A stretch of DNA of 64,000 nucleotides, taken from assembly GCA_002419505.1 (NCBI GenBank), contig DIGF01000033.1, positions 12,564 to 76,563 of the forward strand. Reading direction: 5' to 3'. The position numbers and the translations under genes were made by a program. This DNA is from Bacillales bacterium UBA5729. GTDB lineage: Bacteria > Bacillota_I > Bacilli_A > Izemoplasmatales > Hujiaoplasmataceae. Numbering within the stretch: position 1 is the stretch's first letter; each line of letters starts with the position of its first letter. A model generated the notes under the pieces. The model was not told where the DNA came from and made no database searches. It saw nothing but the letters and a program-made list of their open reading frames with translations. This document shows, piece by piece, positions 1-64,000 of this stretch.

Positions 1-1
1 T

Positions 2-3000
2 TTTGGGTCAGTTGAAAACATTTATGTAATTGATACTAGAACTAATGTTAGAGAAGCTGGATTAAGATATTTAGTTGGAACAGCTTCAGATGATTTCCAA
101 GCAGCCGGTATTATTCATACTAACTCAGCTAATTTTGTCAACTCATATTATGTTTCCAAAGTAGTTGTCAGTGCAAGTTTTATCAGTAAATTTGAAGTTC
201 AACCCGTATTATTCCAAAATCAAGGTGAAGTAATCATTAACCTTGGTGAAGTAAATCAAACTTCAGTTTTAGTAGAAGGTTATCACGAAAAACTATATTA
301 TGATTCTGATGTTTATTTGCTTGAAGTAGACACGAACAATGATGGTGTCGATGATTACACCGTTCATTCAATCGCAAAACCAATCAACGATTACGCTAAT
401 GGCGTTAGTACTGAAAATCTTAAAAATGGTTCATTCAGTTATGAAAGCGGAACATTCTATTTTTATCCAGATGATGGTTATCCTATATTAAAAGGACTTG
501 CCTATAATAATGGAGTCTATGAAATCAGCAATGCTGTTGAACTGGCTTTTTTTAGTAGACTACTAGATAAAAATACAATTCTTTATGGAACACCTTTCAA
601 TTATTCGGACTTTGTGCTCACCAATGATATCGATATGAGTGTACTAGCTCCTGGAGTTTATAAAGTTCCAAGTAAAACTTTTTATGGGACTTTTTCCGGT
701 GCTAATGGTGACGAAGATGTTTTAACAGATAATTTTTATATTTATGGTTTAGTAATCAATAACAATTATTCTGTCAGTAACGAACACTTTTCTGGATTGT
801 TTTCGCGTTTGGGTTCAGGTGCTATCGTAAGTGACTTGAACTTCACTCAATCGACTATCCAGTTTGTTAATACCAATAAAATTTATTCTAACACCTTCTA
901 TATGGGCGCAATAGCCGGAAGAATGGTTGGAGCTACAGTTCAAAATATTTTGTTAGATGTTGATTTTGACCTAGGCGAAGAAGCTATAAGCAGAACCTAC
1001 CTAGGCAGTGTAGCAGGAATGGCTTCAGGAATAATCCGAAGAGTATCCAATCTAGGAGATATTAGTTTTGGAACTCATAGTTTCACATCTGCACAAGCAG
1101 TCAATCCTAAATATTATATCGGTGGAATTGTTGGAGCAACCCAACTAGTTTCTCCATTAAAATTATATGAAGTCAATAACAGCGGTGATATTTACGGTTT
1201 TGCGACCACATCTGATATCATTCCTGCCAGTGGTGTAAGTGATATCAATGTCTATATCGGTGGTATCATCGGGAGTATTTTTAATACTGAAGTGGCTATT
1301 CATGATTTAGTTGAAGTAGCTAACAAAGGAAATATCTATCCGGGTGCTGTGAAAGAAAGAACCGAATTACAAGCTTACCAATACATTGGTGGCGTTTTTG
1401 GCATTTTAGAAGGCTTTGCCCCTATCTTAGAAGATGTTACTGGATTTAGGTTTGCTAATTTATACAATGAAGGCGATGTGTTTGCCGCATATGCCGATAG
1501 TACCGCTGATATTAAGAGTGCTGGTATTGGTATTTCAAATACAACTGAAAACACAGAATATGCTTTGTTGTTTAATCACGGTACATTTGACTATGATATT
1601 CAAGATATGAATCTAACTTCTCCGCCTTATTCAACCAACCTTATTATAAGTGAGTACGGTAGAGGTTCAAGCTCAAATAGATATATTGAAATATATAACG
1701 GAACTGGACAATCGGTAAGTTTAACAGGTTATACTTTGGCTAGATACTTAAATGGAGAGACAACTACTTCAAGAATTATTACTCTAAGTGGTACCATCGC
1801 TGATGGGGCGACATATGTAGTTGCAGATTCTTCAGCAGCAGCAGCACTTAGAAATTTAGCTAATACCACTAGCACATCAAGTATGATGGATTACGACGGA
1901 AACGATGCTGTTGTACTAAGATATGACGGAGTCCCAATTGATACGTTTGGAATTATCGGAGACAATCCTGGAAGCGGATGGACGGTAGATGGGGTTACTA
2001 ATGCAACGGTAAATCGTACGATAGTAAGAAAGAAAGATTCAGTTAATCCTACAACTAATTGGAACCCAGCTGATTGGACCGTATATCCTACTGACACTTG
2101 GACTTATGTTAATAATCATGTAGCCAATCACAGTTTTAAACACACAGCTACTATAATGGATGTAAGCAATAATTCAAATTTTGATAAGTTGACTTTAACT
2201 AGAGTATACAATTACGCTAATTTTGAATATGACTCAAAAATCTTTTCCGAATTATCACCTTTTGTTTATTCTCTTTATGAAAATGAAATATTAATAAGGT
2301 TTAGTGAAAACTATGGCGATATTAATTATATGGCAGATAACGGAAACACAAAAATTTATGCACGAAGCACAATTAATATATCGGCAATCACTAATAATAT
2401 TAACGTAGACTATTTGAATTTCCATAATTATGGCGATATAAATGTCGTGAATTTAGACTTAAGTTCTCATCAGTTATTTATTTCAGGATTTTCTAAAGTT
2501 TTATCTACAGATAGATTTATAAGAAACTCACTTAATGATGGCAACATAACTTTCGCTGAAATTTCGGGTTCAGGAAATATTTATGTTGCTGGTTTTGTCA
2601 ATATAAATTATGCTGGAGATCTTCATGAATCATTCCAATCTTCAACTCAACCGATTGCTAATGAAGGCATTATTAATTCAATCAATTCCGGAAATATATC
2701 AACTGCTTACGGAGAAGAAACTTCAGGACTATATGGTATATTGGGAACTAACAATACTTTTATTGGTGGTGTAACAACCTTAAATGCTGGCTCTATACAA
2801 GACACATCTAATTTAGGGGACATCAGCGCTTATAACTCTAATACAAATGCATATTTTTATGCAAATACCAGTTCAACATATGCGGGTTTAGTTTATGGTT
2901 ACGATTCAGGGATTGTAGCGGGGGGAATTGCAGCGATTGCCATAAAAGGAACTTCAAGAATTTATGATACAGCAAATAATGGCAATGTAATAGCAATAGC

Positions 3001-6000
3001 AGAAAAATATGTTAGAAGTGGTGGAGTATTAGGTGTTTCATTGTGGAGAGAAGCCGATGCTGGAGGTATAACTTCGCTAATCGGTTTAGAAGATAATATT
3101 CAAAACTCAATACTCTCTAACGGACTGAACTTTGGTAGCGTTTCAGCTATATCAAGTGTAATAGCAGAATATACCCCTACGCCTTTAAACACAAGCTTTG
3201 TTCTAAGATATGGTAGCGGAACCAGTTATTCAACTACCAGAGCAGCGACATATTATATTTCTACTGTTAATGGCAATAGTGAAAGACCACCGATATATTC
3301 AAGTGCTGGTGGGGTTATCGGTTATGGCCTAAGTGTTATGCAAAGAATGCTTAATCACGGAACCATATCTGCAACTGATGTTGCTGGTGGTGTTGTTGGA
3401 GCTACCTATGTATTAGGAAGTTCAACAACATATGTAAATATTACTACGGCGATTAATTATGGTTTAATTAAATCAATTGATTTCGATGATTTTGATTCGA
3501 TTGATAAATTTTCTCCAGATATTGAGGAAATTTCAACTTATTATATGGCTGATGGAAATACTTTCATTTATCCAACTCATGCTAACTCATTGTCTCCTGG
3601 AGCAAAAAGAGGATTCGGCGGAATCTTTGGACGTCTTCAAAGAGGTACTGATGGTATTATGACCAGCGAAGGATCAAATGCTGCATTTAACTTTATTGTT
3701 AACGCTAATGATCAAATTGATCTAATTGGCAGATTAGACCAAGTTGACAATTTCTCAAGTTCACTTAGATATTTTAGATTTAACAACGCTATATATTACT
3801 CCGCCAAAGAAGATGATAATACTCAAGCTGTTTTTACGGGAATTTATTTTCTTATTGATATTATAACTAGCCGACAAAGTATTTCTGGCGGATATTCATA
3901 CACGTATTCACAAGTAGTATTCAAACAAGTTGGAATAGTTATGTCTGAATATGAGACTTTATCTACAGGTAATACGTTTAATTCATCAACTTACTTTGCT
4001 GTGGGGGCATACTATAATGTTAATTATTATGACCAAATCGAAGTTCCATGGATTACTGAAGACCCCAACGACTCTAATTTAACTGAAGATTGGACAGATC
4101 CATTGCTAGAAGATGCAGAACGCGAATATATTTACGGACCATATTTCCCAATGAGAACTAACATTAATCTTACAGAGTACATTTACTTTGCTGAATATAA
4201 TTTATTAGCAGACAGGTTTAGAAACGTTGTTGATGGAGGAACTGGTGAAAACGTTCGTGAAAACGGTATGTATGTTTTGTCAACTACAGCTGGTCAACAA
4301 TTTGGTGCGGTTTTGCCAAGAAATATTAACCTTTCTGCAATGAAAACAATTAATGAAGATTTAGATTTGTCTATTATTAATCTAGATTATAATAACCTTG
4401 CGCCTGAACAAACCTTAAATTTAAACCAAAGTATAATTGACAAGTATGAAGATTTATATCAAACTCGTTATAACGATAAAGCAGAATTAACCAATTCGCC
4501 TTTCCAAAATTTAACTTTAAAAGAAAATGATGGCAGTGATACCATTCTTTCGTTGGGAAATATTGATTACATTAATCGAGAAATTACTTTTACAATTAGT
4601 ATGGAAGCATTTAATTTTAGTAATTATACTAATTTTGATCCTGTTACAGGCAGACCAATTGCAAGTTTCAGAGTTTTTAACGCTATAACTTCAGCCAGTT
4701 CGTTGATTGCTATAAGACCAGATGATTATTTCTCTGGTTCGCCTACTCAAACTGATTTAGAAGATTTAAGCGGATATTTGTTTGCCGAAAGATATGACCA
4801 AATATCAACAGATTATCCAGCAGAGTTGGATATCATTTTACCAGTTTACAATATATCAAGTAATACAACTTTATCTTTGGGATACTTCAGCGTTTTCTCT
4901 GAAGCTTTTATCAATGATCCAATCTTTGCAGACGCTTTCTATTACAACGACTATCAAGTATATATCACTTTCACACCTAACGCTTCGCAAACATCAGGTA
5001 CAATTGGTATTCAATCAGTATCTTTTAATGGTGGTGGGAATGTTACTTTAGGATCTTATACAAATCCTCAACCATTGGCTATTGATATTAGAAGTAATGG
5101 TGATGTCAATTACAATGGTAGTTTAAGGCTTAACTTCAATGACGGTAAAGGTATTTTGAATCAAGGATATGATTTTAAAGATTATTTTAAACTTTACTAT
5201 ATGGATGGAACAAACGAAGTAGAAGTTCATAATGATTATTACTCAGTAACTTCAGTTCCTGTCAATAGTTCAGGCATTTATCAAATAACCTTTAACTTTA
5301 ATAATGCAATGCTCAAATTTGGAGATTATAAAATTAAATACAGTTATTTTGCTGCTTCGACAGTTTATGAAGTGCTTTTTGATAAAGCGGCTTCTAATCA
5401 AGCGGTAATCAGCAATTTAAATTATTACTCAATGGATAATTCATTATCAATTAGCGGAACTACTATCACCTCTTTGATAAATCTTGGTAAAATTCCTAAT
5501 ATTGATGCTAGTGCAAATAATTATACAGCTAAAACATTAGGTACATCTGATCCTAATTATGCAGTTTATTTATCAATCACAACCTACGATATCAGTTTTA
5601 TGTATAGCGATAGCTTTGTAATATCTAGTTTTGCAAATATTACTAGCGCTCGTTTGGTTAATACGACCAATAGCGGCGGATATATTACTTACGTAATTGA
5701 GTATATCGTTGTTGCAGAAAACGGCTCTACTACAAACACTTATACCCATTCAATTACCGAAAGAACCACTGATGTTATAGCTGTCAACAAAGATGGAAAC
5801 GACGTTCCTATTAATGAGATAAATACTACTAGAGAAGCAACAAACACTCAATTTGGTATTGATTTAGGTTTCGATCAAAGTTCCAATATGTCCGGTCCGG
5901 TACTATATAGCATTAATCCTTTAGATCCGGCATACTTAAGCATAAGCGTTACTGGAGTTGACCCAGATAACAATCCGTATTTACCTGAAGAAATAGTAGG

Positions 6001-7159
6001 TTTAACTTACATAGGATCTAATTTATTATATATAAACATGAGCAATTTAACTCTTCCAGGAACCTATACCTTCACAATAACATATCACCGTTCGATTGGA
6101 AATCTCAGTTTCACAAGCTTTGAAATCGAGAAGTTTGAAGGCGTAAACGCTTATTTAGAAGACATTAAGTTTACCGCAATTGCTACCGAGTCAAAATATC
6201 CTGAAATTGATATTACCAATTCTGTTGGCGGATCAGTTGTGCAAATTTATAATCCATCAATATATTTCTATGGAATTGACTATGATGGAGCTGATGAAAA
6301 TGAATGGCAATATTTTAAAATCAAAGGGCAAGTAAGTAACATTCCATTAGAAGCATATTATCCATATATGTTAGACTATTTACCTTTAGGAGCTACTATT
6401 GCAAAATATGATCCTCTTAACGAAGATTTCGCTGCTAACGGATACTGGAGTCCTGAAGTTGATATTAACTCAACAGAACAAGAAAAATCAATTCTAGCCG
6501 CAGATTACACACAAGCAGGATCAAATGATGAAAATATAGCGATTCAATATCGAATCAATTCAGAAGACGGTCAGTCACAAGTTTATTACTTTATTACCGT
6601 AAACGATATTTTATACAATTTAACTCTAATCTTTGATATTTACTATTGTGATGATGAAGATGTATGTGTCTTGGCAAATACAACTAGTGAGTTTAATGAA
6701 ATTATTCAAATAAAAGCTTATAACCTTGATATCTTTAATAAAGATGTCACATATACAACACCATTACCAGATGAAAATAATCCATTATATTACCCAGTAT
6801 TTACTTCAGTAAGCGGTTTATATAATACAATGTCACAATTTATCTATACAGCTGACAACGATTACTCTTATCGCTTTGGACGAAACAGATCTGGATTCTA
6901 TATCTATGAAGTCGTTCTACCGGTAGATCAATATTTAAATGAAATGTATACATATGAAATTGAATTTGGTGAATATACTTTAAATGATATTAATGACTTA
7001 GACCCTTTTACTTCGAGTGTTGAACTAAATGGTAAATACTTCTATATTTCTTACTCTGAAGCAAATAGAACTAGAAGATTTAATATTTATATTCGAAAAG
7101 CTGAAGTTGATGGTTCAAAACCATTTGGATTATTTGACTTTTTAAGAACATGGAGTTGA
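2..7159 (+). CDS. giant surface/adhesin-like protein, 5'-truncated at window edge (GLUG-type Gly-rich repeats plus lamin-tail-domain-like module)
   Basis: The frame of the 317..7159 ORF stays open back to nt 2, so the gene starts left of the window (>2,380 codons). Recurrent motifs YMGAIAG, YLGSVAG, YIGGIVG, YIGGIIG, YIGGVFG, AGGVIG and AGGVVG resemble GLUG-type adhesin repeats. Nt 1637-2086 encode an LTD-like block (NLIISEY..RYIEIYN..YVVAD..NDAVVLRY..NPADW). TGA stop at 7157-7159. Confidence 0.85.
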   Translation, partial: FGSVENIYVIDTRTNVREAGLRYLVGTASDDFQAAGIIHTNSANFVNSYYVSKVVVSASFISKFEVQPVLFQNQGEVIINLGEVNQTSVLVEGYHEKLYYDSDVYLLEVDTNNDGVDDYTVHSIAKPINDYANGVSTENLKNGSFSYESGTFYFYPDDGYPILKGLAYNNGVYEISNAVELAFFSRLLDKNTILYGTPFNYSDFVLTNDIDMSVLAPGVYKVPSKTFYGTFSGANGDEDVLTDNFYIYGLVINNNYSVSNEHFSGLFSRLGSGAIVSDLNFTQSTIQFVNTNKIYSNTFYMGAIAGRMVGATVQNILLDVDFDLGEEAISRTYLGSVAGMASGIIRRVSNLGDISFGTHSFTSAQAVNPKYYIGGIVGATQLVSPLKLYEVNNSGDIYGFATTSDIIPASGVSDINVYIGGIIGSIFNTEVAIHDLVEVANKGNIYPGAVKERTELQAYQYIGGVFGILEGFAPILEDVTGFRFANLYNEGDVFAAYADSTADIKSAGIGISNTTENTEYALLFNHGTFDYDIQDMNLTSPPYSTNLIISEYGRGSSSNRYIEIYNGTGQSVSLTGYTLARYLNGETTTSRIITLSGTIADGATYVVADSSAAAALRNLANTTSTSSMMDYDGNDAVVLRYDGVPIDTFGIIGDNPGSGWTVDGVTNATVNRTIVRKKDSVNPTTNWNPADWTVYPTDTWTYVNNHVANHSFKHTATIMDVSNNSNFDKLTLTRVYNYANFEYDSKIFSELSPFVYSLYENEILIRFSENYGDINYMADNGNTKIYARSTINISAITNNINVDYLNFHNYGDINVVNLDLSSHQLFISGFSKVLSTDRFIRNSLNDGNITFAEISGSGNIYVAGFVNINYAGDLHESFQSSTQPIANEGIINSINSGNISTAYGEETSGLYGILGTNNTFIGGVTTLNAGSIQDTSNLGDISAYNSNTNAYFYANTSSTYAGLVYGYDSGIVAGGIAAIAIKGTSRIYDTANNGNVIAIAEKYVRSGGVLGVSLWREADAGGITSLIGLEDNIQNSILSNGLNFGSVSAISSVIAEYTPTPLNTSFVLRYGSGTSYSTTRAATYYISTVNGNSERPPIYSSAGGVIGYGLSVMQRMLNHGTISATDVAGGVVGATYVLGSSTTYVNITTAINYGLIKSIDFDDFDSIDKFSPDIEEISTYYMADGNTFIYPTHANSLSPGAKRGFGGIFGRLQRGTDGIMTSEGSNAAFNFIVNANDQIDLIGRLDQVDNFSSSLRYFRFNNAIYYSAKEDDNTQAVFTGIYFLIDIITSRQSISGGYSYTYSQVVFKQVGIVMSEYETLSTGNTFNSSTYFAVGAYYNVNYYDQIEVPWITEDPNDSNLTEDWTDPLLEDAEREYIYGPYFPMRTNINLTEYIYFAEYNLLADRFRNVVDGGTGENVRENGMYVLSTTAGQQFGAVLPRNINLSAMKTINEDLDLSIINLDYNNLAPEQTLNLNQSIIDKYEDLYQTRYNDKAELTNSPFQNLTLKENDGSDTILSLGNIDYINREITFTISMEAFNFSNYTNFDPVTGRPIASFRVFNAITSASSLIAIRPDDYFSGSPTQTDLEDLSGYLFAERYDQISTDYPAELDIILPVYNISSNTTLSLGYFSVFSEAFINDPIFADAFYYNDYQVYITFTPNASQTSGTIGIQSVSFNGGGNVTLGSYTNPQPLAIDIRSNGDVNYNGSLRLNFNDGKGILNQGYDFKDYFKLYYMDGTNEVEVHNDYYSVTSVPVNSSGIYQITFNFNNAMLKFGDYKIKYSYFAASTVYEVLFDKAASNQAVISNLNYYSMDNSLSISGTTITSLINLGKIPNIDASANNYTAKTLGTSDPNYAVYLSITTYDISFMYSDSFVISSFANITSARLVNTTNSGGYITYVIEYIVVAENGSTTNTYTHSITERTTDVIAVNKDGNDVPINEINTTREATNTQFGIDLGFDQSSNMSGPVLYSINPLDPAYLSISVTGVDPDNNPYLPEEIVGLTYIGSNLLYINMSNLTLPGTYTFTITYHRSIGNLSFTSFEIEKFEGVNAYLEDIKFTAIATESKYPEIDITNSVGGSVVQIYNPSIYFYGIDYDGADENEWQYFKIKGQVSNIPLEAYYPYMLDYLPLGATIAKYDPLNEDFAANGYWSPEVDINSTEQEKSILAADYTQAGSNDENIAIQYRINSEDGQSQVYYFITVNDILYNLTLIFDIYYCDDEDVCVLANTTSEFNEIIQIKAYNLDIFNKDVTYTTPLPDENNPLYYPVFTSVSGLYNTMSQFIYTADNDYSYRFGRNRSGFYIYEVVLPVDQYLNEMYTYEIEFGEYTLNDINDLDPFTSSVELNGKYFYISYSEANRTRRFNIYIRKAEVDGSKPFGLFDFLRTWS

Positions 7160-7163
7160 TAAA

Positions 7164-9728
7164 ATGAGAAAAACACAAAGAAAAACACAAAGAAAAACAC
7201 AAAGAAAAACAAGTTTAGCAAGAAGAATAGTCAGTTTAACGGTTTTTGTTGATATGATATTCTTGTTAATAATTGCCACAACCTTCCTTTTCTATATCTT
7301 TATAAGTATCAATCAAAACAAAGCAACGGTTGTTTCTAATCAAACACAAGCAATTGTCAACTCGACCGAACAATTTTTGAATGGAATAAAAAAGGACGCT
7401 GATTTACTAGCAACCAATGAAACTGTAATTGAATATTTAAAGTATGTCAATGCAGGTAATGATCCGATTATTTTAGAAACAGATCCTAATTATCACATTT
7501 ATTATGATTTTATCTTATTAACAAACGCAATTGTTAATCATCAAAACGAGGAAGCCTATGATTTGATTTTCTTAGCCACTGAGTTTAACTGTGAAACTGC
7601 CACAGATGGCTGTGCCATAACTAATACAGGCGCGTTGTTATATGAAACTTGGTTTATTTCCGAACGACCTTGGTATGTTAATTTAGGCACAAGAGAAGCT
7701 GCTTTAACCGAACCTTATATTGATGCTTTAAGTGGAGAATATACTTTCACCTATGTAGAAAGAATTTATGACAATGAAGAGTTTATCGGTTATATTGGAA
7801 TTGATATGTCATTGTTAAGTTTGGCTGATGTCTTTGATTTAATCGATCGTGAAATCAATGGACAGATAGCTGAAATAATGATTTTCATAAATTTTGAAAC
7901 CAATCCTACTCTGGCTTTCTATAGCAAAGAAATCTATGCTGATTATTTTATGGTACCACATACTGATTTTCAAAACATTGACGATAACTTAAACTATAGC
8001 GAAAACGGTATGTATAATTTAATTAGTAGTTATGAAGAAAATCAAGTAGTAACAAACAACTTTTTTGGTACTGAGTATCTTGTCACTTATAATAATCTCG
8101 ATGACTTTGGTTGGCATTTTGTAGTTTTAGTTGATAACACAATGATGTTTTCAATGGAAATTATCTTCATTATGCTGTTAGCCGTCATTACAATACTAAT
8201 ATATTTGACAAGCCTTTTGCTAAACAAAAGAATCAAGCGTTTACTAGCTCCGATTCATACAATTATCGATTCGCTTGAAGAAATCAAAAATGGTAACTAT
8301 AGTATTAGAGTTAATTTAGTCGAAAACAATGAAATCAAAGAAATCGGTGATGCGATAAATTTAATGTCAAGAGAGATTGAAAAGCAAGTTGATTTGGTAT
8401 ATGAAACCTTTGCTTATGACAGTTTAACAGGTTTAAAGAATATTAGTGCCGCCTCATTAGATATTAATAAATATGTCTTATCTGGTAATAGAAAAACAGC
8501 AATTTGTATTTTTCAGGTTGAAAATATTAAAAATATCAATATAATTAAAGGACAGATAGTTGGGGACAATCTCTTAAAAACAATTGCTTTAGAGCTTAAA
8601 ACCATCTTGGAAAACAGTGAATATATCTACGCTAATGGTCATGATGAATTTATTTATATTATGACTGGCGTTAATTCGCTAGAGCAAGTAGAAAATAATA
8701 TCAGTAAAATTCTAGCTCATTTTAAAGAACCATTGATTGTAAAGAATATAAAACTAGAAGTGAAATTCTATATCGGTATTGCAGTATATCCTAATGATGG
8801 TAGCATCCTTGACGACTTGGTAAAAAAGAGCGACACCGCATTATATAAAGCAAAACAAACCGGCAGTAAGCGCTATTTATTCTATAACGAGAACATCGCA
8901 AGAGAGATTTCGTATAAGGCACAAATCTCAGAACAACTCGGAAAAGTTATTGATAATAAAGAACTCTACTTAAAATATCAACCACTTGTCGATAACAAAA
9001 ACGAGCTCTATGGTTTCGAAGCTTTAGTTAGGTGGAATTCCCCGATACTTGGCGAAATATCACCAAATAATTTTATCACTAATGCCGAAGAAAACTATAT
9101 GATTGTACCAATTGGTAACTACGTTTTAAAAGAAGCTTGCTTTATGCAAGTAAGAATGAAAGAACTTTTCAAGAAAGAGTTCAACATCAGCGTCAATATT
9201 TCATCTATTCAATTAATGCAATTTGATTTTGTTGAAACTGTAAAGTCTATTATCAAAGAGACTGATATCAGCGCCGAGTATTTAACCTTAGAATTAACCG
9301 AAAGTGTCTTCTTGGATTCAACAGCAATGATTGAAGAAAAGATATCAGATTTGAAAGAATTAGGAGTAAAGTTCTCGCTTGATGACTTTGGTACTGGATA
9401 TGCATCCTTAACTTATTTAAGACAAATAGCTTTCGATAACATTAAAATAGATAAAAGCTTCATTGACGGAATCTTTGGTACTGAAAATGATCACAAGATA
9501 GTTGGCACTATAGTAAACTTGGTTCATAACCTTGATATGAAGGTTATAGCTGAAGGCGTTGAATCTAAACGACAATATGAATATTTAAAACAAATAGCAA
9601 CTGACGTTTTCCAAGGTTATATGATTTCAGAACCGCTGACAGAAGAAGCTATTCAAGCATTCATTAAGTTGTTTTATAAGATTGCTAAGGCTAGACGTAT
9701 TGATGTCCTTGCAACCAAATATGAATAG
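7164..9728 (+). CDS. membrane sensor protein: TM - Cache-like extracytoplasmic domain - TM - HAMP - GGDEF (A-site NGHDEF) - EAL (intact motifs), predicted c-di-GMP phosphodiesterase
   Basis: GGAG lies 8 nt upstream of the ATG. Cache-like signature: ERPWYVNLGTREAALTEPYIDALSGEYTFTYV. A second TM is followed by a HAMP-like segment (RLLAPIHTIIDSLEEIKNGNYSIRV...IGDAINLMSREIEK). The GGDEF position reads NGHDEF (8634-8651). EAL motifs are EALVRW (9018-), NIS, ELTES, DDFGTGYAS, KIDKSF, EGVES and QGY. Confidence 0.85.
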   Translation: MRKTQRKTQRKTQRKTSLARRIVSLTVFVDMIFLLIIATTFLFYIFISINQNKATVVSNQTQAIVNSTEQFLNGIKKDADLLATNETVIEYLKYVNAGNDPIILETDPNYHIYYDFILLTNAIVNHQNEEAYDLIFLATEFNCETATDGCAITNTGALLYETWFISERPWYVNLGTREAALTEPYIDALSGEYTFTYVERIYDNEEFIGYIGIDMSLLSLADVFDLIDREINGQIAEIMIFINFETNPTLAFYSKEIYADYFMVPHTDFQNIDDNLNYSENGMYNLISSYEENQVVTNNFFGTEYLVTYNNLDDFGWHFVVLVDNTMMFSMEIIFIMLLAVITILIYLTSLLLNKRIKRLLAPIHTIIDSLEEIKNGNYSIRVNLVENNEIKEIGDAINLMSREIEKQVDLVYETFAYDSLTGLKNISAASLDINKYVLSGNRKTAICIFQVENIKNINIIKGQIVGDNLLKTIALELKTILENSEYIYANGHDEFIYIMTGVNSLEQVENNISKILAHFKEPLIVKNIKLEVKFYIGIAVYPNDGSILDDLVKKSDTALYKAKQTGSKRYLFYNENIAREISYKAQISEQLGKVIDNKELYLKYQPLVDNKNELYGFEALVRWNSPILGEISPNNFITNAEENYMIVPIGNYVLKEACFMQVRMKELFKKEFNISVNISSIQLMQFDFVETVKSIIKETDISAEYLTLELTESVFLDSTAMIEEKISDLKELGVKFSLDDFGTGYASLTYLRQIAFDNIKIDKSFIDGIFGTENDHKIVGTIVNLVHNLDMKVIAEGVESKRQYEYLKQIATDVFQGYMISEPLTEEAIQAFIKLFYKIAKARRIDVLATKYE
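7167..7211 (+). repeat. 12-nt tandem repeat (agaaaaacacaa x3 plus a 9-nt partial copy) encoding (RKTQ)n at codons 2-16 of the GGDEF-EAL gene
   Basis: Read directly: units at 7167-7178, 7179-7190 and 7191-7202 are identical, and 7203-7211 is a partial copy. The unit length is a multiple of 3, so copy-number change stays in frame. Confidence 0.9.
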
Positions 9729-9737
9729 AGGTGAATT

Positions 9738-11240
9738 ATGGTTAATTTAATTTTTCTAGCGGATCAATCCTGGAGTACAGAACCTTGGGAGGTAGTAGTT
9801 GCAATTTTAGTAATATTGCTTACCTTGGTATGTTTATTTTTCCTTTACCGCAATGTTATTTTTAATTTTAAGAAGAATCGTCTTGAAAAAGAAAAAATGC
9901 AAGAAGATTTTAAAAAACAAGATGAAAATGGCATAGATAAAGTTAACGGTGACAATATCTCAAAGCATCCTTTATTGGCTGAAATAAACAAAGACATATC
10001 AGAGATTAAAGAGGGTGAATTAAGATTATTTTTTGCAATTAATATTGATAATTTTCGCTATATAGTTGATAGTTATGAACAAAAAGATATTGATAAAATT
10101 ATTGTTGAATATCTGAAGAGACTCAAAAAGTATGGCGACAAATATTCGATTGCTGGCCATTATGAAAAAGATATGTTCATTTACTATTACAAAGGTGAAA
10201 TTGACAATGACAAAATGAATTTTATTGCTAAGGATTTGCTTGGATTAATTGCTCAACCGTTAAAACTAGGTAATCATGAACTCACTGCTTCAATTGGAGT
10301 TTGTCTTTTCCCTTATGACGGCATTACCGCTGAAAACCTACTCAAAGATGCAGAAATTGCTGTTTACGTAGCAAAAAAAGAAGGAAAAAATCGCTTTTGC
10401 ATGTATTCAGAAAACTTAATCGAAAAAGAGCAGTTTAATATTGATTATTATAAACAAATAAAGAAATCAATTGAAAACGACGAATTTCTTTTGTATTATC
10501 AACCAATCGTTGATATTAGAACTGGAAAAATCATTGGTTTAGAATCACTACTTAGATGGCAACATCCAACTATGGGAATTCTTTCGCCGGGAAAATTCTT
10601 GAATGTCATGGATTTAACCGGAGATATTACTTGGTTTGGTATTTGGGGTTTTGAAAAAGTAGCTGAACAATATAATACTTGGAAAAAAAGTATTAAATTA
10701 GGGGACTTCTTTATTTCGATAAATCTTGGTCCAAAACAACTGTTTGTAGAAGGTTTAGCAAGACAATTTTTCGAGATTACTGGAAAGCAAGGTTTAAGTC
10801 CAGAAAACTTCTGTTTAGAAATTTTAGATTATTATGTAATTACCAACAATGATATTGCTCAACACAACTTAAAAGAATTTAGACGCTACGGGTTCCGTTT
10901 GGCGATTGACGATACTGGACCTGATTTTGCGGTGGCTAATGACATGAGCAAAATCAGTGCATCTATCTTTAAACTGTCTCGAGGTAATCTTTTACTAATC
11001 AATAGCGACGATGACGATGTAGCTAAAATCGAAAGAGTTATCCAAGCCGCTAAAGCTAATCAAAAGATAGTTATTGCTGAAGGGGTTGAGGATGAAAATA
11101 TGATTAGAATTCTTAATAAATGGGATATACGCTTTATGCAAGGATATTATTTCTCCGAACCGGTATCGGTAGAAGAAGCACAAAGAATGATGCATAAATC
11201 TCCATGGAATATGAGTTCATTCAACCATTTAGTAAAGTAA
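9738..11240 (+). CDS. single-TM protein with degenerate GGDEF-like domain and partly degenerate EAL domain (candidate c-di-GMP receptor or weak PDE)
   Basis: GAGGTG RBS ahead of the ATG. N-terminal TM: VVVAILVILLTLVCLFFLY. The GGDEF position reads GHYEKDMF (10155-10178). The EAL position reads ESL (10542-10550) followed by LRW. DDTGPDF replaces DDFGTG, and KLSRGN replaces K-x-D. EGVED and QGYYFSEP are retained. Confidence 0.8.
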   Translation: MVNLIFLADQSWSTEPWEVVVAILVILLTLVCLFFLYRNVIFNFKKNRLEKEKMQEDFKKQDENGIDKVNGDNISKHPLLAEINKDISEIKEGELRLFFAINIDNFRYIVDSYEQKDIDKIIVEYLKRLKKYGDKYSIAGHYEKDMFIYYYKGEIDNDKMNFIAKDLLGLIAQPLKLGNHELTASIGVCLFPYDGITAENLLKDAEIAVYVAKKEGKNRFCMYSENLIEKEQFNIDYYKQIKKSIENDEFLLYYQPIVDIRTGKIIGLESLLRWQHPTMGILSPGKFLNVMDLTGDITWFGIWGFEKVAEQYNTWKKSIKLGDFFISINLGPKQLFVEGLARQFFEITGKQGLSPENFCLEILDYYVITNNDIAQHNLKEFRRYGFRLAIDDTGPDFAVANDMSKISASIFKLSRGNLLLINSDDDDVAKIERVIQAAKANQKIVIAEGVEDENMIRILNKWDIRFMQGYYFSEPVSVEEAQRMMHKSPWNMSSFNHLVK

Positions 11241-11268
11241 AGGAACGATTAAATCGTTCCTTTTTTTT
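11239..11268 (+). terminator. intrinsic terminator after the second GGDEF-EAL gene; the hairpin overlaps the 3' end of convergent glxK
   Basis: aaggaacgatt / aatcgttcctt stem followed by T8 (11261-11268). The glxK stop codon (11249-11251, minus strand) lies inside the hairpin. Confidence 0.8.
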
Positions 11269-12391
11269 GCCTTATATCTTTAAATATCGCTTTTGTTTCC
11301 GTTTTTAAAAGTTGATAAGCATTAGCTTTTTGCATGGCTTCTTCAAGATTAGCATCATGAGTAATAATTGAATATAAAGAATTAATGCCGATATCTTCTA
11401 AATTAAGATTTTGTTCCACTATTCCACCAATAGCAATAACGGGTAGATGATACTTTTTGGCTAACAAACCTATTCCTGATAAAACCTTACCCATCTTGGT
11501 TTGAGAATCAATTTTGCCTTCTCCAGTAATAACCATATCGACATCTTTTAACTCTTCTTTAATCTTGAGAAGTTCAAAAATTATTTCAATACCAGGCTTT
11601 AAATCAGCTGAGAAGAAACAGGAGAATGCATACCCTAAACCGCCTGCTGCACCTGCGCCCTTAAGGCTATGAAAATCAATATTCAAAGTTTTGTTTACAA
11701 GTTTATGAAATTTTTTTAATCCTTGATCTAATTGTTTAACCTCAATTTGATTAGCACCTTTTTGCGGGGCAAAGATATAAGCGGCACCATTTTTACCGAA
11801 CAGCGGATTATTAACATCACAAGCGATTAGAAATTTAGCAGTTTGAATTCGCTTATCAAAACCATCCAAATCAATGTGATTAATAAGTTTTAAAGATTCT
11901 CCGATTGGTTTTAAAAGATTGTTGTTATCATCATAAAATCTTGCGCCTAAAGCATTAAGCATACCGATGCCTGCATCATTAGTTGCACTGCCGCCAATGC
12001 CGATAATGAATTTTTTTAAACCTTTGTTTAATGCGTCATTAATGATTTCCCCGACACCATATGTGCTGGTAAAAAGTGGATTTCTTTCGCTTTTTTCAAT
12101 TAGCGTTAAACCGCTGGAAATTGCCATTTCTACAATAGCTGTATTTGTATTAATAATCCCATAATAAACTTCAATATCACGCATCAAAGGATCTTTAACA
12201 GTTAAAAAAACTCTTCTCCCATTTAAGGTATCAACTAAAGTATTTACGGTTCCTTCCCCGCCATCAGCGACGGGTCTTTTGATACATTCAATTTCTTTAT
12301 TGATTTCTTTTATGCCCGCTTCAACCGCATCACAAGCTTCACTTGCCGAAAGCGAACCTTTAAAAGAATCCATAGCAATCAATACTTTCAT
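11249..12391 (-). CDS. glxK: glycerate kinase
   Basis: The N-terminus MKVLIAMDSFKGSLSASEACDA is a typical glycerate kinase family start. GGAGGT lies 8 nt upstream of this ATG, so the 6-codon upstream extension in the ORF track (to 12409) is unlikely. An internal GIGGSATNDAG motif is present. Confidence 0.9.
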   Translation of the reverse strand: MKVLIAMDSFKGSLSASEACDAVEAGIKEINKEIECIKRPVADGGEGTVNTLVDTLNGRRVFLTVKDPLMRDIEVYYGIINTNTAIVEMAISSGLTLIEKSERNPLFTSTYGVGEIINDALNKGLKKFIIGIGGSATNDAGIGMLNALGARFYDDNNNLLKPIGESLKLINHIDLDGFDKRIQTAKFLIACDVNNPLFGKNGAAYIFAPQKGANQIEVKQLDQGLKKFHKLVNKTLNIDFHSLKGAGAAGGLGYAFSCFFSADLKPGIEIIFELLKIKEELKDVDMVITGEGKIDSQTKMGKVLSGIGLLAKKYHLPVIAIGGIVEQNLNLEDIGINSLYSIITHDANLEEAMQKANAYQLLKTETKAIFKDIRQKKGTI

Positions 12392-12411
12392 TTTATACTC
12401 AACCTCCAAGT

Positions 12412-12447
12412 TTAAAAAAAAGAAAAAGGCTTAAGTGATAAGCCTTT
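12412..12447 (-). terminator. intrinsic terminator of the TetR gene (minus strand)
   Basis: On the minus strand: aaaggctta-tcact-taagccttt followed by a T-rich run (plus-strand A-run 12411-12424). The hairpin overlaps the TetR stop codon. Confidence 0.7.
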
Positions 12448-13060
12448 AGTTGTTATTAAAAAACAAACCTGCTTGAAGCAACTTCATGCTTTCGTCAACC
12501 ACAAAATCAATATCAGCCTCAACAGCGTCATCCTTAAAAACCATTTGTAATCCAACGAAATTGGATATACCCATAAGAATGTAAGCGACGGTTTCCAAGT
12601 CGATATCATTTCTTATTTCACCGCTTTTAACATATGGCTCTAGATGTTTTATGTAACTTAAAGCGAAACTTTGATAATAATCCTTAAAAATTTCTGGGTC
12701 GACAAACAAAGATTCCCAAATCAATTTATAAGCTAGCGGATCTTTTTTTACATACATAATAAAAGCTTTCAAGCCCGCTCTTTCCATATCATATCGTGAT
12801 TTCAAGCCAAAAGTCGCTTCATTAGCTGATCTACGGATATTATGTCGATATTCATCTAGCAGATAAAGGTATAAATCTAACTTGCTGTCGAAGTAGATGT
12901 AAAAAGTTCCGGCAGCGACTTTAGCTTTAGAAATAATATCATTGATGGAAGTAGAATTAAATCCAGCTTTTCCATAAAGAAATTTACCAGCTTTAATTAT
13001 TTTTTTAAAAGATTTTAAGCCTACTTTGGTTTTTGGTAGACGATATTCGCATTTTTTCAT
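12446..13060 (-). CDS. TetR/AcrR-family transcriptional regulator (FadR/YsiA-like by context)
   Basis: N-terminal HTH region GFNSTSINDIISKAKVAAGTFYIYFDSKLDLY is typical of TetR_N. The gene is divergent from a thiolase-led operon. Confidence 0.85.
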   Translation of the reverse strand: MKKCEYRLPKTKVGLKSFKKIIKAGKFLYGKAGFNSTSINDIISKAKVAAGTFYIYFDSKLDLYLYLLDEYRHNIRRSANEATFGLKSRYDMERAGLKAFIMYVKKDPLAYKLIWESLFVDPEIFKDYYQSFALSYIKHLEPYVKSGEIRNDIDLETVAYILMGISNFVGLQMVFKDDAVEADIDFVVDESMKLLQAGLFFNNN

Positions 13061-13075
13061 TTTATCACCGATTAC

Positions 13076-13104
13076 ATTGTAAATTAAAGATTGATAAAAT
13101 TCAA
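13076..13104 (-). promoter_or_regulatory. candidate sigma-A promoter for the TetR gene
   Basis: The minus strand reads TTGAAT (13104-13099), a 17-nt spacer, then TACAAT (13081-13076). Confidence 0.45.
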
Positions 13105-13125
13105 GTACATTTGAGAAAAAACTTA

Positions 13126-13142
13126 TATGAATAAACTTTCAT
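13126..13142. promoter_or_regulatory. candidate TetR operator, copy 1 (tatgaataaactttcat)
   Basis: A 16-nt core is the exact reverse complement of 13316-13331. It has an internal TGAA-N6-TTCA pseudo-palindrome. Confidence 0.5.
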
Positions 13143-13273
13143 TAATTTTATACAAAAAACACAAATTAAATTTTTTAGCCAAACAACGCCATATTCCAAT
13201 AAAAAAATATACAACCGCTACCTTTGGCACCTGAAAACGCTTTTTCATTTTTTGATAAAAATAGTGAAAGCGC

Positions 13274-13303
13274 TTGACAATTAGTTGAAAAAATGATTAT
13301 AAT
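13274..13303 (+). promoter_or_regulatory. sigma-A promoter of the thiolase/liv operon
   Basis: TTGACA (13274-13279), an 18-nt spacer, then TATAAT (13298-13303). AGGAGG RBS at 13351-13356. Confidence 0.7.
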
Positions 13304-13315
13304 ATCAATGAAATG

Positions 13316-13331
13316 TGAAAGTTTATTCATA
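13316..13331. promoter_or_regulatory. candidate TetR operator, copy 2 (tgaaagtttattcata), just downstream of the -10 box
   Basis: Exact inverted copy of the 13127-13142 core. It is positioned about +6 to +21 relative to the predicted TSS. Confidence 0.5.
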
Positions 13332-13364
13332 TTTATAAGAGATTAAATATAGGAGGTAAGTCTT

Positions 13365-14573
13365 ATGAGTAAAAGAATTTTTATTGTCGGAGCTAAAAGA
13401 AGTCCTATCGGAGCATTCATGGGAGCGTTGAAAGATGTTCACGCGGCTGATATGGGATCTCAAGTATTAAAAACGTTACTAGAAGAAACAAAAGTACCTG
13501 TTGAAAAAATTGATGAAGTTATCGTTGGTAATATCTTGCCAGCAAACCTAGGACAAGGAATTGCTAGGCAAATATCTATCAAAGCCGGAATTCCTGATTC
13601 AGTTCCAGCCTATTCTTTAAATATGGCTTGTGGTAGTGGAATGAAAGCGATTATGAACGCTTTTAGTAGCATTAAAGCGAATCATACTCACCTTGTTGTT
13701 GCTGGAGGAGTAGAATCAATGTCAGGAGCACCTTACATGATTCCGGCCAGTGTTAGAAGCGGAAAAAAGATGGGCAACTTTGAAGTGGTTGATCATATGG
13801 TCTATGACGCTTTAACCGATGCATTTGGCAATATGCATATGGGTATTACCGCTGAAAATATTGTTACAAAACATAATATCAGTAGAGAAGAACAAGATAA
13901 ATTTGCTTATGAATCACAACAAAAAGCAATTCAAGCAGTTGATTCAGGCAGATTTAAAGCTGAAATTGTACCGATAGTAATCAAGGGAAGAAAAGGAGAC
14001 ACGATTTTTGAGGACGATGAATATCCTAATCGGACAACAACTCCGGAAATTTTAGCGAAACTTAGGCCAGCTTTTATTAAAGACGGTTCTGTTACTGCTG
14101 GAAACGCTTCAGGCATCAATGATGGAGCTTCATTTACAATTATAGCTAGTGAAGAAGCGGTAGAAAAATACAATCTTGAAGTTCTTGCGGAAGTAGTGGC
14201 TGTAGGTCAAGGTGGTGTTGATCCAAACTATATGGGATTAGGTCCTGTCGTTGCAGTTAGAAATCTGCTTAACAATTACAATATGAAAATCGATGATATC
14301 GAGTTAATCGAACTAAATGAAGCGTTCGCAGCGCAATCAATCGGCGTTGTTAAAGAAATAGCACAAGAACAAAATGTAAGTGAACAATCAATTTACGAAA
14401 AAACTAATGTTAACGGTGGAGCAATTGCTCTAGGTCACCCAGTAGGAGCTTCAGGAAACAGGATTGTCGTAACTTTATTGCATGAGATGATTAAGAGAGA
14501 TTTACATCTTGGTTTAGCAAGCTTATGTATCGGTGGCGGTATGGGTACTGCAGTAGTTATAAAAAGAAAGTGA
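13365..14573 (+). CDS. acetyl-CoA C-acetyltransferase (thiolase II)
   Basis: Motifs NMACGSGMKAI (active-site Cys), GNASGINDGA, NVNGGAIALGHPVGASG and CIGGGMG. Confidence 0.92.
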   Translation: MSKRIFIVGAKRSPIGAFMGALKDVHAADMGSQVLKTLLEETKVPVEKIDEVIVGNILPANLGQGIARQISIKAGIPDSVPAYSLNMACGSGMKAIMNAFSSIKANHTHLVVAGGVESMSGAPYMIPASVRSGKKMGNFEVVDHMVYDALTDAFGNMHMGITAENIVTKHNISREEQDKFAYESQQKAIQAVDSGRFKAEIVPIVIKGRKGDTIFEDDEYPNRTTTPEILAKLRPAFIKDGSVTAGNASGINDGASFTIIASEEAVEKYNLEVLAEVVAVGQGGVDPNYMGLGPVVAVRNLLNNYNMKIDDIELIELNEAFAAQSIGVVKEIAQEQNVSEQSIYEKTNVNGGAIALGHPVGASGNRIVVTLLHEMIKRDLHLGLASLCIGGGMGTAVVIKRK

Positions 14574-14583
14574 GGAAAGAAAG

Positions 14584-15303
14584 ATGAAATTAAGAAATAA
14601 AGTAGCGGTTGTAACTGGAGGCGCAAAAGGAATCGGCGCAGAAATCGCAAAAGAATTTGCAAAAGAAGGTGCATTAGTTATCGCAGTTGATATGGGCGAA
14701 ATGACTTATGAACAAGAAAATGTACATTTTTATAAATTAAATATTACTGATGTAGAAGGCTGCAAAGTTTTCTTTGATGAAATAATCGCAAAATATGGCA
14801 AGATTGATATTCTTGTAAACAACGCCGGAATTACTAGAGATTCAATGACAAGAAAAATGACTGATGAAATGTGGGACGCAGTTATTAATGTGAATTTAAA
14901 AGGAGTCTTTAACTTGGTAAGACATATCGGCCCACAAATGGAAACTAATAACGGCGGTTCAATAATTAACATATCTTCAGTTGTTGGCGTCTTTGGCAAT
15001 ATTGGCCAAGCTAACTACGCGGCAACCAAAGCAGGAGTTATTGGCTTGACAAAAACTTGGGCAAAAGAGTTCGCAAGAAAAGGTGCACCAGTTAGAGTTA
15101 ATGCTATCGCTCCAGGTTATGTCATGACTGATATTTTAAAAACCGTACCACAAGAATTGCTAGATCAATTTGCGCAAATGACGATGTTAAAACGCCTTGG
15201 ACAACCAGAAGAAATCGCTAAAGTAGCGCTTTTCCTAGCAAGCGATGACGCATCATATATTACTGGACAAACAATTCAAGCCGATGGTGGCATGAGACTA
15301 TAA
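14584..15303 (+). CDS. short-chain dehydrogenase, 3-oxoacyl-(ACP/CoA) reductase FabG/PhaB-like
   Basis: VVTGGAKGIG Rossmann motif, NNAGITRD, and S..(13)..YAATKAG catalytic motif. Confidence 0.88.
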   Translation: MKLRNKVAVVTGGAKGIGAEIAKEFAKEGALVIAVDMGEMTYEQENVHFYKLNITDVEGCKVFFDEIIAKYGKIDILVNNAGITRDSMTRKMTDEMWDAVINVNLKGVFNLVRHIGPQMETNNGGSIINISSVVGVFGNIGQANYAATKAGVIGLTKTWAKEFARKGAPVRVNAIAPGYVMTDILKTVPQELLDQFAQMTMLKRLGQPEEIAKVALFLASDDASYITGQTIQADGGMRL

Positions 15304-15332
15304 CAAAACTTTAATTAGAAAGACGTGATCAT

Positions 15333-16358
15333 ATGAGTAAACCAACTGTTGGTATTGTTGGGACTGGTATTTACCTACCAGAAAATTTCATGACCGCCAA
15401 AGAGATTAGTGAAAAAACCAAGGGAATTTGGGCTGAGGAAGCGGTTAAAGAGAAATTAGGAATTGTTAAAAAAACTATTCCTGATGAAGATGATGGCACT
15501 CAAGAAATGGGAGTAAAAGCCGCACTTGATGCTTTAAAAAACACAGGAATTAATCCTTTGGACATTGACGTAATCATCTGTGTTGGAGAAGAATGGAAAG
15601 AATATCCATTGACAACTTCTGCACTTTATATTCAAGATAAAATCGGCGCTACCAATGCCTGGGGCATTGATGTAGCTAACCGCTGTTGCACAACAGTTTC
15701 AGCAATGAAGATGGCTAAGGATATGTTGATAGCTGATGACGAGACTAATATCATCATGGTAGTCGGCGGTTACCGTAACGGAGATTTCGTTGATTATTCT
15801 GATAAAGATATGTCAATGATGTATAATCTTGGAGCTGGTGGTGGAGCAATTATTTTAAAGAAAAATTACAATAAAAACTTACTTCTAGGTTCACATATTA
15901 TCGCAGATGGTTCTTTAGCGAGAACCGCAGGAGTAGAGTTTGGTGGAACAGCTAAACCAATCACTTGTGAAAATCTAGAAGTAGCTAAGAAATCTTTACG
16001 TTTACTAGAACCAAAAAAAATGAAGGACAGACTTAACGAAGTCTCAATGCCTAACTGGTTTGAATGTATTGATAAAGCCTTAGAAAAAAGCGAACTAAAA
16101 AGAAAAGATATCGATTATTTGGCAATTCTTCATATTAAAAGATCTGGTCATCAATATATGCTTGATGAACTAGGGTTAAGTGAAGATCAAACAATCTATC
16201 TAGAAAACTACGGACACATCGGACAAGTTGATCAAATCTTATCTTTGCATAAAGGTCTAGAAACCAAAAAGATTAAAGACGGATCAGTTGTTTGTATGAT
16301 AGCTGCAGGAATAGGATATGTTTGGGCTGCGAATATCATAAAGTGGGGTGAAGTATAA
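15333..16358 (+). CDS. KAS III (FabH)-like condensing enzyme, atypical
   Basis: Thiolase-fold/FabH-like layout with Cys in DVANRCCTTVSAM and His in RSGHQYMLDELGL. The position of the FabH Asn (YGNTS) reads YGHIG. Confidence 0.7.
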   Translation: MSKPTVGIVGTGIYLPENFMTAKEISEKTKGIWAEEAVKEKLGIVKKTIPDEDDGTQEMGVKAALDALKNTGINPLDIDVIICVGEEWKEYPLTTSALYIQDKIGATNAWGIDVANRCCTTVSAMKMAKDMLIADDETNIIMVVGGYRNGDFVDYSDKDMSMMYNLGAGGGAIILKKNYNKNLLLGSHIIADGSLARTAGVEFGGTAKPITCENLEVAKKSLRLLEPKKMKDRLNEVSMPNWFECIDKALEKSELKRKDIDYLAILHIKRSGHQYMLDELGLSEDQTIYLENYGHIGQVDQILSLHKGLETKKIKDGSVVCMIAAGIGYVWAANIIKWGEV

Positions 16359-17491
16359 TGTTTGATACTACTGGTTTCTGGCGCGATATTATTCTCTCAG
16401 TCGGAATCTTATTTATTATTTATACATTACTTAAAATCTTTGTTTTCAAACGTTTTAAGAATAAAGACAGGGCGAAAGAAGTAGGACTAAATATTGCTTT
16501 AGTATTAGGTATAATGTATTTATTCTTACGCATCTATATTTTAATCGACTTTAACCTACCTGACGTTATCCCTGCGGGAAACTTCATGTTATCCAATATT
16601 TTAAACCAAACATTACAAGTTTCGGTATTAGCTTTAGCAACCACGGGAATTGTCTTAATATTTAAGACTTCAACCACAACCAACTTCGCACAAGGAATTA
16701 TCGCGACCTTTGGGGCTTTCGTCGCAGCTAAGTTAATCCAAAACTTCACATTAAATTACACTGAAATGTCTGTTACTACAGCTGTAGTATTATCAATGAT
16801 AGCGGCCGCAATCACCGCTTTTATCATCGGTATTTTCGTTGACTCGGTAATTATTAGAAACTCTAAAGATAAAACGCCGGTCGGAAAACAGATGATAACC
16901 ATGGGATTGGTTTTAGTTCTATCAGGAGCTATGCCTTTGATATTTGGTAAAATCTTACTGCCAATTCCGAAATTATCATATGCACCTAATATTCAATTTA
17001 CTTTCTTAGGTGCTAATCTTTCCATCACTGTACATGCTTTTTATGCACTGATTATCACTGTAGTTCTTTTAACAATATTGTTTACTGCGTTAAGATTTAC
17101 TAAATGGGGATTAGGAGTAAGAGCTACAGCTTCTAACGAATTAGTAGCGAGCATGATGGGAGTAAACACTAAAATCATCACCGCAATGAGTTGGGCTATA
17201 GCCGGATTTTTAGGTGCGGTAGCGGCGGTGTTATTGACACCTAACGCAACTAATGTATCCGTAGGTTTAATGACTCCGACACAGGTTAACGCCTTTATGG
17301 CCGCAATCTTAGGTAGTTTTTCATCCTTCTTAGGCCCATTAGTCGCAACTGTATTGATCCCAGTACTAACGGGATTATTAAGTTTAGTAGTGCCACTATG
17401 GCAAAACGCCGTAGTATATTTAATCATTCTAGCAATCGTATTGGTTAAACCAATGGGATTATTTGGAAAGAAAGTCGCAAAGAAGGTGTAG
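16358..17491 (+). CDS. livH: branched-chain amino acid ABC permease LivH with an ~80-aa, 2-TM N-terminal extension
   Basis: The core starts near LNQTLQVSVLALATTGIVLIFKTSTTTNFAQG (the typical LivH ..NFAxG start). The ATG overlaps the preceding TAA by 1 nt. Confidence 0.85.
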   Translation: MFDTTGFWRDIILSVGILFIIYTLLKIFVFKRFKNKDRAKEVGLNIALVLGIMYLFLRIYILIDFNLPDVIPAGNFMLSNILNQTLQVSVLALATTGIVLIFKTSTTTNFAQGIIATFGAFVAAKLIQNFTLNYTEMSVTTAVVLSMIAAAITAFIIGIFVDSVIIRNSKDKTPVGKQMITMGLVLVLSGAMPLIFGKILLPIPKLSYAPNIQFTFLGANLSITVHAFYALIITVVLLTILFTALRFTKWGLGVRATASNELVASMMGVNTKIITAMSWAIAGFLGAVAAVLLTPNATNVSVGLMTPTQVNAFMAAILGSFSSFLGPLVATVLIPVLTGLLSLVVPLWQNAVVYLIILAIVLVKPMGLFGKKVAKKV

Positions 17492-17496
17492 AAGAG

Positions 17497-18579
17497 ATGA
17501 TTTGTAAAAATGAAGTCTGTAACGACAGAAAAGCAAAAATCCATCAAATAACGCACCATCCATATTTCGGCTTCTTTATCATCACCTTCCTGATGTTAAT
17601 GGTTCAATTATTAAGAGTAATTGGTGTACCGATTTCCATAACGCTTCTAAGAGCTTTTGGAATAACGATGATTTATATTATTGTTGCCCTTGGCTTTAGT
17701 ATCTTGCTAGGCTATGCTGGACTAGCATCCTTAGGAACAGCTGGTTTTGTTGGAATCGGAACTTACCTCTTGGGATATTTTACAAAAAATTTCGGATTAT
17801 CGATTTTCTTAGTAATTGTGATTTCGATACTCGGTGCGATAGTGATTGGGGGAATCGTCGGATTTATTTCCTTAAGGATTGAAGGTATGTACCTGGCGAT
17901 TATTACCTTGGGATTATCTGAAATCTTAAATGAAGTTTTCAAAAACGCCGTCAGCATTACCAATGGAACAAATGGATTAGGATTAAACGGAATTTTAGTC
18001 ATCTTTAAAAATCCAGTAGTAGTCAATCATAATACGATATTTATTGCGACTGCGATTATTATGTTTTTTATGATGGTTCTAACTTTAAATATTATTAAAA
18101 GTCCGACTGGTAGAGCCTTTCTAGCAATGCGAAATTCAACTTCAGCTGCTCAAGCAATGGGGATTAGCATTTTAAAATATCGCTTATTAGCTTTTGTTGT
18201 CTCAACGGTATACGCAATGTTAGCCGGAGTCATCTATATGTCTTATATTTCTTTTTCTATTCCTACTACTTGGTCACTGGCTTTCTCATTAAATATTCTA
18301 GCTGCGGTTATCGTGGGAGGATCACAATCCATCTACGGAATCGTTTTGGGAACATTTATGATATTTGGTCTAAACTTAGGCGTTTTACAACAATTTTCTT
18401 TCTTCCAAAACAACCCTGCAATTTCAGTAGTGTTCAATGGATTATTAATTATCTTAGTAATTATGTTCTATCCTGGCGGACTGATTAGATTGGTTAATAC
18501 AACTTATCATAAACTGAAGAAAATTGTTTTGAAATTAATGACGAAATGGAGGGTTTATAGGTATGGTTCCGATAATTAA
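17497..18579 (+). CDS. livM: branched-chain amino acid ABC permease LivM
   Basis: Polytopic membrane protein with GYAGLASLGTAGFVGIGTY and GGSQSIYG motifs, located next to livH and livG. Confidence 0.85.
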   Translation: MICKNEVCNDRKAKIHQITHHPYFGFFIITFLMLMVQLLRVIGVPISITLLRAFGITMIYIIVALGFSILLGYAGLASLGTAGFVGIGTYLLGYFTKNFGLSIFLVIVISILGAIVIGGIVGFISLRIEGMYLAIITLGLSEILNEVFKNAVSITNGTNGLGLNGILVIFKNPVVVNHNTIFIATAIIMFFMMVLTLNIIKSPTGRAFLAMRNSTSAAQAMGISILKYRLLAFVVSTVYAMLAGVIYMSYISFSIPTTWSLAFSLNILAAVIVGGSQSIYGIVLGTFMIFGLNLGVLQQFSFFQNNPAISVVFNGLLIILVIMFYPGGLIRLVNTTYHKLKKIVLKLMTKWRVYRYGSDN

Positions 18580-19951
18580 TGAATTGCTAATCACCTTCCA
18601 TGAAAAAAGAATAAACTCAATTAAAACGAAGATCAATTTTAATGAAAACTATCTACCGATTAAACTTCAAAACATAACCGAAAAATCTGAAAAGAAAATC
18701 AAGTTTTTAACACTCAAAGCTCAAGAAAGAATTTTACCTTTTGAAATAGCTGCGGGAGTTGAGTCGGATTATTTAAAAGGAAAATATAATTTCCACCTAG
18801 ATAAGATAAACGACAAATATTATTGGAAAGAAAGAGCTGTCAAAGCAAGTGCATCAAGAAAAAATCTTGATCCAAAAGATCAAGTTCAAACGCTGCTGGA
18901 AGAAAAGAATTTAGAAATTAAGAAACTTAATAACATTTATTTTCCAGCCACTAGTAATGATGCGAAAACTGAGTACAACAATCAAAAAGCAGTTATTGAA
19001 AACGAATTAAATTCTAAAGTTAGTTTAATAACCGAAACACTAAATAAAAAAATCGCCGTTACGGAAGCTTTAACTCAATCAAAAATAGACAAACTTATCG
19101 TTGCCAAAGCAAGACTTAACGAAAAATTAGAAAAATTGACATCAAAAAAAGAAGAAAGATACAGTTTAGACCAAGATGTAGTCTTATCTATAAAAAATCT
19201 TTCCATGCACTTTGGCGGATTAAAGGCAGTCGATAATCTTAGTTTTGATGTTAAAGAAGGTGAAATCTTCGGACTAATTGGTCCTAATGGTGCAGGAAAA
19301 ACCACTGTTTTTAACTGTATTACCAGATTTTATCGCCCAAATTCAGGCGAAATGTATTTTAAAAATATCTACGGTGAAGTGGTTCATTTAAATGATAAAC
19401 AAGTCCATAATATCATTAAGGAGGGAATTGTAAGAACCTTCCAAAATGTTGAAATTGTTTGGGAACTGAATGTCGTTGATAATTTATTGGTGGCAGCTCA
19501 TACGATTTACCGCTCTGGTTTCTTTGGTCATTTGCTTAATTCTAGACTTTTACGACAAGAAGAAAAAGTCATGCGAAAAAAAGCCGAGCAAATTCTTGAA
19601 GACCTTAGCCTAGGTGCATATAAATACGCTTATCCATTAGGTTTGCCTTACGGCATCTTAAAGAAGATTGAATTAGCTAGAACATTAATGGCTAATCCGA
19701 AACTAATCATCCTCGATGAACCGGCAGCGGGTTTAAACGATGCTGAAACTGATGATCTAGCAAAAATCATTAAAAAGATTCAGAAAGACTATAACACAAC
19801 TATCTTCTTAGTAGAACATGATATGGGTTTGGTTATGGAAATTTGCGATACAGTATGTGCCATCAGTTTTGGAAAAAAACTCGCTATGGGTACACCTAAA
19901 GAAATTCAAAATTCAAAGATTGTTCAAGAAGCATATTTAGGTGGTGAATAA
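18563..19951 (+). CDS. livG: ABC ATPase LivG with a 205-aa charged/coiled-coil N-terminal extension
   Basis: GGAGGG lies 9 nt upstream of ATG 18563. The ABC core starts at VLSIKNLSMHFGGLKAV (19178), with Walker A GPNGAGKTT, signature and LDEPAAGLN. There is no in-frame ATG between 18563 and the ABC core. Confidence 0.85.
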   Translation: MVPIINELLITFHEKRINSIKTKINFNENYLPIKLQNITEKSEKKIKFLTLKAQERILPFEIAAGVESDYLKGKYNFHLDKINDKYYWKERAVKASASRKNLDPKDQVQTLLEEKNLEIKKLNNIYFPATSNDAKTEYNNQKAVIENELNSKVSLITETLNKKIAVTEALTQSKIDKLIVAKARLNEKLEKLTSKKEERYSLDQDVVLSIKNLSMHFGGLKAVDNLSFDVKEGEIFGLIGPNGAGKTTVFNCITRFYRPNSGEMYFKNIYGEVVHLNDKQVHNIIKEGIVRTFQNVEIVWELNVVDNLLVAAHTIYRSGFFGHLLNSRLLRQEEKVMRKKAEQILEDLSLGAYKYAYPLGLPYGILKKIELARTLMANPKLIILDEPAAGLNDAETDDLAKIIKKIQKDYNTTIFLVEHDMGLVMEICDTVCAISFGKKLAMGTPKEIQNSKIVQEAYLGGE

Positions 19952-19952
19952 A

Positions 19953-20708
19953 ATGGCTAATATATTAGAGATTAAAAACCTCATCGTTGACTATGGAATA
20001 ATCAGAGCGATAAAAGGAATTAACCTAGAAGTTGCAGAAGGAAGTATCGTTGCCATTTTAGGAGCTAATGGTGCTGGAAAAACCACCACGATTAGAACTG
20101 TTAACGGCATCGTTAAAGCAGCGAGCGGAGAAATATTATTTAGAGGTGAAAAGATTACTAATCTTGATCCTTATAAACTAGCCGCTAAAGGAATTATTCA
20201 ATCTCCTGAAGGAAGATTGATTTTAAGGGGACTAACTGTTGAAGAAAATCTTCTCGTTGGCGCTTACTCATTAAAATCTGAAGTGATTGAAACCGAAGGC
20301 GTTAAAAAAAGAATTTCTAGCAGAAAAATTAAAAAAGCAGTTCTTAAAGAAGTATATGAACTGTTTCCTGTTCTCAAAGAAAGAAGAAAGCAACAAGCTT
20401 CAACTCTTTCAGGGGGCGAACAACAAATGCTTGCGATTGGCAGAGCTTTGATGGGAAAACCTAAATTATTATTGCTAGATGAACCCTCATTAGGACTTGC
20501 TCCACTGATTGTCAAGGAAATCTTCAACAAGATTCAACAAATCAAAGCTTCAGGAACAACGATTCTAATTGTTGAACAAAATGCTTATCAAACTTTAAAA
20601 ATAGCGGATTATGTCTATGTTTTAGAATTGGGTAAAGTAAAAACCAAAGGATCAGCTGCAGAATTAATGCAGGATGATCAATTAGTAAAAGCCTATTTAG
20701 GCGGTTAA
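19953..20708 (+). CDS. livF: ABC ATPase LivF
   Basis: MANILEIKNL..GANGAGKTT..LSGGEQQMLAIGRAL..LLLDEPSLGLAP. GGTGGTG lies upstream of ATG 19953. The ORF track's GTG 19941 start is less likely. Confidence 0.88.
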   Translation: MANILEIKNLIVDYGIIRAIKGINLEVAEGSIVAILGANGAGKTTTIRTVNGIVKAASGEILFRGEKITNLDPYKLAAKGIIQSPEGRLILRGLTVEENLLVGAYSLKSEVIETEGVKKRISSRKIKKAVLKEVYELFPVLKERRKQQASTLSGGEQQMLAIGRALMGKPKLLLLDEPSLGLAPLIVKEIFNKIQQIKASGTTILIVEQNAYQTLKIADYVYVLELGKVKTKGSAAELMQDDQLVKAYLGG

Positions 20709-20767
20709 AAATAATAATAACCTATCAGGTTTATTATAGAAAAAAATTCATAAAAAGGAGAAAAGAT

Positions 20768-22138
20768 ATGAAGAAATTATTATTGTTATTTTCACTTGTA
20801 GCTTTTGGACTTGTATTAGTAGGATGCAACGGTACAACTACTGCTGCACCAACAACACAAGCACCAACTACACAAGCACCAACGACTGAAGAAGGAGAAC
20901 AAACTTCTCAAGGTGTCACAGACACTACTATCAAAGTTGGTAACACAGCAGCAGTTACTGGATATTTCGCAGCTGTAGGTGTTCCTTTCAACGACGCTAT
21001 CAAAGCAGTATTTAAAGAAGTAAATGATGCTGGTGGTATCGATGGAAGAACAATCCAATTCCTAAGCTATGATGATCAATTCAACGCTGAATTAGGTGTT
21101 ACTTACACTGAAACACTAGTTGAACAAGATGAAGTATTTGCTCTTGTAGGTCACTTTGGAACGCCAACTGTTGGAGCTACTTTAAACTACATCCAACAAA
21201 AAGGTATACCAATGGTTTATGCAGCAACTGGTATTAACTCACTTTATTTCCAAGAATCAGTTGGAAATCCAGTTATGGCTGTTCAACCAATCTACATCAC
21301 TGATGGAAGAATCATGACTGCTCGCGCAGTTAAAGAAGCTCTTTACGGTGTGAACGAAGATCAAAACATTGCAGCAGATGCAAAATATGGTGTTCTATAC
21401 ACTAATGACGATGTTGGTAATTCAATTAAAGCTGGGGTTGAAATCGAATTCGCAGAACTAGGCATTCCTACTTCAAGAATTTATTACATTCCAGTATCAG
21501 AATTAACAATTGACACTGCAGTTCAATTACTTAAATCTTACGCAGTATCATCAGTAATCTTAGCTATGAACCAAGGACCATTCGCTTGGACACTTACTTC
21601 AATGTATAACCAAGAATTAAATGTTCCAGTATTCACTTCATATGTTAACGCTGACGTTACAGCTGTTGACCACACACAATACAACCCATTACGTCCAATC
21701 TATACAAACGCATGGGTAGATGTATTCTCAACAGAAGGTCAAGCAGGAGTAGCAGCTTATATCGCTACTATTCAACAAGCAGATTTAGATGAAGCTACAA
21801 AAACTGCATATTTCGGAAACTCATTCGCTATTGCTGGTTATATCGCAGCTAAAGTATTCGTAGAAGGCTTATTAAGAGTTGAAGCTAACGGCGACGTACT
21901 TAACTGGGAAAACTATATTGCCGCAATGGAAGAAGGCCCAATTGACATTCCAATGGGTGGTACAGTAGATTTCAGTGGTGGAAAACGTTGGGGTATCGCT
22001 TCAATGTCATTACTAAAATATACTTACGGTTTAGGTGACAATCCAGCTACACCAGATGTAGTTGAAGATGACTTCTTAACAGAAGCTTTCATTAAAGTTA
22101 GAGAAATCGAAACAATCGAAGAAATCGAAGCAAAATAA
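20768..22138 (+). CDS. Liv-type (PBP1) substrate-binding lipoprotein
   Basis: Signal peptide with lipobox LVGC, a Thr/Pro/Ala linker, then a periplasmic-binding-protein-like body. It lies immediately downstream of livHMGF. AAGGAG RBS. Confidence 0.8.
   Translation: MKKLLLLFSLVAFGLVLVGCNGTTTAAPTTQAPTTQAPTTEEGEQTSQGVTDTTIKVGNTAAVTGYFAAVGVPFNDAIKAVFKEVNDAGGIDGRTIQFLSYDDQFNAELGVTYTETLVEQDEVFALVGHFGTPTVGATLNYIQQKGIPMVYAATGINSLYFQESVGNPVMAVQPIYITDGRIMTARAVKEALYGVNEDQNIAADAKYGVLYTNDDVGNSIKAGVEIEFAELGIPTSRIYYIPVSELTIDTAVQLLKSYAVSSVILAMNQGPFAWTLTSMYNQELNVPVFTSYVNADVTAVDHTQYNPLRPIYTNAWVDVFSTEGQAGVAAYIATIQQADLDEATKTAYFGNSFAIAGYIAAKVFVEGLLRVEANGDVLNWENYIAAMEEGPIDIPMGGTVDFSGGKRWGIASMSLLKYTYGLGDNPATPDVVEDDFLTEAFIKVREIETIEEIEAK
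20846..20887 (+). repeat. 15-nt tandem repeat (gcaccaacWacacaa x2 plus a partial copy) encoding the APTTQ linker repeats
   Basis: Read directly: 20846-20860 and 20861-20875 differ at 1 nt, and 20876-20887 is a partial copy. Confidence 0.85.
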
Positions 22139-22156
22139 TTAACATACTATAAGGTA

Positions 22157-22180
22157 TAGGGAGAGTTAATTCTCTCCCTA
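22157..22180 (+). terminator. hairpin without U-tract after the binding-protein gene (weak or partial terminator)
   Basis: tagggagag-ttaatt-ctctcccta, a 9-bp perfect stem, followed by tcaaccttta rather than a T-run. Confidence 0.35.
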
Positions 22181-22218
22181 TCAACCTTTAGTAACATCTC
22201 AAGAGAGGAAAAAAACCT

Positions 22219-23535
22219 ATGAAAAATCCCAAATACGTTAATATCCAAGAAGTAATTGATTTAGTCAAAAGCGACCAACAAATTATCGTTGGCTCAGCAG
22301 CGGCGGAACCCCAAGAATTTATGATTAACCTTCACAAAGCTGGTCACAGAGTAAAAAATGTGACTGTTACTAACTGTTTGCCATTTGCGGATTCCGAGTT
22401 TTTTATGGATGAAAAATGGCGCGACTCATTTTTCCTAGACGGCTGGTTCTATACCGGTGTATTAAGAAAAATGCATAAACATGGAAATATCTCGTTTATC
22501 CCTAATAATTTACATTTTGCCGGGACTAAACGATTACAACATAGAAAAGCGGATATCTTTGTAACTTCAGCGACAATGCCCGATAAACACGGTTATGTCT
22601 CTTTATCACTATCAAATATTTACGAAAAAGAAATCCTTGAACAAGCAGACATCGTTGTCTTAGAGATCAATGAAAAATATCCACGAACTTATGGAGATAC
22701 TGAAGTTCATATTAGCGATGTTGATTACTTAGTTAAAGTCAACTATGATCCTCCAATGTTACCTGATGTTGAACCAAATGAAAAAGATGTAATCATCGGT
22801 AATTTAATCGCTGAAAAGATTAATGACGGTGATACCATTCAATTAGGAATCGGCGGCATTCCTAATGCAGTTGCTAAAGCTTTGGTAAATAAAAAAGATT
22901 TAGGAATTCATACTGAAATGTTTACTTCGGGAATGATTGACTTAATTGAATCGGGTGCAGCTAACGGCAAGAAAAAGACCTTGCATAAAGGTAAACACGT
23001 TTGTTGTTTCGCATTAGGAAATAAACGCCTATATGATTACTTAGATCATAATCCGGCAGTTTTAGTTTTACGTGGATCTTATGTAAACGATCCTACAATC
23101 ATCGGTTTAAACGACAATCAAGTTTCGATTAATTCAACTTTAGAAGTTGACTTAACCGGCCAATGTGCTTCTGAATCAATCGGTACAGTTCATTTCAGCG
23201 GTACCGGCGGACAAACTGATACAGCGGTCGGTGCGCAGAACTCTAAAAACGGAAGGTCTTTTATTTCGCTTTATTCCACAGCTTGGGTAAGAAATCCAGA
23301 AACCGGGGAAAAAGAAGAAGTAAGTAAAATTGTTCCAACTTTAAAACCAGGTGCAGCAGTATCTTTATCAAGAAATGATGTTGATTATGTTGTGACTGAA
23401 TATGGTATCGTCAGTCTCAGAGGTACCAACATCAGAGAAAGAGCAAGACTCTTAATCAGTATCGCACATCCTAAATTTAGAGACGAATTAAAAAAAGAAG
23501 CGATAAAGGCAGGATTTATCCATGAGCATTTTTAA
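22219..23535 (+). CDS. acetyl-CoA hydrolase/transferase family protein (4-hydroxybutyrate / butyryl-CoA:acetate CoA-transferase-like)
   Basis: About 438 aa with LGIGGIPNAV, HTEMFTSG and GSYVNDP.. motifs typical of the Cat2/AcetylCoA_hydro family. Confidence 0.8.
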   Translation: MKNPKYVNIQEVIDLVKSDQQIIVGSAAAEPQEFMINLHKAGHRVKNVTVTNCLPFADSEFFMDEKWRDSFFLDGWFYTGVLRKMHKHGNISFIPNNLHFAGTKRLQHRKADIFVTSATMPDKHGYVSLSLSNIYEKEILEQADIVVLEINEKYPRTYGDTEVHISDVDYLVKVNYDPPMLPDVEPNEKDVIIGNLIAEKINDGDTIQLGIGGIPNAVAKALVNKKDLGIHTEMFTSGMIDLIESGAANGKKKTLHKGKHVCCFALGNKRLYDYLDHNPAVLVLRGSYVNDPTIIGLNDNQVSINSTLEVDLTGQCASESIGTVHFSGTGGQTDTAVGAQNSKNGRSFISLYSTAWVRNPETGEKEEVSKIVPTLKPGAAVSLSRNDVDYVVTEYGIVSLRGTNIRERARLLISIAHPKFRDELKKEAIKAGFIHEHF

Positions 23536-24346
23536 ATATCAAAATCAAGATATTTTCTATGAAATCGATGGAGAGGATAACAAACCAAAACTCTTGATTC
23601 TCAACGGCATTATGATGTCAACTAAATCTTGGATCCCTTTTGTGGATACGCTTAAAGAACATTTTCAACTAATCAGACTAGATATGTTTGACCAAGGTCA
23701 ATCAGTAAAACTAGATTATTTTTATACTCAAGAGATTCAAATTAACTTAATCAAAGCTTTACTTGATTATTTAAAAGTTAACCAAATTAACATTGCCGGA
23801 ATTAGCTATGGTGGTGAGATTGGTTTACTGTTTGCTTGTAGTTTTCCTAATCTCGTAAAACGTTTGATGCTTTTTAATTCTTCAGCTTATACAAATCCTT
23901 GGCTTAAAGATATTGGCGACGGGTGGATTAAAGCTGGAGAGAAAAGAGACGGTGCTTTATATTATAAAACAACGATTCCGGTAATCTATTCTTCCAAGTA
24001 TTATGAAGAAAAACTAGAATGGATGCAAAACCGGGAAAAGGTCTTATTACCGGTCTTTTCCAATCCAATATTTTTAGACGCTATGGAAAGATTAACTAGA
24101 AGTGCTGAAAGTTTTGACGTAAGAAACAACCTTAAAGATTTAAACTTACCAGTCTTGATTGTGACTGCCGAACAAGATATTTTAACCCCGAGGAAAGATC
24201 AAGAGTATCTATATAAAAACATTAAAAATGCTAATTGGGTAATCATTCCTGAGGTGGGTCACGCTTCGATGTATGAGAACCCAAGTATCTTTACAACTCT
24301 GATAACAGGTTTCTTTTTAATTAAAGATATAGAATATAAAATTTAA
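23522..24346 (+). CDS. alpha/beta-fold serine hydrolase
   Basis: Nucleophile elbow GISYGG and a C-terminal GHASMYENP His motif. It overlaps the upstream gene by 14 nt. Confidence 0.8.
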   Translation: MSIFKYQNQDIFYEIDGEDNKPKLLILNGIMMSTKSWIPFVDTLKEHFQLIRLDMFDQGQSVKLDYFYTQEIQINLIKALLDYLKVNQINIAGISYGGEIGLLFACSFPNLVKRLMLFNSSAYTNPWLKDIGDGWIKAGEKRDGALYYKTTIPVIYSSKYYEEKLEWMQNREKVLLPVFSNPIFLDAMERLTRSAESFDVRNNLKDLNLPVLIVTAEQDILTPRKDQEYLYKNIKNANWVIIPEVGHASMYENPSIFTTLITGFFLIKDIEYKI

Positions 24347-24359
24347 GGAGTTGATTAGT

Positions 24360-25244
24360 TTGAAAAAGAAATATGTTCGCTTAGCGAACGATGAAACCTA
24401 TGCTTACTTAGAAAAAGGTTCGGGCGATAAACACTTAATCTTAGTTCACGGCAATTTTTCTTCAGGTGTATATTACAAACCGCTTCTTGATCGTTTACCA
24501 GAAGACATTCACACCTTTGCAATTGATATGCGAGGTTTTGGTGATTCGACATATGAAAAGCCAGTGATGTCATTAAAAGATTTAGCAGATGATTTAAACC
24601 TGTTTATGAAGGCAATGAAGATTGCTGAAGCTGATATTGTTGGTTGGTCTTTAGGTGGCGGAGTGGTAATGGAATTTGCAGCTCATTATCCTGAACAAAT
24701 TACAAGTCTTGTTTTAATAGCCTCAACTACTTATAAGGGTTATCCTGTTTTTAAAAAAGGCGAGAATAACCAACCTTTAATTGGTCGGGTCTACTCATCA
24801 AGAGCAGAAATGGCCAATGACCCGATTCAAGTCAAACCTTTACTTGATGCCTTAAAAACACAAAACTTAGAATTTTTAAAGTACATTTACAACTTAACCA
24901 TCTATACTTATAACAAACCGAGTGATGAAGATAACTTACTCTATTTAACTGATTCTTTAAAGCAAAGAAACTTAGTTGACGTTGATTTTGCCCTAGCAAG
25001 TTTAAATATGGGTAAAGACCACAATCTTTATTCACCAGGACAAAACACAATAGATAAAATAAAATGCCCAGTTTTGCATGTTTGGGGATCACATGATATC
25101 ACAGTCCCTGAATACATGGTATTGGATAATTTTAAAGCTCTAGAAGATGTCTCAACTTATGTCAAATTTGATCAATGCGGACATTCACCTTTAGTAGATA
25201 AACCAGACGAATTAACAAAAGTTATTCTTGATTTTATCAAGTAG
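24360..25244 (+). CDS. alpha/beta-fold serine hydrolase
   Basis: LILVHGNFSS oxyanion region, GWSLGG nucleophile elbow and CGHSPLVDKP His motif. AAGGAG at 24345-24350 favours TTG 24360 over the adjacent TTG 24351 used in the ORF track. Confidence 0.8.
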   Translation: MKKKYVRLANDETYAYLEKGSGDKHLILVHGNFSSGVYYKPLLDRLPEDIHTFAIDMRGFGDSTYEKPVMSLKDLADDLNLFMKAMKIAEADIVGWSLGGGVVMEFAAHYPEQITSLVLIASTTYKGYPVFKKGENNQPLIGRVYSSRAEMANDPIQVKPLLDALKTQNLEFLKYIYNLTIYTYNKPSDEDNLLYLTDSLKQRNLVDVDFALASLNMGKDHNLYSPGQNTIDKIKCPVLHVWGSHDITVPEYMVLDNFKALEDVSTYVKFDQCGHSPLVDKPDELTKVILDFIK

Positions 25245-25261
25245 CTTTTTATAATTTTTTC

Positions 25262-25334
25262 TTCCTTTTATAAATGGAGCGCTTTCGTGATAATGGGGCG
25301 GAGAAAGCGCTCCGATAAAAGGGAATATTTTTTT
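25262..25334 (+). terminator. strong intrinsic terminator ending the thiolase-liv-hydrolase operon
   Basis: 11-bp perfect inner stem ggagcgctttc/gaaagcgctcc (25276-86 / 25303-13) plus a 10-bp outer stem (25262-71 / 25315-24), followed by T7 at 25328-25334. Confidence 0.85.
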
Positions 25335-25354
25335 GCCAAATTAATACAAAATGC

Positions 25355-25383
25355 TTGACAAATAGATTTGACTATAATATAAT
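25355..25383 (+). promoter_or_regulatory. sigma-A promoter of the riboswitch-led locus
   Basis: TTGACA 25355-25360, a 17-nt spacer, then TATAAT 25378-25383. A second overlapping TATAAT sits at 25373-25378. The exact TSS is uncertain relative to the proposed P1 helix. Confidence 0.6.
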
Positions 25384-25458
25384 CAACTTGTAAATAGCAA
25401 AACTAGCGAAAGTTAGTGACGCAAAGCTATAGGGCCTTCGATAGATGGTAGCCAGTTG
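25384..25458 (+). promoter_or_regulatory. c-di-GMP-I (GEMM-I) riboswitch aptamer
   Basis: GCAAAA (25397-402). Hairpin ACUAGC-GAAA-GUUAGU (25402-417) with a GNRA loop. GACGCAAAGC (25418-427). CUAU/AUAG helix (25427-30 / 25441-44). GGUAGC (25447-52). Possible P1 is CAACUUG (25384-90) pairing with CAGUUG (25453-58). The order and spacing match my memory of the GEMM-I consensus and the Vibrio Vc2 aptamer. Confidence 0.8.
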
Positions 25459-25488
25459 CCGTTATCTTTTAAAGATGAGGGCATTTTT
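25458..25488 (+). terminator. intrinsic terminator forming the riboswitch expression platform
   Basis: GCCGUUAUCU / AGAUGAGGGC stem (one G-G mismatch, one G-U pair) with a 5-nt loop, then AUUUUU (25483-88). Its 5' arm abuts the aptamer 3' end. Confidence 0.65.
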
Positions 25489-25595
25489 AATTTCTTAGGC
25501 ATTGATACCTAACTAGAAAAAAATGTACACTCACTAGGTGATGGCTTTTTTTCTATAGTAAGTCAGAAAAAGAATGGGGGGATCCGTTTGCGAAT

Positions 25596-26360
25596 ATGAG
25601 CCAAAAAGTTAAATTAGCTAGTCATATTGTAAATGCCTCTAAGGCCGCAAAAATCGCTAAAGCAAGTCGTCTTGGCATTGTCGTAAGCGCCGTCCTCGTC
25701 TTTCTAATCTTCTCGATTTCCTACTATGGGACGATGGTTGGTAATTTCACCTTCAGTGTTGACGGTTTCGCAAGAGATGCAGGCATTACCATGTATGAAT
25801 ACGCAGATAGAAAAGAGTTTAGAACAAGAATAGTTTCTGAAAAAGTTGAAGACAACCATGGAATGACAGGTTACTGTGGGACTGAGTATTATGATGGTTC
25901 CTACGGTGAGGAAGTATGTATTCCTGATGATGATGTATTAGGAGTAGATGGTCCTAACAACGGCGAATCTTACATCGCACACACATTTTATGTTGAAAAT
26001 GCCGGCGATTACATGATTGACCTAAGCGCAACGATTAATATTTTATCTGCAGTTAGAGGTGCAGAAGAAGCTCTAAGAGTACGGGTGATCATTAACGGTG
26101 TTGGAGTTACTTATGCTAAAGTTCAATCTGAAAGAGGAGTATCGCCTGGAGAATTAGAACCCTTGACAGAAAGTTTTTACAGTATTGATAAAGTCTTTTA
26201 CCAAGAATTTCTAGAAATGGATGTTGGAGAATTTATCAAAGTTACAGTGGTTGTATGGTATGAAGGAACAGACGCCGATCATACAAATGATTTATTTGGA
26301 GGCGGAATAAAATTAGACATGAAATTTTCAGTCACAAATGTTTACAAAGATAGGCTTTAA
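25596..26360 (+). CDS. TasA/camelysin (M73)-like protein, paralog 1, with an N-terminal signal-anchor
   Basis: N-terminal TM then GTMVGNFTFSV (compare the SipW-type G-T-x-A-x-F-x-D region). FYVENAGDYMIDL strand motif. C-terminal NDLFGGGIKLDMKFSV resembles the TasA ..NKYQGNSIKLQFSFEA ending. Confidence 0.65.
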   Translation: MSQKVKLASHIVNASKAAKIAKASRLGIVVSAVLVFLIFSISYYGTMVGNFTFSVDGFARDAGITMYEYADRKEFRTRIVSEKVEDNHGMTGYCGTEYYDGSYGEEVCIPDDDVLGVDGPNNGESYIAHTFYVENAGDYMIDLSATINILSAVRGAEEALRVRVIINGVGVTYAKVQSERGVSPGELEPLTESFYSIDKVFYQEFLEMDVGEFIKVTVVVWYEGTDADHTNDLFGGGIKLDMKFSVTNVYKDRL

Positions 26361-26418
26361 TTTTTGATTACAAAAATGTATAATAAATATAATATGAAAT
26401 AATAAAGGAGAAAAATTT

Positions 26419-27363
26419 ATGAAAAATTTAAGAAACAAAGTGATTCTTTCAGGAATCGTATTACTATTTGCGTTTATCGCAACAATTGGTTCGACTTATG
26501 CATGGTTTACAGTTTCATCAACGGCTACAGTCAGTGAGATAACATTAAACGTTCAAGCTGAAGAAAACTTGTTGATAAAAATTGTACCATATAATGAAGG
26601 ATCAGGGACTTTTGCGCCTGATTATAGTCTAAACCCTGCAGGATATCAATCTGCAGTTACGCTTGCGCAATTACAAACAGCTGGATATTTGCCTACTGGA
26701 ACCCCTTGGAGATTATTGCCTTCAACAGTTTTTGCAACAGATGAAGCTACTCATGATGATATCAACGAAAGGGTACTCCACTATCTTGGAGATCCTACCG
26801 ACAGTTTAAGAACTTTAGTAGCTGCTCCATTTAATAACGGATCAAGTGGTAGATATGTTCAACTTCAATTCATTGTTATGCAGCAATCAGACATTCCTCA
26901 AGCTCTTGAAATGAGAACAATTAGAATTTCCGCTTCTTATGGTGTTGGAGATGCTAGAAATAACATTGCTGAAGCAGTTAGGTTATCTGTATGGGGAGAT
27001 GACACGGGTTATCTTGGTCATGACACAGAATACACTCCTTTAATTGGAGCTCCTTTAACCTTTGGTAGAGACTCGGATTTTGCTTATTCTTTTGCTGGAA
27101 GAACAGGTTTTACATTTACCAATTTGGATACTATAGCTCAAATTCGTGATGGAATATCCCCACTATATCCAACAGTTATTGATATATATGATGGTTCTTC
27201 ATGGGTTGATCCAGTTCAAGATGTATTCATTTTACAACCGAATGCTCCTACATTAATTACCGTTAATATTTACATAGAAGGTTGGGATGAACAAGCAGAT
27301 AACTACATTATTGGTGCTGAATTTGATATTTCATTCGCCTTCACAATTGGAAGTATTGATTAA
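26419..27363 (+). CDS. TasA/camelysin (M73)-like secreted protein, paralog 2 (likely major subunit)
   Basis: AAAGGAG RBS. The signal peptide ends in IGSTYAWFTVSSTATVSEITLNV (camelysin: GGTFAYFSD...GTLDL). The C-terminus is IYIEGWDEQADNYIIGAEFDISFAFTI. It is followed by a strong hairpin. Confidence 0.7.
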   Translation: MKNLRNKVILSGIVLLFAFIATIGSTYAWFTVSSTATVSEITLNVQAEENLLIKIVPYNEGSGTFAPDYSLNPAGYQSAVTLAQLQTAGYLPTGTPWRLLPSTVFATDEATHDDINERVLHYLGDPTDSLRTLVAAPFNNGSSGRYVQLQFIVMQQSDIPQALEMRTIRISASYGVGDARNNIAEAVRLSVWGDDTGYLGHDTEYTPLIGAPLTFGRDSDFAYSFAGRTGFTFTNLDTIAQIRDGISPLYPTVIDIYDGSSWVDPVQDVFILQPNAPTLITVNIYIEGWDEQADNYIIGAEFDISFAFTIGSID

Positions 27364-27394
27364 TTCAGTTTAATAACGAATAAAAAACTATAAA

Positions 27395-27425
27395 AACATA
27401 ACTTAGGCTTGTCCTAAGTTATGTT
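27395..27425 (+). terminator. 13-bp perfect stem-loop without U-tract (partial terminator or mRNA stabiliser) after paralog 2
   Basis: aacataacttagg-cttgt-cctaagttatgtt, followed by accttatggg. It lies in the only long (207-nt) intergenic gap of the locus. Confidence 0.45.
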
Positions 27426-27570
27426 ACCTTATGGGTAAATAACCAAATTATATGGTTTAAATTTAAAATAACCAACATTTTTTGGCCATTTCTCAATTTC
27501 CTGATGAAAAAAAGATTAATCTGCTATATAATAGTATGATGTAAGTCTTTTTAGATGAGGAGTGAATTAG

Positions 27571-28272
27571 ATGATGAAAATCGCATTACACAAAGACAAG
27601 GTAAAAAAAATATTAAATATTACTTTTTACGTTGTGATATTTATTGTTTTTGTATACGCAATATTTGGGCTTTTTTCTAAAAAAGAAGGTAACTCTATTT
27701 CTTTTTTAGGTATAACGTCAATGTCAGTACAATCTGGATCAATGTCACCTACTTTTGAAGAAGGAGATTTGATCTTCGTTAAAACTGACTTTAATCCTAG
27801 AGACTTAGTCGAAGGTGATGTTATCACTTACCAAGATTTTAGAATGACAGAAAACGGAATTGTATCCTATTATAACACTCATAGAATTGAAGATATTGAT
27901 AAGAGTGGTACGGTATGGCGATTTATTACCAAAGGTGATGCTAATGCCGAAAATGATCCAAGACAATTATTAGAAAACGAAATCTATGGTGTTTGGACTG
28001 AAAGGTCATGGGCAAAATTTGGTGGTTTCATTGATAATTTTACTAACTTTTTAAAATCAAGTTTGGGATTTTTCCTATTTATTGTTGTGCCATGTTTGGC
28101 TTTACTAGTTTATGAAGTTATTAAATTTATGAAAGTTTATGCAGAATATAACGTTCAAAAACATACCCATGACAGAGTTAAGATGCAAGAAGAAGCGTTA
28201 GCTCAAGCTAGAGCACAACTCGAAGCGGAAGCGAAATCCAAGGCGGATGGTGTAGAACCGAAAAAAGAATGA
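27571..28272 (+). CDS. sipW: signal peptidase I, ER/archaeal type (SipW-like), copy 1
   Basis: GAGGAG RBS. N-terminal TM, catalytic box QSGSMSPTF, His box NTHRIEDI and KGDANAEND box. A C-terminal TM plus a charged tail, as in SipW. Confidence 0.85.
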   Translation: MMKIALHKDKVKKILNITFYVVIFIVFVYAIFGLFSKKEGNSISFLGITSMSVQSGSMSPTFEEGDLIFVKTDFNPRDLVEGDVITYQDFRMTENGIVSYYNTHRIEDIDKSGTVWRFITKGDANAENDPRQLLENEIYGVWTERSWAKFGGFIDNFTNFLKSSLGFFLFIVVPCLALLVYEVIKFMKVYAEYNVQKHTHDRVKMQEEALAQARAQLEAEAKSKADGVEPKKE

Positions 28273-28307
28273 CATCCCATCGCCTAGATTAATGGAGGGA
28301 TGTATTA

Positions 28308-29948
28308 ATGAAAGAATTTTCAGCGTTTTACGTTGACCTTTTTATCGAGATATGGAATGATATAGTATTTTTCTTTAGAGATGCTATTTGGAATAATATA
28401 ATAAAACAATTCTTTAGAAACGTAATCTCATACTGGAATCTTTTAATGGAAGATTCCGTTTTGTACGAGTTTAATACTTTATCATGGATTATGGTTGTGG
28501 TGGCCGCCCTTCTCAACATTACCTTAATCATTTTTATCGTTTTAAGAATCTATTTATGGATTAAAAAATATCTTTCTTTTAGAAGAATTGAAATTGAAAA
28601 GAATGAACTTATCGAAGAAATCGCCGAACTAAATGAAAAAGTTATCGATTTAATCGATGAAAAGAATCAAATATTAGCTATGAAAGTTAGTCAATTAGGA
28701 ATTAATGCCAGAACTGGTGAAAGCGGAGAAGTTTATTATGCAAATGCAAATAAGCCAGGTTTACAACCAGCCTTTGGACAAGCCGGTACAGGTGGAGTTA
28801 ACTCTGGAGTTGTACCACTCAGTTCAGGCGATGGTTCTAGTCCGATAAATCCTGCTGGACCATCAAGATTCGTTAAATTAATTCAAGTTGATAAAGAATA
28901 TGCTGGTAAAGACACTCATATTTATATGGAAGATAGTGATTATGTCGCCTTACCAGAACTAGTAACGAGATTTGTTAATTTCGCCGCTTCACAGTTAAAG
29001 TTATACTATACACCAAGAATGGTTTCTTATTTCTTTGCTGGTATGGCTGCTTCAAAAATTATTATTCTAGAAGGTATCTCCGGTACAGGGAAAACCTCAT
29101 TACCATATGCTATGGGTAAGTTTTTCGATAATCCAGCTGCGATGATTTCAGTTCAACCGGCTTGGCGTGACCGCGCGGAAATCTTAGGATACTTAAATGA
29201 GTTTACTAAAAGATTTAATGAAACTGATTTCTTAAAGAACCTCTATGAAGCAATTTATAGAAAAGATGTAAATTTAATTGTTTTAGATGAGTTAAACCTT
29301 GCGAGAATTGAGTACTATTTCGCTGAGTTTTTATCAATCATGGAAATGCCAGATCCAAATGAATGGAAAATTGACCTTGTCCCAGATTCAAAACCATCTG
29401 ATCCGTTAAAAGTAATTAATGGAAAAATAACTGTTCCACTTAACATTTGGTTTGTTGGTACTGCAAATAAAGATGACTCAACATTTACGATTACTGATAA
29501 GGTTTATGACCGTGCTATCTCATTAGAATTTGACTCTAAAGGTGAATATTTCCAAGCGCCAGATACTAAGCCAATTCACATTTCTAGCGCTTACTTACAA
29601 GAGTTATTCGATGAAGCTTATTATAAGTTCCCAATTAGTGAAGAAACACTTAATAACTTTAAAATCTTAGACAAGTATATTCAAGCGCATTTTAGAATCG
29701 CTTTTGGTAATAGAATCATGACTCAAGTTTATAAGTTTATTCCAGTTTATGTTGCCTGTGGTGGTACTGAACTTGACGGCTTAGATTATATCTTCGCTTA
29801 TAAAGTTTTACGTAAATTTGAGAGTTTAAATTTGGCATTTTTGCAAAATGAACTTAACGAATTAATTAATCAAATTAAAAAGATTTTTGGTAAGAACAGC
29901 TTTGAAGAATCGATTAATTTTATTAAAAACCTACAAAAATTAGTTTAG
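28308..29948 (+). CDS. membrane-anchored McrB-like AAA+ (AAA_5 clade) NTPase
   Basis: TM at about 28479-28566 followed by KKYLSFRR, then a coiled coil, then a Gly/Pro-rich linker. Walker A is GISGTGKTS (29073-29099). VQPAWRDRAEILGYLN. Walker B/sensor block is LIVLDELNLARIEYYFAEFLSIME (29274-29339). WFVGTAN. Confidence 0.75.
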   Translation: MKEFSAFYVDLFIEIWNDIVFFFRDAIWNNIIKQFFRNVISYWNLLMEDSVLYEFNTLSWIMVVVAALLNITLIIFIVLRIYLWIKKYLSFRRIEIEKNELIEEIAELNEKVIDLIDEKNQILAMKVSQLGINARTGESGEVYYANANKPGLQPAFGQAGTGGVNSGVVPLSSGDGSSPINPAGPSRFVKLIQVDKEYAGKDTHIYMEDSDYVALPELVTRFVNFAASQLKLYYTPRMVSYFFAGMAASKIIILEGISGTGKTSLPYAMGKFFDNPAAMISVQPAWRDRAEILGYLNEFTKRFNETDFLKNLYEAIYRKDVNLIVLDELNLARIEYYFAEFLSIMEMPDPNEWKIDLVPDSKPSDPLKVINGKITVPLNIWFVGTANKDDSTFTITDKVYDRAISLEFDSKGEYFQAPDTKPIHISSAYLQELFDEAYYKFPISEETLNNFKILDKYIQAHFRIAFGNRIMTQVYKFIPVYVACGGTELDGLDYIFAYKVLRKFESLNLAFLQNELNELINQIKKIFGKNSFEESINFIKNLQKLV

Positions 29949-29958
29949 GAGGTCCATT

Positions 29959-31500
29959 ATGGATGAAGGAACCGCTAAACGTTATTACAAAAAAATTAAT
30001 ACGACTTTTCAAGGTGTAAATAAGCTTGATGATTTCGCCAAGCAGTATTTAAACCTTCTTGAAAGTTCAAAAATTGAACTTTATCAAAAAGAAAGACGAG
30101 AAAGAAGAATCTTTGATGATTCATGGTTGTCTAATATTGAAGGAATTTTACCAATACTTGATAAACTTACTAGAAATCCAAAAGAAAGCTTAAAGAAAGT
30201 AACTGAAGTTGTGCCTGTAGAACGAGCGAAAAAAATTGATTCAGGTACAATTAGACACTTAGCAGCTAACACACAGTTAATTAAAAAAACCAATAATAAA
30301 GGCGAAATTCAACCTTCTAAATTACTTACAAGTTTTTCTGAATCAGAACTAGGAACCTATGAAAACAGATTTTTAATGACCTTAGTTGACAAGATTTTTA
30401 CATTTATTGAGATTAGATATAAACTCATCAATCGGAAGATGAATACTGAATATGTTAATTTCTTGAAAGTAAATTCAGAAATTGAGTATCAAAGTGCATT
30501 AATTCATTATGATATTACTTTAAAAATTAATCGTAATATGGAGGAAGATGCTGTTTGTAAAAAAAATCAAGAATTATTTGATCGAATGAAAGATTTAAGA
30601 GATGGTATTAGAAACTATAAAAACTCTTCTTTCATGAGGCAGATGTCAGGCTTTCCACCAATTAGACCACCAATTATGAAAACCAATATTATTATGAAGA
30701 ATATTGAATTCATTCAATGTTATGATTTGTGGATGTTTATGGATACAGTCGATAGAGTTGGGTATGAAGTAGATGTATTTGAACGTGACGTTAAATTTGA
30801 TGAAGAGTATATTCGTCAAATTGAAAACACAATGTTAGTCCTTTATGCTACAGTAGCTAATAATCAAACTGAAGAATTCTCTTTATCTCATGAAAATCCT
30901 TTTACATATCGTAAAGTAAAAACACCAAGAGTTCTTACAAAAGTTGACGAAGACAGATATTTAGAATCAGCGGAATTCTTGATTAAAGATGAAACTTTAA
31001 ACCAATATTTCCTAGAACAAATCAGAAAAGATAACGTCGAAAGATATAATACACTTATTGAAGCTGGAATTCCTAAGGATAAAAGCATAGATATAATCCA
31101 TCGAAAACTTTTGGAAATCGCTGATGGAGCTTTTAAAGACTTTATCAATTACACTTTCAACCCTGAAATTGAGAAAGATTTAAATAAAAAAATAGATGTT
31201 CAAAACGAAATTTTAAAAGTATATCGAGATATTGAAAAAGTTAAACGCGAAAACATTAAAGATTTAGAAACAGAAAAAGCTCTTGCTTTATTAGCTCTCA
31301 ATAACTATCGAGAAGAATTAAACAATAGAATCGCTAAACAAAAAGCGGACATAGAAGCTAAAAAAGCGGAAGAAAGAAGATTAAAGCTTCAAAGACAAAA
31401 AGCTATTGCTCAAGAACGCGCAGCAAAAAAGAAGAAAATCGATCGTGCAAAAGAATTGTTAGAAAAAGCTGAAAGAGCTAGAAAATTACAAAATAAATAA
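29959..31500 (+). CDS. soluble partner protein of unknown family with a Lys/Glu-rich C-terminal coiled coil
   Basis: Starts 10 nt after the AAA+ gene with a GGAGGT RBS. No TM. The C-terminal ~110 aa are heptad-like and highly charged (KQKADIEAKKAEERRLKLQRQKAIAQERAAKKKK...). I could find no nuclease motif. Confidence 0.7.
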   Translation: MDEGTAKRYYKKINTTFQGVNKLDDFAKQYLNLLESSKIELYQKERRERRIFDDSWLSNIEGILPILDKLTRNPKESLKKVTEVVPVERAKKIDSGTIRHLAANTQLIKKTNNKGEIQPSKLLTSFSESELGTYENRFLMTLVDKIFTFIEIRYKLINRKMNTEYVNFLKVNSEIEYQSALIHYDITLKINRNMEEDAVCKKNQELFDRMKDLRDGIRNYKNSSFMRQMSGFPPIRPPIMKTNIIMKNIEFIQCYDLWMFMDTVDRVGYEVDVFERDVKFDEEYIRQIENTMLVLYATVANNQTEEFSLSHENPFTYRKVKTPRVLTKVDEDRYLESAEFLIKDETLNQYFLEQIRKDNVERYNTLIEAGIPKDKSIDIIHRKLLEIADGAFKDFINYTFNPEIEKDLNKKIDVQNEILKVYRDIEKVKRENIKDLETEKALALLALNNYREELNNRIAKQKADIEAKKAEERRLKLQRQKAIAQERAAKKKKIDRAKELLEKAERARKLQNK

Positions 31501-31528
31501 TAGAAATTTAAAAAAAGAGGTGATGGAA

Positions 31529-32119
31529 ATGAAAAAACGGTTTATGCTATCGCTAACAGCGTTAATAGCATCTGCTGCTTTATTTGTTATTGCCTCTTTT
31601 GCTTGGTTTGTTTTAAGCACTTATTCACCTGTTGACACTATTCCTGGAGGAACCAAGGGGGTATTATATGATTTAGGTGGAGAGTTTATAATTGGAAGTG
31701 TTATTTATCCTGAACTTGAACTTTTAAGCGAAGATATATCAATCACGAGCTATTCAACAGAAAGTCTATATTTAAGAATTAAGATAGTATATTTAAGAAT
31801 TAATGTTAATTATATTGATTCAGAGTATGTAGTTTCATCTCCCACAATAGACATATATAGTGACAATTTTAATGATGAACATTTATCAGTAATCCTTAAT
31901 TCAAATTTCTTTTATGAGAGCGATGAGTATTGGTATTATGACGAATTAATTTATGGTGATTCTGTTACACACACCTTAATAACTTCGCTTTATTATGATG
32001 GTTTCAAAGCTAGTAACGAGTATGCCACTGAACCTTTAAGCATAAGCATAATTCTTGAAGTAAGCACTGGTGAAGATGGTGTATGGGATCCGCTCACTAC
32101 CTTAACCACAACCACGTAG
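31529..32119 (+). CDS. TasA/camelysin-like secreted protein, paralog 3 (small)
   Basis: GAGGTG lies 6 nt upstream of ATG 31529. The signal peptide ends IASFAWFVLST. The C-terminal NEYATEPLSISIILEV resembles the family ending. Thr-rich tail. Confidence 0.6.
   Translation: MKKRFMLSLTALIASAALFVIASFAWFVLSTYSPVDTIPGGTKGVLYDLGGEFIIGSVIYPELELLSEDISITSYSTESLYLRIKIVYLRINVNYIDSEYVVSSPTIDIYSDNFNDEHLSVILNSNFFYESDEYWYYDELIYGDSVTHTLITSLYYDGFKASNEYATEPLSISIILEVSTGEDGVWDPLTTLTTTT
31767..31803 (+). repeat. 21-nt-period direct repeat (tatatttaagaattaa x2) inside paralog 3
   Basis: 31767-31782 and 31788-31803 are identical. They encode LYLRIKI / VYLRINV. Confidence 0.8.
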
Positions 32120-32135
32120 TATAAATAGGAGTAAA

Positions 32136-32744
32136 ATGAAAACTGTCTTAAAGAAAGTAATATTTGCTTTGCCGTTTGTATTTATCGGTTTGGCCATGAT
32201 AATGATGGTTCAGTTAGGTATCTCATTGAAAAACAATGAAGTACCTAATATTTTTAATCGCGCCATGTTATACGTTAAAACACCATCAATGGAAGATACG
32301 ATTATGGCTGGAGACTTAATTTTTATCAATGTTAAAGACAGAGACTTCTATGAAGAAGATATCATTAGTTTTAGAAGACCTGATAAACCGGAGATAATTA
32401 TTACCCACAGAATTGTAAATATAGATGGTGATTTAATTACCACAAAAGGAGATAACAACTACACCTCAGAAACCTGGGAAATAAACTTTTCTAAGGATTT
32501 TGTTTTGGGTTCTTATGTAGGGAAATCAAGTTTATTAGGGTCTGTTTACGAAGTTTTATTTTTAAACAGTTTAAATGTTTTGTTTGGACTGATTACTGTC
32601 GTGTTTTTGCTTATTGGGGTAATTGAAATGAGAAATATTATTAAACTGCTTTCTCAGAAAAAAGCAGCTGAAATTGAAGCGGAAAAGCAACAAATGATTG
32701 AAGAATATAAAGAAAAAATAAAAAGTGAGAAGGAACAAAAATGA
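32136..32744 (+). CDS. sipW: signal peptidase I, ER/archaeal type (SipW-like), copy 2
   Basis: N-terminal TM, Ser box KTPSMEDTI, His box ITHRIVNI, TKGDNNYTSE box, and a C-terminal TM plus a charged tail. Confidence 0.85.
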   Translation: MKTVLKKVIFALPFVFIGLAMIMMVQLGISLKNNEVPNIFNRAMLYVKTPSMEDTIMAGDLIFINVKDRDFYEEDIISFRRPDKPEIIITHRIVNIDGDLITTKGDNNYTSETWEINFSKDFVLGSYVGKSSLLGSVYEVLFLNSLNVLFGLITVVFLLIGVIEMRNIIKLLSQKKAAEIEAEKQQMIEEYKEKIKSEKEQK

Positions 32745-33532
32745 GAGCAATCATCCTAGCAAGCGGCTCACAAGCTAATGTTACTTATTTAGAAATTGGT
32801 GAGAGTAAAATTTTAATCGACTGTGGCTTAAGCTATAGACAAATCGTTTATCGTTTAAAAGAACATAATAAAAATCTCGATAACTTAAACGCAGTTTTCA
32901 TCACTCATGAACACGCTGATCACGTTGCGGGTTTGAGAGTGTTAGCTAAAAATCACAAGATGAAAATTGTCCTTAGCGAAGGCACTTATCAAGGGTTAAA
33001 TAAAAGGTTTTTAGGTGAGATCGATGAAGAATTATTTCTGATAGTCAAGAGCTTGGAAAGCTTTGAATTTGGTGATTTTCAAGTTTTGCCTTTTGCAACT
33101 TATCACGACGCAGTTGAACCTTTCGGCTATCGCTTTATTGAAGAAAATCGATCATTGGTATATATGACTGACACCGGATATTTCCCAATTAAATACTATG
33201 AATATCTAAAAGATGCGGATTGCTATATCGTCGAAAGTAACCATGAAGTGGAAATGCTTTTAGAGAGTGCGAGACCTTGGCTTTTAAAAAGGAGAATTCT
33301 AGATGATGAAGGTCATTTGTCAAATGAAGATAGTGCGAATTTAATTTTAAATCTTGTTGGTGAAAGAACTAAACAAATCGTTTTAGCACATCTCTCTCAA
33401 GAATGCAATTTAGAGAGAGTAGCTTTAGAAACATATGAAAAAGTTTTCCTAGAACAAGGCATAGATATTAAGAATTATCGAATTTGTGCAGCTAATCAAA
33501 ATCATTCAACTGATGAAATCATTATTGAATGA
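32741..33532 (+). CDS. MBL-fold metallo-hydrolase (YycJ/WalJ-like)
   Basis: ITHEHADHVAG (HxHxDH) motif. About 263 aa. Its ATG overlaps the sipW-2 TGA (ATGA). Confidence 0.85.
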   Translation: MRAIILASGSQANVTYLEIGESKILIDCGLSYRQIVYRLKEHNKNLDNLNAVFITHEHADHVAGLRVLAKNHKMKIVLSEGTYQGLNKRFLGEIDEELFLIVKSLESFEFGDFQVLPFATYHDAVEPFGYRFIEENRSLVYMTDTGYFPIKYYEYLKDADCYIVESNHEVEMLLESARPWLLKRRILDDEGHLSNEDSANLILNLVGERTKQIVLAHLSQECNLERVALETYEKVFLEQGIDIKNYRICAANQNHSTDEIIIE

Positions 33533-33571
33533 TTTTATTTTTTTTAGTGCCAAAATAAAACCAAATTACAA

Positions 33572-33600
33572 TTGTCTTTAAAGTGAATTTAAGTTATAAT
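33572..33600 (+). promoter_or_regulatory. sigma-A promoter for the PFOR gene
   Basis: TTGTCT (33572-77), a 17-nt spacer, then TATAAT (33595-33600). Confidence 0.55.
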
Positions 33601-33656
33601 AAGATGTGGATTATGTGCTAAGAAAGAATTAGCGAAAAATATATAGGAGGTTGTTT

Positions 33657-36600
33657 ATGACAACAAAAAAAGTTTATCAGTCAATGGATGGGAACCAAGC
33701 TGCTGCTTACACTTCATATGCTTTTACTGAAGTAGCGGGTATCTATCCTATCACCCCGTCATCTCCAATTCCAGAGTACGTTGATCAATGGGCTGCAGAA
33801 GGAAAGAAAAATCTGTTCGGTATGCCAGTTAAGGTTGTAGAGATGCAATCAGAAGCAGGTGCTGCGGCAACTGTTCATGGATCATTAATGACTGGAGCTT
33901 TGACGACTACTTATACTGCATCACAAGGATTGCTACTGAAGATTCCTAACATGTATAAAATATCCGGAGAATTACTACCAGGAGTTATCCATGTAGCAGC
34001 TCGTTCAATAGCAGCTCATGCATTATCAATCTTTGGTGATCACCAAGATATTTATGCTGCAAGAATGACAGGATTTGCGATTTTAGCATCAGGTTCAGTT
34101 CAAGAAACTATGGACCTTGGTGGAATCGCTCATTTAGCAGCGATAAAATCAAGTATTCCCTTCATTCATTTCTTCGATGGTTTCAGAACTTCTCATGAAG
34201 TTAACAAAATCGAAGTTATGCCTTATGAAGTCTTTGATCGTTTATTAGATAGAGAAGCACTAAAAAAATTCCGTCAAAGAGGATTAAATTCAACTAACCC
34301 TAGAATTATGGGTACTGCTCAAAACGATGACGTTTACTTCCAAGCAAAAGAAGTTCAAGAACAATTCTATCGTCCAATTCCTGATATTGTTAATGAATAT
34401 ATGAAAGAAATTTCTAAAGAAACAGGAAGAGAGTACAAACCATTCAATTACTACGGAGCTAAAGATGCTACAAGAGTAATTATCGCTATGGGTTCAGTTA
34501 CTGATACGATTAAAGAAGTTATCGACAACCTAATTGAAAAAGGCGAAAAAGTTGGTTTAATATCAGTTCATTTATATCGTCCTTTCTCAAGTAAATACTT
34601 CTTTGACATCCTACCTGAAACTGTAGAAAAAATTGCGGTTTTAGATAGAACAAAAGAAGCAGGCTCTGCTGGAGAACCGCTTTATGTAGATGTAAAATCA
34701 ATATTCTATAATCGTGAAAAACAACCAGCAATCATCGGTGGCAGATATGGTCTATCTTCAAAAGATACAACTCCTGCTCAGATCTTTGCGGTTTATGAAA
34801 ACTTACAAAATGAAATGAAAGACAACTTTACAATCGGTATCGTTGATGATGTTATGTATTCATCGTTAGCTGATGTTGAAGGCGAAGATGTTACCGATCC
34901 AGCAACTACAGAATTACTATTCTTCGGTTTAGGTTCTGACGGTACAGTTGGTGCGGTTAAAAATATTTCTAAGATTATCGGTGACTACACTGATCTTTAT
35001 GGACAAGCTTACGCTTCTTACGATTCTAAGAAGAGTGGCGGTGTAACAAGGATGCATTTGCGTTTTGGTAAAAACCCAATTCGTTCAACTTACCTTGTTA
35101 ACCATCCTCACTTTGTATCTTGTTCTCAAGAAAGTTACCTATCCAGATTTGATCTTATCAAGGGTATTAGAAAGAACGGAACCTTCCTTTTAGCTACTAC
35201 TAAAAATAAAGATGAAATCGAAAGTCACTTACCTGACAAAGTTAAGAAAATTCTTGCAAAACGCAATGCTAAACTATATATCATCGATGCTTATAAATTA
35301 GCTAAAGAAATCGGTGAAGTAAAAATGGTTTCAACAATTATGCAATCCGCTTTCTTCAAGCTTAATGAACAAATCATGAAGTTTGAAAAAGCTCAAGATG
35401 CAATGAAATCATATGCTAAGAAATCTTTCTCAAGCAAAGGTGAAGAAATTGTCGCAATGAACTTTAAAGCGATTGATTTAGGCGCTGACGGTTTAGTAGA
35501 AATTAAAGTAAAACCTGAATGGGCAGACTTAAAAACTGAAGTACCTTTAGATGAAAAGCGTCCAGATTTCGTAAGAAATATCGCTGATGCAGTAAATGCA
35601 ATCAATGGTTATGATTTACCTACATCAGCCTTCTTGGGTATTGAAGACGGGCAAATTCCAAGTGGCACAGCACGTTATGAAAAACGCGGAGTCGCTGAAG
35701 AAGTTTCTACTTGGATTAATGAAAACTGTATCCAATGTAACCAATGTGCTTACGCATGTCCTCATGCTTGTATTAGAGCAATCTTAGCTACTGATGAAGA
35801 AGTTAAAAACGCTCCAGTAGATGCACCATGGCTTGAAGCTAAAGGCAAAGGTTTAGAAGGATTAAAATATCGTATTGAAGTTTCGATTCTTGACTGTACT
35901 GGATGTATGGTTTGCGTAAACACTTGTCCAGCACCTACAAAAGCTTTGAAAATGAGTCCTATTCAAGACCGTATTGAAGCAAAAGAACATATTCTAGCTG
36001 ACTACTTATATAATGAAGTTCCATATAAGGGAGACTTAGTTGGCAAGAATACTTATAAAAACACAGTCTTCAACCAACCATTATTCGAATTTTCTGGAGC
36101 TTGTGCTGGTTGTGGTGAAACACCATATATCAGATTCGTTACACAATTATTTGGTGAAAGAATGGTAATTGCGAACGCTACAGGTTGTTCTTCAATCTAC
36201 GGCGCTTCCTTCCCTGCATCACCTTATACAACTAATTCTGAAGGCAGAGGTCCAGCGTGGGCTAACTCATTATTTGAAGATAATGCAGAATATGGATTTG
36301 GCATGAAAATTGCTCAAGATACAATCAGAGATCGCATTCAAAACATGATCATCAACAATCAAGATAGTTTTGAAGCTGAGTTGAAAGAACTGCTAAATTC
36401 ATGGATTGAAAACCGTGAAGACGGAGACAAGACTTTAGAAATTTATCGTGAACTTGTTCCATTATTAGCAAAAAGCAAATCACCTGTTGCTAAAGATATC
36501 CTCGAGATTAAAGAACAATTAGTTCGTCAATCACAATGGATTATCGGTGGTGACGGTTGGGCTTATGATATTGGTTATGGCGGATTAGATCACGTCATGG

Positions 36601-37199
36601 CTAATGCAGAAGACGTTAACATATTAGTGCTTGATACTGAAGTGTATTCAAACACCGGAGGTCAATCATCTAAATCAGCTCGCTCAGGTTCAATTGCTAA
36701 GTTTACCGCAGCTGGTAAACCAGGCAAAAAGAAAGACCTAGCTGCACTTGCAATGACTTATGAAAGTGTCTATGTTGCAACAATCAGTCATGGCGCTAAT
36801 GCGACTCAAGTTATGAAAGCTTTGAAGGAAGCAGAAAGTTATCCAGGACCATCTTTACTTATCGCATACTCTCCATGTATTGCTCATGGCATTAGCGGTG
36901 GGTTAGGCAATAGCCACCAACAAGCTAAACTAGCTACAGAATGTGGATACTGGCCAACATTTAGATATGATCCAAGAAGAATTGCTGAAGGTAAAAACCC
37001 ATTACAAATCGATTCAAAAGAACCTCAATGGGATAAATATCATGATTTCTTACTAAGTGAAAATCGTTATCAACAATTGATTAAAACTAACCCTAAAGCG
37101 GCCGATAGATTACTCCACAACAATATTCTCGGGGCTAAACGCAGATGGGCGATGTACAAACGCATGGCAAACATGGATTATTCCGAAGTAATCGAATAA
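33657..37199 (+). CDS. nifJ: pyruvate:ferredoxin (flavodoxin) oxidoreductase
   Basis: About 1,180 aa. Two 4Fe-4S boxes, CIQCNQCAYACP and CTGCMVCVNTCP, and the TPP-binding block GGDGWAYDIGYGGLDHV. AGGAGG lies 6 nt upstream of ATG 33657. Confidence 0.95.
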   Translation: MTTKKVYQSMDGNQAAAYTSYAFTEVAGIYPITPSSPIPEYVDQWAAEGKKNLFGMPVKVVEMQSEAGAAATVHGSLMTGALTTTYTASQGLLLKIPNMYKISGELLPGVIHVAARSIAAHALSIFGDHQDIYAARMTGFAILASGSVQETMDLGGIAHLAAIKSSIPFIHFFDGFRTSHEVNKIEVMPYEVFDRLLDREALKKFRQRGLNSTNPRIMGTAQNDDVYFQAKEVQEQFYRPIPDIVNEYMKEISKETGREYKPFNYYGAKDATRVIIAMGSVTDTIKEVIDNLIEKGEKVGLISVHLYRPFSSKYFFDILPETVEKIAVLDRTKEAGSAGEPLYVDVKSIFYNREKQPAIIGGRYGLSSKDTTPAQIFAVYENLQNEMKDNFTIGIVDDVMYSSLADVEGEDVTDPATTELLFFGLGSDGTVGAVKNISKIIGDYTDLYGQAYASYDSKKSGGVTRMHLRFGKNPIRSTYLVNHPHFVSCSQESYLSRFDLIKGIRKNGTFLLATTKNKDEIESHLPDKVKKILAKRNAKLYIIDAYKLAKEIGEVKMVSTIMQSAFFKLNEQIMKFEKAQDAMKSYAKKSFSSKGEEIVAMNFKAIDLGADGLVEIKVKPEWADLKTEVPLDEKRPDFVRNIADAVNAINGYDLPTSAFLGIEDGQIPSGTARYEKRGVAEEVSTWINENCIQCNQCAYACPHACIRAILATDEEVKNAPVDAPWLEAKGKGLEGLKYRIEVSILDCTGCMVCVNTCPAPTKALKMSPIQDRIEAKEHILADYLYNEVPYKGDLVGKNTYKNTVFNQPLFEFSGACAGCGETPYIRFVTQLFGERMVIANATGCSSIYGASFPASPYTTNSEGRGPAWANSLFEDNAEYGFGMKIAQDTIRDRIQNMIINNQDSFEAELKELLNSWIENREDGDKTLEIYRELVPLLAKSKSPVAKDILEIKEQLVRQSQWIIGGDGWAYDIGYGGLDHVMANAEDVNILVLDTEVYSNTGGQSSKSARSGSIAKFTAAGKPGKKKDLAALAMTYESVYVATISHGANATQVMKALKEAESYPGPSLLIAYSPCIAHGISGGLGNSHQQAKLATECGYWPTFRYDPRRIAEGKNPLQIDSKEPQWDKYHDFLLSENRYQQLIKTNPKAADRLLHNNILGAKRRWAMYKRMANMDYSEVIE

Positions 37200-37215
37200 A
37201 CAAACATTTATTTTT

Positions 37216-37249
37216 AACACCTCATCTTAAGCGATGAGGTGTTTTCTTT
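37216..37249 (+). terminator. intrinsic terminator after PFOR
   Basis: aacacctcatc-ttaagc-gatgaggtgtt followed by ttctttg. Confidence 0.85.
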
Positions 37250-37409
37250 GATTGAAATTTTACGGGTTTAGCGCTATAATTAGTAGAAGATTTTTTAAAA
37301 CTTCGAATATTAAGTGAGCATTTTATGAAATCGTCTAAAAAAGGTTTTAATTTATCGATCATTTGTTATATAATATATAAGATACTTGAATTTAAAGGAG
37401 TTAATAAAA

Positions 37410-40007
37410 ATGCGATTATTTACTAAAAGAATTACTTATTTTACGCTAACCCTGATACTAGGATTAGTTTTAGTTGCTTGTGGTGGCAAGACAACGACTG
37501 ATGTAGCACCTGAAAATTTATTAATCCCACAATTGACTAATCCGGAAGCGATTTATTATCAAACTGATGATTTTAATATCACATACCGTGATTTGTATAA
37601 TAGCCTGAAGATTAATGATGGTTTAAACCAATTGTTAGCGATGGTTGATACTGACTTGTTAAAAGATTATATCGATCAAGTTACTCAAGACCAAATTAAT
37701 AAGAAACGCGAAAAATTAACTTTCGGAACTAATGATGCGGAAATTATCGAATCATTTGGTGAAGAGCGCAGAGCTGAATATATCCAAAACTTTGAAGAAT
37801 CACTCTTTCTTATGGGATATGAAACAGACATCGATGATTATATTCGTTTAGTTTTAGCAAGAGAACAATATTCAACTGATCTAATGTTAAGCGAAGCTTC
37901 AGTTGATGAAACTTGGCATGTTGGTCCGAAACAAATAGCTAACTATTACGATATAACTTATCAAAAAGACATTCAATCAATAAAGATTAAGTTCTTATCA
38001 GAAAATGATGCTAAAACAGTTATGAGAACATTTAATTTAGTCACCAGAAGTGGCCAGTTAATGTTATATACCGGAACTAAACCTCTAGCGGAAGTTCCTT
38101 CATTTGAACTGAATGAAACCAACACACAAACATTAAATGACGAAGAACTTCTAAGTTACTTTATTCAAATGTATAATTACGTTTATCAGGATATTAAAGA
38201 TCAATTATCTGAAACAGCTACTGTTGAAGAGTTGATTAACAATCCTGATTTAACTCAAGTTTTTAAAGATATCAAAGCCTTTAATAACAACTTAGCTAAT
38301 TTCATGTTCTTAACATTAGGGAATTATGAAGATTTCACTTCTGAAGAAGATGAAGTTCCATATTACACTTATCGTCCAGAGAAATTTTTCTCAGGAAGCG
38401 ACACAGCTTATTACATGATTCTTAATTTAACTGGTACAGAAAAAGCTGATGTAAAAGATTTTGATGGTACAAAAGTTGAACTTATCGAACTAATCGGTGA
38501 AGACAAGTATAACGAAATCGAAACTGAAATCATCAATAATAACCTAAGTTCTCAAACTTTTGTTACAAGAAGAATCGCTGATTTAAGAAGAGAACACGAT
38601 TTTGTAATTTATGATTATTACTTAACAATTGACTATAAATCAATCGACACAAGATATGTAGCACATGAAGAAGGAAGTTTAACAAAAGTTGCTTCTTATG
38701 ATGATAAGACAATCACACCAGACCAATTATTAACTTATGCGCTTAACCGTAACGCTGCGATGTATTTAATTTACTCGGCTCAGTATAAAGCTGTTATGGC
38801 TGCTCACTATGAAAATGTTTACTGCTTAAATACGAGTTCTTGTGAATATGATTACCGACAAAACGAATCGGCTAAAATGCTCGAACATGTCATCGAATTC
38901 AATAATATGAAAACTCAATTCCTTGAAAGCATGTATTCAACTTATTACACATTTGATGAGTATCTATATCTAGCATATGGTGTTAAAAGCGAAGAAGAAA
39001 TGATTAAGAACTACTATGTAAAATCTACACTTCAACCGATTTACATCTTTGATAATATTATCAAGAACGATTACGAAATCTTAAATGACGTTTTAGACAT
39101 CATGGACGGATATTATGAGAATTATTTCAGTTTGAAAGCAAACCACATTTTAATCTATCTAGACCGTGATGAAAATGGTTCACCTGATAATTACGAAGAT
39201 TTTTATGAAGGTTTAGAAGATACGACTGCATATGACGCTAAATTAGCTGCTTTAGAACTAGCGATAAGAGAATATTTAGCGATTGAAGACAACACTATGG
39301 CTAAATTAGTTAGTGAATATAAACTAGCAAGTAGAGATAATGAAACTTGGGGAGAATTCAAAAGATATGGTTTCTTCTTACTAACAGAAAACCTTTCAGC
39401 AACCACTTCGTTAACTTTCACTTCTACAATTAACAAATTTGAAAGAAGTTTTGTGGATGCCTTAGTTGAAATTTATCAAGAATATAAGTTAGAAGAAAAT
39501 ATTGATAAGAATTTTATATTCAACGATACTTTAGTTGAAACTTCATATGGGTTGCATTTGATTAAAGCTGAAAAAGGCACTAATTTTGATATGCCAAACG
39601 CGAAGTTTACGATGACTTATAATGATGATAATGAACCTAACTTTACAGTTGGTTTAGAAAACGAAGAAGACCACATCAGTTTCGAACAACTTAAAATCTA
39701 TGCGCAATATCGTTTTACAGTCATCGCTTTTGGAACGGTTAATATCAGCGAATTATATGGTTTTACCAGACCTACTATTCCGACTTCAGTTAATAATGCC
39801 TTGAAAGAGTTTGCGACTTCATTGCATGATGCATTATATGTTGTTGGTTTTATGAACATTGGTATTATTGAAGAATTAAAAGCTGGAGACTTCATTAACA
39901 GTCAATCTCAATATTCAAATGTAAGTGAAACTGATTTGATCAATACGATGAATAGAATCAGCGAAATCTATTTCCGTCAAATATATGCCGAACTAGATCA
40001 AAGATAA
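37410..40007 (+). CDS. large PrsA-like foldase lipoprotein with a C-terminal parvulin-type PPIase domain
   Basis: AAGGAG lies 9 nt upstream of ATG 37410. Lipobox LVACGG. The parvulin-like block runs from LKANHILIYLD to ETSYGLHLIKAEKG. Confidence 0.7.
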   Translation: MRLFTKRITYFTLTLILGLVLVACGGKTTTDVAPENLLIPQLTNPEAIYYQTDDFNITYRDLYNSLKINDGLNQLLAMVDTDLLKDYIDQVTQDQINKKREKLTFGTNDAEIIESFGEERRAEYIQNFEESLFLMGYETDIDDYIRLVLAREQYSTDLMLSEASVDETWHVGPKQIANYYDITYQKDIQSIKIKFLSENDAKTVMRTFNLVTRSGQLMLYTGTKPLAEVPSFELNETNTQTLNDEELLSYFIQMYNYVYQDIKDQLSETATVEELINNPDLTQVFKDIKAFNNNLANFMFLTLGNYEDFTSEEDEVPYYTYRPEKFFSGSDTAYYMILNLTGTEKADVKDFDGTKVELIELIGEDKYNEIETEIINNNLSSQTFVTRRIADLRREHDFVIYDYYLTIDYKSIDTRYVAHEEGSLTKVASYDDKTITPDQLLTYALNRNAAMYLIYSAQYKAVMAAHYENVYCLNTSSCEYDYRQNESAKMLEHVIEFNNMKTQFLESMYSTYYTFDEYLYLAYGVKSEEEMIKNYYVKSTLQPIYIFDNIIKNDYEILNDVLDIMDGYYENYFSLKANHILIYLDRDENGSPDNYEDFYEGLEDTTAYDAKLAALELAIREYLAIEDNTMAKLVSEYKLASRDNETWGEFKRYGFFLLTENLSATTSLTFTSTINKFERSFVDALVEIYQEYKLEENIDKNFIFNDTLVETSYGLHLIKAEKGTNFDMPNAKFTMTYNDDNEPNFTVGLENEEDHISFEQLKIYAQYRFTVIAFGTVNISELYGFTRPTIPTSVNNALKEFATSLHDALYVVGFMNIGIIEELKAGDFINSQSQYSNVSETDLINTMNRISEIYFRQIYAELDQR

Positions 40008-40019
40008 AAGATAAAAGAA

Positions 40020-40047
40020 AAAGTGCGAGTTATAACCTCGCACTTTT
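40020..40047 (+). terminator. intrinsic terminator
   Basis: agtgcgag-ttataac-ctcgcact followed by tttg. Confidence 0.8.
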
Positions 40048-40066
40048 GTATAAAGAAGGTTAAAGG

Positions 40067-40966
40067 ATGAAAGCAAAAGAAGCGAAAATTATCAAGAATA
40101 ACACCATCCTCACAATCATCGCTAACGGCTTTTTAGCGGTGATAAAATTAGTTGGAGGAATCCTCGGTAATTCAAGTGTTTTAATTACTGACGCAATTAA
40201 TTCAATCAGTGATATCGCTACTAATTTAGTAGTCTTTGTTTCTGCTAAGTTTTCTAAAAAAGAAAGAGATGCATCTCACCCTTATGGACATGATAAATTT
40301 GATTCGATGATATCGATTTTTTTAGGAGTAGCTTTGATTATTACTGTCTTTGAAATCGGAAAAAACGCTTTTAAGACTTTGTATGATTTAATCTTCAACG
40401 ACTTAGTTATACCTGAACCAGCATACTACACAATAATCATCGTAGGCGTGACTTTAATAACAAAAGAACTACTGTACCGCAAAACAAGGAAAGACGCTAA
40501 AAAAGCCAATTCCCAAGCGTTGATGGCACAGGCGTGGGACCACAGGTCCGATACTTTCACCAGCATCGGAGCACTTATCGGAATTATCGGAGCTTTATTT
40601 GGTATGGGGTACTTAGATCCAATTGCTTCCTTATTCATCTGTTTCTTTATTCTCAAATTAGGCTATAGAATTGTCAAAACCGGAGTGTCGCAAGTGGTTG
40701 ATGAATCAGCTAGTGATGAACAGGTAAACGAAATTAAAAAAATCGTTAAAAGCAATTCAGCCGTTATCTCAATTGACGAGATTAAAACAAGACTTTTTGG
40801 AGTCAAATACTACGTCGACTTAGAAATATCTCTCGATAAAAATCTTTCTTTATTAGAAGCCCATAAAATCGCGGAAAAAATCCACGATGAAATTGAGGAC
40901 ACGCTTAATGATGTCATTCATTGCATGATTCACGTTAATCCCAGCAAGGATAATAAATTAAAATAA
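40067..40966 (+). CDS. cation diffusion facilitator (CDF) family metal efflux transporter
   Basis: Six-TM N-terminal half with HPYGHDKFDS and WDHRSD motifs, plus a cytoplasmic C-terminal domain. Confidence 0.85.
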   Translation: MKAKEAKIIKNNTILTIIANGFLAVIKLVGGILGNSSVLITDAINSISDIATNLVVFVSAKFSKKERDASHPYGHDKFDSMISIFLGVALIITVFEIGKNAFKTLYDLIFNDLVIPEPAYYTIIIVGVTLITKELLYRKTRKDAKKANSQALMAQAWDHRSDTFTSIGALIGIIGALFGMGYLDPIASLFICFFILKLGYRIVKTGVSQVVDESASDEQVNEIKKIVKSNSAVISIDEIKTRLFGVKYYVDLEISLDKNLSLLEAHKIAEKIHDEIEDTLNDVIHCMIHVNPSKDNKLK

Positions 40967-41047
40967 AGGTAGTTGAATTAATTTAGTTGTAGTGATATAA
41001 TAACTAATTACATATAAGGAAAACGCTTGCATAAAGGAGTGATAGTT

Positions 41048-41590
41048 ATGTTTTTATCTTTTTTATTAAATTTTTTAGAGAACGGTCCTTCATTACTTGA
41101 AATAGTTGTGAGGATGTTACTTACAGCGATTTTTGTGGGGATTATTGGAGCCGAAAGACAAATGCGTCATAAAATCGCAGGGGTCACAACTCATTTAATG
41201 GTTGCTTTTGGAGCTGCTGGAATCGCGATCCTTCAAGATGCCTTATATAAAGAAGCTTTAGCAATGGCTGTTGAATACGCCGCTCTAGGAGTTCAAGTCG
41301 ATTTGCAACGCCAAAGAGTTATCGCTCAAGTAGTCACTGGTGTTGGTTTTCTAGGTGCAGGTACGATTTTAAAAACTAGAAATGGTATCTATGGCTTAAC
41401 CACAGCTGCGACTTTATGGCTAGCTGCGATGATTGGTTTAGCATTTGGTATGGGCGCTTATATCATCGGTGTGGTAATATCTGTATTCTCATTTATTTTC
41501 CTTACTTTATTTAGAAAATTCCTTGAAAAAACATCATTAAGACATCGAGAAAGCCCAGATATAATTGGCTCTCAACCAGTAGATGAATAA
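41048..41590 (+). CDS. MgtC/SapB family membrane protein
   Basis: GAERQMRHKIAGVTTHLMVAFGAA motif. AAGGAG lies 8 nt upstream of ATG 41048. Confidence 0.85.
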   Translation: MFLSFLLNFLENGPSLLEIVVRMLLTAIFVGIIGAERQMRHKIAGVTTHLMVAFGAAGIAILQDALYKEALAMAVEYAALGVQVDLQRQRVIAQVVTGVGFLGAGTILKTRNGIYGLTTAATLWLAAMIGLAFGMGAYIIGVVISVFSFIFLTLFRKFLEKTSLRHRESPDIIGSQPVDE

Positions 41591-41621
41591 AGAGATTCCT
41601 TGTGAATCTCTTATTTTTTTT
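41589..41621 (+). terminator. intrinsic terminator
   Basis: aaagagattc-cttgt-gaatctctt followed by a plus T8. Confidence 0.85.
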
Positions 41622-41705
41622 GAATTCGAAATTATTCATTCATATATTTTGCAAAAATAGCTTAAATAGTATAAACTATTTATGGTAAAACCCGGAGGTT
41701 ATAAC

Positions 41706-42506
41706 ATGACATTAGAGATTAAAGATTTATTTGTGTCCATCGAAGACAACATTATCCTTCAAGGGCTTAACTTGAAAGTCAAAGGCGGAGAAGTTCATGC
41801 GATAATGGGACCTAATGGAACCGGTAAATCAACTTTAGCGCAAATCTGCATGGGACACCCAAGCTATAAAATTATCTCAGGAGACATTCTCCTAGACGGC
41901 GAGAGCATAATTGACAAATCCGTAGACGAAAGATCTAGACTAGGGATATTTTTAGCTATGCAAAATCCAATTGAAGTTCCCGGAGTTACTAACTTCGATT
42001 TTATAAAAGCAGCAATGCAAACTAGAATGAAAAAAGACGAGCACTTAAGAGTGGGTAAGTTTATTTTAAAATTTGAAAAAGCTTCTGAAGATTTAAAAAT
42101 GGGCCAAGGTTTAGCTCATCGATTTTTAAATCAAGGATTTTCCGGTGGGGAAAAGAAACGCAATGAAATCTTGCAGATGAAGATGCTTAACCCGCGATTT
42201 GCTTTTCTGGATGAAATCGATTCAGGTTTAGATGTCGATGCATTAAAGCTAGTAGGCGAAAATGTAACAGCATTGAAAAGCCCCGATTTAGGCTTAATAT
42301 TGATTACCCATTATCAAAGATTATTAGATTATATAATTCCCGATTACGTTCACATTATGATTAATGGTAAAATCGTGATGACGGGAAAAGATGAACTGAT
42401 TAAGAAAATTGATCAAGATGGTTATGATTGGGTTAAGAAGGAATTGGGTATCGAAGAAGAAGACAAAAAACCATATTCTCTCGGTACATGCCCATCGAAA
42501 CATTAA
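41706..42506 (+). CDS. sufC: Fe-S cluster assembly ATPase SufC
   Basis: GPNGTGKST, FSGGEKKRNEILQM and LDEIDSGLD. GGAGG lies 7 nt upstream of ATG 41706. Confidence 0.95.
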   Translation: MTLEIKDLFVSIEDNIILQGLNLKVKGGEVHAIMGPNGTGKSTLAQICMGHPSYKIISGDILLDGESIIDKSVDERSRLGIFLAMQNPIEVPGVTNFDFIKAAMQTRMKKDEHLRVGKFILKFEKASEDLKMGQGLAHRFLNQGFSGGEKKRNEILQMKMLNPRFAFLDEIDSGLDVDALKLVGENVTALKSPDLGLILITHYQRLLDYIIPDYVHIMINGKIVMTGKDELIKKIDQDGYDWVKKELGIEEEDKKPYSLGTCPSKH

Positions 42507-43399
42507 AAATGAATTTACCAAAATTTTTAGATAATCATCCTCAACTAATTTATCTAGATAATAACCATACTCTTAATAATGCTAAAATCAAAATCAAAGA
42601 TAATCATTTGACTTTTAAGGGAGAAAATGAGTTTTTTGTTGTTATAAACAATTATAATCAAGAAAAAGTGATTGATTTAACGGTAAGTAAAAATCAAACG
42701 CTGAGAGTTAACTTGTTAATTTATAATTCTAAAGCCATCAATCTTAATTTTAATATTTACGTCGAAGATAATGCTAGGTTAACACTTTATACTAATTTTA
42801 CTTCTAGTAGAAAGGCAAAATTATCAATCTCAAGAAACTTCTTTCTTAAAGATAACGCTTATTTAAGAAGTTTAAACGCCATAACATATAATGGCAATTT
42901 AGAACTCAACGACAATTTCTTTTTAGTGGGTCTTAACGCTAAACTGGAAGTTGAACAGTTAAATATCGGTAGTAAAGAAAACGTCTATAAAATTAAACAA
43001 CAAGCTTTCCATCAGGAAAAATCAACGCTTTCCACTATTAATAACAACCTAATAACGACTGATATGGCGAAAATGGACTACAAAGTCATCGGTAGCATTG
43101 CTAAGGGTAAAGAGTTTTCTAAATGCTCGCAAAACAATAAAGGAATAATGCTCAGCAACGAAAGTGAAATCGCGGTTGAACCAACGCTATTTATTGACGA
43201 ATATAATGTTGAAGCAAATCATGGCGCTGCCATAGGTCAAATCGACGAATTACAGCTTTACTATCTCTTAAGCAGAGGCTTAAGTGAGACTGAAGCTAAA
43301 GGTTTAATCATCTCCGGATATACTAATCCTTTTATAAACAAAGTAGAAAACGTATTCTTACAGAAACAACTTATCCAAAGAATTTCACGATTAATTTAA
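42488..43399 (+). CDS. sufD: Fe-S cluster assembly protein SufD (short form)
   Basis: The C-terminal block EANHGAAIGQIDELQLYYLLSRGLSETEAKGLI is typical of SufD. The start is ambiguous (ATG 42488 or ATG 42509), and neither has a clear RBS. Confidence 0.85.
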   Translation: MPIETLKMNLPKFLDNHPQLIYLDNNHTLNNAKIKIKDNHLTFKGENEFFVVINNYNQEKVIDLTVSKNQTLRVNLLIYNSKAINLNFNIYVEDNARLTLYTNFTSSRKAKLSISRNFFLKDNAYLRSLNAITYNGNLELNDNFFLVGLNAKLEVEQLNIGSKENVYKIKQQAFHQEKSTLSTINNNLITTDMAKMDYKVIGSIAKGKEFSKCSQNNKGIMLSNESEIAVEPTLFIDEYNVEANHGAAIGQIDELQLYYLLSRGLSETEAKGLIISGYTNPFINKVENVFLQKQLIQRISRLI

Positions 43400-43412
43400 G
43401 AGGTATAAATTT

Positions 43413-44615
43413 ATGAATGAAAAAATCTTTAATGATTTCCCTCAAATTAGTGACGGTTATATCTATTTTGATACTGCAGCCACTAGTTTAAAACCAAAAT
43501 CAGTGATTGAAGCCGTGAATAATTACAATCGTAACCTTAGTTCGAATATCAATAGAGGCATGTACGATAAGAGTGTAATTACAACAAGGCTTTATGAAGA
43601 AGCAAGAGTTAAACTTGCTCGTTTTATTAACGCTTCAACTGATGAAGTGATTTTTACAAGGGGAACAACCTCAAGTTTAAATCTAGTTGCTTATTCTTTG
43701 GGCTTAAGTATTCTAAAGAGTGATTCAGAAATCCTTATTTCCGAACAAGAACATCATTCACAATTTTTACCTTGGCAAAACATCGCTAAGAAAACCGGAG
43801 CTAAATTAAACTTTGTTAAACTAGATAAAACTGGTAGAATAACCATTGAAAATATCAAAAAAGCTATTAATGAAAATACAAAAATAGTCGCTTTAAACTA
43901 TGTATCAAATGTTTTGGGTTATATCAATCCAATCAAAGAAATCATCGCTTTAGCTCATCAGTATCAGGCTTTAGTGGTAATTGATGCCGCTCAAGCTGTA
44001 CAGCATCTTCTTATTGATGTTAAAGACTTAGACGTAGATTTTTTAGCCTTCTCATCGCATAAAATGCTCGGTCCAACTGGTGCCGGTGCACTTTATGGTA
44101 AGTCGCGATTATTAGCGGTTTTAGAACCAATGGAGTTTGGCGGAGATATGAATGAAGACGTTGAAAAAGACCATTCGACATGGAAGGCGTCACCACAGAA
44201 ATTTGAAGCTGGAACGATGCCGATTGCTGAAGTAATCGGGTTTGGTGCTGCAGTTGATTACTTAGAAAATCTTGGTTTAAAAGAGATAATGAATTACACT
44301 GAGAATTTATATAAGCAGTTATTTAATGAAATGAAAAAGCTTGAGGATATTGAAATCTATAATCCCAATTCAGATACAGGAATACTAACCTTCAATTTGA
44401 AGAATGTACCTGCTCATGATGCAATCAGTTATTATGCTGAAAAAAATATTGCTTTAAGAAGCGGGCAACACTGTGCTAAATTAATTCACGATTTCTTAGG
44501 TATCAATTCTTCATTAAGAGCATCAGTATATTTTTATAACCGTAAAGAAGAAGTTGACAGATTTATCGAAGTCACCAAAGAGGCGATTAAATATTTTCGT
44601 AAACTTGGTTTTTAG
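43413..44615 (+). CDS. sufS: cysteine desulfurase SufS
   Basis: SSHKMLGPTGAGALYG (PLP Lys) and RSGQHCA (active Cys loop). Confidence 0.93.
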   Translation: MNEKIFNDFPQISDGYIYFDTAATSLKPKSVIEAVNNYNRNLSSNINRGMYDKSVITTRLYEEARVKLARFINASTDEVIFTRGTTSSLNLVAYSLGLSILKSDSEILISEQEHHSQFLPWQNIAKKTGAKLNFVKLDKTGRITIENIKKAINENTKIVALNYVSNVLGYINPIKEIIALAHQYQALVVIDAAQAVQHLLIDVKDLDVDFLAFSSHKMLGPTGAGALYGKSRLLAVLEPMEFGGDMNEDVEKDHSTWKASPQKFEAGTMPIAEVIGFGAAVDYLENLGLKEIMNYTENLYKQLFNEMKKLEDIEIYNPNSDTGILTFNLKNVPAHDAISYYAEKNIALRSGQHCAKLIHDFLGINSSLRASVYFYNRKEEVDRFIEVTKEAIKYFRKLGF

Positions 44616-44625
44616 GAGGAAAGTG

Positions 44626-45054
44626 ATGAGTACTTTAGACAATCTTTACCGAGAAATTATTATGGAACACTATAAAAACCCAAGAAATAAAGGTTTAATA
44701 AAAAATGAAGAATATACAAACGCCAGGATTAAAAATCCTGCTTGTGGTGATGATATTACCGTTTCAACCAAGGTGGAAAACGGTATGGTTATAGACTGTA
44801 AACAACAAGCCGCTGGGTGTTCAATCTCAGTAGCTTCAGCTTCAGTTATGACTGAGATTATGATTGGCAAAACAAAAGAGAATGCACTAGAAATAGCGAA
44901 TACATTTTTAAATATGGTTTCCAATCAAGAATATGATCAGAGTATCGATTTAGAAGAAGCTGAAGTCTTTGGTGGCGTTAAGCAATTTCCTGCAAGAATA
45001 AAATGTGCATCGATTGCTTGGGTTGCATTTAAAGACACCTTGAGTCAGGAGTGA
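44626..45054 (+). CDS. sufU: Fe-S scaffold / sulfur acceptor SufU
   Basis: [44 protein letters not shown] lies 6 nt upstream of ATG 44626. The upstream extension in the ORF track overlaps sufS. Confidence 0.93.
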
Positions 45055-45058
45055 TATT

Positions 45059-46462
45059 TTGAGTAAGAAAGATGAAATGAATTTTAATAACGAATATAAA
45101 TACGGTTTTATTACTGATTCAAAATCAGTTAAACAAACCAAAAGAGGCTTGTCTGAAGCGATAGTGAGAGAGATCTCAGCAATTAAACAAGAACCTGAAT
45201 GGATGTTAAATATCAGGGTAGATGCTTTAAAAGCATTTTATGCGATTGAAAATCCGAGTTGGGGACCTGATTTAACCGGAATTGATTTTAACGATATCAT
45301 CTATTATATTAAACCTTCAGATCGTGTTGAAAAAGATTGGGAGAATGTTCCTCAAGAAATCAAAGACACCTTTGCAAAACTCGGCATTCCTGAAGCTGAA
45401 CAAAAATATCTCTCTGGAGTTACAACTCAATTTGAATCAGAAGCGGTTTATCATAGCACGATTCAAGAATTAAGTGATTTGGGGGTTATCTTCCTTGATA
45501 CTGATTCAGCACTTAAGGAACATCCAGAGATATTTAAAAAATATTTTACAAAAGCTGTTTCTTATAAGGATAATAAGTACGCTGCTTTAAATACTGCCGT
45601 ATGGAGTGGCGGATCATTTATTTACGTTCCTAAAGGAGTGAAAATTGATAAACCCTTACAAAGCTATTTTCGCATCAACTCTGAACGCATGGGACAATTT
45701 GAAAGGACTTTAATAATTGTTGATGAAGAAGCCTCTTTAAATTATGTAGAAGGCTGTACCGCACCAATCTATTCTAACAATTCCTTACACGCTGCAGTCG
45801 TTGAAATATATGTCGGTGAAAAGGCTAAATGTAGGTATTCCACAATCCAAAACTGGTCAACTAATATCATTAATCTAGTCACAAAAAGAGCAGTGGTTGA
45901 GGCTTATGGACATATGGAATGGATAGACGGAAATATTGGTTCAGGTTTAAATATGAAGTATCCAAGTTGTATTTTAAAAGGCGATTATGCTAAAGGAACA
46001 ACGATTACTATTGCTTTCGCCGGTAAGAATCAATACCAAGACACTGGGGCGAAAATGATTCATTTGGGCAAGTATACAACTTCAAAAATCGTTTCTAAAT
46101 CCATCGCTACTAGAGGGGGAAAAGTTAATTACCGAGGCATTGTTTCTCAAGGCAAAAATGCTTATGGTTCAAAAGCTAAAATTGAGTGCGATACGATTCT
46201 TGTCGATCGCGAATCAGCTTCAGATACCATCCCTACTAACATCGTTAAAAACTTTAGAGGTCAAATCGAACACGAAGCTACTGTTTCAAAAGTGAGCGAT
46301 GATGAGTTATTCTATCTTATGAGTCGCGGACTTAACGAAGACGAAGCTAAAGAAATGATTATCATGGGTTTTATTGAACCCTTCGCGAGGGAACTGCCAA
46401 TGGAATATGCAGTTGAACTTAATCAGCTTATCAAATTAGAAATGGCTGGGTCTATAGGCTAA
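45059..46462 (+). CDS. sufB: Fe-S cluster assembly protein SufB
   Basis: About 467 aa. Motifs include [23 protein letters not shown] and [24 protein letters not shown] start with an upstream GGAG. Confidence 0.93.
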
Positions 46463-46463
46463 T

Positions 46464-46490
46464 AAAACTCCTAAGCTTAGGAGTTTTTTT
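46464..46490 (+). terminator. intrinsic terminator of the suf operon
   Basis: aaaactcctaag/cttaggagtttt palindrome followed by a T-run. Confidence 0.9.
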
Positions 46491-46551
46491 ACTAAACATA
46501 TTTAATTTTTAATTCGTTTATGTTAAAATGTATCAAAGGTGGTGTAGTGAT

Positions 46552-46875
46552 ATGAAACTTGTTATGGCAATTGTCTCAAATGAAGACGCAAGTAAAGTAA
46601 TTAAAAAGTTGATTCAAACCAACTTCTTTGTTACTAAATTAGCTACTACTGGTGGATTTTTAATGAGTGGCAATACAACTATAATCGTCGGGGTTCAAGA
46701 TGATCTTTTAGATAAATGCATCAGCGTGATATCAGAAACATCTAGGAGCAGAACCAAACTTGTTCCAAACGCTATTTCTAGCGAATTTGGTATTTTCTCA
46801 TCGATGCCTGTTGAAGTTCAAGTTGGCGGAGCGACCGTTTTTGTTCTTGATGTTGAACAGTTTATAAAAGCATAA
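46552..46875 (+). CDS. darA: PII-like cyclic-di-AMP receptor (DarA/PstA, YaaQ/DUF970 family)
   Basis: MKLVMAIVSNEDASKVIKKLIQTNFFVTKLATTGGFLMSGNTTIIVGV closely follows the remembered YaaQ pattern. AAGGTGGTG RBS. Confidence 0.8.
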   Translation: MKLVMAIVSNEDASKVIKKLIQTNFFVTKLATTGGFLMSGNTTIIVGVQDDLLDKCISVISETSRSRTKLVPNAISSEFGIFSSMPVEVQVGGATVFVLDVEQFIKA

Positions 46876-46878
46876 GAC

Positions 46879-46906
46879 AAAAGAACTGTTAACTACAGTT
46901 CTTTTT
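46879..46906 (+). terminator. intrinsic terminator
   Basis: aagaactgt-taact-acagttctt followed by ttt. Confidence 0.85.
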
Positions 46907-46927
46907 AATATTTAGGAGTAACTATCT

Positions 46928-47485
46928 ATGGATAAACGAAATCTATACGTTTATAAAAAAAACAGTAATTATAAAGAAATAATTGCGTTTTTAAAAATGT
47001 ATGATAAAGTAATTTATCAATATGAGCGCTCCCAGTTTCTAATAGTAGAAGTTGATATTAGTTTTTCGCTGAGCGACTTGTACGAATTAAGAGAGTTTAT
47101 TCTTGAAGAGTTGCTAATTGATTTTATCGGTTTGTATTTGCCTTTTAACAACAGTTTAACCGATAGTGAATTATTGTCAATTGCTAAGGTTTTAAATTAT
47201 GGAATTTACGACATCAGTGATTTAATTATCGAAATCTGCCTTAGTAAATACCTCGATATCCAAAAGAAACTAAAAGATTATTACTATTCTTTGGTTGGAG
47301 TTGAAAACATCAATACTGTAATCGGATTTATTGAGAATAACTTCAATGCAAGTTTAACCGCAAAAAGGCTTTATTTACACCGCAACACTTTGAATTATCG
47401 AATTGAAAACTTTATTCAAAAGACTGAAATTGATATTAAATCATTTAAAAAAGGTCTGTCGATATATCTCTTATTTAGAAGATAA
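46928..47485 (+). CDS. small regulator with a PucR/CdaR-type C-terminal HTH
   Basis: The C-terminal FNASLTAKRLYLHRNTLNYRIENFIQKTEIDI matches the PucR_C HTH pattern. Confidence 0.7.
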   Translation: MDKRNLYVYKKNSNYKEIIAFLKMYDKVIYQYERSQFLIVEVDISFSLSDLYELREFILEELLIDFIGLYLPFNNSLTDSELLSIAKVLNYGIYDISDLIIEICLSKYLDIQKKLKDYYYSLVGVENINTVIGFIENNFNASLTAKRLYLHRNTLNYRIENFIQKTEIDIKSFKKGLSIYLLFRR

Positions 47486-47563
47486 TTTGTGCAATTTGTC
47501 CATATAATTATCTTCTTTTTTTTTATATAATTAAAATGATATTAATTTAAATGGAGGAATATT

Positions 47564-48667
47564 ATGTCAACATTAAGTTTTAAAGCATTAGACAAAATTT
47601 ATGATAATGGTGTTCAAGCAGTTTTTGACTTTAATCTAGAAGTAAAAGACAAAGAATTTATCGTTTTTGTTGGACCTTCTGGTTGTGGTAAATCAACCAC
47701 TTTAAGAATGGTTGCGGGGTTAGAAGAAATTACTTCAGGCGAACTTTACATCGACGATATGTTAGTTAACGATGTAGCTCCAAAAGACAGAAATATTGCG
47801 ATGGTTTTCCAATCTTACGCTCTTTATCCACATATGACAGTGTATGACAACATGGCTTTTGGATTGAAATTGAGAAAAATGCCCAAGGTGGAAATTGAAA
47901 AACGCGTTAATAATGCCGCTGAAATTTTAGGATTAACTTCTTATTTAGATCGTAAGCCAAAAGCTTTATCAGGCGGACAAAGACAAAGAGTTGCCTTAGG
48001 TAGAGCAATTGTAAGAGATGCAAAAGTTTTCTTAATGGATGAACCGCTATCTAATCTTGACGCTAAGTTAAGAGTTGCGATGAGAGCGGAATTAATTAAA
48101 CTTCATGAAAGACTAGAAACAACAACTATCTATGTTACCCATGACCAAATTGAAGCGATGACAATGGCAACGAGAATTGTTGTTATGAAAGATGGACGCA
48201 TTCAACAAATTGGCGCACCAAAACAAATTTACGATTTTCCAAACAACATGTTCGTTGGTGGATTTATCGGTACTCCAGCCATGAACTTCTTGACTGGTAA
48301 AGTTGATGAAGAAGGATATTTCACTTGTGAAGAGTTAAAAGTTAAAATCGATCCAAAGCATTTAGCGATACTTAAAGCTCATAACTATCTTGGAAAAGAA
48401 GTGGTTTTAGGTTTCCGTCCTGAAGACGTTCATGATCAACCAAATATGTTAGAACTATTAAAAGATGCAAAAGCAACATTTACAGTTGACGTTGCCGAAC
48501 TTTTAGGAGCAGAAACTAATATTCATATCACGATCGCTGACAACAATATCATTGCTAAAGTAAGTGCTAGATCTGATTTATCAATCGGTTCAAAAATCGA
48601 ACTGGCAATCAATATGGAAAAATCTCATTTCTTCGATATTGAAACTGAACAACGCATCGTCAAATAA
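47564..48667 (+). CDS. sugar/multiple-substrate ABC transporter ATPase (MsmK/UgpC/MalK-like)
   Basis: GPSGCGKST, LSGGQRQRVALGRAI, LMDEPLSNLD and a C-terminal TOBE-like domain. Confidence 0.9.
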   Translation: MSTLSFKALDKIYDNGVQAVFDFNLEVKDKEFIVFVGPSGCGKSTTLRMVAGLEEITSGELYIDDMLVNDVAPKDRNIAMVFQSYALYPHMTVYDNMAFGLKLRKMPKVEIEKRVNNAAEILGLTSYLDRKPKALSGGQRQRVALGRAIVRDAKVFLMDEPLSNLDAKLRVAMRAELIKLHERLETTTIYVTHDQIEAMTMATRIVVMKDGRIQQIGAPKQIYDFPNNMFVGGFIGTPAMNFLTGKVDEEGYFTCEELKVKIDPKHLAILKAHNYLGKEVVLGFRPEDVHDQPNMLELLKDAKATFTVDVAELLGAETNIHITIADNNIIAKVSARSDLSIGSKIELAINMEKSHFFDIETEQRIVK

Positions 48668-48693
48668 TTTTAAAAAACTAAAGAATAATCAAT

Positions 48694-48724
48694 AAATACC
48701 GGCCTTTAAAAGCCGGTATTTTTT
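48694..48724 (+). terminator. intrinsic terminator
   Basis: aaataccggc-ctttaaaa-gccggtattt followed by ttt. Confidence 0.9.
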
Positions 48725-48755
48725 CATGAACAGACCATAATATTTTATGATATAG

Positions 48756-49190
48756 TTGATATGGGTGATAAATTTGATCGATTATATTATTAAGAAAACA
48801 GACAATAAGCTTTATATAGCAGAAGAACACAATTATCTGGTTAAAGATCAAAGTTTTCAAAAATTTATCAATAAAATTTTGATAATTCAGTTAACCAATT
48901 TAACTGCACTAGAGATTTCAACAAAGAAACTGTTTAACTTCAAAAATAAAATTCCACTTTATCTAGACTCAAATAATCTATTAATGTGCATTAACAGCTA
49001 TCGCTTAACTAACTCAATTTATATTAATTACTTTGCTATTACTTCTTATGAGAGTGTCAATAAAGATTTATACATCTATTTTAGACGCGGTCATTGCTTG
49101 AAAATTACCGGTAACCATGCCTTTAAATCACAAATAAACAAATGCAAACAAATCTTAAACAAGACCAGAAAATCAAATGTGTTAATCTAA
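48756..49190 (+). CDS. hypothetical protein (weak ComK-like resemblance)
   Basis: 144-codon ORF in an otherwise empty gap. KIPLYLDSNNLLMCINSYRLTNSIYINYFAI loosely resembles the ComK core. No clear RBS, and the start is uncertain (TTG 48756, GTG 48765 or TTG 48774). Confidence 0.4.
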   Translation: MIWVINLIDYIIKKTDNKLYIAEEHNYLVKDQSFQKFINKILIIQLTNLTALEISTKKLFNFKNKIPLYLDSNNLLMCINSYRLTNSIYINYFAITSYESVNKDLYIYFRRGHCLKITGNHAFKSQINKCKQILNKTRKSNVLI

Positions 49191-49275
49191 TGATATATTT
49201 AATATCTTATGGAAATTTCTGCTTTTTTTTAGTATAATGTTAACGTGATATAAAAATATTAAAGGAGATGGTTTT

Positions 49276-50499
49276 ATGAAGAAAAAAACCTTGGAAGATT
49301 TGCATGTTTCGGGAAAAAAAGTTCTTGTAAGAGTAGACTTTAACGTACCGATTAAAGACGGACAAATCACAGATGATAACCGAATAATCCAAGCCTTACC
49401 GACAATCGAGTATTTAATTGATGAAGACGCGAAAATTATTTTGTTCTCTCATTTAGGAAGAATAAAAACTGAAGAAGACTTGAAGAAAAATTCTTTGAAG
49501 GTTGTGGCTGAAAGATTATCAGAATTACTAGATAAACCAGTAAACTTTGTTCCTCAAACCAGAGGCGAAGCTTTAGAAGCTGCGATTAATAATATAAAAA
49601 ACGGGGAAATCGTTATGGTTGAAAACACTCGTTTTGAAGACCTTGACGGCAAAAAAGAATCTAAAAACGATCCGGAACTAGGAGCTTATTGGGCTGGATT
49701 AGGAGATGTTTTTGTCAATGACGCATTTGGGACAGCGCATCGTGCTCATGCATCAAATGTGGGAATTGCCAGCTTAAAAGAAGCTGCTGCAGGATATTTA
49801 ATGGAAAAAGAACTCCATTTTATCGGAGATACTGTAGATAATCCTGAAAGACCTTTTGTAGCAATCTTAGGTGGAGCGAAAGTTTCCGATAAGATTGGTG
49901 TAATTGAAAACTTGCTTAAAAAAGCAGATAAAGTTTTAATTGGTGGCGGTATGGCTTACACCTTTATGAAATCACAGGGATATAATATCGGCACTTCAAT
50001 AGTAGAAGATGATAAACTTGAACTAGCTAAATCTTTACTACAACAAGCAAAAGGTAAGTTGATTTTACCGGTTGATTTGGTTGTCACAACAGAATTCTCA
50101 GCCGATGCAGCTTACCGTGAAACCACTTATAAAGACATAAGAGACGATGAAATGGGATTAGATATCGGCTCTAAAACAATTAAGTTATTTAAAAAAGAAC
50201 TTAAAGGAGCTAAGACCGTTATTTGGAACGGCCCTGTTGGCGTATTTGAATTTGAAAATTTCGCTAAGGGAACCAAAGCGATTTGTGAGACCCTTGCCAA
50301 CCTAAAAAATGCTAAAACAATTATCGGTGGCGGAGATTCAGCTGCTGCAGCTATTCAAATGGGCTACGCTGAACGCTTCACGCATATTTCTACAGGTGGA
50401 GGAGCTTCTTTAGAATTTTTAGAAGGAAAAGAATTGCCTGGAGTTACTTCACTCGATGATGCTCATGCATGCGATTGTGGTGATGATTGTGATTGTTAA
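49276..50499 (+). CDS. pgk: phosphoglycerate kinase with a Cys/Asp-rich C-terminal tail
   Basis: [14 protein letters not shown] and GGGDSAAA motifs. AAGGAG RBS. An extra tail [17 protein letters not shown] follows the usual LEGKELPGV ending. Confidence 0.95.
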
Positions 50500-50524
50500 T
50501 AAACCTTTACGAAAGATTGATAAT

Positions 50525-51280
50525 ATGAGAAAACCCATTATAGCAGGAAACTGGAAAATGTTTAAAACTAGGGATGAAGCATTGTTCTTCATCATCCAAG
50601 TTTCTGAAAAAGTGCCAAGTTCAAAAGATGTTGAAACTGTCGTTTTTGCTCAAGCGCCAATGATGAGATGTTTGATTAAAAGACAAGGTTCTAACTTAAG
50701 AATAGGCGCTCAGAATCTTCATTTTGAGGATGAAGGGGCTTATACTGGTGAAGTCTCAGGGCCACTGTTAAAATCATATAATGTCGAATATGTTCTTATC
50801 GGACATAGCGAAAGAAGAGAATACTTCCATGAAACTGATGAAATAGTAAATTGGAAAATCAAAGCGGCTTTGAGAAACCAATTAAAACCAATTGTTTGTG
50901 TCGGAGAAAAACTCGAAGAAAGAGAAAATAATCAAACGCACGAAGTTCTTTCTCGTCAAGTGAAAAAAGCTTTTTCCGGCATCAGCGCAATTGAAATGAA
51001 AAACATTGTTATAGCCTACGAACCGATTTGGGCTATCGGCACCGGAAGAACTGCAACTGCCGACATGGCTGATGAAGCATGTGGTTATATCAGAAAACTC
51101 ATTTTAGAACTCTATGGAAAAGTAGTGGCTGAAGCAATTAGGATTCAATATGGCGGATCAGTAAAACCGGAAAATATCGAAGAGTTAATCGCTAAAGAAA
51201 ATATTGATGGAGCGCTAATTGGTGGAGCCTCATTAGAACCTGATAAGTTTATTTTCATGGCCAACGCAGCTAAAAAATAA
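50525..51280 (+). CDS. tpiA: triosephosphate isomerase
   Basis: MRKPIIAGNWKM, IGHSERR and IAYEPIWAIGTG. The upstream extension in the ORF track overlaps pgk. Confidence 0.95.
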   Translation: MRKPIIAGNWKMFKTRDEALFFIIQVSEKVPSSKDVETVVFAQAPMMRCLIKRQGSNLRIGAQNLHFEDEGAYTGEVSGPLLKSYNVEYVLIGHSERREYFHETDEIVNWKIKAALRNQLKPIVCVGEKLEERENNQTHEVLSRQVKKAFSGISAIEMKNIVIAYEPIWAIGTGRTATADMADEACGYIRKLILELYGKVVAEAIRIQYGGSVKPENIEELIAKENIDGALIGGASLEPDKFIFMANAAKK

Positions 51281-51285
51281 TTAAT

Positions 51286-51321
51286 AAAGACTGACTTTAA
51301 AAATAAGCCAGTCTTTTTTTT
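51286..51321 (+). terminator. intrinsic terminator of pgk-tpiA
   Basis: aagactgac...gccagtctt hairpin followed by T8 (51314-51321). Confidence 0.8.
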
Positions 51322-51325
51322 GGAT

Positions 51326-51355
51326 AAAAAAAGCCAAAGTATTTAAACTTTGGTC
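51326..51355 (-). terminator. intrinsic terminator of rpsD (minus strand)
   Basis: The minus strand reads gaccaaagt-ttaaat-actttggc followed by ttttttt. Confidence 0.8.
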
Positions 51356-51361
51356 TATTTC

Positions 51362-51961
51362 TTATTTGTTGTACAATTCAACGATTAAGTTTTCTTTAAT
51401 TTCAGGTAAAATCTCAGCTCTTTCTGGTAAACGAGTGTAAGTAGCTACGTTTTTATCTTGATCAAATGAAATGTATTCTTGACGAGATACCACAGCTTCT
51501 AAACTTTCTTTAACAATCTCTAAATTCTTAGATTTTTCTTTTAAAGAAATCATTTGGCCTGGTTTAACTCTGATTGAAGGAATAGTTGCTTTGCTTCCAT
51601 CTAAAAGAATATGACCATGGTTTACCAATTGTCTAGCTTGTTGTCTTGTTCTAGCGAAACCAGCACGATATACAATGTTATCTAATCTTGATTCTAGTAA
51701 GAATAAGAAGTTTTCACCTTGTTTACCTTGCATTTTCTTTGCTTCGTTAAATGTTTTGCGGAATTGTTTTTCATTTACACCATAAGTAAAACGTACTCTT
51801 TGTTTTTCTTGTAACTGAACAGCATATTCAGAAAGTTTCTTTCTTCTTTGTCCATGTTGTCCCGGTGCATATGGGCGTTTGTTTAACTCTTTTCCTGTTT
51901 CAGAAATCGAATAGCTTAAACGACGACTTTTTTTCCACTCTGACCCTGTAAATCTTGACAT
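51362..51961 (-). CDS. rpsD: 30S ribosomal protein S4
   Basis: [15 protein letters not shown].. AGGAGG lies 7 nt upstream of ATG 51961. The ORF-track extension to 52009 is rejected. Confidence 0.95.
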
Positions 51962-52138
51962 ATATAATCCTCCTTTTATTAGTATTACGTAGTAATTGAG
52001 GAGCCTCACAACAACTTACTTTGATTATTTTGATGGTTTCTTGTTAAGCAGTTAACAATACTAACAACCCTAAATAATGGAATAATCAAACTGTAAATCA
52101 CCATAAAACAACTGCTTTTTATTACATGCGCACAAAGT

Positions 52139-52167
52139 ATTATAACTTATAGACTATAAAATGTCAA
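52139..52167 (-). promoter_or_regulatory. sigma-A promoter of rpsD, giving a leader of about 170 nt
   Basis: The minus strand reads TTGACA (52167-52162), a 17-nt spacer, then TATAAT (52144-52139). It overlaps the 3' end of the upstream GAF gene. Confidence 0.65.
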
Positions 52168-52597
52168 CTAAAAGCTTTACTAGGTTTTCTAGGTCATTTT
52201 TCAAAGATTGATCAAAGCGATTTAGCTTAGGACTATCGATATCTAAGACCCCAATCAGCTCATTGTTTTTGATGATTGGAACCACTATTTCGGAATTGCT
52301 ATTACAATCGCAAACGATATGTCCCGAAAACTCATGAACGTTATCTACAATGATTGTTTTCCTTTCAAGCGCACTTTTTCCACACACGCCCTTGCCTAAA
52401 TCAATAACAGTAACTGCTGCTTTACCTTGGAACGGTCCTAAGTAAAGTTTCTCGCCATCATAAAGATAAAAACCCACCCAATTCAATTCTTTGACATTCT
52501 CCATAATCAAGGCAGAAAGATTTGCGAGATTTGTTATTCTGTTTAATTTCTTATCAAGATAAAACTCAGCATTTGCAAATAACAATTCATTACTCAT
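52154..52597 (-). CDS. GAF-domain protein, free methionine-(R)-sulfoxide reductase-like (YebR/MsrC family)
   Basis: 147 aa. GKGVCGKSALERKTIIVDNVHEFSGHIVCDCNSNSEIVVPI..LDIDSP is typical of fRMsr-type GAF proteins. Confidence 0.8.
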   Translation of the reverse strand: MSNELLFANAEFYLDKKLNRITNLANLSALIMENVKELNWVGFYLYDGEKLYLGPFQGKAAVTVIDLGKGVCGKSALERKTIIVDNVHEFSGHIVCDCNSNSEIVVPIIKNNELIGVLDIDSPKLNRFDQSLKNDLENLVKLLVDIL

Positions 52598-52684
52598 AAA
52601 ATCACTTCCTTTAAGCTAATATTATAAAATAATATCTTATAAATAACAATAAATATGATAAAATAAATATGAAAGCATGGTGAT

Positions 52685-53920
52685 ATGATGTATGAATATG
52701 TAATGGTAAGATATGGAGATTTGATTCTTAAGGGAAAAAATCAACATATATTTCGTCATAATATAAATAATCAAATAGCTCATAAGATGTATGGGTTAAA
52801 TATTGAAATTGAGTTTCAACATGATTTAGTCTTTATTAAACTCAATGATGTTGAAGCCAAAGATGTGATTGAAAGACTGAATTTCATCTCCGGTTTAAGC
52901 TCCTATAGCAAAACCCTTAAATGCGATTTTGACATCGAAAAGATTTCTGATAAAGCGATTCAATTACTAAAACATGAAATCACTAAAAAAACAACTTTTA
53001 AAGTTGAAACTAAAAGAGCTGATAAAACCATCAATCTAAAGTCATTTGAAATCTCTAATCTCGTCAGCAAAAAAGTGTTAAGAGAAGTTCAAAATCTTGT
53101 GGTTGATGTGAAAAATCCCGAGAAGACTTTAAACATTGAAGCTCGTAACGAAGGAACATATATCTTCACTGATAGAATCCCTGGGATGGGCGGTTTTCCG
53201 ACTTCTACAGGAGGCAGAGCAATGCTCTTGATCAGCGGTGGTATCGATTCGCCTGTTGCTGGATATCTAACCATGAATACAGGATTGGAAATTGAATGTG
53301 TACACTTTGAGTCATCACCTTTAACGCCGATTGAATCAGTACAAAAAGTTATTGATCTAGTTAGCATTTTATCCAAATACGCTCCTAGTTCAAAGATTAA
53401 ATTACACCTAGTACCATTTAGAGAACTTCACGAACAAATTCTAAATCATATCCCCGAAGCATATATTATAACCATCATGCGCAGAATGATGTATCGCATA
53501 GCAGAAAGCTTAGCAAAAAAGAATAATTGTAAAGCGATTGTTTCCGGTGACTCAATCGGTCAGGTTGCATCACAAACTCTAGAAAGTTTAATAACTGTTC
53601 AATCGGTAGTCAGTTCTTTACTGATAAGACCATTAGCTACTTATGATAAAAACGACATTATCAAAGTCGCTAAAAAAATTAAAACTTATCAGATTTCCAG
53701 CAAACCTTTTTCTGATTGTTGCACTCTCTATATTCCAAAACGACCGGTTATCAAACCAATTGTGGAAAGAGCTTTAATCTATGAGGAACTATTTGATTAC
53801 CAAAAATATTTAAAAACAGCGATAAAAAACACAAGAACCATCGAAATTTCAGAAAGGAAACCAATCAATATTATTGATAAAGGTTTCAGCATAGAGGAGA
53901 TATTTAATGAAAAGAATTGA
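52685..53920 (+). CDS. thiI: tRNA 4-thiouridine synthase ThiI
   Basis: VRYGDLILKGKN start, a THUMP-like middle region and the PP-loop LISGGIDSPVA. Confidence 0.92.
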   Translation: MMYEYVMVRYGDLILKGKNQHIFRHNINNQIAHKMYGLNIEIEFQHDLVFIKLNDVEAKDVIERLNFISGLSSYSKTLKCDFDIEKISDKAIQLLKHEITKKTTFKVETKRADKTINLKSFEISNLVSKKVLREVQNLVVDVKNPEKTLNIEARNEGTYIFTDRIPGMGGFPTSTGGRAMLLISGGIDSPVAGYLTMNTGLEIECVHFESSPLTPIESVQKVIDLVSILSKYAPSSKIKLHLVPFRELHEQILNHIPEAYIITIMRRMMYRIAESLAKKNNCKAIVSGDSIGQVASQTLESLITVQSVVSSLLIRPLATYDKNDIIKVAKKIKTYQISSKPFSDCCTLYIPKRPVIKPIVERALIYEELFDYQKYLKTAIKNTRTIEISERKPINIIDKGFSIEEIFNEKN

Positions 53921-54446
53921 AACTGAGCGATTGATTCTCAGAAAATTTACCCAAAACGATTTGGAAGATTTTTTTGAATATGCAAGTTTAGCAACAGTTG
54001 GCCCCAGAGCTGGATGGATACCCCACCCTGACTTAAATCATAGCCAAAAAATTCTCACCCAATTTATTTTAAGCGATGAAGTCTGGGCCATGGAGATAAA
54101 ATCCATCTCTAAAGTTATCGGATCGGTAGGAATTCATTTTAACAATTTACAAAGTGTAGGCGAGGTTCACGAAATCGGCTACGTTATGTCCACAAACTAT
54201 GAAAATAAAGGTTATATGACTGAAGCGGTAAATGCAGTATTAAAACATGTTTTTTTAGAACTTAATTTGGAAAGTCTCTATGTTGGGCATTTTATCGGTA
54301 ACACCAAATCACAAAAATTAATTAACCGCTTTCCCTTTAGATATCTCAAAGATGAAGATTATGAAAGCCGTGATTACGGTATGAAAAGTAGCAAATTATA
54401 TGTCATGACAAAAGAAGATTATTTCAATAATGGAGGGAAGAAATGA
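53907..54446 (+). CDS. GNAT-family N-acetyltransferase (RimJ/RimL-like)
   Basis: IETERLILRKFTQNDLEDFFEY start and an NKGYMTEAVNAVLKHVF acetyl-CoA region. Confidence 0.8.
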   Translation: MKRIETERLILRKFTQNDLEDFFEYASLATVGPRAGWIPHPDLNHSQKILTQFILSDEVWAMEIKSISKVIGSVGIHFNNLQSVGEVHEIGYVMSTNYENKGYMTEAVNAVLKHVFLELNLESLYVGHFIGNTKSQKLINRFPFRYLKDEDYESRDYGMKSSKLYVMTKEDYFNNGGKK

Positions 54447-56200
54447 AAGTTTGGAATTTAAACAAGTTATATGAAGGATTTAATGATCCGATTTTTAAAG
54501 CAGATTTAGAGAAAATTGATATGATGATTTTAGAGATTAATTCTCAAGAAGTCGATTTTAACAATTATGACCAAAAGTTAAAAAAATTAATCAGATATTT
54601 AACTAACCAAATTGAGTTTTCCAAGGTGAGTCGCAGACTATATCATTTTGCTTCACTGACGGAATCAGTTGAAAGCACCAACCAAACCGCTACTAAAAGT
54701 ACAAACCATCTCCGAAGGAAATTCACTGAACTTACCAAGATTAGCACTATCTTCACTAAATGGGTTGCTGAATATCCGGATTTAGAAGCAGATATCGAAA
54801 CCAATCCCTTCTTGAAAGAGCATGAATTTTACTTAAATGAAATCAGGGACTATGCATCACATCTACTTGACGATGACTTAGAAATAATGATTGCTAAACT
54901 AAGACAAACTGGTTCAAGCGCTTGGGGAACCTTACAATCATTATTGACATCAACTCTAGAAGTAGAGTATGATGGTAAAATCATCACTTTATCAGAAGTG
55001 AGAAACATGGCAGAAGATCCTGAACAAAAAGTGAGACAAAAAGCTTATGAAGCTGAGTTAAAGGCATATAAGAAAATTGACAAAGCAATAGCCGCAGCTT
55101 TAAACTCGATTAAGGGTGAAGTCAATACCGTTTCTCAAGCAAGAGGTTTTGAAAATCCTTTAGATCAAGCTTTAAATAACAGCCGTATGACAAAAGCAAC
55201 ACTTGATGCAATGCAATCAGCTGTCAAGGATTATTATGAAGTCTTTAGAGCTTATTTAAGAAGAAAAGGCGAATTGCTTGGACATAAGAACGGTTTACCT
55301 TTCTATGATTTGTACGCGCCGATTGGTAAGGTTAATAAACGTTTCACTATCGAAGAAGCAAACTCATATGTCTTGAAAAACTTTAGAACATTTTCTGAAA
55401 GTTTATACGGAATGGCAAATAAAGCTTTTACTGAGAATTGGATTGACTATACACCAAGACCAGGAAAAAGAGGCGGAGCATTTTGTTCTAACTTGCACGA
55501 AATTAAAGAAAGTCGAATCATGACTAATTTTACTGGAGCTTTTGGCGATATGTTAACTCTATCTCATGAACTTGGACATGCTTATCATGGCGAAATCATC
55601 TTTAATGAAAGCATCTTGAATAGCGGATATACAATGCCAGTCGCTGAAACAGCATCGACTTTCTGTGAAACAATTGTCAATAAAGCCGCTTTAAAAGACG
55701 CTGAAAGCGATGAAGAAAGAATCTTTTTACTTGAATCTGCGATTCAAAGTTACACTGCAGTTGTCATTGACATCATGTCTAGGTTTATCTTTGAAAAGTC
55801 AGTTTTTGAAGGCAGAGAAACTACAGTTTTTAACGCTGAAGAGCTAAATAATTTGATGCTTGAAGCTCAAAAAGAAACTTATGGAGATGGCTTAGATTCA
55901 AATTGCTTGCACCCATATATGTGGATATGTAAACCGCATTATTACTCAGGCGGTTTAAGTTACTATAACTTCCCATATACCTTTGGTTTACTTTTTGCTA
56001 AAGGACTCTATTCTAAATACTTAGAAGACAAAGATACTTTTGTTGCAAATTACGACCGTTTACTAGCCGCAACCGGAAAAATGAAGGTTGAAGACGTTGC
56101 TAAATTAATGAATATTGATGTAACTAAAAAGGATTTTTGGGTTAGTTCTTTAGAAATTCTAAAGGAAGATATCGAAGAATTTTTAAAATTAACAAAATAA
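54443..56200 (+). CDS. pepF: oligoendopeptidase F family (M3B) metallopeptidase
   Basis: HELGHAYH zinc motif in a protein of about 585 aa. Confidence 0.88.
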   Translation: MKVWNLNKLYEGFNDPIFKADLEKIDMMILEINSQEVDFNNYDQKLKKLIRYLTNQIEFSKVSRRLYHFASLTESVESTNQTATKSTNHLRRKFTELTKISTIFTKWVAEYPDLEADIETNPFLKEHEFYLNEIRDYASHLLDDDLEIMIAKLRQTGSSAWGTLQSLLTSTLEVEYDGKIITLSEVRNMAEDPEQKVRQKAYEAELKAYKKIDKAIAAALNSIKGEVNTVSQARGFENPLDQALNNSRMTKATLDAMQSAVKDYYEVFRAYLRRKGELLGHKNGLPFYDLYAPIGKVNKRFTIEEANSYVLKNFRTFSESLYGMANKAFTENWIDYTPRPGKRGGAFCSNLHEIKESRIMTNFTGAFGDMLTLSHELGHAYHGEIIFNESILNSGYTMPVAETASTFCETIVNKAALKDAESDEERIFLLESAIQSYTAVVIDIMSRFIFEKSVFEGRETTVFNAEELNNLMLEAQKETYGDGLDSNCLHPYMWICKPHYYSGGLSYYNFPYTFGLLFAKGLYSKYLEDKDTFVANYDRLLAATGKMKVEDVAKLMNIDVTKKDFWVSSLEILKEDIEEFLKLTK

Positions 56201-56258
56201 TTCCAATTAAATGCCTTGTTCATTTGTTTATATAAGTGAAGATAAAAGGAGGAATATT

Positions 56259-58202
56259 ATGAAAAGATTTATAGCGATGATTTTTATAGTAGTATCAGCG
56301 TTAGTTTTTATTTCATGTAACGGTAGTCCCCAAGAATTAGTTGAACCTGATGGCAATAATGTAGGAGCTTTTGTTTCTTACCAACAATTAGGTGATTATT
56401 TAAAGAAATTCTACCAAGAAAGTTCAGGAAGATATTTTTCTAACGAAGCTATTATGGGTATGCCTGAAGCAAGCGCTCAAGATGACGGCGTAAACTTTGA
56501 TTCCGGCGATAGAGATTACTCTAAAACCAACAACCAAACTGACGGTGTCGAAGAAGCCGATACAATTTTGACGGACGGATATTATATTTATATCACTTCC
56601 GGCAATCGCTTTTTAATCTTCGATGCTGTAACTTTAGAAATAGTTTATCAGTATGAAGCGCAAGAAATATACTTTGAAGGTTTATATTTATATCAAGATC
56701 GGATAGTTTTGATTGGATCTTATTACACATATATGCTTCTTGAACAGCCAAATGATGATACTATAGAAAGTGAAGAAGGAGAAGTTTTTCCTTATTACTA
56801 CGACTACTATTACTATAGCTATAATTACGGAGCGAAAATTATTGTTCTAGATAAAAGCGATATGGAAAATATCGAAGTTGCTCGAGAACTAGTTTTTGAT
56901 TCGTCATATATCACCAGTTCAAGAATGGTTGACGGCAATCTATACTTAGTTATGAATAACTACACCATCAGTTATTATTTTAACGATGATAATTTTATTC
57001 CTAAATATATGGATTCTGTAAAAAGTTCCAGTTTAGAAAACTTCGAAGCTGACCAAATTTATTTTATGCCAAATGATAGCGAAAACTTTTCTTACTTAAT
57101 TCTTGCTTCATTTGATGTAACTGACGATGAAGAAGCTGATGTTAAAGCTTATCTAGGAAGCAGTTACCAAATCTATATGAGCGCTAATAACTTATATACC
57201 ACTGTATACAAATACCATTATGATTATGAAGCACAAATTTATAGTCACAGCACTTTTATTTTAAGATTCTCAATCGATGAAGGTCAATTGAACTATCAAG
57301 CATTTGCCCAAATAAAGGGATCTCCGTTAAATCAATTTTCAATGGATGAATACGAAGGAGTCTTTAGAATTGCAGTAACCGACTATGAATTTTCTCAATC
57401 AGGAACGATTACAAATAATAAAATCTATTTACTTGATTCAACAACTGATGAAGAAATGGAACTTATATCAGAATTAGGCGGACTAGGAAAACCTGGAGAA
57501 AGAATCTATGCAGTTAGATACATTAATGAAATTGCTTATGTAGTTACTTTTGTTAATACTGACCCACTTTATAAACTGGATTTATCTGATCCAAAAAACC
57601 CAGAAGTCTTAGGCGAACTATACGAAGAAGGAGTTAGTGATTATTTGCATCCAATAACTGACAACTTAATGATTGGTATTGGACGTCAAGCGGAAACAAA
57701 CGAATATGGTTGGACTAATTTTGTCGGAGTAAAAATAGCTTTATATGATACATCAGAAGACGAAGTAGTTAACCTCGAAACCTATTTAGTTGAAGGCGAA
57801 TACTCTTATTCAGCAGTAACCTATAGCCATAAAGCTTTTGTTTATTTTGCTCCTCAAGGAGAAGAGTTTACTTATATAGCCGTACCAGTATCAATTTACT
57901 ACAATAACTACTATCGTTATTCCCAAAAAATGTTTGTCTTTAAAGTTCACTATAGTGGCGATCTAGAATTAGTTGCTCAACTTGAACATTTCAATAGCGA
58001 AAGTTCACATTTTGATTCAATTGAAAAAGCAGTAATGATTGAAAATTATATCTATACCCTATCATATTCCCAAATTCAAGTATTTGATATGAACAATAAT
58101 TTTGAGTTTGTCGATAGTGTTGTTTTCAATCAAATGTATTACAGCATCTATGATTACACTGAAGTACCAATAGGTTCAACTGAAACCCGCTCAGATGAAT
58201 AA
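56259..58202 (+). CDS. secreted/lipoprotein with a beta-propeller domain (COG4880 / Beta_propel family)
   Basis: AGGAGG lies 6 nt upstream of ATG 56259. Lipobox FISCNG. VRYINEIAYVVTFVNTDPLYKLDLSDPKNPEVLGELYEEGVSDYLHPI matches the family signature. Confidence 0.8.
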   Translation: MKRFIAMIFIVVSALVFISCNGSPQELVEPDGNNVGAFVSYQQLGDYLKKFYQESSGRYFSNEAIMGMPEASAQDDGVNFDSGDRDYSKTNNQTDGVEEADTILTDGYYIYITSGNRFLIFDAVTLEIVYQYEAQEIYFEGLYLYQDRIVLIGSYYTYMLLEQPNDDTIESEEGEVFPYYYDYYYYSYNYGAKIIVLDKSDMENIEVARELVFDSSYITSSRMVDGNLYLVMNNYTISYYFNDDNFIPKYMDSVKSSSLENFEADQIYFMPNDSENFSYLILASFDVTDDEEADVKAYLGSSYQIYMSANNLYTTVYKYHYDYEAQIYSHSTFILRFSIDEGQLNYQAFAQIKGSPLNQFSMDEYEGVFRIAVTDYEFSQSGTITNNKIYLLDSTTDEEMELISELGGLGKPGERIYAVRYINEIAYVVTFVNTDPLYKLDLSDPKNPEVLGELYEEGVSDYLHPITDNLMIGIGRQAETNEYGWTNFVGVKIALYDTSEDEVVNLETYLVEGEYSYSAVTYSHKAFVYFAPQGEEFTYIAVPVSIYYNNYYRYSQKMFVFKVHYSGDLELVAQLEHFNSESSHFDSIEKAVMIENYIYTLSYSQIQVFDMNNNFEFVDSVVFNQMYYSIYDYTEVPIGSTETRSDE

Positions 58203-58223
58203 TAAATTACGTTCTTAAATAAT

Positions 58224-58272
58224 AAAATGCTAACAGCGAAGCTATAATTATCACACTGTTAGCATTTTTTTT
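58224..58272 (+). terminator. intrinsic terminator
   Basis: 13-bp stem aaaatgctaacag/ctgttagcatttt with a 19-nt loop, then a T-run to 58272. Confidence 0.8.
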
Positions 58273-58333
58273 GCAAAATGCGCGAAAAATTCTTCAATCT
58301 ATAGTAAACTAATAGTGTATGGAGGTTGATAAA

Positions 58334-59068
58334 TTGAATTCGATAATAACTTCAAGTCAAAACAACTTAATTAAAGAAACGATTAAACTCAAACAGAAGA
58401 AATATCGACTCAAAGAAAACGCCTTTTTAGTAGAGGGTTTTCATCTTGTCGAAGAAGCTCATGTTTCGGGAGTATTAAAACAAGTTTTCTATTTAGAAAA
58501 TAATCCTTTCACTGATATCAATGCTTTTCAAGTAACGGAAACAGTAATGAAGAAACTATCTGATTTAACCAGCCCTCCAGGGATTATCGGCGTTTGCCTA
58601 ATACTCGAGAAAACGACTTTAACAGATAAAATTTTGCTGATGGATAATGTCCAAGACCCGGGAAATATCGGAACATTAATCCGCTCAGCAGTTGCCTTTG
58701 GGTTTAAAACTGTCTTAGCTGAAAACAGCGTAGATTTTTATAACGAAAAAGTGATTAGAAGTTCTCAAGGAGCGATTTTTAAACTGTCGTTAATCAATGC
58801 AAACTTAACTGATTTCATTAAAGAAAACCAAGATTATTTATATTTAGCGACGGATTTAAATGCTGAGAGAAGTTTATCAGAATTATCGATAAACAACAAA
58901 AATAAAATTGCTTTAATTCTTGGCAATGAAGGCCAAGGAGTAAGTGAAACCATCTTGACTTTAGTCAAAACTAGAATTAAAATTAAGATGGAAGATATGG
59001 AATCTTTGAATGTTGCAGTTGCTGGCAGCATCATTATGTACGATATTAATAGAAGGAGTGAAAAGTAA
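58334..59068 (+). CDS. TrmH/SpoU-family RNA 2'-O-methyltransferase
   Basis: VQDPGNIGTLIRSA, LILGNEGQGVS and LNVAVAGSI motifs. GGAGG lies 8 nt upstream of TTG 58334. The alternative start is ATG 58319. Confidence 0.85.
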   Translation: MNSIITSSQNNLIKETIKLKQKKYRLKENAFLVEGFHLVEEAHVSGVLKQVFYLENNPFTDINAFQVTETVMKKLSDLTSPPGIIGVCLILEKTTLTDKILLMDNVQDPGNIGTLIRSAVAFGFKTVLAENSVDFYNEKVIRSSQGAIFKLSLINANLTDFIKENQDYLYLATDLNAERSLSELSINNKNKIALILGNEGQGVSETILTLVKTRIKIKMEDMESLNVAVAGSIIMYDINRRSEK

Positions 59069-59358
59069 TGGAATATATTTATGAAGAAAACCGGATTTAT
59101 TCAAAAAAAGCTGACGGTTTATTATTGGCAGAAGTAACTTTTCCTGCTCGTGATGACAAAAGAGTGGATGTTGATCATGTTTATGTCGATCAAAGCCTTA
59201 GAGGACAAGGGATTGCCTCAGAATTAATGTTAATCGCCTATGAGTATATTAAGGAGAAAAATTTAAAAATTGTTGCCAAATGTCCCTATGCGATTAGTTG
59301 GTTTAAAAAACATGAGGAATATCAAGATATCGTTATTAACGTAAAGACGAGAAAATAG
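59068..59358 (+). CDS. small GNAT-like protein (YjdJ / Acetyltransf_CG family)
   Basis: 96 aa with VDQSLRGQGIASELM...KCPYA. Confidence 0.75.
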   Translation: MEYIYEENRIYSKKADGLLLAEVTFPARDDKRVDVDHVYVDQSLRGQGIASELMLIAYEYIKEKNLKIVAKCPYAISWFKKHEEYQDIVINVKTRK

Positions 59359-59367
59359 ATATTTTTC

Positions 59368-59396
59368 TTGAACTTATAACTGCTTTATGTTATAAT
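59368..59396 (+). promoter_or_regulatory. sigma-A promoter (extended -10) of the rimP-nusA-infB operon
   Basis: TTGAAC (59368-73), a 17-nt spacer, then TGtTATAAT (59388-96). Confidence 0.7.
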
Positions 59397-59417
59397 ATTT
59401 TTGCATAAGAATTAAGT

Positions 59418-59441
59418 GAGAGGGTCGTCCCCTCTCTTTTT
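59418..59441 (+). terminator. leader terminator/attenuator hairpin between the promoter and rimP
   Basis: gagaggg-tcgtc-ccctctc (59418-24 / 59430-36) followed by ttttt (59437-41). It lies about 20 nt upstream of the rimP start. Confidence 0.6.
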
Positions 59442-59460
59442 AATGAAAGGAATGGGGATT

Positions 59461-59895
59461 ATGGATTTAGACAAATTAAAAACGGATTTAATAGATTTTC
59501 TTAAAGACACAGCTTACGATTTATATGATCTTGAATTTATCAGGAACAAAAAAGAAACGATTTTAAGAATTTACATTGATAAACTAGATCCAATAACAAT
59601 TGAAGATTGTGTAGAAGCAACCAAATTGTTAAATCCCTATCTCGATGAGCTTGACCCTATTGAACATGAGTATATACTAGAAGTTAGTTCACCTGGGGCA
59701 GAAAAAGAATTAAAAACTGCAGCTGCGATTGAAAGAGCTGTCGGTAAAAATGTTTATATTGAAACTTATGAACAAAAGTTAACCGGCAAGTTAGTTTCAT
59801 TCAATGGTGAATATTTAGTTTTACAGATCAAAAGCAAAACAATAAAAATAGATTATATTGATGTCAACTTAATCAGATTGGCAATTATATTTTAG
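59461..59895 (+). CDS. rimP: ribosome maturation factor RimP
   Basis: LEVSSPGAEKEL motif and position upstream of nusA. The GTG 59416 start of the ORF track would run through the leader hairpin. Confidence 0.88.
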   Translation: MDLDKLKTDLIDFLKDTAYDLYDLEFIRNKKETILRIYIDKLDPITIEDCVEATKLLNPYLDELDPIEHEYILEVSSPGAEKELKTAAAIERAVGKNVYIETYEQKLTGKLVSFNGEYLVLQIKSKTIKIDYIDVNLIRLAIIF

Positions 59896-59904
59896 GAGAA
59901 AAAA

Positions 59905-60969
59905 ATGACTAGTAAAGAATTTTTTAAAGCTTTAGAAGTTTTATCAGAAGAAAGAGACATTCCGAAAGAAAAGATTTTGGAAGTATTTGGTAAGGGATTA
60001 ATCAACGCTTATAAGAAAGCCTACAACGGTAAACAGAACGCTGAGGTTGTTTTCAATGAAGAAAGAGCAGAGATTACTCTTGTTGCTAAATCTTTAGTTG
60101 TTGCTGAAATCGATCCAGAAGCTGATCCTGGCACACAGATGACTTTAGCAGAAGCTAGAGAAATTAAGAAAACCGCAAAAATAGGCGATATAATGGAAGA
60201 AAAAATCACACCTAAAAACTTCGGTAGATTAGCGGCTTCAACTGCTAAACAGATGTTGACGCAAGGATTAAAACAACTTGAAAGAGAAAGAAACTTAGAA
60301 TATTTCACTGATAAAGTGGGAGAAATGATTAGTGCAGAACTCATACAAATCAATGATGAGTTTGTTACTTTATATTTAGGAAAAGACACTGAAACATCAA
60401 TTCCTGCTCGCGATCTTTTGCCAAGCGATTTATTCTTAGGAAATCGAATCAGCGTTTATATAACTAAAGTCGAAGAAACTACTAAAGGTCCTAAAGTATA
60501 TGTTTCAAGAACCGATCGTAATTTGGTTAAGCGTTTAATGGAAAACTCAATTCCTGAATTAAAAGAAGGCGTTATCGAAATTGTTGGTTTAGCTAGAGAT
60601 CCTGGAGATAGATGCAAGGTCTGCGTCATGAGCAATAATCCGGATGTTGATCCTGTAGGAGCGTGTTTAGGGAGAAACGGAATCAGAATTAAAAATGTTA
60701 TTGACGCTTTAAACGGTGAGAAAATTGATATTTATAAATATAGTGAAGAACCGAAAGAGTTAGTTTCCAATTCAATTCAACCAGCGAAAACTATTGCGGT
60801 TATTATCGATGTTAAAGATAAATCAGCTTTAGCAATTGTTCCAGATGATCAACTATCATTAGCCATTGGAAAAAAAGGGCAAAATGCTAGATTAGCAGTT
60901 CAATCATGTGGCTGGAAAATAGATATTAAACCGGAAACTGAAGCACTAGAACAAGGCTACAAGTTTTAA
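59905..60969 (+). CDS. nusA: transcription termination/antitermination factor NusA
   Basis: Layout is N-terminal domain, S1, KH1, KH2. GACLGRNGIRIKNV and AIGKKGQNARLA KH motifs. Confidence 0.95.
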   Translation: MTSKEFFKALEVLSEERDIPKEKILEVFGKGLINAYKKAYNGKQNAEVVFNEERAEITLVAKSLVVAEIDPEADPGTQMTLAEAREIKKTAKIGDIMEEKITPKNFGRLAASTAKQMLTQGLKQLERERNLEYFTDKVGEMISAELIQINDEFVTLYLGKDTETSIPARDLLPSDLFLGNRISVYITKVEETTKGPKVYVSRTDRNLVKRLMENSIPELKEGVIEIVGLARDPGDRCKVCVMSNNPDVDPVGACLGRNGIRIKNVIDALNGEKIDIYKYSEEPKELVSNSIQPAKTIAVIIDVKDKSALAIVPDDQLSLAIGKKGQNARLAVQSCGWKIDIKPETEALEQGYKF

Positions 60970-60981
60970 TAGGTGCTTAAA

Positions 60982-61248
60982 ATGAAGCCAAGAAAGATTC
61001 CTATGCGCAAATGCGTAGTGACACAAGAGCGTTTTGAAAAAAAACAACTCTTACGTGTAGTCAGAACTCCTGAAGGCGAAGTGATTTACGACAAAACCGG
61101 AAAAGCTAATGGTCGGGGAGTTTATTTATCAAAATCAGTGGAAGTAATTGAAAAAGCTAGAAAAACAGACATACTAAAAAAACATTTGGAGGCTCCTATT
61201 CCTGAAGTAATCTATGAGGATTTACTGAAGGCGGTTAAGGATGAGTAA
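60982..61248 (+). CDS. ylxR: YlxR/RnpM family (DUF448) RNA-binding protein
   Basis: PMRKCVVTQERFEKKQLLRVV..GRGVYL. AGGTG lies 6 nt upstream of ATG 60982. Confidence 0.9.
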   Translation: MKPRKIPMRKCVVTQERFEKKQLLRVVRTPEGEVIYDKTGKANGRGVYLSKSVEVIEKARKTDILKKHLEAPIPEVIYEDLLKAVKDE

Positions 61249-61543
61249 AGATCTAATTTTACAAATGCTAGGTCTATGTCAAAGAGCTAGAAAACTAGTT
61301 TCTGGAGAAACATTTGTTTTAGAAAAAATAAAAAGTAATGAAGCGAAAATTGTATTTCTAGCAAGTGATGCTGGATTAAATACGACTAAGCGAACAACAG
61401 ATAAATGTGAGTTCTATCATGTGGAAATAATTAACAGTTTTAATACTGAAGAATTAAGTCAGGCAATCGGAAAAAGCAACCGCAAAGTAATTGCTGTAAC
61501 TGATAGGGGTTTTGCGGAAAAGATAAGACATTATAATATATAA
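61241..61543 (+). CDS. ylxQ: L7Ae-family RNA-binding protein YlxQ
   Basis: LGLCQRARKLVSGE...KIVFLASDAG pattern and the conserved position between ylxR and infB. Confidence 0.88.
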   Translation: MSKDLILQMLGLCQRARKLVSGETFVLEKIKSNEAKIVFLASDAGLNTTKRTTDKCEFYHVEIINSFNTEELSQAIGKSNRKVIAVTDRGFAEKIRHYNI

Positions 61544-61558
61544 AGAAGAGGTGGTTAT

Positions 61559-63406
61559 ATGTCAAAATACATTGCCAAAAAGAAATTTAATAAAAATAGG
61601 GAAGATTATGTTGAAAAGGATGCCAACCTTATCAACAAGAAAAAAAAGAACGAAAGCCAAGTAAAAGCCAGTGTAGCTTATAAAGCGGGAATGACAGTTT
61701 TAGAACTATCCGAGCAATTACAAAAACCAATAACAGAAGTTATTAAAAAACTGATGTTCATGAGGGTTATGGCTACTCAAAACCAAGAAATCTCCCGTGA
61801 TAACGCAGAATTATTAGCTTTGGAGTTCAACGTTGAGTTCAAAGATGAAGTTGTTACCGACGTCACTAGATTTGATGAAATGGAAGATATTGACGATCCT
61901 AAGGATTTAGTTAACAGACCGCCTGTCGTAACAATCATGGGTCATGTTGACCACGGTAAAACAACGCTTTTAGATAATATTAGAAATGCAAGGGTAGTAG
62001 ATTCTGAAGCTGGAGGAATTACCCAACACATCGGAGCTTATCAAGTAGAAAAAAACGGTCAAAAAATTACTTTTATCGACACCCCAGGACATGCTGCTTT
62101 TACAGAAATGAGAGCACGTGGAGCGAGAATTACCGATATTGTAGTTTTAGTAGTTGCTGCTGATGATGGAGTAATGCCACAAACAAGAGAAGCAATCGAC
62201 CATGCAAAAGCATCTAAGTGTTCAATCATAGTCGCTGTCAATAAAATGGATAAACCAGGAGCTAATCCTGATCGAGTTAAACAAGAATTAGCTGATTTAA
62301 ACCTTCTGCCCGATGACTGGGGCGGTGAAACTCCATACTGTTTAATCTCAGCACTTAAAGGAACGGGAATCGATAATTTGCTCGACACGATTCAATTAGT
62401 TGCCGAAATGCTAGAACTTAAAGCTAATCCTAAGAAAAATGCTGTTGGTACAGTTATTGAAGCAAAACTTGATAAAGGTCGAGGTCCAGTCGCAACGATC
62501 TTAATCGATAACGGAACCCTTAAAATATCAGATAGCTTTGTTGTTGGTTCAACTTATGGAAAAGTTAGAGCGATGACTGACGATATCGGCAGACAAATTT
62601 CTCAAGCCTTACCAGGACAAGCAGTGGAAATTATTGGTCTGGCAGAAGTTCCAAGTGCCGGAGATCCTTTTAAAGTCTTTGAAGACGAAAAAATGGTTAA
62701 GGACATTGCTTCTGAAAGATCACAAAGAGATTTTGATAAACAACATTCAAATAAACAAAATATGAGTTTAGAAGATTTCTTCAATCGCGCTGAAGGTAAA
62801 TTGAAAGAATTAAAACTGATTATTAAAGCCGATGTTCAAGGTTCTATCGAAGCTTTTAGAGGTTCGATAAACAAAATAGTTGTTGATGGAACTTCAATTG
62901 ATATTGTTAGAACGGGTGTAGGTGCTGTAACTGATACTGATGTCTTGTTAGCCGAAGCTTCAGAAGCGATTATTATCGGCTTTGGCGTTGGTATTCCAAG
63001 TACAGTAAGAGAATTAGCATCTGAGAAAAATGTTGAAATCAGAACTTATCGGGTAATTTATGAAGCTTTGGATGATATCGAAGCAGCTATGAAAGGCATG
63101 TTAGATCCAGTCTTTGAGCAACAAGTAATCGGAGAAGCTGAAGTTCGAGAAACATATAACGTTTCCAAAATCGGAACTATTGCTGGTTGTATGGTAACTA
63201 ATGGTTTAGTTAAGAGAAATTCAATTATTAAATTAGTTCGAGATGGAAAAGTAATTTTCGAAGGCAAACTCGGTTCATTGAAACGTTTTAAAGACGATGT
63301 AAAAGAAGTTAAACAAGGTTTTGACTGCGGTCTAACAATTGATAATTATAATGATTTGAAAATAGGCGATATTATCGAAGTCTATCAAATGAAAGAGGTG
63401 GAATAA
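61559..63406 (+). CDS. infB: translation initiation factor IF-2 (short N-terminal region)
   Basis: [17 protein letters not shown] and NKMD GTPase motifs. GAGGTGG RBS. Confidence 0.95.
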
Positions 63407-63736
63407 ATGGCAAGAATTAGTCATTTAGAGACTGATGTTCAAAGAGTAGTATCGGATATCATTCTTAAAGAAGTTAAAGACGATTTAGGTTTTATCACAA
63501 TTACTGGTGTTAAAATTACCAACGAATTATCATATATGTATGTTTATTACACAGTAATGGGAGAAAATGAAGATTTAGAAAATACTGCTAAAGCTTTAGA
63601 AAGAGCTAATGGTTTTATAAAAAATCAAATAGTTCAAAGAGTAAAAATGCGTAAAGTTCCAGTCTTGATTTTTAAGTATGATGAATCATATAACAAAGGT
63701 AGAAAAGTAGAAGATTTAATCAAAACAATTAAGTAA
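63407..63736 (+). CDS. rbfA: ribosome-binding factor A
   Basis: About 109 aa, with ITGVKITNELSYMYVYY and the conserved position after infB. Confidence 0.9.
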   Translation: MARISHLETDVQRVVSDIILKEVKDDLGFITITGVKITNELSYMYVYYTVMGENEDLENTAKALERANGFIKNQIVQRVKMRKVPVLIFKYDESYNKGRKVEDLIKTIK

Positions 63737-63740
63737 TTAC

Positions 63741-63775
63741 AAAAACTGTGAGATAAAAAATCTCGCAGTTTTTCT
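63741..63775 (+). terminator. intrinsic terminator of the nusA-infB operon
   Basis: ctgtgaga-taaaaaa-tctcgcag followed by tttttc. Confidence 0.85.
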
Positions 63776-63780
63776 TTTAA

Positions 63781-63809
63781 TTGCAAGTACTACTAGTTTT
63801 TGATATAAT
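63781..63809 (+). promoter_or_regulatory. sigma-A promoter (extended -10) for uvrC
   Basis: TTGCAA (63781-86), a 17-nt spacer, then TGaTATAAT (63801-09). Confidence 0.6.
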
Positions 63810-63818
63810 TTGTATGAT

Positions 63819-64000
63819 ATGAATGAAAAAATCAAAGAAAAGTTAATTAAGTTACCTGAAAGAACAGGAACTTACCAAATGCTTGATAAAAGCGGTAAAA
63901 TAATCTATGTTGGCAAAGCCAAGAACTTAAAGAAGCGTATAAGTTCTTATTTTGTTGGCGCTCATGATGATAAAACAACGCGTTTAGTCAGTGATGTTGA
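63819..64000 (+). CDS. uvrC: excinuclease ABC subunit C, N-terminal GIY-YIG part (3'-truncated by window)
   Basis: The translation [45 protein letters not shown] is the typical UvrC GIY-YIG start. The frame is open to the window end. Confidence 0.85.

What the first reader, a model, noticed from the sequence alone, without database searches (positions are those of the whole stretch)
25355..33532. Candidate novel system: c-di-GMP-riboswitch-led TasA-like fibre locus with two SipW peptidases and an embedded membrane McrB-like AAA+ pair
Between a strong terminator (25262-25334) and the PFOR promoter (33572) lie eight co-oriented genes: TasA/camelysin-like paralog 1 with a signal-anchor; paralog 2, the probable major subunit; SipW-type peptidase 1; a TM-anchored McrB-like AAA+ NTPase; a coiled-coil partner; the small paralog 3; SipW-type peptidase 2; and an MBL hydrolase. 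Junctions are 10-58 nt or overlapping, except for one 207-nt gap that contains a hairpin. The Bacillus tapA-sipW-tasA and sipW-tasA-calY operons contain one peptidase and no NTPase, and they are not known to me to be riboswitch-controlled. Here the fibre-type genes are duplicated around an ATPase pair, and the whole unit is wired to c-di-GMP. The same window also encodes a likely c-di-GMP PDE and a degenerate receptor-like protein (7164-11240). If the host is wall-less (Acholeplasma-like, unverified), the wall-dependent TapA anchoring model cannot apply. In that case the membrane-anchored AAA+/coiled-coil pair might provide anchoring, export or remodelling energy. The alternative is that the AAA+ pair is a defence (McrBC-like) module inserted into a duplicated fibre operon.
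Basis: partly seen in the sequence, partly recalled or inferred. Interest (0 to 1): 0.9.

Follow-up and report, generated by a model that had tools for sequence, protein, structure and literature searches.

The report
c-di-GMP-switched fibre locus with McrBC-derived motor
This is one operon of a wall-less Izemoplasmatales bacterium, apparently switched on by c-di-GMP, that combines surface-fibre subunits, two SipW-type signal peptidases and a membrane-anchored NTPase pair borrowed from McrBC restriction enzymes; the gene combination was named "CoCoPALM" in 2024 but nobody has studied what it does.

Summary
A perfect sigma-70 promoter and a c-di-GMP-I riboswitch (64 bits) lead eight co-oriented genes: three paralogous secreted or anchored beta-sandwich proteins, two SipW-type peptidases, a TM-anchored McrB-like AAA+ protein, a DUF2357 (McrC N-terminal) coiled-coil partner, and an MBL hydrolase.

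The defence-insertion alternative is rejected. In 80 species genomes of Izemoplasmatales and Acholeplasmatales, including Acholeplasma laidlawii, the order g1-g2(n)-peptidase-AAA+-partner-g6(n)-peptidase is essentially invariant. The AAA+ protein is the most conserved gene (50-89% identity), and the partner has no conserved nuclease motif.

The riboswitch is conserved too, with up to four complete copies in series. Its terminator overlaps the aptamer, which implies an ON switch.

The "TasA-like" call is only weakly supported. The TasA fibre is the top Foldseek hit (prob 0.98, TM 0.28-0.35), but Pfam and TIGRFAM thresholds are not met.

The system is not unnamed. Bell et al. (eLife 2024) defined "CoCoPALM" by exactly these features and deferred its study. 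What is new here is the fibre subunits, the c-di-GMP control and the wall-less hosts. The role of the NTPase pair is inferred only.

The parts
25262..25334 (+). Intrinsic terminator of the upstream alpha/beta-hydrolase gene; left boundary of the unit
   Evidence: 22-bp interrupted stem followed by a U-run, -29.6 kcal/mol; sequence read
25355..25383 (+). Sigma-70-type promoter TTGACA-17-TATAAT
   Evidence: 12 of 12 consensus matches, the best in the 9-kb scan
25386..25463 (+). c-di-GMP-I (GEMM-I) riboswitch aptamer
   Evidence: Rfam RF01051, 64.1 bits, gathering score 35, E 3.2e-10. The same element lies upstream of g1 homologues in 34 riboswitch groups of the related loci
25458..25495 (+). Expression-platform terminator T1. 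The 5' arm GCCGUUAUCU (25458-25467) overlaps the last 6 nt of the aptamer; the 3' arm is AGAUGAGGGC (25473-25482), followed by a U-rich tract
   Evidence: -13.2 kcal/mol. The same arms sit at a fixed position after 24 of 24 Izemoplasmatales-type aptamers
25536..25552 (+). Second copy of the terminator 3' arm (AGGUGAUGGC) plus U7. It can pair with the same 5' arm, so it may be a back-up terminator
   Evidence: One to three such copies occur in related leaders
25596..26360 (+). g1: 254-aa paralogue with a basic N-terminus, one TM helix and no obvious SipW-type cleavage motif; candidate membrane-anchored base subunit
   Evidence: Its C-terminal half is homologous to that of g2 (hhalign 95.9%, E 5e-9). 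Present in 35 of 36 loci
26419..27363 (+). g2: 314-aa probable major subunit. Near-invariant signal peptide ...IGSTYAWFTVS, variable middle, conserved IEGWD...F.ISF C-terminus
   Evidence: Alignment of 39 homologues. AF2 model pLDDT 79, pTM 0.76. Foldseek top hit is the TasA fibre 8aur. One to four copies per locus
27395..27425 (+). Conserved 13-14-bp RNA hairpin after g2 with no U-tract; candidate transcript-stabilising or processing element
   Evidence: 97.7% of cells paired in 22 distinct loci; one pair occurs as UA 13, CG 6, AU 3. No Rfam family matches it
27571..28272 (+). g3: SipW-type (archaeal/ER-type) signal peptidase I with a C-terminal TM helix and a charged cytoplasmic tail
   Evidence: TIGR02228 93.3 bits against a cut-off of 51.85. 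SGSMSPT, THRI and KGDAN motifs read. Present in 36 of 36 loci
28308..29948 (+). g4: membrane-anchored McrB-like AAA+ NTPase. Acidic N-terminal 60 aa, TM 61-79, coiled coil about 95-130, low-complexity linker, AAA+ domain 190-546
   Evidence: 50-89% identical across two orders. Relatives pass Pfam AAA_5. PADLOC PDC-M26A gives a partial hit at 1.9e-36
29959..31500 (+). g5: McrC-N-terminal (DUF2357) partner with a long K/E-rich C-terminal coiled coil and no nuclease signature
   Evidence: Pfam DUF2357 34.2 bits against 23.3; 10 of 18 homologues hit it. AF2 predicts a helix at 408-512. No invariant acidic/Lys triad. No Foldseek or PDB match
31520..32119 (+). g6: small paralogue (196-199 aa; likely start 31529) with the same ...SFAWF signal; candidate minor or tip subunit
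   Evidence: hhalign between the g2 and g6 N-termini gives 94.7%. Zero to three copies per locus. Weak in-register alignment to TasA, E 1e-3, prob 22%
32136..32744 (+). g7: second SipW-type signal peptidase
   Evidence: Pfam Peptidase_S26 31.6 bits against 22.9; TIGR02228 48.4 bits against 51.85. Present in 45 of 46 loci
32741..33532 (+). g8: MBL-fold hydrolase overlapping g7 by 4 nt. Probably co-transcribed but loosely linked
   Evidence: Lactamase_B_2 91.5 bits. Present downstream in only 28 of 46 loci and absent from every Acholeplasmatales-type locus whose gene order was listed

Best explanation
The unit is one operon of a wall-less Izemoplasmatales bacterium that builds a cell-surface protein fibre when c-di-GMP is high. 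It is a member of the computationally named but unstudied CoCoPALM class.

Shown:
- A consensus promoter drives a c-di-GMP-I aptamer whose 3' end is also the 5' arm of an intrinsic terminator.
- The eight genes follow with short gaps.
- The gene order is conserved across Izemoplasmatales and Acholeplasmatales.

Inferred:
1. c-di-GMP binding holds the aptamer closed and prevents the terminator from forming, so transcription reads through (an ON switch).
2. g2 and g6 are exported by Sec and cut after the conserved T-Y-A / S-F-A motif by the two SipW-type peptidases.
3. The freed, strongly conserved N-terminal strand (WFTVS.T..V) serves as a donor strand, so that the beta-sandwich subunits polymerise as TasA and the archaeal TasA-like pili do.
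4. g1, which keeps its TM helix, is the membrane-bound base. It replaces the wall-dependent TapA anchoring that a wall-less cell cannot use.
5. g4 forms an McrB-type ring tethered under the membrane by its TM helix and coiled coil. The DUF2357 domain of g5 activates it as McrC activates McrB, but without cutting nucleic acid.
6. Through its conserved acidic ectodomain and the coiled-coil tails of g3, g5 and g7, this pair organises, anchors or energises subunit delivery and fibre assembly at one site.
7. The hairpin after g2 raises the ratio of major-subunit transcript to machinery transcript.
For: - Riboswitch: Rfam 64.1 bits. In the related loci, 34 of 48 riboswitch groups lie directly upstream of g1 homologues, 6 more lie before g2/g6-type genes, and at least 5 of the rest lie before ORFs with the same N-terminal signal. 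Rfam confirms this in A. laidlawii and 13 other loci.
- ON logic: in L079 and L070 the terminator 5' arm GCCAG(UU) lies inside the aptamer's paired 3' strand. In the window the arm overlaps the aptamer's conserved 3' tail, with no room for a separate anti-terminator.
- Synteny: peptidase 36/36, g1 35/36 and g2 35/36 upstream; g5 45/46 and second peptidase 45/46 downstream.
- Conservation: g4 is 50-89% identical, against 25-68% for the subunits. This is the pattern of a core machine with exposed, fast-evolving subunits.
- Subunits: the AF2 model has pLDDT 79, and the segment after the signal helix is unstructured in the monomer. Foldseek's top hit is the TasA fibre (E 1.9e-3, prob 0.98), and three other donor-strand filaments (7pnb, 7ueg, 9dlo) appear in the list. 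Two of 39 g2 homologues touch Peptidase_M73 and one touches TIGR04088. In the whole window the [FYW]A[WYF]F signal motif occurs only in g2 and g6.
- NTPase pair: only McrB is hit in the PDB. DUF2357 passes the gathering score. g5 has no conserved nuclease residues.
- Published definition of CoCoPALM: PMC11090510.
Against: - No HMM threshold for TasA/camelysin or the SipW-cognate signal is met. hhalign of the g2 profile against TasA finds nothing, and the TM-scores are low (0.28-0.35).
- Polymerisation, cleavage sites, topology and any physical link between the NTPase pair and the fibre are untested.
- TasA-type fibres elsewhere assemble without an NTPase, so the motor role has no precedent.
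- The nearest non-fibre relatives of g4 and g5 are CoCoNuT-like modules on plasmids and next to UPF1-like helicases. A conflict-related function of the pair therefore cannot be excluded from sequence alone.
- The window's terminator overlaps only the part of the aptamer that Rfam leaves unpaired, so the ON direction is less secure here than in the Acholeplasma loci.
Confidence: 0.6

Rival explanations
1. The subunits are not a polymer. They are SipW-processed secreted or surface-coat proteins (adhesins or a matrix/coat layer for a naked membrane). The AAA+/DUF2357 pair then acts as a membrane quality-control or remodelling device, for example clearing cleaved signal peptides, or shaping protrusions or vesicles, and not as an assembly motor.
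For: No HMM-level link to TasA and low TM-scores. Many relatives of g4 in other phyla are also membrane-anchored, and two of the few examined lie beside capsule or polysaccharide genes with no fibre genes.
Against: The architecture is typical of pilus operons: three paralogous subunits with copy-number variation, a near-invariant post-cleavage strand, and a dedicated anchored paralogue. The best fold matches are all donor-strand filaments.
Confidence: 0.2
2. The locus is a conflict or defence system of the McrBC/CoCoNuT type in which the NTPase pair senses or restricts invading nucleic acid. The secreted proteins would be effectors or a barrier.
For: g4 hits the candidate defence model PDC-M26A (1.9e-36). 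Relatives of the AAA+ domain are on 283 plasmids and 2 phage records. L091 and a Rhodoferax plasmid show CoCoNuT-like neighbourhoods with a helicase. Bell et al. place CoCoPALM next to the CoCoNuTs.
Against: The locus has fixed synteny in all 80 species genomes examined, spanning two orders, and g4 is 50-89% identical between them, unlike patchy, fast-turnover defence genes. g5 has no conserved nuclease motif and no structural nuclease match. g5 and its homologues hit no PADLOC model. No plasmid or phage hit covers the TM/coiled-coil part. Control by c-di-GMP, a lifestyle signal, also argues against defence.
Confidence: 0.07
3. The locus is an extracellular-DNA capture or uptake device. The fibre binds DNA, the McrB-like translocase pulls it in, and the MBL hydrolase processes it. 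This would fit the DNA-foraging lifestyle of Izemoplasmatales.
For: Izemoplasmatales degrade and feed on extracellular DNA (PMC8289736, PMC10470597). McrB family members translocate DNA. The MBL gene overlaps g7. The g5 tail is very basic, and in A. laidlawii it ends in a Rho_N/SAP-like domain.
Against: The AAA+ domain is predicted to be cytoplasmic and lacks any DNA-binding N-terminal domain. No channel protein is encoded. The MBL gene is missing from 18 of 46 loci and from every Acholeplasmatales-type locus whose gene order was listed.
Confidence: 0.06

Closest known systems
[quoted passage not shown]
   Same: McrB-like GTPase of the NxD clade fused to a TM helix plus coiled coil. Neighbouring signal-peptidase-family genes. 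Coiled coils on both the McrB and the McrC homologue. All four published features are present here.
   Different: The paper gives one paragraph and defers analysis to a publication I could not find. It does not mention structural subunits, riboswitch control, loss of the nuclease or the host range. Here the subunit families, the conserved c-di-GMP-I ON switch and the distribution across Acholeplasmatales and Izemoplasmatales are documented.
Bacillus tapA-sipW-tasA and B. cereus sipW-tasA-calY biofilm fibre operons
   Same: An ER/archaeal-type signal peptidase is encoded next to its substrates. The signal peptide ends in an aromatic-Ala motif followed by a conserved strand. The subunits are beta-sandwiches, and TasA is the best structural match.
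   Different: This locus has two peptidases, three subunit families and an NTPase pair. It has no cell wall for TapA-type anchoring. It uses RNA-level c-di-GMP control, unlike the SinR/AbrB protein repressors (the latter from my own knowledge). Pfam Peptidase_M73 and TIGR04088 are not met.
E. coli / Thermococcus McrBC and the CoCoNuT type IV restriction systems
   Same: AAA+ core with Walker A/B and an N-x-(x)-D signature. The partner carries the DUF2357 activator domain. The two genes are adjacent, in the same order.
   Different: There is no DNA- or RNA-binding specificity domain and no PD-(D/E)xK nuclease. The NTPase is membrane-anchored. It is embedded in a secreted-protein operon and inherited vertically.
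Archaeal TasA-like donor-strand filaments (Pyrobaculum bundling pili 7ueg, Sulfolobus threads 7pnb, Pyrodictium cannulae CanA 9dlo)
   Same: They appear among the Foldseek matches of the g2 model. They are fibres of organisms without a peptidoglycan wall.
   Different: The matches are weak (prob 0.14-0.35), and as far as I know no NTPase is linked to those filaments.
c-di-GMP riboswitch-controlled adhesin or pilus genes in Firmicutes (C. difficile pilA1; the B. thuringiensis Bc2 and triple-tandem Bc3-5 leaders; recalled from the literature, not re-read here)
   Same: A GEMM-type aptamer with a transcription terminator controls surface-structure genes. Tandem arrangement is known.
   Different: The regulated machinery is different, and up to four complete units stand in series (L079).

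Membership tests
CoCoPALM (Bell et al. 2024) | McrB-like GTPase with the NxD-type signature | tested here: met
   N387-K-D389-D390 is invariant in 17 homologues. It aligns to the NTAD motif of McrB. Placement in the published tree was not done.
CoCoPALM (Bell et al. 2024) | GTPase fused to an FtsB-like transmembrane plus coiled-coil module | tested here: inconclusive
   The architecture is present: TM 61-79, then the heptad-like EIEKNELIEEIAELNEKVIDLIDEKNQ. Homology to FtsB/DivIC was not detected by Pfam even at E 10.
CoCoPALM (Bell et al. 2024) | Association with signal-peptidase-family genes | tested here: met
   g3 and g7 flank the pair. A peptidase lies upstream in 36 of 36 loci and downstream in 45 of 46.
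CoCoPALM (Bell et al. 2024) | Coiled coil fused to the McrC homologue | tested here: met
   AF2 predicts a single helix at 408-512. The K/E-rich tail varies in length among homologues.
TasA / camelysin (Pfam Peptidase_M73) | Match to the family HMM above the gathering score | tested here: not met
   No hit for g1, g2 or g6. Two of 39 g2 homologues reach a best E of 8.8e-4, and one of 16 g6 homologues reaches E 0.084.
TasA / camelysin | SipW-dependent-type signal peptide (TIGR04088) | tested here: not met
   One of 39 homologues hits at E 0.011. The motif resembles it by eye (TYA|WFT against TasA TWA|AFN), but that is a lead and not a test.
TasA / camelysin | TasA-type jelly-roll fold | tested here: inconclusive
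   TasA fibre 8aur is the top Foldseek hit (E 1.9e-3, prob 0.98) but TM is 0.28/0.35. hhalign of g2 against TasA finds nothing.
TasA / camelysin | Donor-strand-exchange polymerisation | not testable with these tools
This needs AF-Multimer or cryo-EM.
SipW-type (archaeal/ER-type) signal peptidase I, TIGR02228 | HMM above cut-off and Ser/His catalytic motifs | tested here: met
   g3 scores 93.3 against 51.85. g7 scores 48.4, just under, but passes Pfam S26. The SM.P/D.T, THRI and KGD.N motifs are present in both. Neither reaches the Bacillus SipW equivalog cut-off of 190.
McrB (AAA_5) NTPase | Pfam AAA_5 above the gathering score; Walker A/B | tested here: inconclusive
   The window protein scores 12.2 against 22. 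Three distant relatives pass at 22.0-24.6. The Walker motifs are invariant. The PDB profile search hits only McrB, weakly (E 0.008).
McrC | N-terminal DUF2357 domain | tested here: met
   34.2 bits against 23.3, residues 28-162. Ten of 18 homologues hit it.
McrC | C-terminal PD-(D/E)xK nuclease | tested here: not met
   No Pfam nuclease hit. No invariant Asp/Glu/Lys after residue 258 across the two orders. No nuclease match by Foldseek (the model has pLDDT 71 only).
c-di-GMP-I riboswitch (RF01051) | Covariance-model score above gathering score, plus an expression platform | tested here: met
   64.1 bits against 35. An overlapping terminator is conserved. Ligand response was not tested.
PADLOC candidate defence system PDC-M26 | Both component models present at full length | tested here: not met
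   Only a partial AAA+ match to PDC-M26A, about 125-150 bits over profile positions about 143-447 of 724. No partner model is hit, in this locus or in any relative.

The most novel reading that the evidence does not exclude
An McrBC restriction motor has been stripped of its nuclease, tethered to the membrane and exapted as the energy or anchoring device of a donor-strand fibre. That would be a previously unknown, NTP-dependent route of pilus assembly (or retraction), and the main physiological output of c-di-GMP signalling in wall-less bacteria such as Acholeplasma laidlawii.
Probability: 0.35. Interest if true: 0.85.

Novelty: new member of a known kind. Interest (0 to 1): 0.7.

Why it matters
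- Acholeplasma laidlawii was noted in 2008 to carry 14 GGDEF/EAL proteins, unlike other mollicutes (PMC2408644), and I found no paper saying what they control. This locus, with one to four c-di-GMP riboswitches in front of it in every genome examined, is the obvious candidate output.
- TasA-type fibres are thought to self-assemble outside the cell, and their anchoring model depends on the wall. A conserved version in wall-less cells that always carries a membrane-tethered NTPase pair would either reveal a new assembly or anchoring principle or show a new, non-restriction use of the McrBC engine.
- The system is testable. A. laidlawii and several Izemoplasmatales strains are in culture. The leader is a compact ON switch. 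The class (CoCoPALM) has a name but no data.

Tried and rejected
- hhalign of the g2 profile against the TasA sequence found nothing.
- Profile searches of g2, g6 and g5 against PDB sequences gave only chance hits.
- Foldseek of the g5 model found nothing significant and no McrC. The model is mediocre (pTM 0.41).
- Pfam scans of the g4 N-terminus for FtsB/DivIC found nothing.
- The A. laidlawii record is not in the annotated collections.
- Cluster look-ups gave no organism names for the window or for the minimal locus L089.
- The held supplementary files of the eLife paper contain no CoCoPALM text.
- Type IV pilus reading rejected: there is no G/FTLIE-type prepilin motif and no prepilin peptidase, and the peptidases are S26/SipW type.
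- 'McrBC defence module inserted into a duplicated fibre operon' rejected on synteny.
- g8 as a core component rejected (28 of 46 loci).
- The PDC-M26A hit was considered as evidence of membership. It was rejected because every relative scores the same partial match and no partner model is hit.

Full report
**1. The observation**

Between a strong terminator (25262-25334, -29.6 kcal/mol) and the PFOR gene lie eight co-oriented ORFs at exactly the stated coordinates. The gaps are 58, 207, 35, 10, 19, 16 and -4 nt. A perfect TTGACA-17-TATAAT promoter lies at 25355-25383. It is followed three bases later by a c-di-GMP-I aptamer at 25386-25463 (64.1 bits, gathering score 35), the only Rfam match in the 64-kb window.

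Family scans confirm most labels:
- g3 is an archaeal/ER-type signal peptidase I (TIGR02228, 93.3 vs 51.85).
- g7 passes Pfam Peptidase_S26 and falls just under TIGR02228.
- g5 carries DUF2357, the McrC N-terminal domain (34.2 vs 23.3).
- g8 is an MBL-fold hydrolase.

g4 has one TM helix (61-79), a heptad-like stretch, a low-complexity linker and a P-loop domain with invariant GISGTGKTS, LDE and N-K-D-D motifs. A profile of 17 homologues hits only McrB chains in the PDB, weakly (E 0.008), and is aligned through Walker A, Walker B and the NxxD region.

g1, g2 and g6 hit no Pfam or NCBIfam model.

**2. The host**

g4 homologues of 64-100% identity come from Candidatus Izemoplasmatales, Hujiaoplasma nucleasis, Acholeplasmataceae and other Mycoplasmatota. 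The identical locus lies on metagenomic contigs of up to 438 kb. Izemoplasmatales are described as free-living wall-less bacteria (PMC8397711, PMC10470597).

**3. Is the AAA+ pair an insertion?**

No. A scan of one genome per species found 359 genomes with a relative of g4. The best 80 loci are nearly all labelled Izemoplasmatales, Acholeplasmatales/Acholeplasmataceae, Mycoplasmatota/Tenericutes or unclassified Bacilli/Bacillota; a few MAG records carry other names, such as Bacteroidales or Omnitrophota. They include Acholeplasma laidlawii, Mariniplasma and an Anaeroplasmataceae MAG.

Profile searches of their ORFs with the eight window proteins give the same order everywhere: g1, one to four g2 genes, peptidase, g4, g5, zero to three g6-type genes, second peptidase.

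Counting only loci with enough flank:
- upstream peptidase 36/36, g1 35/36, g2 35/36
- g5 45/46, second peptidase 45/46, downstream small subunit 37/46
- MBL gene 28/46, and absent from every Acholeplasmatales-type locus whose gene order was listed

g4 is the most conserved gene (50-89% identity). g5 keeps about 400 conserved N-terminal residues and a variable K/E-rich tail (25-65%). The subunits diverge fast: g2 28-68%, g1 24-63%, g6 19-36%. This is the signature of a vertically inherited machine with exposed subunits, not of a defence island.

**4. The subunits**

g2 homologues share a near-invariant N-terminus, MK.LR.KVILSGIVLLFAFIATIGSTYAWFTVS, then a variable middle, then a conserved IYIEGWD...N.I..A.F.ISF.F end.

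hhalign links the C-terminal halves of g1 and g2 (95.9%, E 5e-9) and the N-terminal 47 residues of g2 and g6 (94.7%). The three are therefore paralogous in parts. In the whole window only g2 and g6 carry the aromatic-Ala-aromatic-Phe signal motif. g1 keeps a basic N-terminus and a TM helix followed by YYG..VGNFTF, which has no good -3/-1 cleavage context. I infer that it stays anchored.

An AF2 model of g2 (pLDDT 79, pTM 0.76) shows a signal helix, an unstructured stretch just after the predicted cleavage site, and a beta-sandwich. Foldseek against the PDB gives no hit at E below 1e-3. The best hit is the TasA fibre 8aur (E 1.9e-3, prob 0.98, TM 0.28/0.35). The Sulfolobus thread, the Pyrobaculum bundling pilus and CanA, all donor-strand filaments, appear further down.

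At sequence level the link is marginal:
- Two of 39 g2 homologues touch Peptidase_M73 (8.8e-4) and one touches TIGR04088.
- g6 aligns in register with TasA at E 1e-3 but only 22% probability.
- g2 against TasA gives nothing.

'TasA-like' is thus a reasonable working label but not a demonstrated membership.

**5. The NTPase pair and the prior art**

An exhaustive HMMER search with the g4 profile finds 8409 clusters at 50% identity, 838 of them at E below 1e-30. Eighty-three of the top 150 have a TM helix in the first 200 residues. Three distant relatives pass Pfam AAA_5.

Contexts of relatives fall into two kinds:
- A 30%-GC lineage (L089/L090) has a minimal g1-g2-peptidase-g4-g5 locus.
- Others carry only the g4-g5 pair. 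These sit beside capsule genes (L085, L087), with a VWA-kinase-phosphatase-UPF1-like helicase set (L091), alone (L093), or on a Rhodoferax plasmid next to a large AAA protein.

The AAA+ domain alone has relatives on 283 plasmids and in 2 phage records, but none covers the TM/coiled-coil part. All family members give the same partial match to the PADLOC candidate model PDC-M26A, and no partner model is hit.

A literature search for DUF2357 led to Bell et al., eLife 2024. [quoted passage not shown] They name the clade CoCoPALM and leave it for 'a separate, forthcoming publication'. No other paper in the library uses the name in this sense. The present locus meets each of those features, so it is a CoCoPALM locus.

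The g5 partner has no nuclease. It has no Pfam nuclease hit, no invariant acidic/Lys residues after W258 across the two orders, and no structural match (moderate model).

**6. Regulation**

A GEMM-I core motif lies upstream of g1 in nearly every locus that includes the leader. Rfam confirms it above the gathering score in 14 of the 14 loci tested that contain a g1 leader, A. laidlawii included. Of 48 riboswitch groups in the 80 loci, 34 directly precede g1, 6 precede g2/g6-type genes, and at least 5 of the rest precede ORFs with the same signal motif.

Acholeplasmataceae carry two to four complete units in series. L079 has four aptamers at 6047-6484, each with its own terminator.

In L079 and A. 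laidlawii the terminator's 5' arm, GCCAG(UU), is the aptamer's own paired 3' strand. Ligand-bound aptamer and terminator are therefore mutually exclusive, which is the ON design. In the window and in 24 of 24 Izemoplasmatales-type leaders, a terminator GCCGUYAUCY/AGAUGAGGGC plus U-tract starts inside the last six aptamer nucleotides (25458-25495, -13.2 kcal/mol). One to three further copies of its 3' arm with a U-run follow; in the window one lies at 25536-25552. I infer ON switching here too, with less certainty. The minimal locus L089 and the stand-alone pairs have no riboswitch.

**7. The hairpin in the 207-nt gap**

The hairpin is at 27395-27425. An equivalent stem, AACAYAACUUAGG/CCUAAGUURUGUU, follows the last g2 gene in 22 distinct loci. 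It is 97.7% paired, and one position occurs as U-A (13), C-G (6) and A-U (3). None of 500 shuffles reached the observed covariation. It has no U-tract and no Rfam family. Ten of its 14 pairs never vary, so the sequence itself matters. I read it as a transcript-end or processing element that raises the dosage of the major subunit. This is inference.

**8. Mechanism proposed**

High c-di-GMP allows read-through. g2 and g6 are exported and cut by g3 and g7. The freed conserved strand polymerises the sandwiches on the anchored g1 base.

The positive-inside rule places the acidic, aromatic-rich first 60 residues of g4 outside the membrane and its ring inside. The g4 ring, activated by the DUF2357 domain of g5, together with the coiled-coil tails of g3, g5 and g7, would organise, anchor or power assembly at one membrane site. 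Only the anatomy and the conservation are shown. Every functional step is inferred.

**9. Verdict**

It is a member of the named but unexplored CoCoPALM class. I found no published account of the subunit families, the conserved and often multiplied c-di-GMP ON switches, the loss of the nuclease or the wall-less hosts. Interest stays fairly high, because the function of the class and the output of c-di-GMP signalling in Acholeplasma are both open questions and both are testable.

Noticed in passing
L079 6047-6510; L071 5931-6329; L057 5146-5368; L084 6175-6408; L066 14846-15143: Two to four complete c-di-GMP-I riboswitches (each an aptamer plus its own terminator) stand in series in front of g1 or subunit-like genes in Acholeplasmataceae. 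Four in a row would demand ligand at every unit and should give a very steep response.
   Followed up: partly
window 25473-25482 and 25536-25552; three copies in L013 and L054: The 3' arm of the riboswitch terminator plus a U-run is repeated one to three times downstream. All copies are complementary to the single 5' arm at the aptamer's end. They may be back-up terminators sharing one switchable arm.
   Followed up: partly
window 27395-27425: A sequence-conserved 13-14-bp hairpin follows the major-subunit gene. It has one fully compensatory position across 22 loci, no U-tract and no Rfam family. Acholeplasmataceae have a different conserved hairpin (TGGTAAGTG...CACTTACCA) at the same place.
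   Followed up: partly
window 7164-9728 and 9738-11240: The first is a Cache-HAMP protein with degenerate GHDEF and an intact EAL domain (EALVR, DDFGTG, EGVE), so a likely sensor phosphodiesterase. The second has degenerate GGDEF and degenerate EAL (ESLLR, no DDFGTG), so it may be a receptor.
   Followed up: partly
window 317-7159: A 2280-aa ORF whose only Pfam match is a lamin-tail domain lies directly upstream of the two GGDEF-EAL genes. Its true start may lie before the window.
   Followed up: no
window 37386-40007: An 873-aa predicted lipoprotein (lipobox LVLVAC) with no Pfam match lies downstream of PFOR.
   Followed up: no
L070 11556-13829 (Acholeplasma laidlawii): The g5 homologue is 757 aa and ends in a Rho_N (SAP-like) domain. 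Tail length in the family ranges from about 100 to more than 400 residues.
   Followed up: no
L047 and L052 (Mycoplasmatota strain zrk2): One genome carries two loci. The second has g1-g2-peptidase-g4 and three g6-type genes but no g5 and no second peptidase. It still has its own riboswitch (69 bits).
   Followed up: no
L089/L090 5524-11135: A minimal version (g1, g2, one peptidase, g4 with a longer linker, g5) sits right after hrcA-grpE-dnaK-dnaJ in a 30%-GC organism of unknown name. It has no riboswitch.
   Followed up: partly
L085, L087, L091, L093, L094: Stand-alone g4-g5-type pairs occur in other phyla. Two lie beside capsule or polysaccharide genes. Two lie with a large helicase-type AAA protein (CoCoNuT-like), one of these on a mobilizable Rhodoferax plasmid. 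One partner (1160 aa) carries an acetyltransferase domain.
   Followed up: partly

Follow-up and report, generated by a model that had tools for sequence, protein, structure and literature searches.

A 5′ leader in a genome fragment of an Izemoplasmatales bacterium carries a class I c-di-GMP (GEMM-I) riboswitch that, on the balance of the computational evidence, operates as an ON switch for the conserved operon downstream. That the element is a genuine GEMM-I aptamer, and thus a member of a known family, is virtually certain. Riboswitches of the c-di-GMP-I class are textbook material and the aptamer itself adds little; its expression platform is unusual and its target operon is of interest. 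The window analysed is a stretch of 64,000 nucleotides (64 kb), whose numbering is used for all coordinates, and both the riboswitch and the operon lie on its + strand. Mechanistic statements throughout are computational predictions.

A cmscan search with the Rfam models returned only one hit above the gathering score in the whole window. This was RF01051 (c-di-GMP-I), matched over its full length (model positions 1-87) at 25386-25463 (+) with 64.1 bits against a threshold of 35 and an E-value of 3.2e-10. The transcribed part of the aptamer is probably 25390-25465. A first-pass annotation of this DNA, prepared from the letters alone, had already recognized a GEMM-I riboswitch and proposed a covariance-model search as a check. 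Its class assignment is upheld by this score, by conservation and covariation in 49 leaders and by folding, and every string it quoted was located where it had placed it. Among Izemoplasmatales loci that retain 270 nt or more of flanking sequence, the aptamer, promoter and terminator are found upstream of a homolog of the first regulated gene (ORF1) in 48 out of 48, including loci with as little as 48% ORF1 identity. The homologous aptamers score 55-69 bits against the Rfam model.

The RNA has the two-hairpin organization expected of its class. Hairpin P2 (25402-25417, +; ACUAGC-GAAA-GUUAGU), identified by cmscan and folding, is capped by a GNRA tetraloop (GAAA, 25408-11) and carries compensatory changes in four of its six pairs. 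The junction GACGCAA that follows in the cmscan alignment (25418-25424, +) is invariant in homologs, and its GC at 25421-22 pairs with GC at 25397-98. Hairpin P3 (25425-25457, +), identified by cmscan and covariation, is built from an AGCU/AGUU base, GG/CC, GCC.UC/GA.GGU and a GAUA loop, with a distal UA pair that is replaced by CG or AU among homologs. Nucleotides A25423 and C25459 align to the A47 and C92 contact positions of the Vc2 aptamer and are invariant in 49 homologs. The putative tetraloop receptor of P3 (CCUUCG...AGAUGG, with a conserved U-U opposition; consensus CCUAAG...UAUGG) resembles the canonical 11-nt receptor without being identical to it.

Across 49 related leaders, 98.2% of cells in the aptamer helices are paired, and five pairs exhibit double (compensatory) changes. 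The covariation score of 0.167, compared with 0.106 in shuffles, was not reached in any of 500 shuffles, and it falls to 0.001-0.044 when the pairing partners are slid. A chance resemblance, or a decayed aptamer that no longer functions, could draw on the atypical receptor sequence (CCUUCG/AGAUGG for CCUAAG/UAUGG) and the short P3, and on nothing else. This explanation is refuted by the Rfam score (E 3e-10), by covariation and by retention in all 48 loci down to 48% ORF1 identity, and its probability is negligible.

The aptamer is preceded by a conserved promoter of the sigma-70 type. The −35 hexamer TTGACA (25355-25360, +), invariant and constant in its spacing across about 48 homologous leaders, is separated by a 17-nt spacer from the −10 hexamer TATAAT (25378-25383, +), and all 12 positions match, as the first-pass annotation had noted. 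In homologs the −10 column reads TATAAT or TATACT, followed by six variable nucleotides and then a conserved G. Alignment of the 60 nt upstream places the beginning of RNA conservation exactly at this nucleotide, 7 nt past the −10 box, and for this reason G25390 (+) is the likely transcription start.

The earlier reading had pointed out that a start near 25390 conflicts with the closing helix it proposed between CAACUUG (25384-90) and CAGUUG (25453-58). The start has held up, given the fixed −35/−10 distance and conservation from G25390, and the proposed P1 has not. The 5′ half of the proposed helix is unconserved, does not covary and lies upstream of the likely start; the two strings are complementary, but in the aptamer CAGUUG pairs with AAGCUA at the base of P3. 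Because the comparative data favour a start at G25390, a second helix suggested there, CUAU/AUAG, is also judged wrong. Its strings are likewise complementary, but AUAG falls in the GAUA loop of P3, a variable loop that reads GAAA, GCAA or GUAA, or is longer, in homologs.

Promoter, aptamer, a first terminator (T1) and gene are arranged in this order on the + strand, with nucleotides 25457-60 shared between T1 and the aptamer. The first start codon, at 25596, is 108 nt past the end of T1 at 25488, which agrees with the distance given previously.

The expression platform is organized around a ten-nucleotide strand, S (GCCGUUAUCU; 25458-25467, +), that directly follows P3 and is invariant in 49 leaders. 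S is complementary to two downstream arms, AGAUGAGGGC (25473-82) and AGGUGAUGGC (25536-45), each succeeded by a U-tract, and provides the 5′ arm for T1 as well as for a second terminator, T2. Its GCC holds the C92-equivalent, C25459, and a short P1 is possible between its UUAU and GUAA at 25390-93. T1 (25457-25488, +) consists of S, a loop, AAGAUGAGGGC (25472-82), a single A and UUUUU (25484-88), and is predicted by RNAfold to have a free energy of −13.4 kcal/mol when folded alone. The GCCGUUAUCU/AGAUGAGGGC stem with its AUUUUU tail is 98.1% paired in 49 homologous leaders. An intrinsic terminator adjacent to the aptamer (25458-88), and with it transcriptional control, had been put forward in the first-pass annotation; both proposals hold, given the covariance-model score, covariation and conservation, and folding. 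A pattern-based terminator scan of 24800-26000 found none, as its rule does not tolerate the single G-G mismatch of T1.

T1 makes use of U25457-C25460, nucleotides that in the aptamer contribute the final pair of P3 and the GCC lining the ligand pocket. When the aptamer and pocket are enforced in folding, no stem is left adjoining either U-tract. Both S and the 5′ GUAAA are invariant, and therefore no covariation is visible on the S side for P1 or for the pairings between S and its arms.

Downstream of T1, the second arm AGGUGAUGGC and the tract UUUUUUU (25546-52) make up the 3′ part of T2 (25536-25552, +), as indicated by duplex energies, minimum-energy (MFE) folds and shuffles. The full hairpin spans 25458-25545 and encloses T1, and the terminator, roughly 95 nt in all, ends in U7. 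Folding places a small cap hairpin (UAGG....CCUA; 25496-25511, +) at its tip, and an A-tract plus UGUACACUCAC (25515-25534, +) forms the upper-stem strand that pairs with U-tract 1 and the 3′ arm of T1. Two hairpin and U-tract elements after one aptamer (T1 at 25457-88, T2 ending at 25552) are kept in about 45 loci. A long-range terminator stem of this kind is unusual.

We lean slightly towards the conclusion that the base of T2 re-uses S, so that the second terminator depends on this strand. The proposal was examined by per-sequence folding, by duplex energies set against shuffled and in-leader controls, and by compensatory changes in anchored sequences. In the window, the duplex of S with the second arm is worth −12.7 kcal/mol versus −4.5 for a local T2 hairpin, and the long hairpin closed by S reaches −25.9 kcal/mol, so by these predictions T2 is not an autonomous local hairpin. 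The T2 hairpin has a z-score of −3.68, with none of 200 shuffles as stable, and is also part of the MFE structure of the whole leader. Across loci, S and the second arm form duplexes of 9-11 bp with energies of −9 to −13.8 kcal/mol. The pairing is present within the MFE in 43 of 50 loci and absent in the other seven, and the second arm is the best complement of S within the leader in 44 of 50. In three loci with three arms (L015, L017 and L019), every arm matches S. The upper stem, read by eye from anchored sequences, displays a compensatory pattern in which GGGC-A-UUUU accompanies AAAAUG, -GC- accompanies AAAGCG, -GA- accompanies AAAUCG and -G- accompanies AAACG. RNAalifold applied to a MAFFT alignment from S to U-tract 2 returned T1 alone and no T2, because the variable middle is misaligned.

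A different explanation is that T2 works as a second terminator of the ordinary, independent kind, or serves to stabilise or process the RNA, that the likeness of its arm to that of T1 stems from duplication, and that the riboswitch controls T1 alone. Such an arrangement exists in the Bc1 riboswitch, where 28 bp separate two independent terminators and c-di-GMP has no effect on T2 (PMC11218506). An A-tract flanks the hairpin here as in bidirectional terminators, and the local T2 hairpin is stable in some homologs (−14.7 kcal/mol in L031 and L037, near −12 in L025 and L026). However, in most loci the local hairpin is worth only −2.5 to −8.5 kcal/mol, much of it due to pairing of the A-tract with the U-tract, whereas the long hairpin is the MFE in 43 of 50. 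Moreover, positions within the arm that would be looped out of a local hairpin never bear a base mismatching S: the arm varies only between A and G opposite U of S, while U opposite A and G opposite C are kept. Independence is also at odds with the compensatory changes that link the T1 tail to the A-tract region, and we consider this explanation unlikely.

The overlap between aptamer and terminators provides the basis for predicting the direction of switching. Because S holds the cytosine expected to base-pair with the ligand (25459, at the C92 position) and the strand for the short P1, the ligand-bound aptamer would exclude either terminator. Since S is at the same time the 5′ arm of T1 and the base of T2, an ON switch with two checkpoints is favoured, and transcriptional ON control of the conserved Izemoplasmatales operon is probable. 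When ligand is absent, S would be free and RNA polymerase would stop at T1, yielding an RNA of ~99 nt. Polymerases that leak through T1 would stop at T2 to give an RNA of ~163 nt, with T2 forming by a strand exchange that is nucleated by base pairs between U-tract 1 and the A-tract and that re-pairs the 3′ arm of T1. When ligand is present, S would be locked, neither stem base could form, and the operon would be transcribed. In the ON switch pilM, aptamer and terminator cannot form together, whereas in the OFF switch Cd1 the two coexist (PMC9262584). By analogy, pilM may serve as a precedent for the ON logic proposed here.

An OFF switch would require that, without ligand, GAU.AGAUGGUA (25440-50) pairs with UUGCCGUUAUC (25457-67) as an anti-terminator, and that ligand stabilises P3 and frees UUAUCUU, after which termination follows. 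The hairpin that S forms with the P3 3′ strand is the RNAfold MFE for transcripts ending at 25464-25476, and its 7-bp core (GAUGGUA:UUGCCGU) is preferred over P3 as the MFE in 28 of 48 homologous truncated leaders. Nevertheless, both terminators need GCC 25458-60. This element is occupied in the ligand-bound aptamer, and therefore ligand cannot promote a terminator that is based on it; with the pocket blocked, there remains only a 7-bp AU-rich stem located 5 nt from the U-tract. The three outer pairs of the alternative hairpin also use the variable P3 loop, changes in P3 of three homologs (L014, L016 and L023) are compensated within P3 and not in S, and a free 5-nt toehold allows T1 (−13.4 kcal/mol) to displace the alternative hairpin.

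A weaker register of the same pairing, AGAUGG:UUAUCU, had been offered in the first-pass annotation as a possible but weak anti-terminator. It is paired in 96% of cells, and its weakness is evident from a free energy of −0.4 kcal/mol. The regulatory role assigned to it is rejected, because the pairing lacks covariation and is broken in homologs with a changed P3. Taken together, these data make an OFF switch quite improbable.

The identity of the ligand is affected by a departure from the class consensus. The cmscan alignments place A25396 (+) at Rfam model position 11, the equivalent of the G20 contact position in Vc2, where the class has a G that makes a Hoogsteen contact to one guanine of c-di-GMP. 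This ‘A20’ variant is found in 45 of 49 homologs, and the other four (L029, L035, L039 and L042) carry G. The presence of A20 is a signature of cGAMP-sensing or bispecific GEMM-Ib variants, and it still allows membership in the structural family (PMC6140456). That source describes the G20-to-A change as one that lets Vc2 accept cGAMP and as a hallmark of Geobacter cGAMP riboswitches, and natural A20 RNAs as ranging from cGAMP-selective (Gs1761) to bispecific (Cbe 1-2) (PMC6140456). By analogy, bispecific binding like that of Cbe 1-2 is most likely the behaviour to be expected here. Three features had gone unnoticed in the first-pass annotation: the A20 substitution, the sharing of the switch strand with a second terminator, and the overlap-derived ON logic.

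If A20 is given full weight, the RNA could be a GEMM-Ib-type sensor whose physiological ligand is 3′3′-cGAMP, or one that responds to cGAMP and c-di-GMP alike. This is distinctly unlikely, and we hold with good confidence that the physiological ligand is c-di-GMP, because the window codes for two EAL-domain proteins and related genomes contain canonical G20 paralogs. The two proteins (7146-9728 and 9735-11240; Pfam) combine degenerate GGDEF domains with EAL domains, the latter of the c-di-GMP phosphodiesterase family. No cGAMP synthase, either Hypr-GGDEF or DncV-like CD-NTase, was seen in the 64-kb window and ~500 kb of related loci. Known Hypr-GGDEF enzymes that make cGAMP are mainly deltaproteobacterial. 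Furthermore, A20 RNAs retain c-di-GMP binding through a protonated adenine (PMC6140456).

Genetic context also connects the operon with c-di-GMP metabolism. In distant homologs from gut Clostridia, the riboswitch is followed by an EAL gene and then by the ORF1 homolog, and one such locus has an intact dCache-HAMP-GGDEF gene just upstream. In the complete genome of zrk2, a G20 leader (L042) and an A20 leader (L041) control paralogous copies of the operon, a pair that constitutes a natural experiment on ligand selectivity. Since the GGDEF motifs of both window proteins are degenerate (GHDEF and EKDMF), no active diguanylate cyclase is seen in this genome fragment, and a GGDEF-motif regex search of the window missed both genes for the same reason. 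A literature search combining Izemoplasma with c-di-GMP found nothing.

The operon under control is a SipW / TasA-like / McrB-McrC-like (‘CoCoPALM’-type) cluster and presumably produces a surface fibre or pilus. Such an output agrees with the attachment-promoting role that c-di-GMP usually has. The first gene, ORF1 (25596-26360, +), encodes a 254-aa protein with a membrane anchor and a beta-sandwich ectodomain (structure model pLDDT 82) and is without a family assignment; its best PDB fold match, the archaeal bundling pilin AbpA (7ueg), is weak (E 1.3e-3, prob 0.96, TM 0.26-0.32). ORF2 (26419-27363, +) encodes a fast-evolving, secreted protein of 314 aa with a SipW-type signal (..GSTYAWFT..) and is a candidate TasA-like fibre subunit that is present in one to three copies in homologous loci. 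Its fold matches, to the TasA fibre (8aur), AbpA (7ueg) and a thread filament (7pnb), are also weak, and all matches of ORF1 and ORF2 to these three structures have E > 1e-3 and TM <= 0.4. Three of 46 ORF2 homologs weakly match Peptidase_M73 (PF12389; best E 8.8e-4), and the window ORF2 is without a Pfam match. Neither a search of PDB sequences with a profile of ORF2 homologs nor searches of Pfam, NCBIfam, PHROGs and PADLOC for ORF1, ORF2 and ORF6 returned a match. The relation to TasA rests on these weak fold and profile matches.

The genes that follow are more readily assigned. A SipW-type (archaeal-type) signal peptidase I (27571-28272, +) scores 93.3 bits against TIGR02228 (cut-off 51.85), with E 4e-28 for the SipW model. 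It is followed by a membrane-anchored, coiled-coil McrB-like AAA+ protein (28308-29948, +; PADLOC PDC-M26A, 1.9e-36), encoded by the most conserved gene of the cluster, with an E-value of 0.013 for McrB (6hz4) and a weak AAA_5 match. Next is a McrC-like protein with a C-terminal coiled coil (29959-31500, +) that matches DUF2357 (PF09823, E 2e-8), which corresponds to the N-terminal domain of McrC (PMC11090510). Translations and profile searches identify a second SipW-substrate-like protein (199 aa) and a second SipW-like peptidase (202 aa) at 31520-32744 (+); this peptidase, with 48.4 bits for TIGR02228, is just under the 51.85 cut-off.

By its predicted gene content, the operon matches the CoCoPALM systems, which combine McrBC-like proteins with a pilus-assembly signal peptidase. 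The association described for CoCoPALM recurs here: the McrB-like AAA+ protein has a membrane helix at its N-terminus and a coiled coil, the DUF2357 protein also contains a coiled coil, and the operon further encodes two signal peptidases of the SipW type together with secreted proteins that bear SipW-type signals (PMC11090510). The membrane helix and the heptad-rich segments were recognized by inspection of the translations. An NKDD motif is compatible with the NxD signature and is ambiguous. CoCoPALM has been named and is uncharacterised, and c-di-GMP and riboswitches are absent from the 2024 paper that describes it (PMC11090510).

A more far-reaching proposal is that one invariant 10-nt strand serves two nested terminators, or three in some species, downstream of an A20 aptamer and upstream of a CoCoPALM target. 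We advance this combination tentatively, as one that may well not hold in full. If true, a single ligand-binding event must persist through ~90 nt of transcription and would act as a double checkpoint. Re-use of one strand for nested terminators would give a tighter OFF state, would demand a long ligand residence and could be useful for riboswitch engineering. A cyclic dinucleotide would also become the first known input for CoCoPALM, and this would favour a function in surface fibres over one in defence for these wall-less bacteria. Control by a c-di-GMP-responsive ON switch provides a testable hypothesis for CoCoPALM function, in attachment or fibre assembly, and offers a handle for induction. 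More generally, the occurrence of this element as the conserved regulator of one operon in 48 of 48 loci indicates that free-living, wall-less Mycoplasmatota (Izemoplasmatales) use riboswitch control by cyclic dinucleotides. Our literature searches found no description of a nested double-checkpoint platform for any riboswitch, and for c-di-GMP riboswitches together with TasA/SipW the riboswitch term appeared in no top-ranked paper.

Comparison with characterized relatives places the aptamer close to Vc2 and the RF01051 consensus. Shared features are the two hairpins with a GAAA tetraloop on the first, the GCAAA and GACGCAAAGC junctions, the GCC tail with its C92-equivalent and a full-length model match of 64 bits. 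Unlike Vc2, the RNA has A in place of G at the G20 contact, a short P3 capped by its own GNRA loop, a non-canonical receptor sequence, and a P1 of at most four AU/GU base pairs that begins at the predicted +1.

With the GEMM-Ib riboswitches Gs1761 and Geobacter metallireducens pilM, it shares A at the G20-equivalent position. The pilM RNA is also a transcriptional ON switch with mutually exclusive aptamer and terminator that controls pilus genes (PMC9262584), a logic that is predicted here, and the window for ligand binding before terminator completion is ~20-25 nt here versus 25 nt reported for pilM (PMC9262584). In contrast to GEMM-Ib representatives, the present element resides in a Mycoplasmatota host for which EAL genes, but no cGAMP synthase, are known, and has two terminators instead of one. 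Cbe 1-2 from Clostridium beijerinckii is likewise a natural A20 GEMM-I aptamer from an organism of the Firmicutes lineage, and it is reported to bind both c-di-GMP (through protonated adenine) and cGAMP (PMC6140456), but it differs in sequence, platform and gene context. The Cd1 riboswitch in the flgB leader of Clostridioides difficile matches the present case in having a c-di-GMP-I aptamer, a Firmicutes-lineage host, transcriptional control and no stable P1 (PMC9262584). However, Cd1 is an OFF switch that represses flagella, and its terminator is further downstream and coexists with the aptamer.

With regard to the platform, the closest counterpart is Bc1 from the Bacillus thuringiensis/cereus group, the only studied dual-terminator c-di-GMP riboswitch, in which one c-di-GMP-I aptamer is likewise followed by a long platform with two U-tract hairpins. 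This arrangement was called rarely seen by the authors of that study, in which the ligand-independent T2 masks the response (PMC11218506). In Bc1, T1 and T2 are separate local hairpins, whereas here T2 encloses T1 and some homologs have three arms. Because the base of T2 is the same switch strand that forms T1, the second terminator in the Izemoplasmatales leaders, unlike that of Bc1, is predicted to be ligand-dependent.

The Rfam 15 scan of the 64-kb window returned RF01051 (c-di-GMP-I) as its sole match above the gathering score, at 25386-25463 on the + strand (64.1 bits versus a threshold of 35, E 3.2e-10, model positions 1-87). This positive covariance-model check agrees with the first-pass annotation, which had assigned the RNA to the GEMM-I class and had transcribed its sequence exactly. 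The downstream gene, ORF1 (25596-26360, 254 amino acids), is without family assignment and has approximately 100 close homologs in metagenome-assembled or complete genomes, nearly all from Candidatus Izemoplasmatales or Mycoplasmatota. Keeping one genome per species yielded 80 loci, wherein L001-L056 are from Izemoplasmatales (ORF1 identity 48-82%) and L057-L080 are from gut Clostridia and Bacilli (ORF1 identity ~30%). Every Izemoplasmatales locus whose upstream flank reaches 270 nucleotides or more (48 loci) carries the riboswitch, and its spacing to the gene is constant. Homologous riboswitches score 55-69 bits in Rfam, including those of gut loci L062 and L068, and the other 22 gut loci carry no Rfam riboswitch match.

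Aptamer pairing was assessed in 49 aligned leaders by using the Rfam-derived structure. Standard pairs occupy 98.2% of the aptamer cells, and in five pairs both partners change. The covariation score of 0.167 compares with 0.106 after shuffling (0 of 500 shuffles reach 0.167) and with 0.001-0.044 when pairing partners are slid. P2 (25402-17, + strand) reads ACUAGC-GAAA-GUUAGU, and P3 (25425-25457, + strand) is composed of AGCU/AGUU, GG/CC and GCC.UC/GA.GGU closed by the loop GAUA. None of the junction nucleotides (GCAAA, GACGCAAAG and GCC) varies among these leaders. It is virtually certain that this aptamer is a c-di-GMP-I riboswitch, and it is an unremarkable, high-scoring RF01051 member of an already known class. 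Two helices drawn previously do not survive this comparison. In the proposed CUAU/AUAG helix, AUAG (25441-44) is the variable P3 loop. In the proposed closing helix, CAGUUG (25453-58) supplies the 3′ side of the P3 base and CAACUUG (25384-90) falls in a stretch that differs in nearly every homolog.

The consensus promoter described earlier is present, with perfect sigma-70-type −35 (TTGACA, 25355-60, + strand) and −10 (TATAAT, 25378-83, + strand) boxes separated by 17 nucleotides. In about 48 leaders the −35 box, the spacer length and the −10 box (TATAAT or TATACT) are fixed columns, followed by six unconserved nucleotides and then an invariant G(U)AAA. RNA conservation thus starts at G25390, seven nucleotides past the −10 box. 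The first-pass annotation had flagged a conflict between its transcription start and its P1 stem; because conservation begins at G25390, the start assignment stands and the proposed P1 falls. An alternative short P1, formed by GUAA (25390-93) and UUAU (25462-65), is pairable in 97% of cells, and covariation neither supports nor refutes it because both strands are invariant. The finding is real, and its original interpretation is supported with helices and start site corrected. A second hexamer within the promoter spacer (TTGACT, 25370-25375, context cTTGACTAT) is kept in many homologous promoters and might serve as a regulator site or as an alternative −35 box.

P3 is followed by ten invariant nucleotides constituting a switch strand, S (GCCGUUAUCU, 25458-67, + strand), that pairs with the 3′ arm (AAGAUGAGGGC, 25472-82, + strand) of a first predicted terminator, T1. 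The RNAfold hairpin GCCG.UUAUCUU/AAGAUGA.GGGC (−13.4 kcal/mol) is followed by AUUUUU and is 98% paired among homologs, supporting the adjacent intrinsic terminator originally proposed. T1 further draws on U25457, which belongs to the final pair of P3, and on the ligand-pocket GCC, and therefore the binding-competent aptamer and T1 are mutually exclusive. When the aptamer and pocket are enforced, the remaining stem is a 7-bp AU-rich helix located five nucleotides from the U-tract. The same architecture has been described for the ON switch pilM, and the OFF switch Cd1 has the opposite one, in which the aptamer coexists with its terminator (PMC9262584).

We consider ON logic likely for this riboswitch. 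Without ligand, S would be free and polymerase would halt at T1, yielding an RNA of ~99 nucleotides. Polymerases that read through would halt at a second predicted terminator, T2 (~163 nucleotides), which would form once its A-tract seeds on the first U-tract, displacing S from the T1 arm. With ligand, the pocket and the short P1 would hold S such that neither stem base forms beside its U-tract, and the operon would be transcribed. OFF logic is kept as a minor rival because an alternative hairpin, GAUGGUA:UUGCCGU, dominates ligand-free folds of truncated transcripts and could modulate kinetics. However, the OFF model is not self-consistent, since the GCC required for ligand binding is also required by both terminators.

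The first long ORF indeed begins 108 nucleotides past 25488, and an alignment of 47 leaders reveals that this spacer holds a second conserved arm and U-tract (AGGUGAUGGC; arm 25536-45, U7 25546-52, + strand). The local T2 hairpin is predicted at −4.5 kcal/mol in the window and mostly at −2.5 to −8.5 kcal/mol elsewhere, with a few competent exceptions (e.g. −14.7 kcal/mol in L031 and L037). The duplex between the second arm and S is continuous, with 9-11 base pairs and −9 to −13.8 kcal/mol, compared to an average of about −5 kcal/mol for shuffled arms, and in 44 of 50 loci this arm is the best complement of S within its leader. Across species the arm undergoes solely A↔G changes opposite U residues of S, with U retained opposite A25464 and G retained opposite C residues.

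Folding the window from S through the second U-tract gives a single long hairpin (−25.9 kcal/mol, z = −3.68, 0 of 200 shuffles) in which S pairs with the second arm, the T1 3′ arm and first U-tract pair with UGUACACUCAC and the A-tract (25515-34), and a small hairpin caps the tip (25496-25511, + strand). This pairing also appears in the minimum free energy (MFE) fold of the complete leader and is the MFE fold of the equivalent segment in 43 of 50 loci. The upper stem exhibits compensatory sets, wherein GGGC-A-UUUU occurs with AAAAUG, GGGC-GC-UUUU with AAAGCG, GGGC-GA-UUUU with AAAUCG (L049), and GGGC-G-UUUU with AAACG (L043, L047) or AAAUG. Three leaders (L015, L017, L019) carry three successive arm and U-tract units, all complementary to S, and their MFE folds are still longer hairpins closed by S and the last arm. 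These observations tilt us modestly toward T2 being a second terminator, with T1 enclosed within it and with the same dependence on S. The evidence is weaker than that for the aptamer because RNAalifold, applied to the MAFFT alignment, recovered T1 alone and no T2, S never varies, and a few loci can form a competent local T2 hairpin of their own. Farther downstream, a G-rich Shine-Dalgarno-like run (GGGGGGAU, within 25560-25595) lies ~13-20 nucleotides from the AUG, which is unusually far; it is conserved along with UUGCG.UAUG and is partly paired locally by RNAfold.

Model position 11 of the cmscan alignment is unpaired and lies immediately 5′ to the GC whose pairing partner is GACGC. Counting along the Vc2 sequence, we take this position to be the ligand contact G20. 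The assignment agrees with PMC6140456. The window carries A at this position (25396), and the A47 and C92 positions keep their usual identities (A25423, C25459). Among 49 homologs, 45 have A (A20) and four have G (G20; L029, L035, L039, L042). The complete zrk2 genome (CP076020) has two paralogous operon copies, one preceded by an A20 aptamer plus U-tract terminator (L041, 3779-3858) and one behind a G20 aptamer (L042, 3716-3798), as confirmed by alignment to the Rfam model. The G20 leaders L029, L035, L042 and partly L039 differ downstream. Their first hairpin on S (GGCGUGUA...) is without a U-tract except in L039, and a second S-complementary arm (GGGUAAUGGC) precedes a clean third terminator (GCCAAAAC...GUUUUGGC plus U-tract), so their logic may differ from that of the A20 type.

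Vc2 G20A binds both c-di-GMP and cGAMP, Geobacter GEMM-Ib RNAs having this A prefer cGAMP, clostridial Cbe 1-2 binds both, and a protonated adenine accommodates c-di-GMP (PMC6140456). Since A20 RNAs range from those preferring cGAMP to those binding both ligands, the ligand is not fixed by sequence alone; gene context makes c-di-GMP the quite probable physiological ligand. Two adjoining genes encode a dCache-HAMP-GGDEF-EAL protein (7146-9728, + strand) and a GGDEF-EAL protein (9735-11240, + strand) with degenerate GGDEF motifs (GHDEF, EKDMF), EAL/ESL motifs and strongly scoring EAL domains. Both genes lie 14-18 kb upstream of the riboswitch and probably encode c-di-GMP phosphodiesterases. In gut loci L062 (1213-4612) and L068 (497-2076), both from Clostridia metagenome-assembled genomes, a c-di-GMP-I riboswitch precedes a gene for a 246-amino-acid EAL-domain protein and then the ORF1 homolog, and in L062 an intact dCache-HAMP-GGDEF cyclase gene lies directly upstream. 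A giant ORF (2-7159, + strand, at least 2385 amino acids, reaching the window edge) adjoins the two EAL genes on their upstream side; its sole Pfam match is a lamin-tail domain, and it is possibly a surface protein. The window also encodes a c-di-AMP receptor family protein (46513-46875, + strand, PF06153, E 8e-37), and thus the organism also has c-di-AMP signalling components. A weak ComK-like ORF is present at 48756-49190.

Across Izemoplasmatales the operon order is conserved as ORF1, ORF2 (one to three copies), a SipW-type peptidase, an AAA+ protein and a DUF2357 protein, and the same genes are rearranged in the gut loci. The peptidase scores above the cut-off of the archaeal-type signal peptidase model, and SipW-type signals were read from the translations of ORF2 and ORF6, the second SipW-substrate-like protein. 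Models of ORF1 and ORF2 (pLDDT 82 and 79) give weak fold matches, among them AbpA, TasA and the Sulfolobus thread, which are donor-strand filament subunits, and the camelysin/TasA Pfam family is weakly matched by 3 of 46 ORF2 homologs. The AAA+ protein is similar to the McrB motor, and its partner has an McrC N-terminal domain. ORF2 (26419-27363) evolves much faster than its neighbours, with 35-40% identity where ORF1 retains ~75% and the AAA+ protein ~87%, and its tandem copy number ranges from one to three, a pattern expected of a major subunit that is exposed. An identical ORF2 protein is found on contigs from hydrocarbon and oil-sands-tailings metagenomes. The second SipW-like gene overlaps at its stop with the start of an MBL-fold hydrolase gene (32741-33532, + strand), whose product shows similarity below threshold to Apyc1, a family that degrades cyclic nucleotides, and to a model for cyclic-nucleotide phosphodiesterases.

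This operon is exactly the association named CoCoPALM by Bell et al. 2024, who deferred its analysis: an McrB-like GTPase whose membrane/coiled-coil N-terminus is FtsB-like, McrC homologs with coiled coils, and signal peptidases presumed to act in pilus assembly (PMC11090510). That report makes no mention of c-di-GMP or riboswitches, and no CoCoPALM follow-up study was found in the literature searched. If confirmed, the shared switch strand would be of interest, together with the A20 contact and the CoCoPALM target. For the expression platform, the nearest precedent is Bc1 from the Bacillus cereus group, which has two terminators, the second of which masks the ligand response (PMC11218506). 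However, the Bc1 terminators are autonomous, whereas the second terminator here is predicted to share the switch strand.

Follow-up and report, generated by a model that had tools for sequence, protein, structure and literature searches.

A membrane-tethered McrB/McrC-like NTPase pair within a riboswitch-linked SipW cluster of wall-less bacteria

What does an McrB-like NTPase do when it is anchored in the membrane and its McrC-like partner carries no nuclease? The question is raised by two adjacent genes, D and E, within a 64,000-nt stretch of contig DIGF01000033.1 from Bacillales bacterium UBA5729 (hereafter, the window). The first-pass annotation had read them as an McrB-like pair, either a repurposed motor or a membrane-associated defence system; the pair was confirmed, the motor is favoured and the defence alternative disfavoured, and the context of the cluster had been missed. 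We estimate a probability of roughly 0.6 that D and E serve as cytoplasmic engine or regulator for a surface-fibre cluster that is under c-di-GMP control and dependent on SipW, that is, a CoCoPALM system and not a restriction or defence enzyme.

Gene D (28308-29948; 546 aa; forward strand, as are all stranded features below) opens with an acidic, aromatic N-tail (28478 being its last nucleotide, from 28308) of 57 residues and net charge -4, followed by a TM helix (28479-28562; about residues 58-85), a coiled coil (28581-28697), a Gly/Pro linker (28698-28862) and an AAA+ domain (28863-29945). Helix, coiled coil and linker thus stand in the place of a DNA-binding N-domain, which D lacks. The helix is the single strong TM segment by Kyte-Doolittle analysis (residues 61-79, score 3.08) and is followed by KKYLSFRR; given the charge of the N-tail, the positive-inside rule favours an N-out/C-in orientation. 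AF2 predicted continuous helices at residues 2-52 and 57-129 and disorder in the Gly/Pro segment (131-185), in models of modest quality (pLDDT 65 and 69 for D and E, respectively). The motifs of the ORF include Walker A (GISGTGKTS, 29073-29099), Walker B (LDELN, 29283-29297), VQPAWRDRAEILGYLN and WFVGTANKDDST, together with an NKDD signature (29466-29477).

The top PDB sequence match of D was E. coli McrB (EcMcrB; E 0.013), and alignment of the D family profile to EcMcrB, which covered Walker A, Walker B and the signature motif, gave a probability of 95% (E 2.9e-8), in agreement with the McrB-like assignment made previously. Judged from sequence, the relationship of D to McrB is real, if distant. 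Pfam AAA_5 was matched by 23 of 26 D-family members and not by the D of the window itself. The whole AAA+ core is extremely conserved, with long invariant runs, and the signature Asp at N+2 was invariant in all 127 motif-containing sequences among 150 listed representatives (N+3 being D or E). This invariance identifies D as a predicted McrB-type AAA+ NTPase of the NxD clade, as defined by Bell et al., with a single TM helix as its membrane tether.

Gene E (29959-31500; 513 aa) starts 10 nt past the D stop, in the McrC position, and matched DUF2357, the McrC N-terminal domain, at 34.2 bits (Pfam cut-off 23.3 bits). Its N-terminal/finger domain (about residues 28-268, 30040-30762) contains an invariant YENR (30358-30369) and is followed by a helical middle part and then by a Lys/Glu-rich segment (residues 408-512, 31180-31494) that AF2 predicted as a single helix of ~105 residues; K, R, E and D account for 49% of the C-terminal 113 residues. 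Searches for a nuclease domain by Pfam (E and 29 family members), PDB sequence and fold were all negative, the fold search returning no significant match for E. The protein is therefore classed, by these searches, as an McrC-like partner that retains the finger domain and is without a nuclease. Every element of the two genes that the first-pass annotation had described, the absent nuclease and the charged C-terminal segment included, was present where it had been placed.

The pair shares with canonical McrBC (E. coli, Thermococcus gammatolerans) the AAA+ fold, Walker A, Walker B, the signature Asn/Asp and the Arg finger, as well as a DUF2357 finger-domain partner encoded immediately 3'. Unlike McrBC, it has neither a DNA-binding N-domain nor a PD-(D/E)xK nuclease, is membrane-tethered, and has NxD, not NxxD, as its invariant signature. 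Likeness to the CoCoNuTs (CnuB/CnuC) was found in both proteins: the AAA+ core of D shares about 36-48% identity with relatives that have a ~400-aa coiled-coil N-terminus or lie in plasmid CoCoNuT-like operons, the N-x-D-[DE]-S-T signature is common to both, and E aligned to CnuC-like proteins (hhalign probability 97.4%, E 1.4e-11) with YENR and TNI..Y..LW motifs in common. However, in CoCoNuTs the coiled coils are long and soluble, there are additional nuclease or helicase genes, CnuC has a Zn-ribbon/nuclease-fold C-terminus, and the systems occur on plasmids, whereas the window system is anchored by a TM helix, lacks both nuclease and helicase, and has SipW genes with secreted substrates and a chromosomal, syntenic location.

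D and E lie inside a co-directional cluster, fixed between two SipW peptidases with intact catalytic residues and accompanied by genes with a TasA-like signal motif. Gene A (25596-26360), which heads the cluster in every case, encodes a type II (signal-anchored) membrane protein of 254 aa that has a single TM (residues 26-44), an outside domain of ~210 aa and no AWF motif; it is a candidate fibre base or anchor, had no Pfam or NCBIfam match, and is 50-78% identical within Izemoplasmatales and 24-32% in Acholeplasmatales. Gene B (26419-27363; 314 aa), a candidate major fibre subunit, is a secreted protein with the signal motif GSTYAWFTVS and a C-terminal EGWD motif. It had no Pfam or PDB sequence relative, is confined to Izemoplasmatales and Acholeplasmatales, where it is always annotated as hypothetical, evolves fastest in the cluster (median identity 35%) and occurs in 1-3 tandem copies in relatives. 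Between B and the first peptidase is a 13-bp inverted repeat (27395-27425) that has no U-run on the forward strand and may form a transcript-end or attenuator hairpin. Gene F (31520-32119; 199 aa), secreted and with the signal motif ASFAWFVLS, is a candidate minor subunit. The x-T-[FY]-A-W-x motif was found in 1-5 ORFs of each cluster.

The peptidases are both of the SipW (archaeal/ER) type of signal peptidase I. Gene C (27571-28272), with two TM helices and a 44-aa charged cytoplasmic tail after TM2, matched TIGR02228 at 93.3 bits (cut-off 51.85); gene G (32136-32744), with a Lys/Glu-rich tail of 31 aa, matched Peptidase_S26 at 31.6 bits (cut-off 22.9) and fell slightly below the TIGR02228 cut-off (48.4 bits), its catalytic residues being kept. 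Across cluster peptidases the catalytic Ser and His were invariant (48/48) and the Asp nearly so (46/48); with this triad retained they are probably true peptidases, and nearly all have charged cytoplasmic tails of 26-62 aa after TM2. The stop of G is overlapped by 4 nt by gene H (32741-33532), an MBL-fold hydrolase (Lactamase_B_2, E 7e-26) that is syntenic in Izemoplasmatales and missing from Acholeplasmatales clusters; its membership of the system is doubtful.

The cluster sits 3' of a c-di-GMP-I riboswitch. A sigma-70-type promoter (25355-25383; TTGACA-17-TATAAT, 12/12 consensus match), both hexamers of which are kept in seven aligned Izemoplasmatales leaders, precedes the aptamer (RF01051; 25386-25463), which matched the full-length model at 64.1 bits (gathering score 35; E 3.2e-10). 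Adjoining the aptamer on its 3' side, a terminator-like hairpin with a U-run (25457-25488) provides an expression platform; it forms with an ensemble probability of 0.97, and no stem column varies among the seven leaders. The riboswitch was found in 14 of 15 SipW-linked clusters tested (the window and 13 of 14 others), in up to four tandem copies. Two GGDEF-EAL genes lie within the 64-kb window, and a 44%-identical relative has the same arrangement with GGDEF and EAL genes adjoining. The flanking peptidases, their likely substrates and this riboswitch had gone unmentioned in the first-pass annotation.

In a species-representative genome set, 359 candidate stretches encoded a relative, of which 80 distinct loci were kept; with that number and full-length homologues at 50-89% identity, chance is excluded as an issue. 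Both Izemoplasmatales and Acholeplasmatales, Acholeplasma laidlawii among them, keep the arrangement. SipW (C) lies directly upstream of D with a gap of <400 nt in 57/62 loci, E directly downstream with its start <400 nt away in 71/72, and a second SipW no more than 5.5 kb downstream in 43/46; E is missing from a second cluster of strain zrk2. The D/E system is chromosomal, its locus is syntenic with flanking genes common across Izemoplasmatales, and D has a median identity to the window of 68%, against 78% for the neighbouring PFOR.

Defence genes tend to be patchy in distribution and to evolve fast, and a syntenic locus with housekeeping flanks in which D is conserved almost as well as PFOR argues against a membrane-associated anti-phage or abortive-infection system of CoCoNuT/McrBC descent, in which the ring would sense infection at the membrane and trigger an effector such as the MBL hydrolase or the secreted proteins. 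A search of 72,556 plasmid and 50,697 phage records also found no full-length D architecture (at least 80% coverage of D). This proposal draws on the McrBC ancestry of both proteins, on plasmid CoCoNuT-like operons as nearest sequence relatives of the D core, on the position of H against the second SipW, and on a match of D to the PADLOC candidate PDC-M26A (E 1.9e-36). However, the last covers the AAA+ core only (profile positions 305-433 of 724), no cluster protein matched the second PDC-M26 component, H gave only generic MBL-motif matches in PADLOC and is not present in Acholeplasmatales clusters, and control by a c-di-GMP riboswitch with fixed linkage to signal peptidases and substrates is foreign to known defence systems. 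We consider a defence role unlikely.

Core-gene-like behaviour in wall-less Izemoplasmatales and Acholeplasmatales could suit a cell-division or membrane-remodelling factor, with an FtsB-like TM helix and coiled coil fused to an NTPase and the SipW and secreted genes as functionally separate neighbours. Bell et al. describe the N-terminal domain as homologous to FtsB, and distant relatives with polytopic membrane N-termini adjoin exopolysaccharide genes, a sign of envelope functions more broadly. The FtsB homology was not reproduced here: no DivIC/FtsB Pfam match was obtained for 26 D-family members at E up to 0.1, the hhalign probability of D against E. coli FtsB was 1%, and the combination of TM helix and coiled coil is in itself generic. 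Moreover, the SipW linkage, kept even in the 44%-identical relative, is too tight and too old for accident, and c-di-GMP control suits a facultative surface trait better than division. This makes a division factor very improbable.

The architecture already has a name: Bell et al. (eLife 2024; PMC11090510) introduced the CoCoPALM class in a single paragraph and deferred its analysis to a later publication, and no later characterisation was found in the literature searched. The likeness, confirmed here on every point, comprises an McrB-like GTPase of the NxD type joined to a TM helix and coiled coil, coiled coils on McrB and McrC homologues alike, and associated genes of the signal-peptidase family, the products of which were suggested to be pilus assembly factors (PMC11090510). 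The c-di-GMP riboswitch, Mycoplasmatota hosts, intact catalytic residues, charged peptidase tails and the substrate motif do not feature in that paper.

Among characterised systems, the TasA-SipW-TapA (Bacillus) and BsaA-SipW (Clostridium perfringens) operons likewise place a dedicated archaeal-type SipW beside its substrates, and comprise several paralogous subunits with a membrane-anchored accessory protein. The substrate motif here, T-[FY]-A|W-F, has P1 = Ala and P2' = Phe, as does TasA (PMC10269814), and the model of a SipW-dependent fibre growing out of a membrane-anchored base (PMC11580942) would apply to both. In contrast to these operons, no homology of B or F to TasA, camelysin or BsaA could be detected, every cluster encodes a pair of peptidases that both bear charged cytoplasmic tails, and an NTPase pair is embedded in a riboswitch-regulated cluster of a wall-less host. 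From the signal motif, the number of paralogues and the context, we infer that B and F form fibres. In type IV pili and archaella, membrane components link a hexameric cytoplasmic NTPase (PilB, FlaI) both to a dedicated signal peptidase and to subunits that an N-terminal hydrophobic segment keeps in the membrane. The analogy is functional only, as D/E belongs to the McrB clade of AAA+ proteins and not to the secretion ATPase superfamily, SipW-type peptidases act outside whereas prepilin peptidase acts at the cytoplasmic face, and no PilC-like platform gene was found in the cluster (Pfam, NCBIfam).

The most likely role of D/E is that of a GTP-driven, membrane-tethered module for SipW-dependent assembly or release of surface fibres, for which we infer the following mechanism. 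Sec would export B and F, whose signal peptides would keep them in the membrane until SipW cuts after T-[FY]-A; the beta-prone N-terminus W-F-T-x-S thus exposed might complement the subunit that follows, in the manner of TasA and BsaA fibres, and A would fix the fibre to the membrane of the wall-less cell. At the cytoplasmic face, six D subunits may form a ring suspended from the membrane via their coiled coils, with the finger domain of E plugging the pore and stimulating GTP hydrolysis, possibly through the invariant R137 of YENR. Charged helices, in E and in the two SipW tails, could bind the peptidases to the ring. Sequential hydrolysis might then pass through the D TM helices and the conserved outside N-tail to gate or pace cleavage, polymerisation or release of the fibre.

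Several points count against this reading: TasA-type fibres need no cytoplasmic energy source, which leaves the requirement for a GTPase unaccounted for, surface fibres are not reported in papers on cultured Izemoplasmatales, B and F do not resemble known fibre subunits in sequence, and the second zrk2 cluster has no E. Since TasA-/BsaA-type polymerisation needs no energy (PMC11580942), the pair might instead be a signalling switch that does no mechanical work and reports an outside state (fibre assembly, surface contact) or toggles SipW activity. The short conserved outside tail, single TM helix and cytoplasmic NTPase of D, the GAP-like action of McrC on McrB (PMC7680126), and the second zrk2 cluster, which works lacking its own E, are consistent with this. 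However, AAA+ hexamers with a pore-filling partner are made for mechanical cycling, McrC finger occupying the McrB pore during sequential, rotary-enzyme-like hydrolysis (PMC7680126); the extreme conservation of the core suggests a full catalytic cycle, and D and E have no output domain (kinase, HTH, GGDEF). A pure switch is accordingly rated as rather unlikely, and the evidence favours the repurposed motor for membrane or fibre work that had been proposed before.

Were the riboswitch an OFF switch, low c-di-GMP would be the condition under which the cluster is expressed, an unusual regime for an adhesion or biofilm fibre. Relative to the CoCoPALM paper, the link to c-di-GMP, the predicted activity of the peptidases with their charged cytoplasmic tails, and the core-gene behaviour in wall-less bacteria appear to be new. 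In these organisms, a membrane-anchored relative of the McrBC motor that has lost its DNA-cutting parts is a constant part of a cluster for secreted surface proteins.

The McrB-like NTPase gene D (28308-29948, + strand; 546 aa) and its McrC-like partner gene E (29959-31500, +; 513 aa) are separated by 10 nt and lie in a closely packed cluster in which every gene between 25596 and 33532 is on the + strand (ORF listing). Upstream of the pair are genes for a signal-anchored protein (A, 25596-26360), a secreted protein with ...GSTYAWFTVS... at its N-terminus (B, 26419-27363) and a SipW-type signal peptidase I (C, or SipW1, 27571-28272; TIGR02228 at 93 bits against a cut-off of 51.85). Downstream are genes for a second secreted protein (F, 31520-32119; ...ASFAWFVLS...), a second SipW-type peptidase (G, or SipW2, 32136-32744) and an MBL-fold hydrolase (H, 32741-33532), all on the + strand. 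Pfam and NCBIfam searches of the cluster ORFs detected no nuclease or helicase gene. Neighbor counts were drawn from 80 distinct loci of D relatives: of 62 informative loci, 57 had a SipW-type gene ending less than 400 nt upstream of D; a DUF2357 partner started less than 400 nt downstream in 71 of 72, and a second SipW gene was located no more than 5.5 kb downstream in 43 of 46. At one locus (L082) a D relative with only 44% identity again has a SipW gene on either side, with GGDEF and EAL genes adjoining it.

Two features of the cluster were recorded separately. A perfect 13-bp inverted repeat (27395-27425) lies after the stop codon of gene B, ahead of SipW1, and a promoter-like site follows at 27504-27532; together these could possibly provide for differential expression of the presumed major subunit. 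Gene H overlaps the SipW2 stop codon by 4 nt, and its synteny is limited to Izemoplasmatales. It could be an unrelated housekeeping enzyme or a cluster accessory, and its candidacy as a missing nuclease effector was set aside because it is unlinked in Acholeplasmatales clusters.

The first-pass annotation, made from the sequence alone, had described D as a McrB-like NTPase with a membrane anchor and coiled coil but no DNA-binding domain, followed by a coiled-coil partner in the McrC position; re-analysis of 28308-31500 confirmed this observation. All of the sequence strings quoted for D are present within 28308-29948. A hydropathy scan placed the transmembrane (TM) helix at residues ∼58-85 (nt 28479-28562; KD 3.08 over residues 61-79), followed by KKYLSFRR. 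The preceding N-tail of 57 residues is aromatic with a net charge of -4, and is predicted by the positive-inside rule to be outside the cell with the NTPase inside. The AF2 model of D, which was built from a 26-sequence alignment and is of modest quality (mean pLDDT 65), contains helices spanning residues 2-52 and 57-129, with an alpha/beta domain beginning at ∼186; the coiled coil (residues 92-130) and the Gly/Pro linker, a disordered segment at 131-185, were both seen. Residues 1-185 consist of acidic N-tail, TM helix, coiled coil and disordered linker, with no match to a DNA-binding family. Invariant positions across the family include W28, N38, Y42, S59 and W60 of the N-tail region, as well as the EIEKNELIEEIA..EKNQI segment.

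The assignment to McrB was supported by profile comparison, in which the D family aligned with E. coli McrB (EcMcrB) at 95.1% probability (hhalign; E 2.9e-8, 175 columns) across Walker A, Walker B and the signature loop. McrB of E. coli was also the best PDB sequence match of D, while a fold search with the modest D model returned weak matches (E 1e-4 to 1e-3) to RavA, McrB, dynein and Mg-chelatase. In Pfam, D itself had no AAA_5 match and only a weak match to AAA_22; AAA_5 was matched by 23 of 26 close relatives. Walker A (GISGTGKTS) and Walker B (LIVLDELN) are invariant in 26 family members, and among the 150 representatives listed the Walker A pattern GxxGxGK[ST] was missing in 4 and DExN in 35. 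The signature of D is N387-K-D-D-S-T. Position N+2 was Asp in all 127 motif-containing sequences among the 150 representatives listed, and N+3 in these 127 was Asp in 93, Glu in 28 and another residue in 6. An invariant Asp at N+2 defines the NxD branch of McrB-like GTPases, of which no enzyme has been characterized (Bell et al. 2024, PMC11090510). Judged by its sequence, D is a member of the NxD clade, with the Walker motifs, the NxD signature and homology to McrB.

A HMMER scan of 1.84 billion cluster representatives recovered 726 clusters of D relatives below 1e-30; the matches were confined to residues ∼185-545, where identity was ∼34-67% and mostly 40-50%. Three types of N-terminus occur among them: coiled coils of ∼400 aa, a lone TM anchor, and polytopic membrane domains. 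One relative with a polytopic membrane N-terminus (P0283; L084, 8001-11513) has a 501-aa downstream partner, and the pair is divergent from an adjoining exopolysaccharide locus (Wzz, ParA-like kinase, glycosyltransferases); neither a SipW gene nor a riboswitch was found at this locus.

Protein E starts directly downstream of D, in the McrC position. It matches DUF2357 (PF09823, the McrC N-terminal/finger domain) over residues 28-162 with 34.2 bits against a threshold of 23.3, as do 19 of 29 E relatives. Residues 67-268 align with the DUF2357 proteins of plasmid CoCoNuT-like operons (CnuC-like; 97.4% probability, E 1.4e-11), with which E has the invariant motifs YENR and TNI..Y..LW in common; the alignment extends no further than residue 268, leaving out the C-terminal portion of the CoCoNuT proteins, where CxxC motifs occur. 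E. coli McrC gave no signal against the E family in hhalign, and the link between E and McrC rests on Pfam DUF2357 and the CnuC-like proteins. The Lys/Glu-rich tail noted in the first-pass annotation was evident (49% K/R/E/D in the last 113 residues, modeled as one helix at 408-512) and is longer in some relatives. No TM segment was detected in E by hydropathy scan. The reported lack of a nuclease motif also held, as Pfam found no nuclease family in E or its 29 relatives. PDB sequence and fold searches found no nuclease in E either, the model (pLDDT 69) being too weak to settle a cryptic fold, and the fold search against the PDB returned no match below E 0.45. Any nuclease of E therefore appears to be absent or beyond recognition. 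By homology, D and E are a McrB/McrC-derived pair with a membrane anchor in place of the DNA-binding domain.

The peptidases on either side of the pair are probably real enzymes rather than inactive assembly chaperones, because their catalytic residues are conserved: across 48 cluster peptidases (46 from related loci and the two of the window), Ser and His were invariant (48/48) and Asp was present in 46. Gene G matches Peptidase_S26 and falls just under the cut-off of the SipW model TIGR02228. After the second TM helix, both paralogues in nearly all clusters have a helical tail of 26-62 residues, 35-70% of them charged, which is predicted from topology to be cytoplasmic. Charged helices on the cytoplasmic face are accordingly a feature of four cluster proteins, namely both SipW tails, the D coiled coil and the Lys/Glu helix of E.

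Likely substrates were recognized by a motif at the signal-peptide end, x-T-[FY]-A-W-[FILV]-[TS], which is found in one to five proteins per cluster. In the SipW substrate TasA, P1 is likewise Ala and P2' is Phe (PMC10269814). The B family has a C-terminal EGWD motif, belongs to no Pfam family, has no PDB relative by sequence, and is represented in databases only by "hypothetical protein" entries from Izemoplasmatales and Acholeplasmatales. Homology of B and F to TasA or camelysin was looked for and not found, the signal-peptide motif being the sole likeness: Pfam and NCBIfam gave no match of A, B or F to TasA, camelysin (Peptidase_M73) or BsaA, a PDB profile search with the B family did not find TasA, and Peptidase_M73 appeared at E 0.04 in one of 15 B-family members. 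Weak matches of the secreted proteins B/F to Cry1Ac domain III and Mfa2 were read as no more than a hint of beta-sandwich-like composition.

Compared with named systems, the pair departs from canonical McrBC, in which McrB has an N-terminal modified-DNA-binding domain, lacking in D, and McrC a PD-(D/E)xK nuclease, not recognized in E. It retains the McrC-family features of an N-terminal DUF2357 and a gene immediately downstream of mcrB. The cluster also has the archaeal/ER-type peptidase with Ser-His(-Asp) site of SipW/TasA-type operons, whereas B, F and A show no detectable homology to the TasA/camelysin or BsaA subunits of such operons. In a paper on Clostridium perfringens BsaA (PMC11580942), "McrB" occurs as part of an E. 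coli strain genotype only. CoCoNuT systems have a long soluble CnuB coiled coil and tandem nuclease, HEPN or helicase genes; in D the coiled coil is short and accompanied by a TM helix, and the cluster is without a nuclease or helicase gene.

The closest correspondence is with CoCoPALM, a clade that Bell et al. named, deferring its analysis to a later publication (PMC11090510). As in CoCoPALM, a TM helix (58-85) and a coiled coil (within helix 57-129) stand N-terminal to the GTPase, signal-peptidase-family genes are linked (C and G, and at L082 too), and both the McrB and McrC homologues have coiled coils (D 92-130, E 408-512). The CoCoPALM NxD GTPase was described as fused to an FtsB-like TM and coiled-coil domain (Bell et al. 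2024, PMC11090510). This homology was not reproduced here by two weak tests, a PF04977 search of 26 members (no match) and hhalign of the D N-terminus against E. coli FtsB (1% probability); every contextual and architectural feature of CoCoPALM is present at the window locus. A literature search did not find the name CoCoPALM in other papers.

The distribution of the cluster bears on whether the pair could serve in defense, as the first-pass annotation had allowed alongside a repurposed McrBC-like motor. A scan of a species-representative genome set identified 359 candidate stretches encoding a D relative, of which 80 distinct loci were kept. Identity to D was 63-89% in Candidatus Izemoplasmatales and ∼52%, over the full length, in Acholeplasmatales, including Acholeplasma laidlawii 8195. 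Over 25 loci, median identity to the window was 78% for the neighboring PFOR gene and, within the cluster, 68% (D), 52% (E), 51% (SipW1) and 35% (B); the flanks are constant across Izemoplasmatales (hydrolases upstream, the MBL gene and PFOR downstream). A search of 72,556 plasmid and 50,697 phage records found matches to the AAA+ core alone, at no more than 41% identity and 61% coverage, and the best plasmid matches of the D core were four-gene CoCoNuT-like operons. In PADLOC the sole match, PDC-M26A, was to the AAA+ core of D alone; the candidate system PDC-M26 needs both A and B, no other component was matched by any cluster protein, and the hit was rejected as defense evidence. Core-like identity, shared flanks and the plasmid, phage and PADLOC results argue for a vertically inherited cellular function rather than a mobile defense island. 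The repurposed-motor interpretation was thus favored, and defense was judged unlikely.

The closest relatives of the AAA+ core on plasmids (L087-L089, from Rhodoferax, Deinococcus and Polaromonas) belong to conserved four-gene operons, in which a large AAA-domain protein and a hypothetical protein are encoded together with a ∼800-aa AAA ATPase and a DUF2357 protein; this arrangement fits the published CoCoNuT layout. Cluster content varies in some relatives. Mycoplasmatota strain zrk2 (CP076020.1) has a second, paralogous cluster (L048, 4692-10947) made up of a riboswitch, genes A, B and SipW, a D gene with 59% identity and two F-like genes, without a DUF2357 partner. The expanded cluster of A. 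laidlawii 8195 (L066, 4310-15387) has three SipW-type genes, a 757-aa partner and at least six proteins with an AW[FLV] signal motif. Downstream of PFOR in the window, an 873-aa ORF (37386-40007, +) without a Pfam match is 45-56% conserved in several related loci.

The cluster is headed by a c-di-GMP-I riboswitch aptamer (RF01051; 25386-25463, +; 64.1 bits against a gathering score of 35, E 3.2e-10), positioned in the 5' leader 3 nt after a promoter with a 12/12 consensus (25355-25383, +) and 132 nt before gene A. On its 3' side the aptamer directly adjoins a conserved hairpin of terminator type with its U-run (25457-25488, +); on folding, this hairpin was present in 97% of the ensemble and compatible with the aptamer. 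A proposed antiterminator came out 6.7 kcal/mol worse than the MFE, and alternative pairings gave no ON/OFF call. The riboswitch heads 13 of 14 other SipW-linked clusters tested; A. laidlawii has one (45.8 bits), and in one Acholeplasmataceae genome four copies stand in tandem, with a further one before distal secreted-protein genes. Two to four tandem aptamers and an in-cluster copy before such genes were seen in some Acholeplasmataceae, with sites in relatives at L075 (4047-4484 and 12853-12928), L053 (3146-3368 and 13113-13190) and L063 (24-244), where one copy is the GGC variant (RF03167). Two adjacent GGDEF-EAL proteins, the first with dCache and HAMP sensor domains, are encoded 14 kb upstream (7164-9728 and 9738-11240, +), and c-di-GMP turnover enzymes are therefore near the riboswitch-controlled cluster. 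Directly upstream of these, a giant 2280-aa ORF (317-7159, +) with a lamin-tail domain as its only Pfam match is probably a large surface protein. Bell et al. (2024) make no mention of c-di-GMP, riboswitches or Mycoplasmatota, and our literature search found no paper linking a c-di-GMP-I riboswitch to Acholeplasma.

Starting from the observed domain architectures, operon, active-site conservation and riboswitch, we propose that the locus is a fibre- or secretion-linked McrBC-derived GTPase module, i.e. CoCoPALM, with a probability of roughly 0.6. The detailed mechanics that follow are considerably less certain. B and F, the candidate fibre subunits, would be exported and stay signal-anchored until SipW cuts after T-[FY]-A, baring a beta-prone W-F-T-x-S N-terminus that could complement a neighboring subunit in the manner of TasA and BsaA fibres. 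BsaA fibres have been proposed to grow from a base anchored in the membrane and to be released by SipW cleavage (PMC11580942). Protein A would serve as the membrane anchor in a wall-less cell. On the cytoplasmic side, a D hexamer would hang from the membrane, its pore plugged by the finger domain of E, which would stimulate hydrolysis one site at a time; such hydrolysis in McrBC has been likened to rotary F/V-ATPases (PMC7680126). The invariant R137 in the YENR motif of E is a candidate for the stimulatory basic residue. The charged helices of the SipW tails, D and E may tie the peptidases to the ring, so that GTP hydrolysis would pace or gate cleavage, polymerization or release, with transmission through the D TM helices and the conserved outside N-tail.

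A bolder and rather doubtful reading would make CoCoPALM a novel type of surface-filament machine in prokaryotes and a GTP-coupled, c-di-GMP-controlled core surface organelle of wall-less Izemoplasmatales and Acholeplasmatales. The membrane-tethered McrB-type hexamer would then be the stator and the nuclease-less McrC-like protein the rotor or plunger, and sequential GTP hydrolysis would drive stepwise cleavage and polymerization (or release) of non-TasA subunits, coupled via coiled-coil contacts with the two SipW tails and via TM helices. Weak points of the general proposal of a fibre- or secretion-linked GTPase module are that TasA-type assembly needs no energy (PMC11580942), that D occurs without E in one paralogous cluster of strain zrk2, and that papers on cultured Izemoplasmatales report no fibres.

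The kind of system was already named, and the window locus is a further CoCoPALM member; the c-di-GMP link, the core-gene behavior in wall-less bacteria and the details of peptidases and substrates are new here. For annotation, ∼360 species-level genomes carry such genes as "hypothetical protein" or "DUF2357", and in PADLOC-type scans the AAA+ gene may come up as a defense candidate. The c-di-GMP riboswitch offers a direct experimental handle. Acholeplasma laidlawii is cultivable and has the full cluster, and the question is therefore testable. McrBC is the textbook GTP-driven restriction motor. Here the motor would have been kept, both nucleic-acid-handling parts lost, and the remainder fixed in a vertically inherited cluster for secreted fibres; if true, a defense machine has clearly been recruited to cell-surface biogenesis. 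This would raise a question absent from TasA-type fibres, namely why assembly outside the membrane should involve GTP hydrolysis in the cytoplasm. Should the surface-filament reading prove correct, it would be the first cellular, non-defense job for the McrBC motor.
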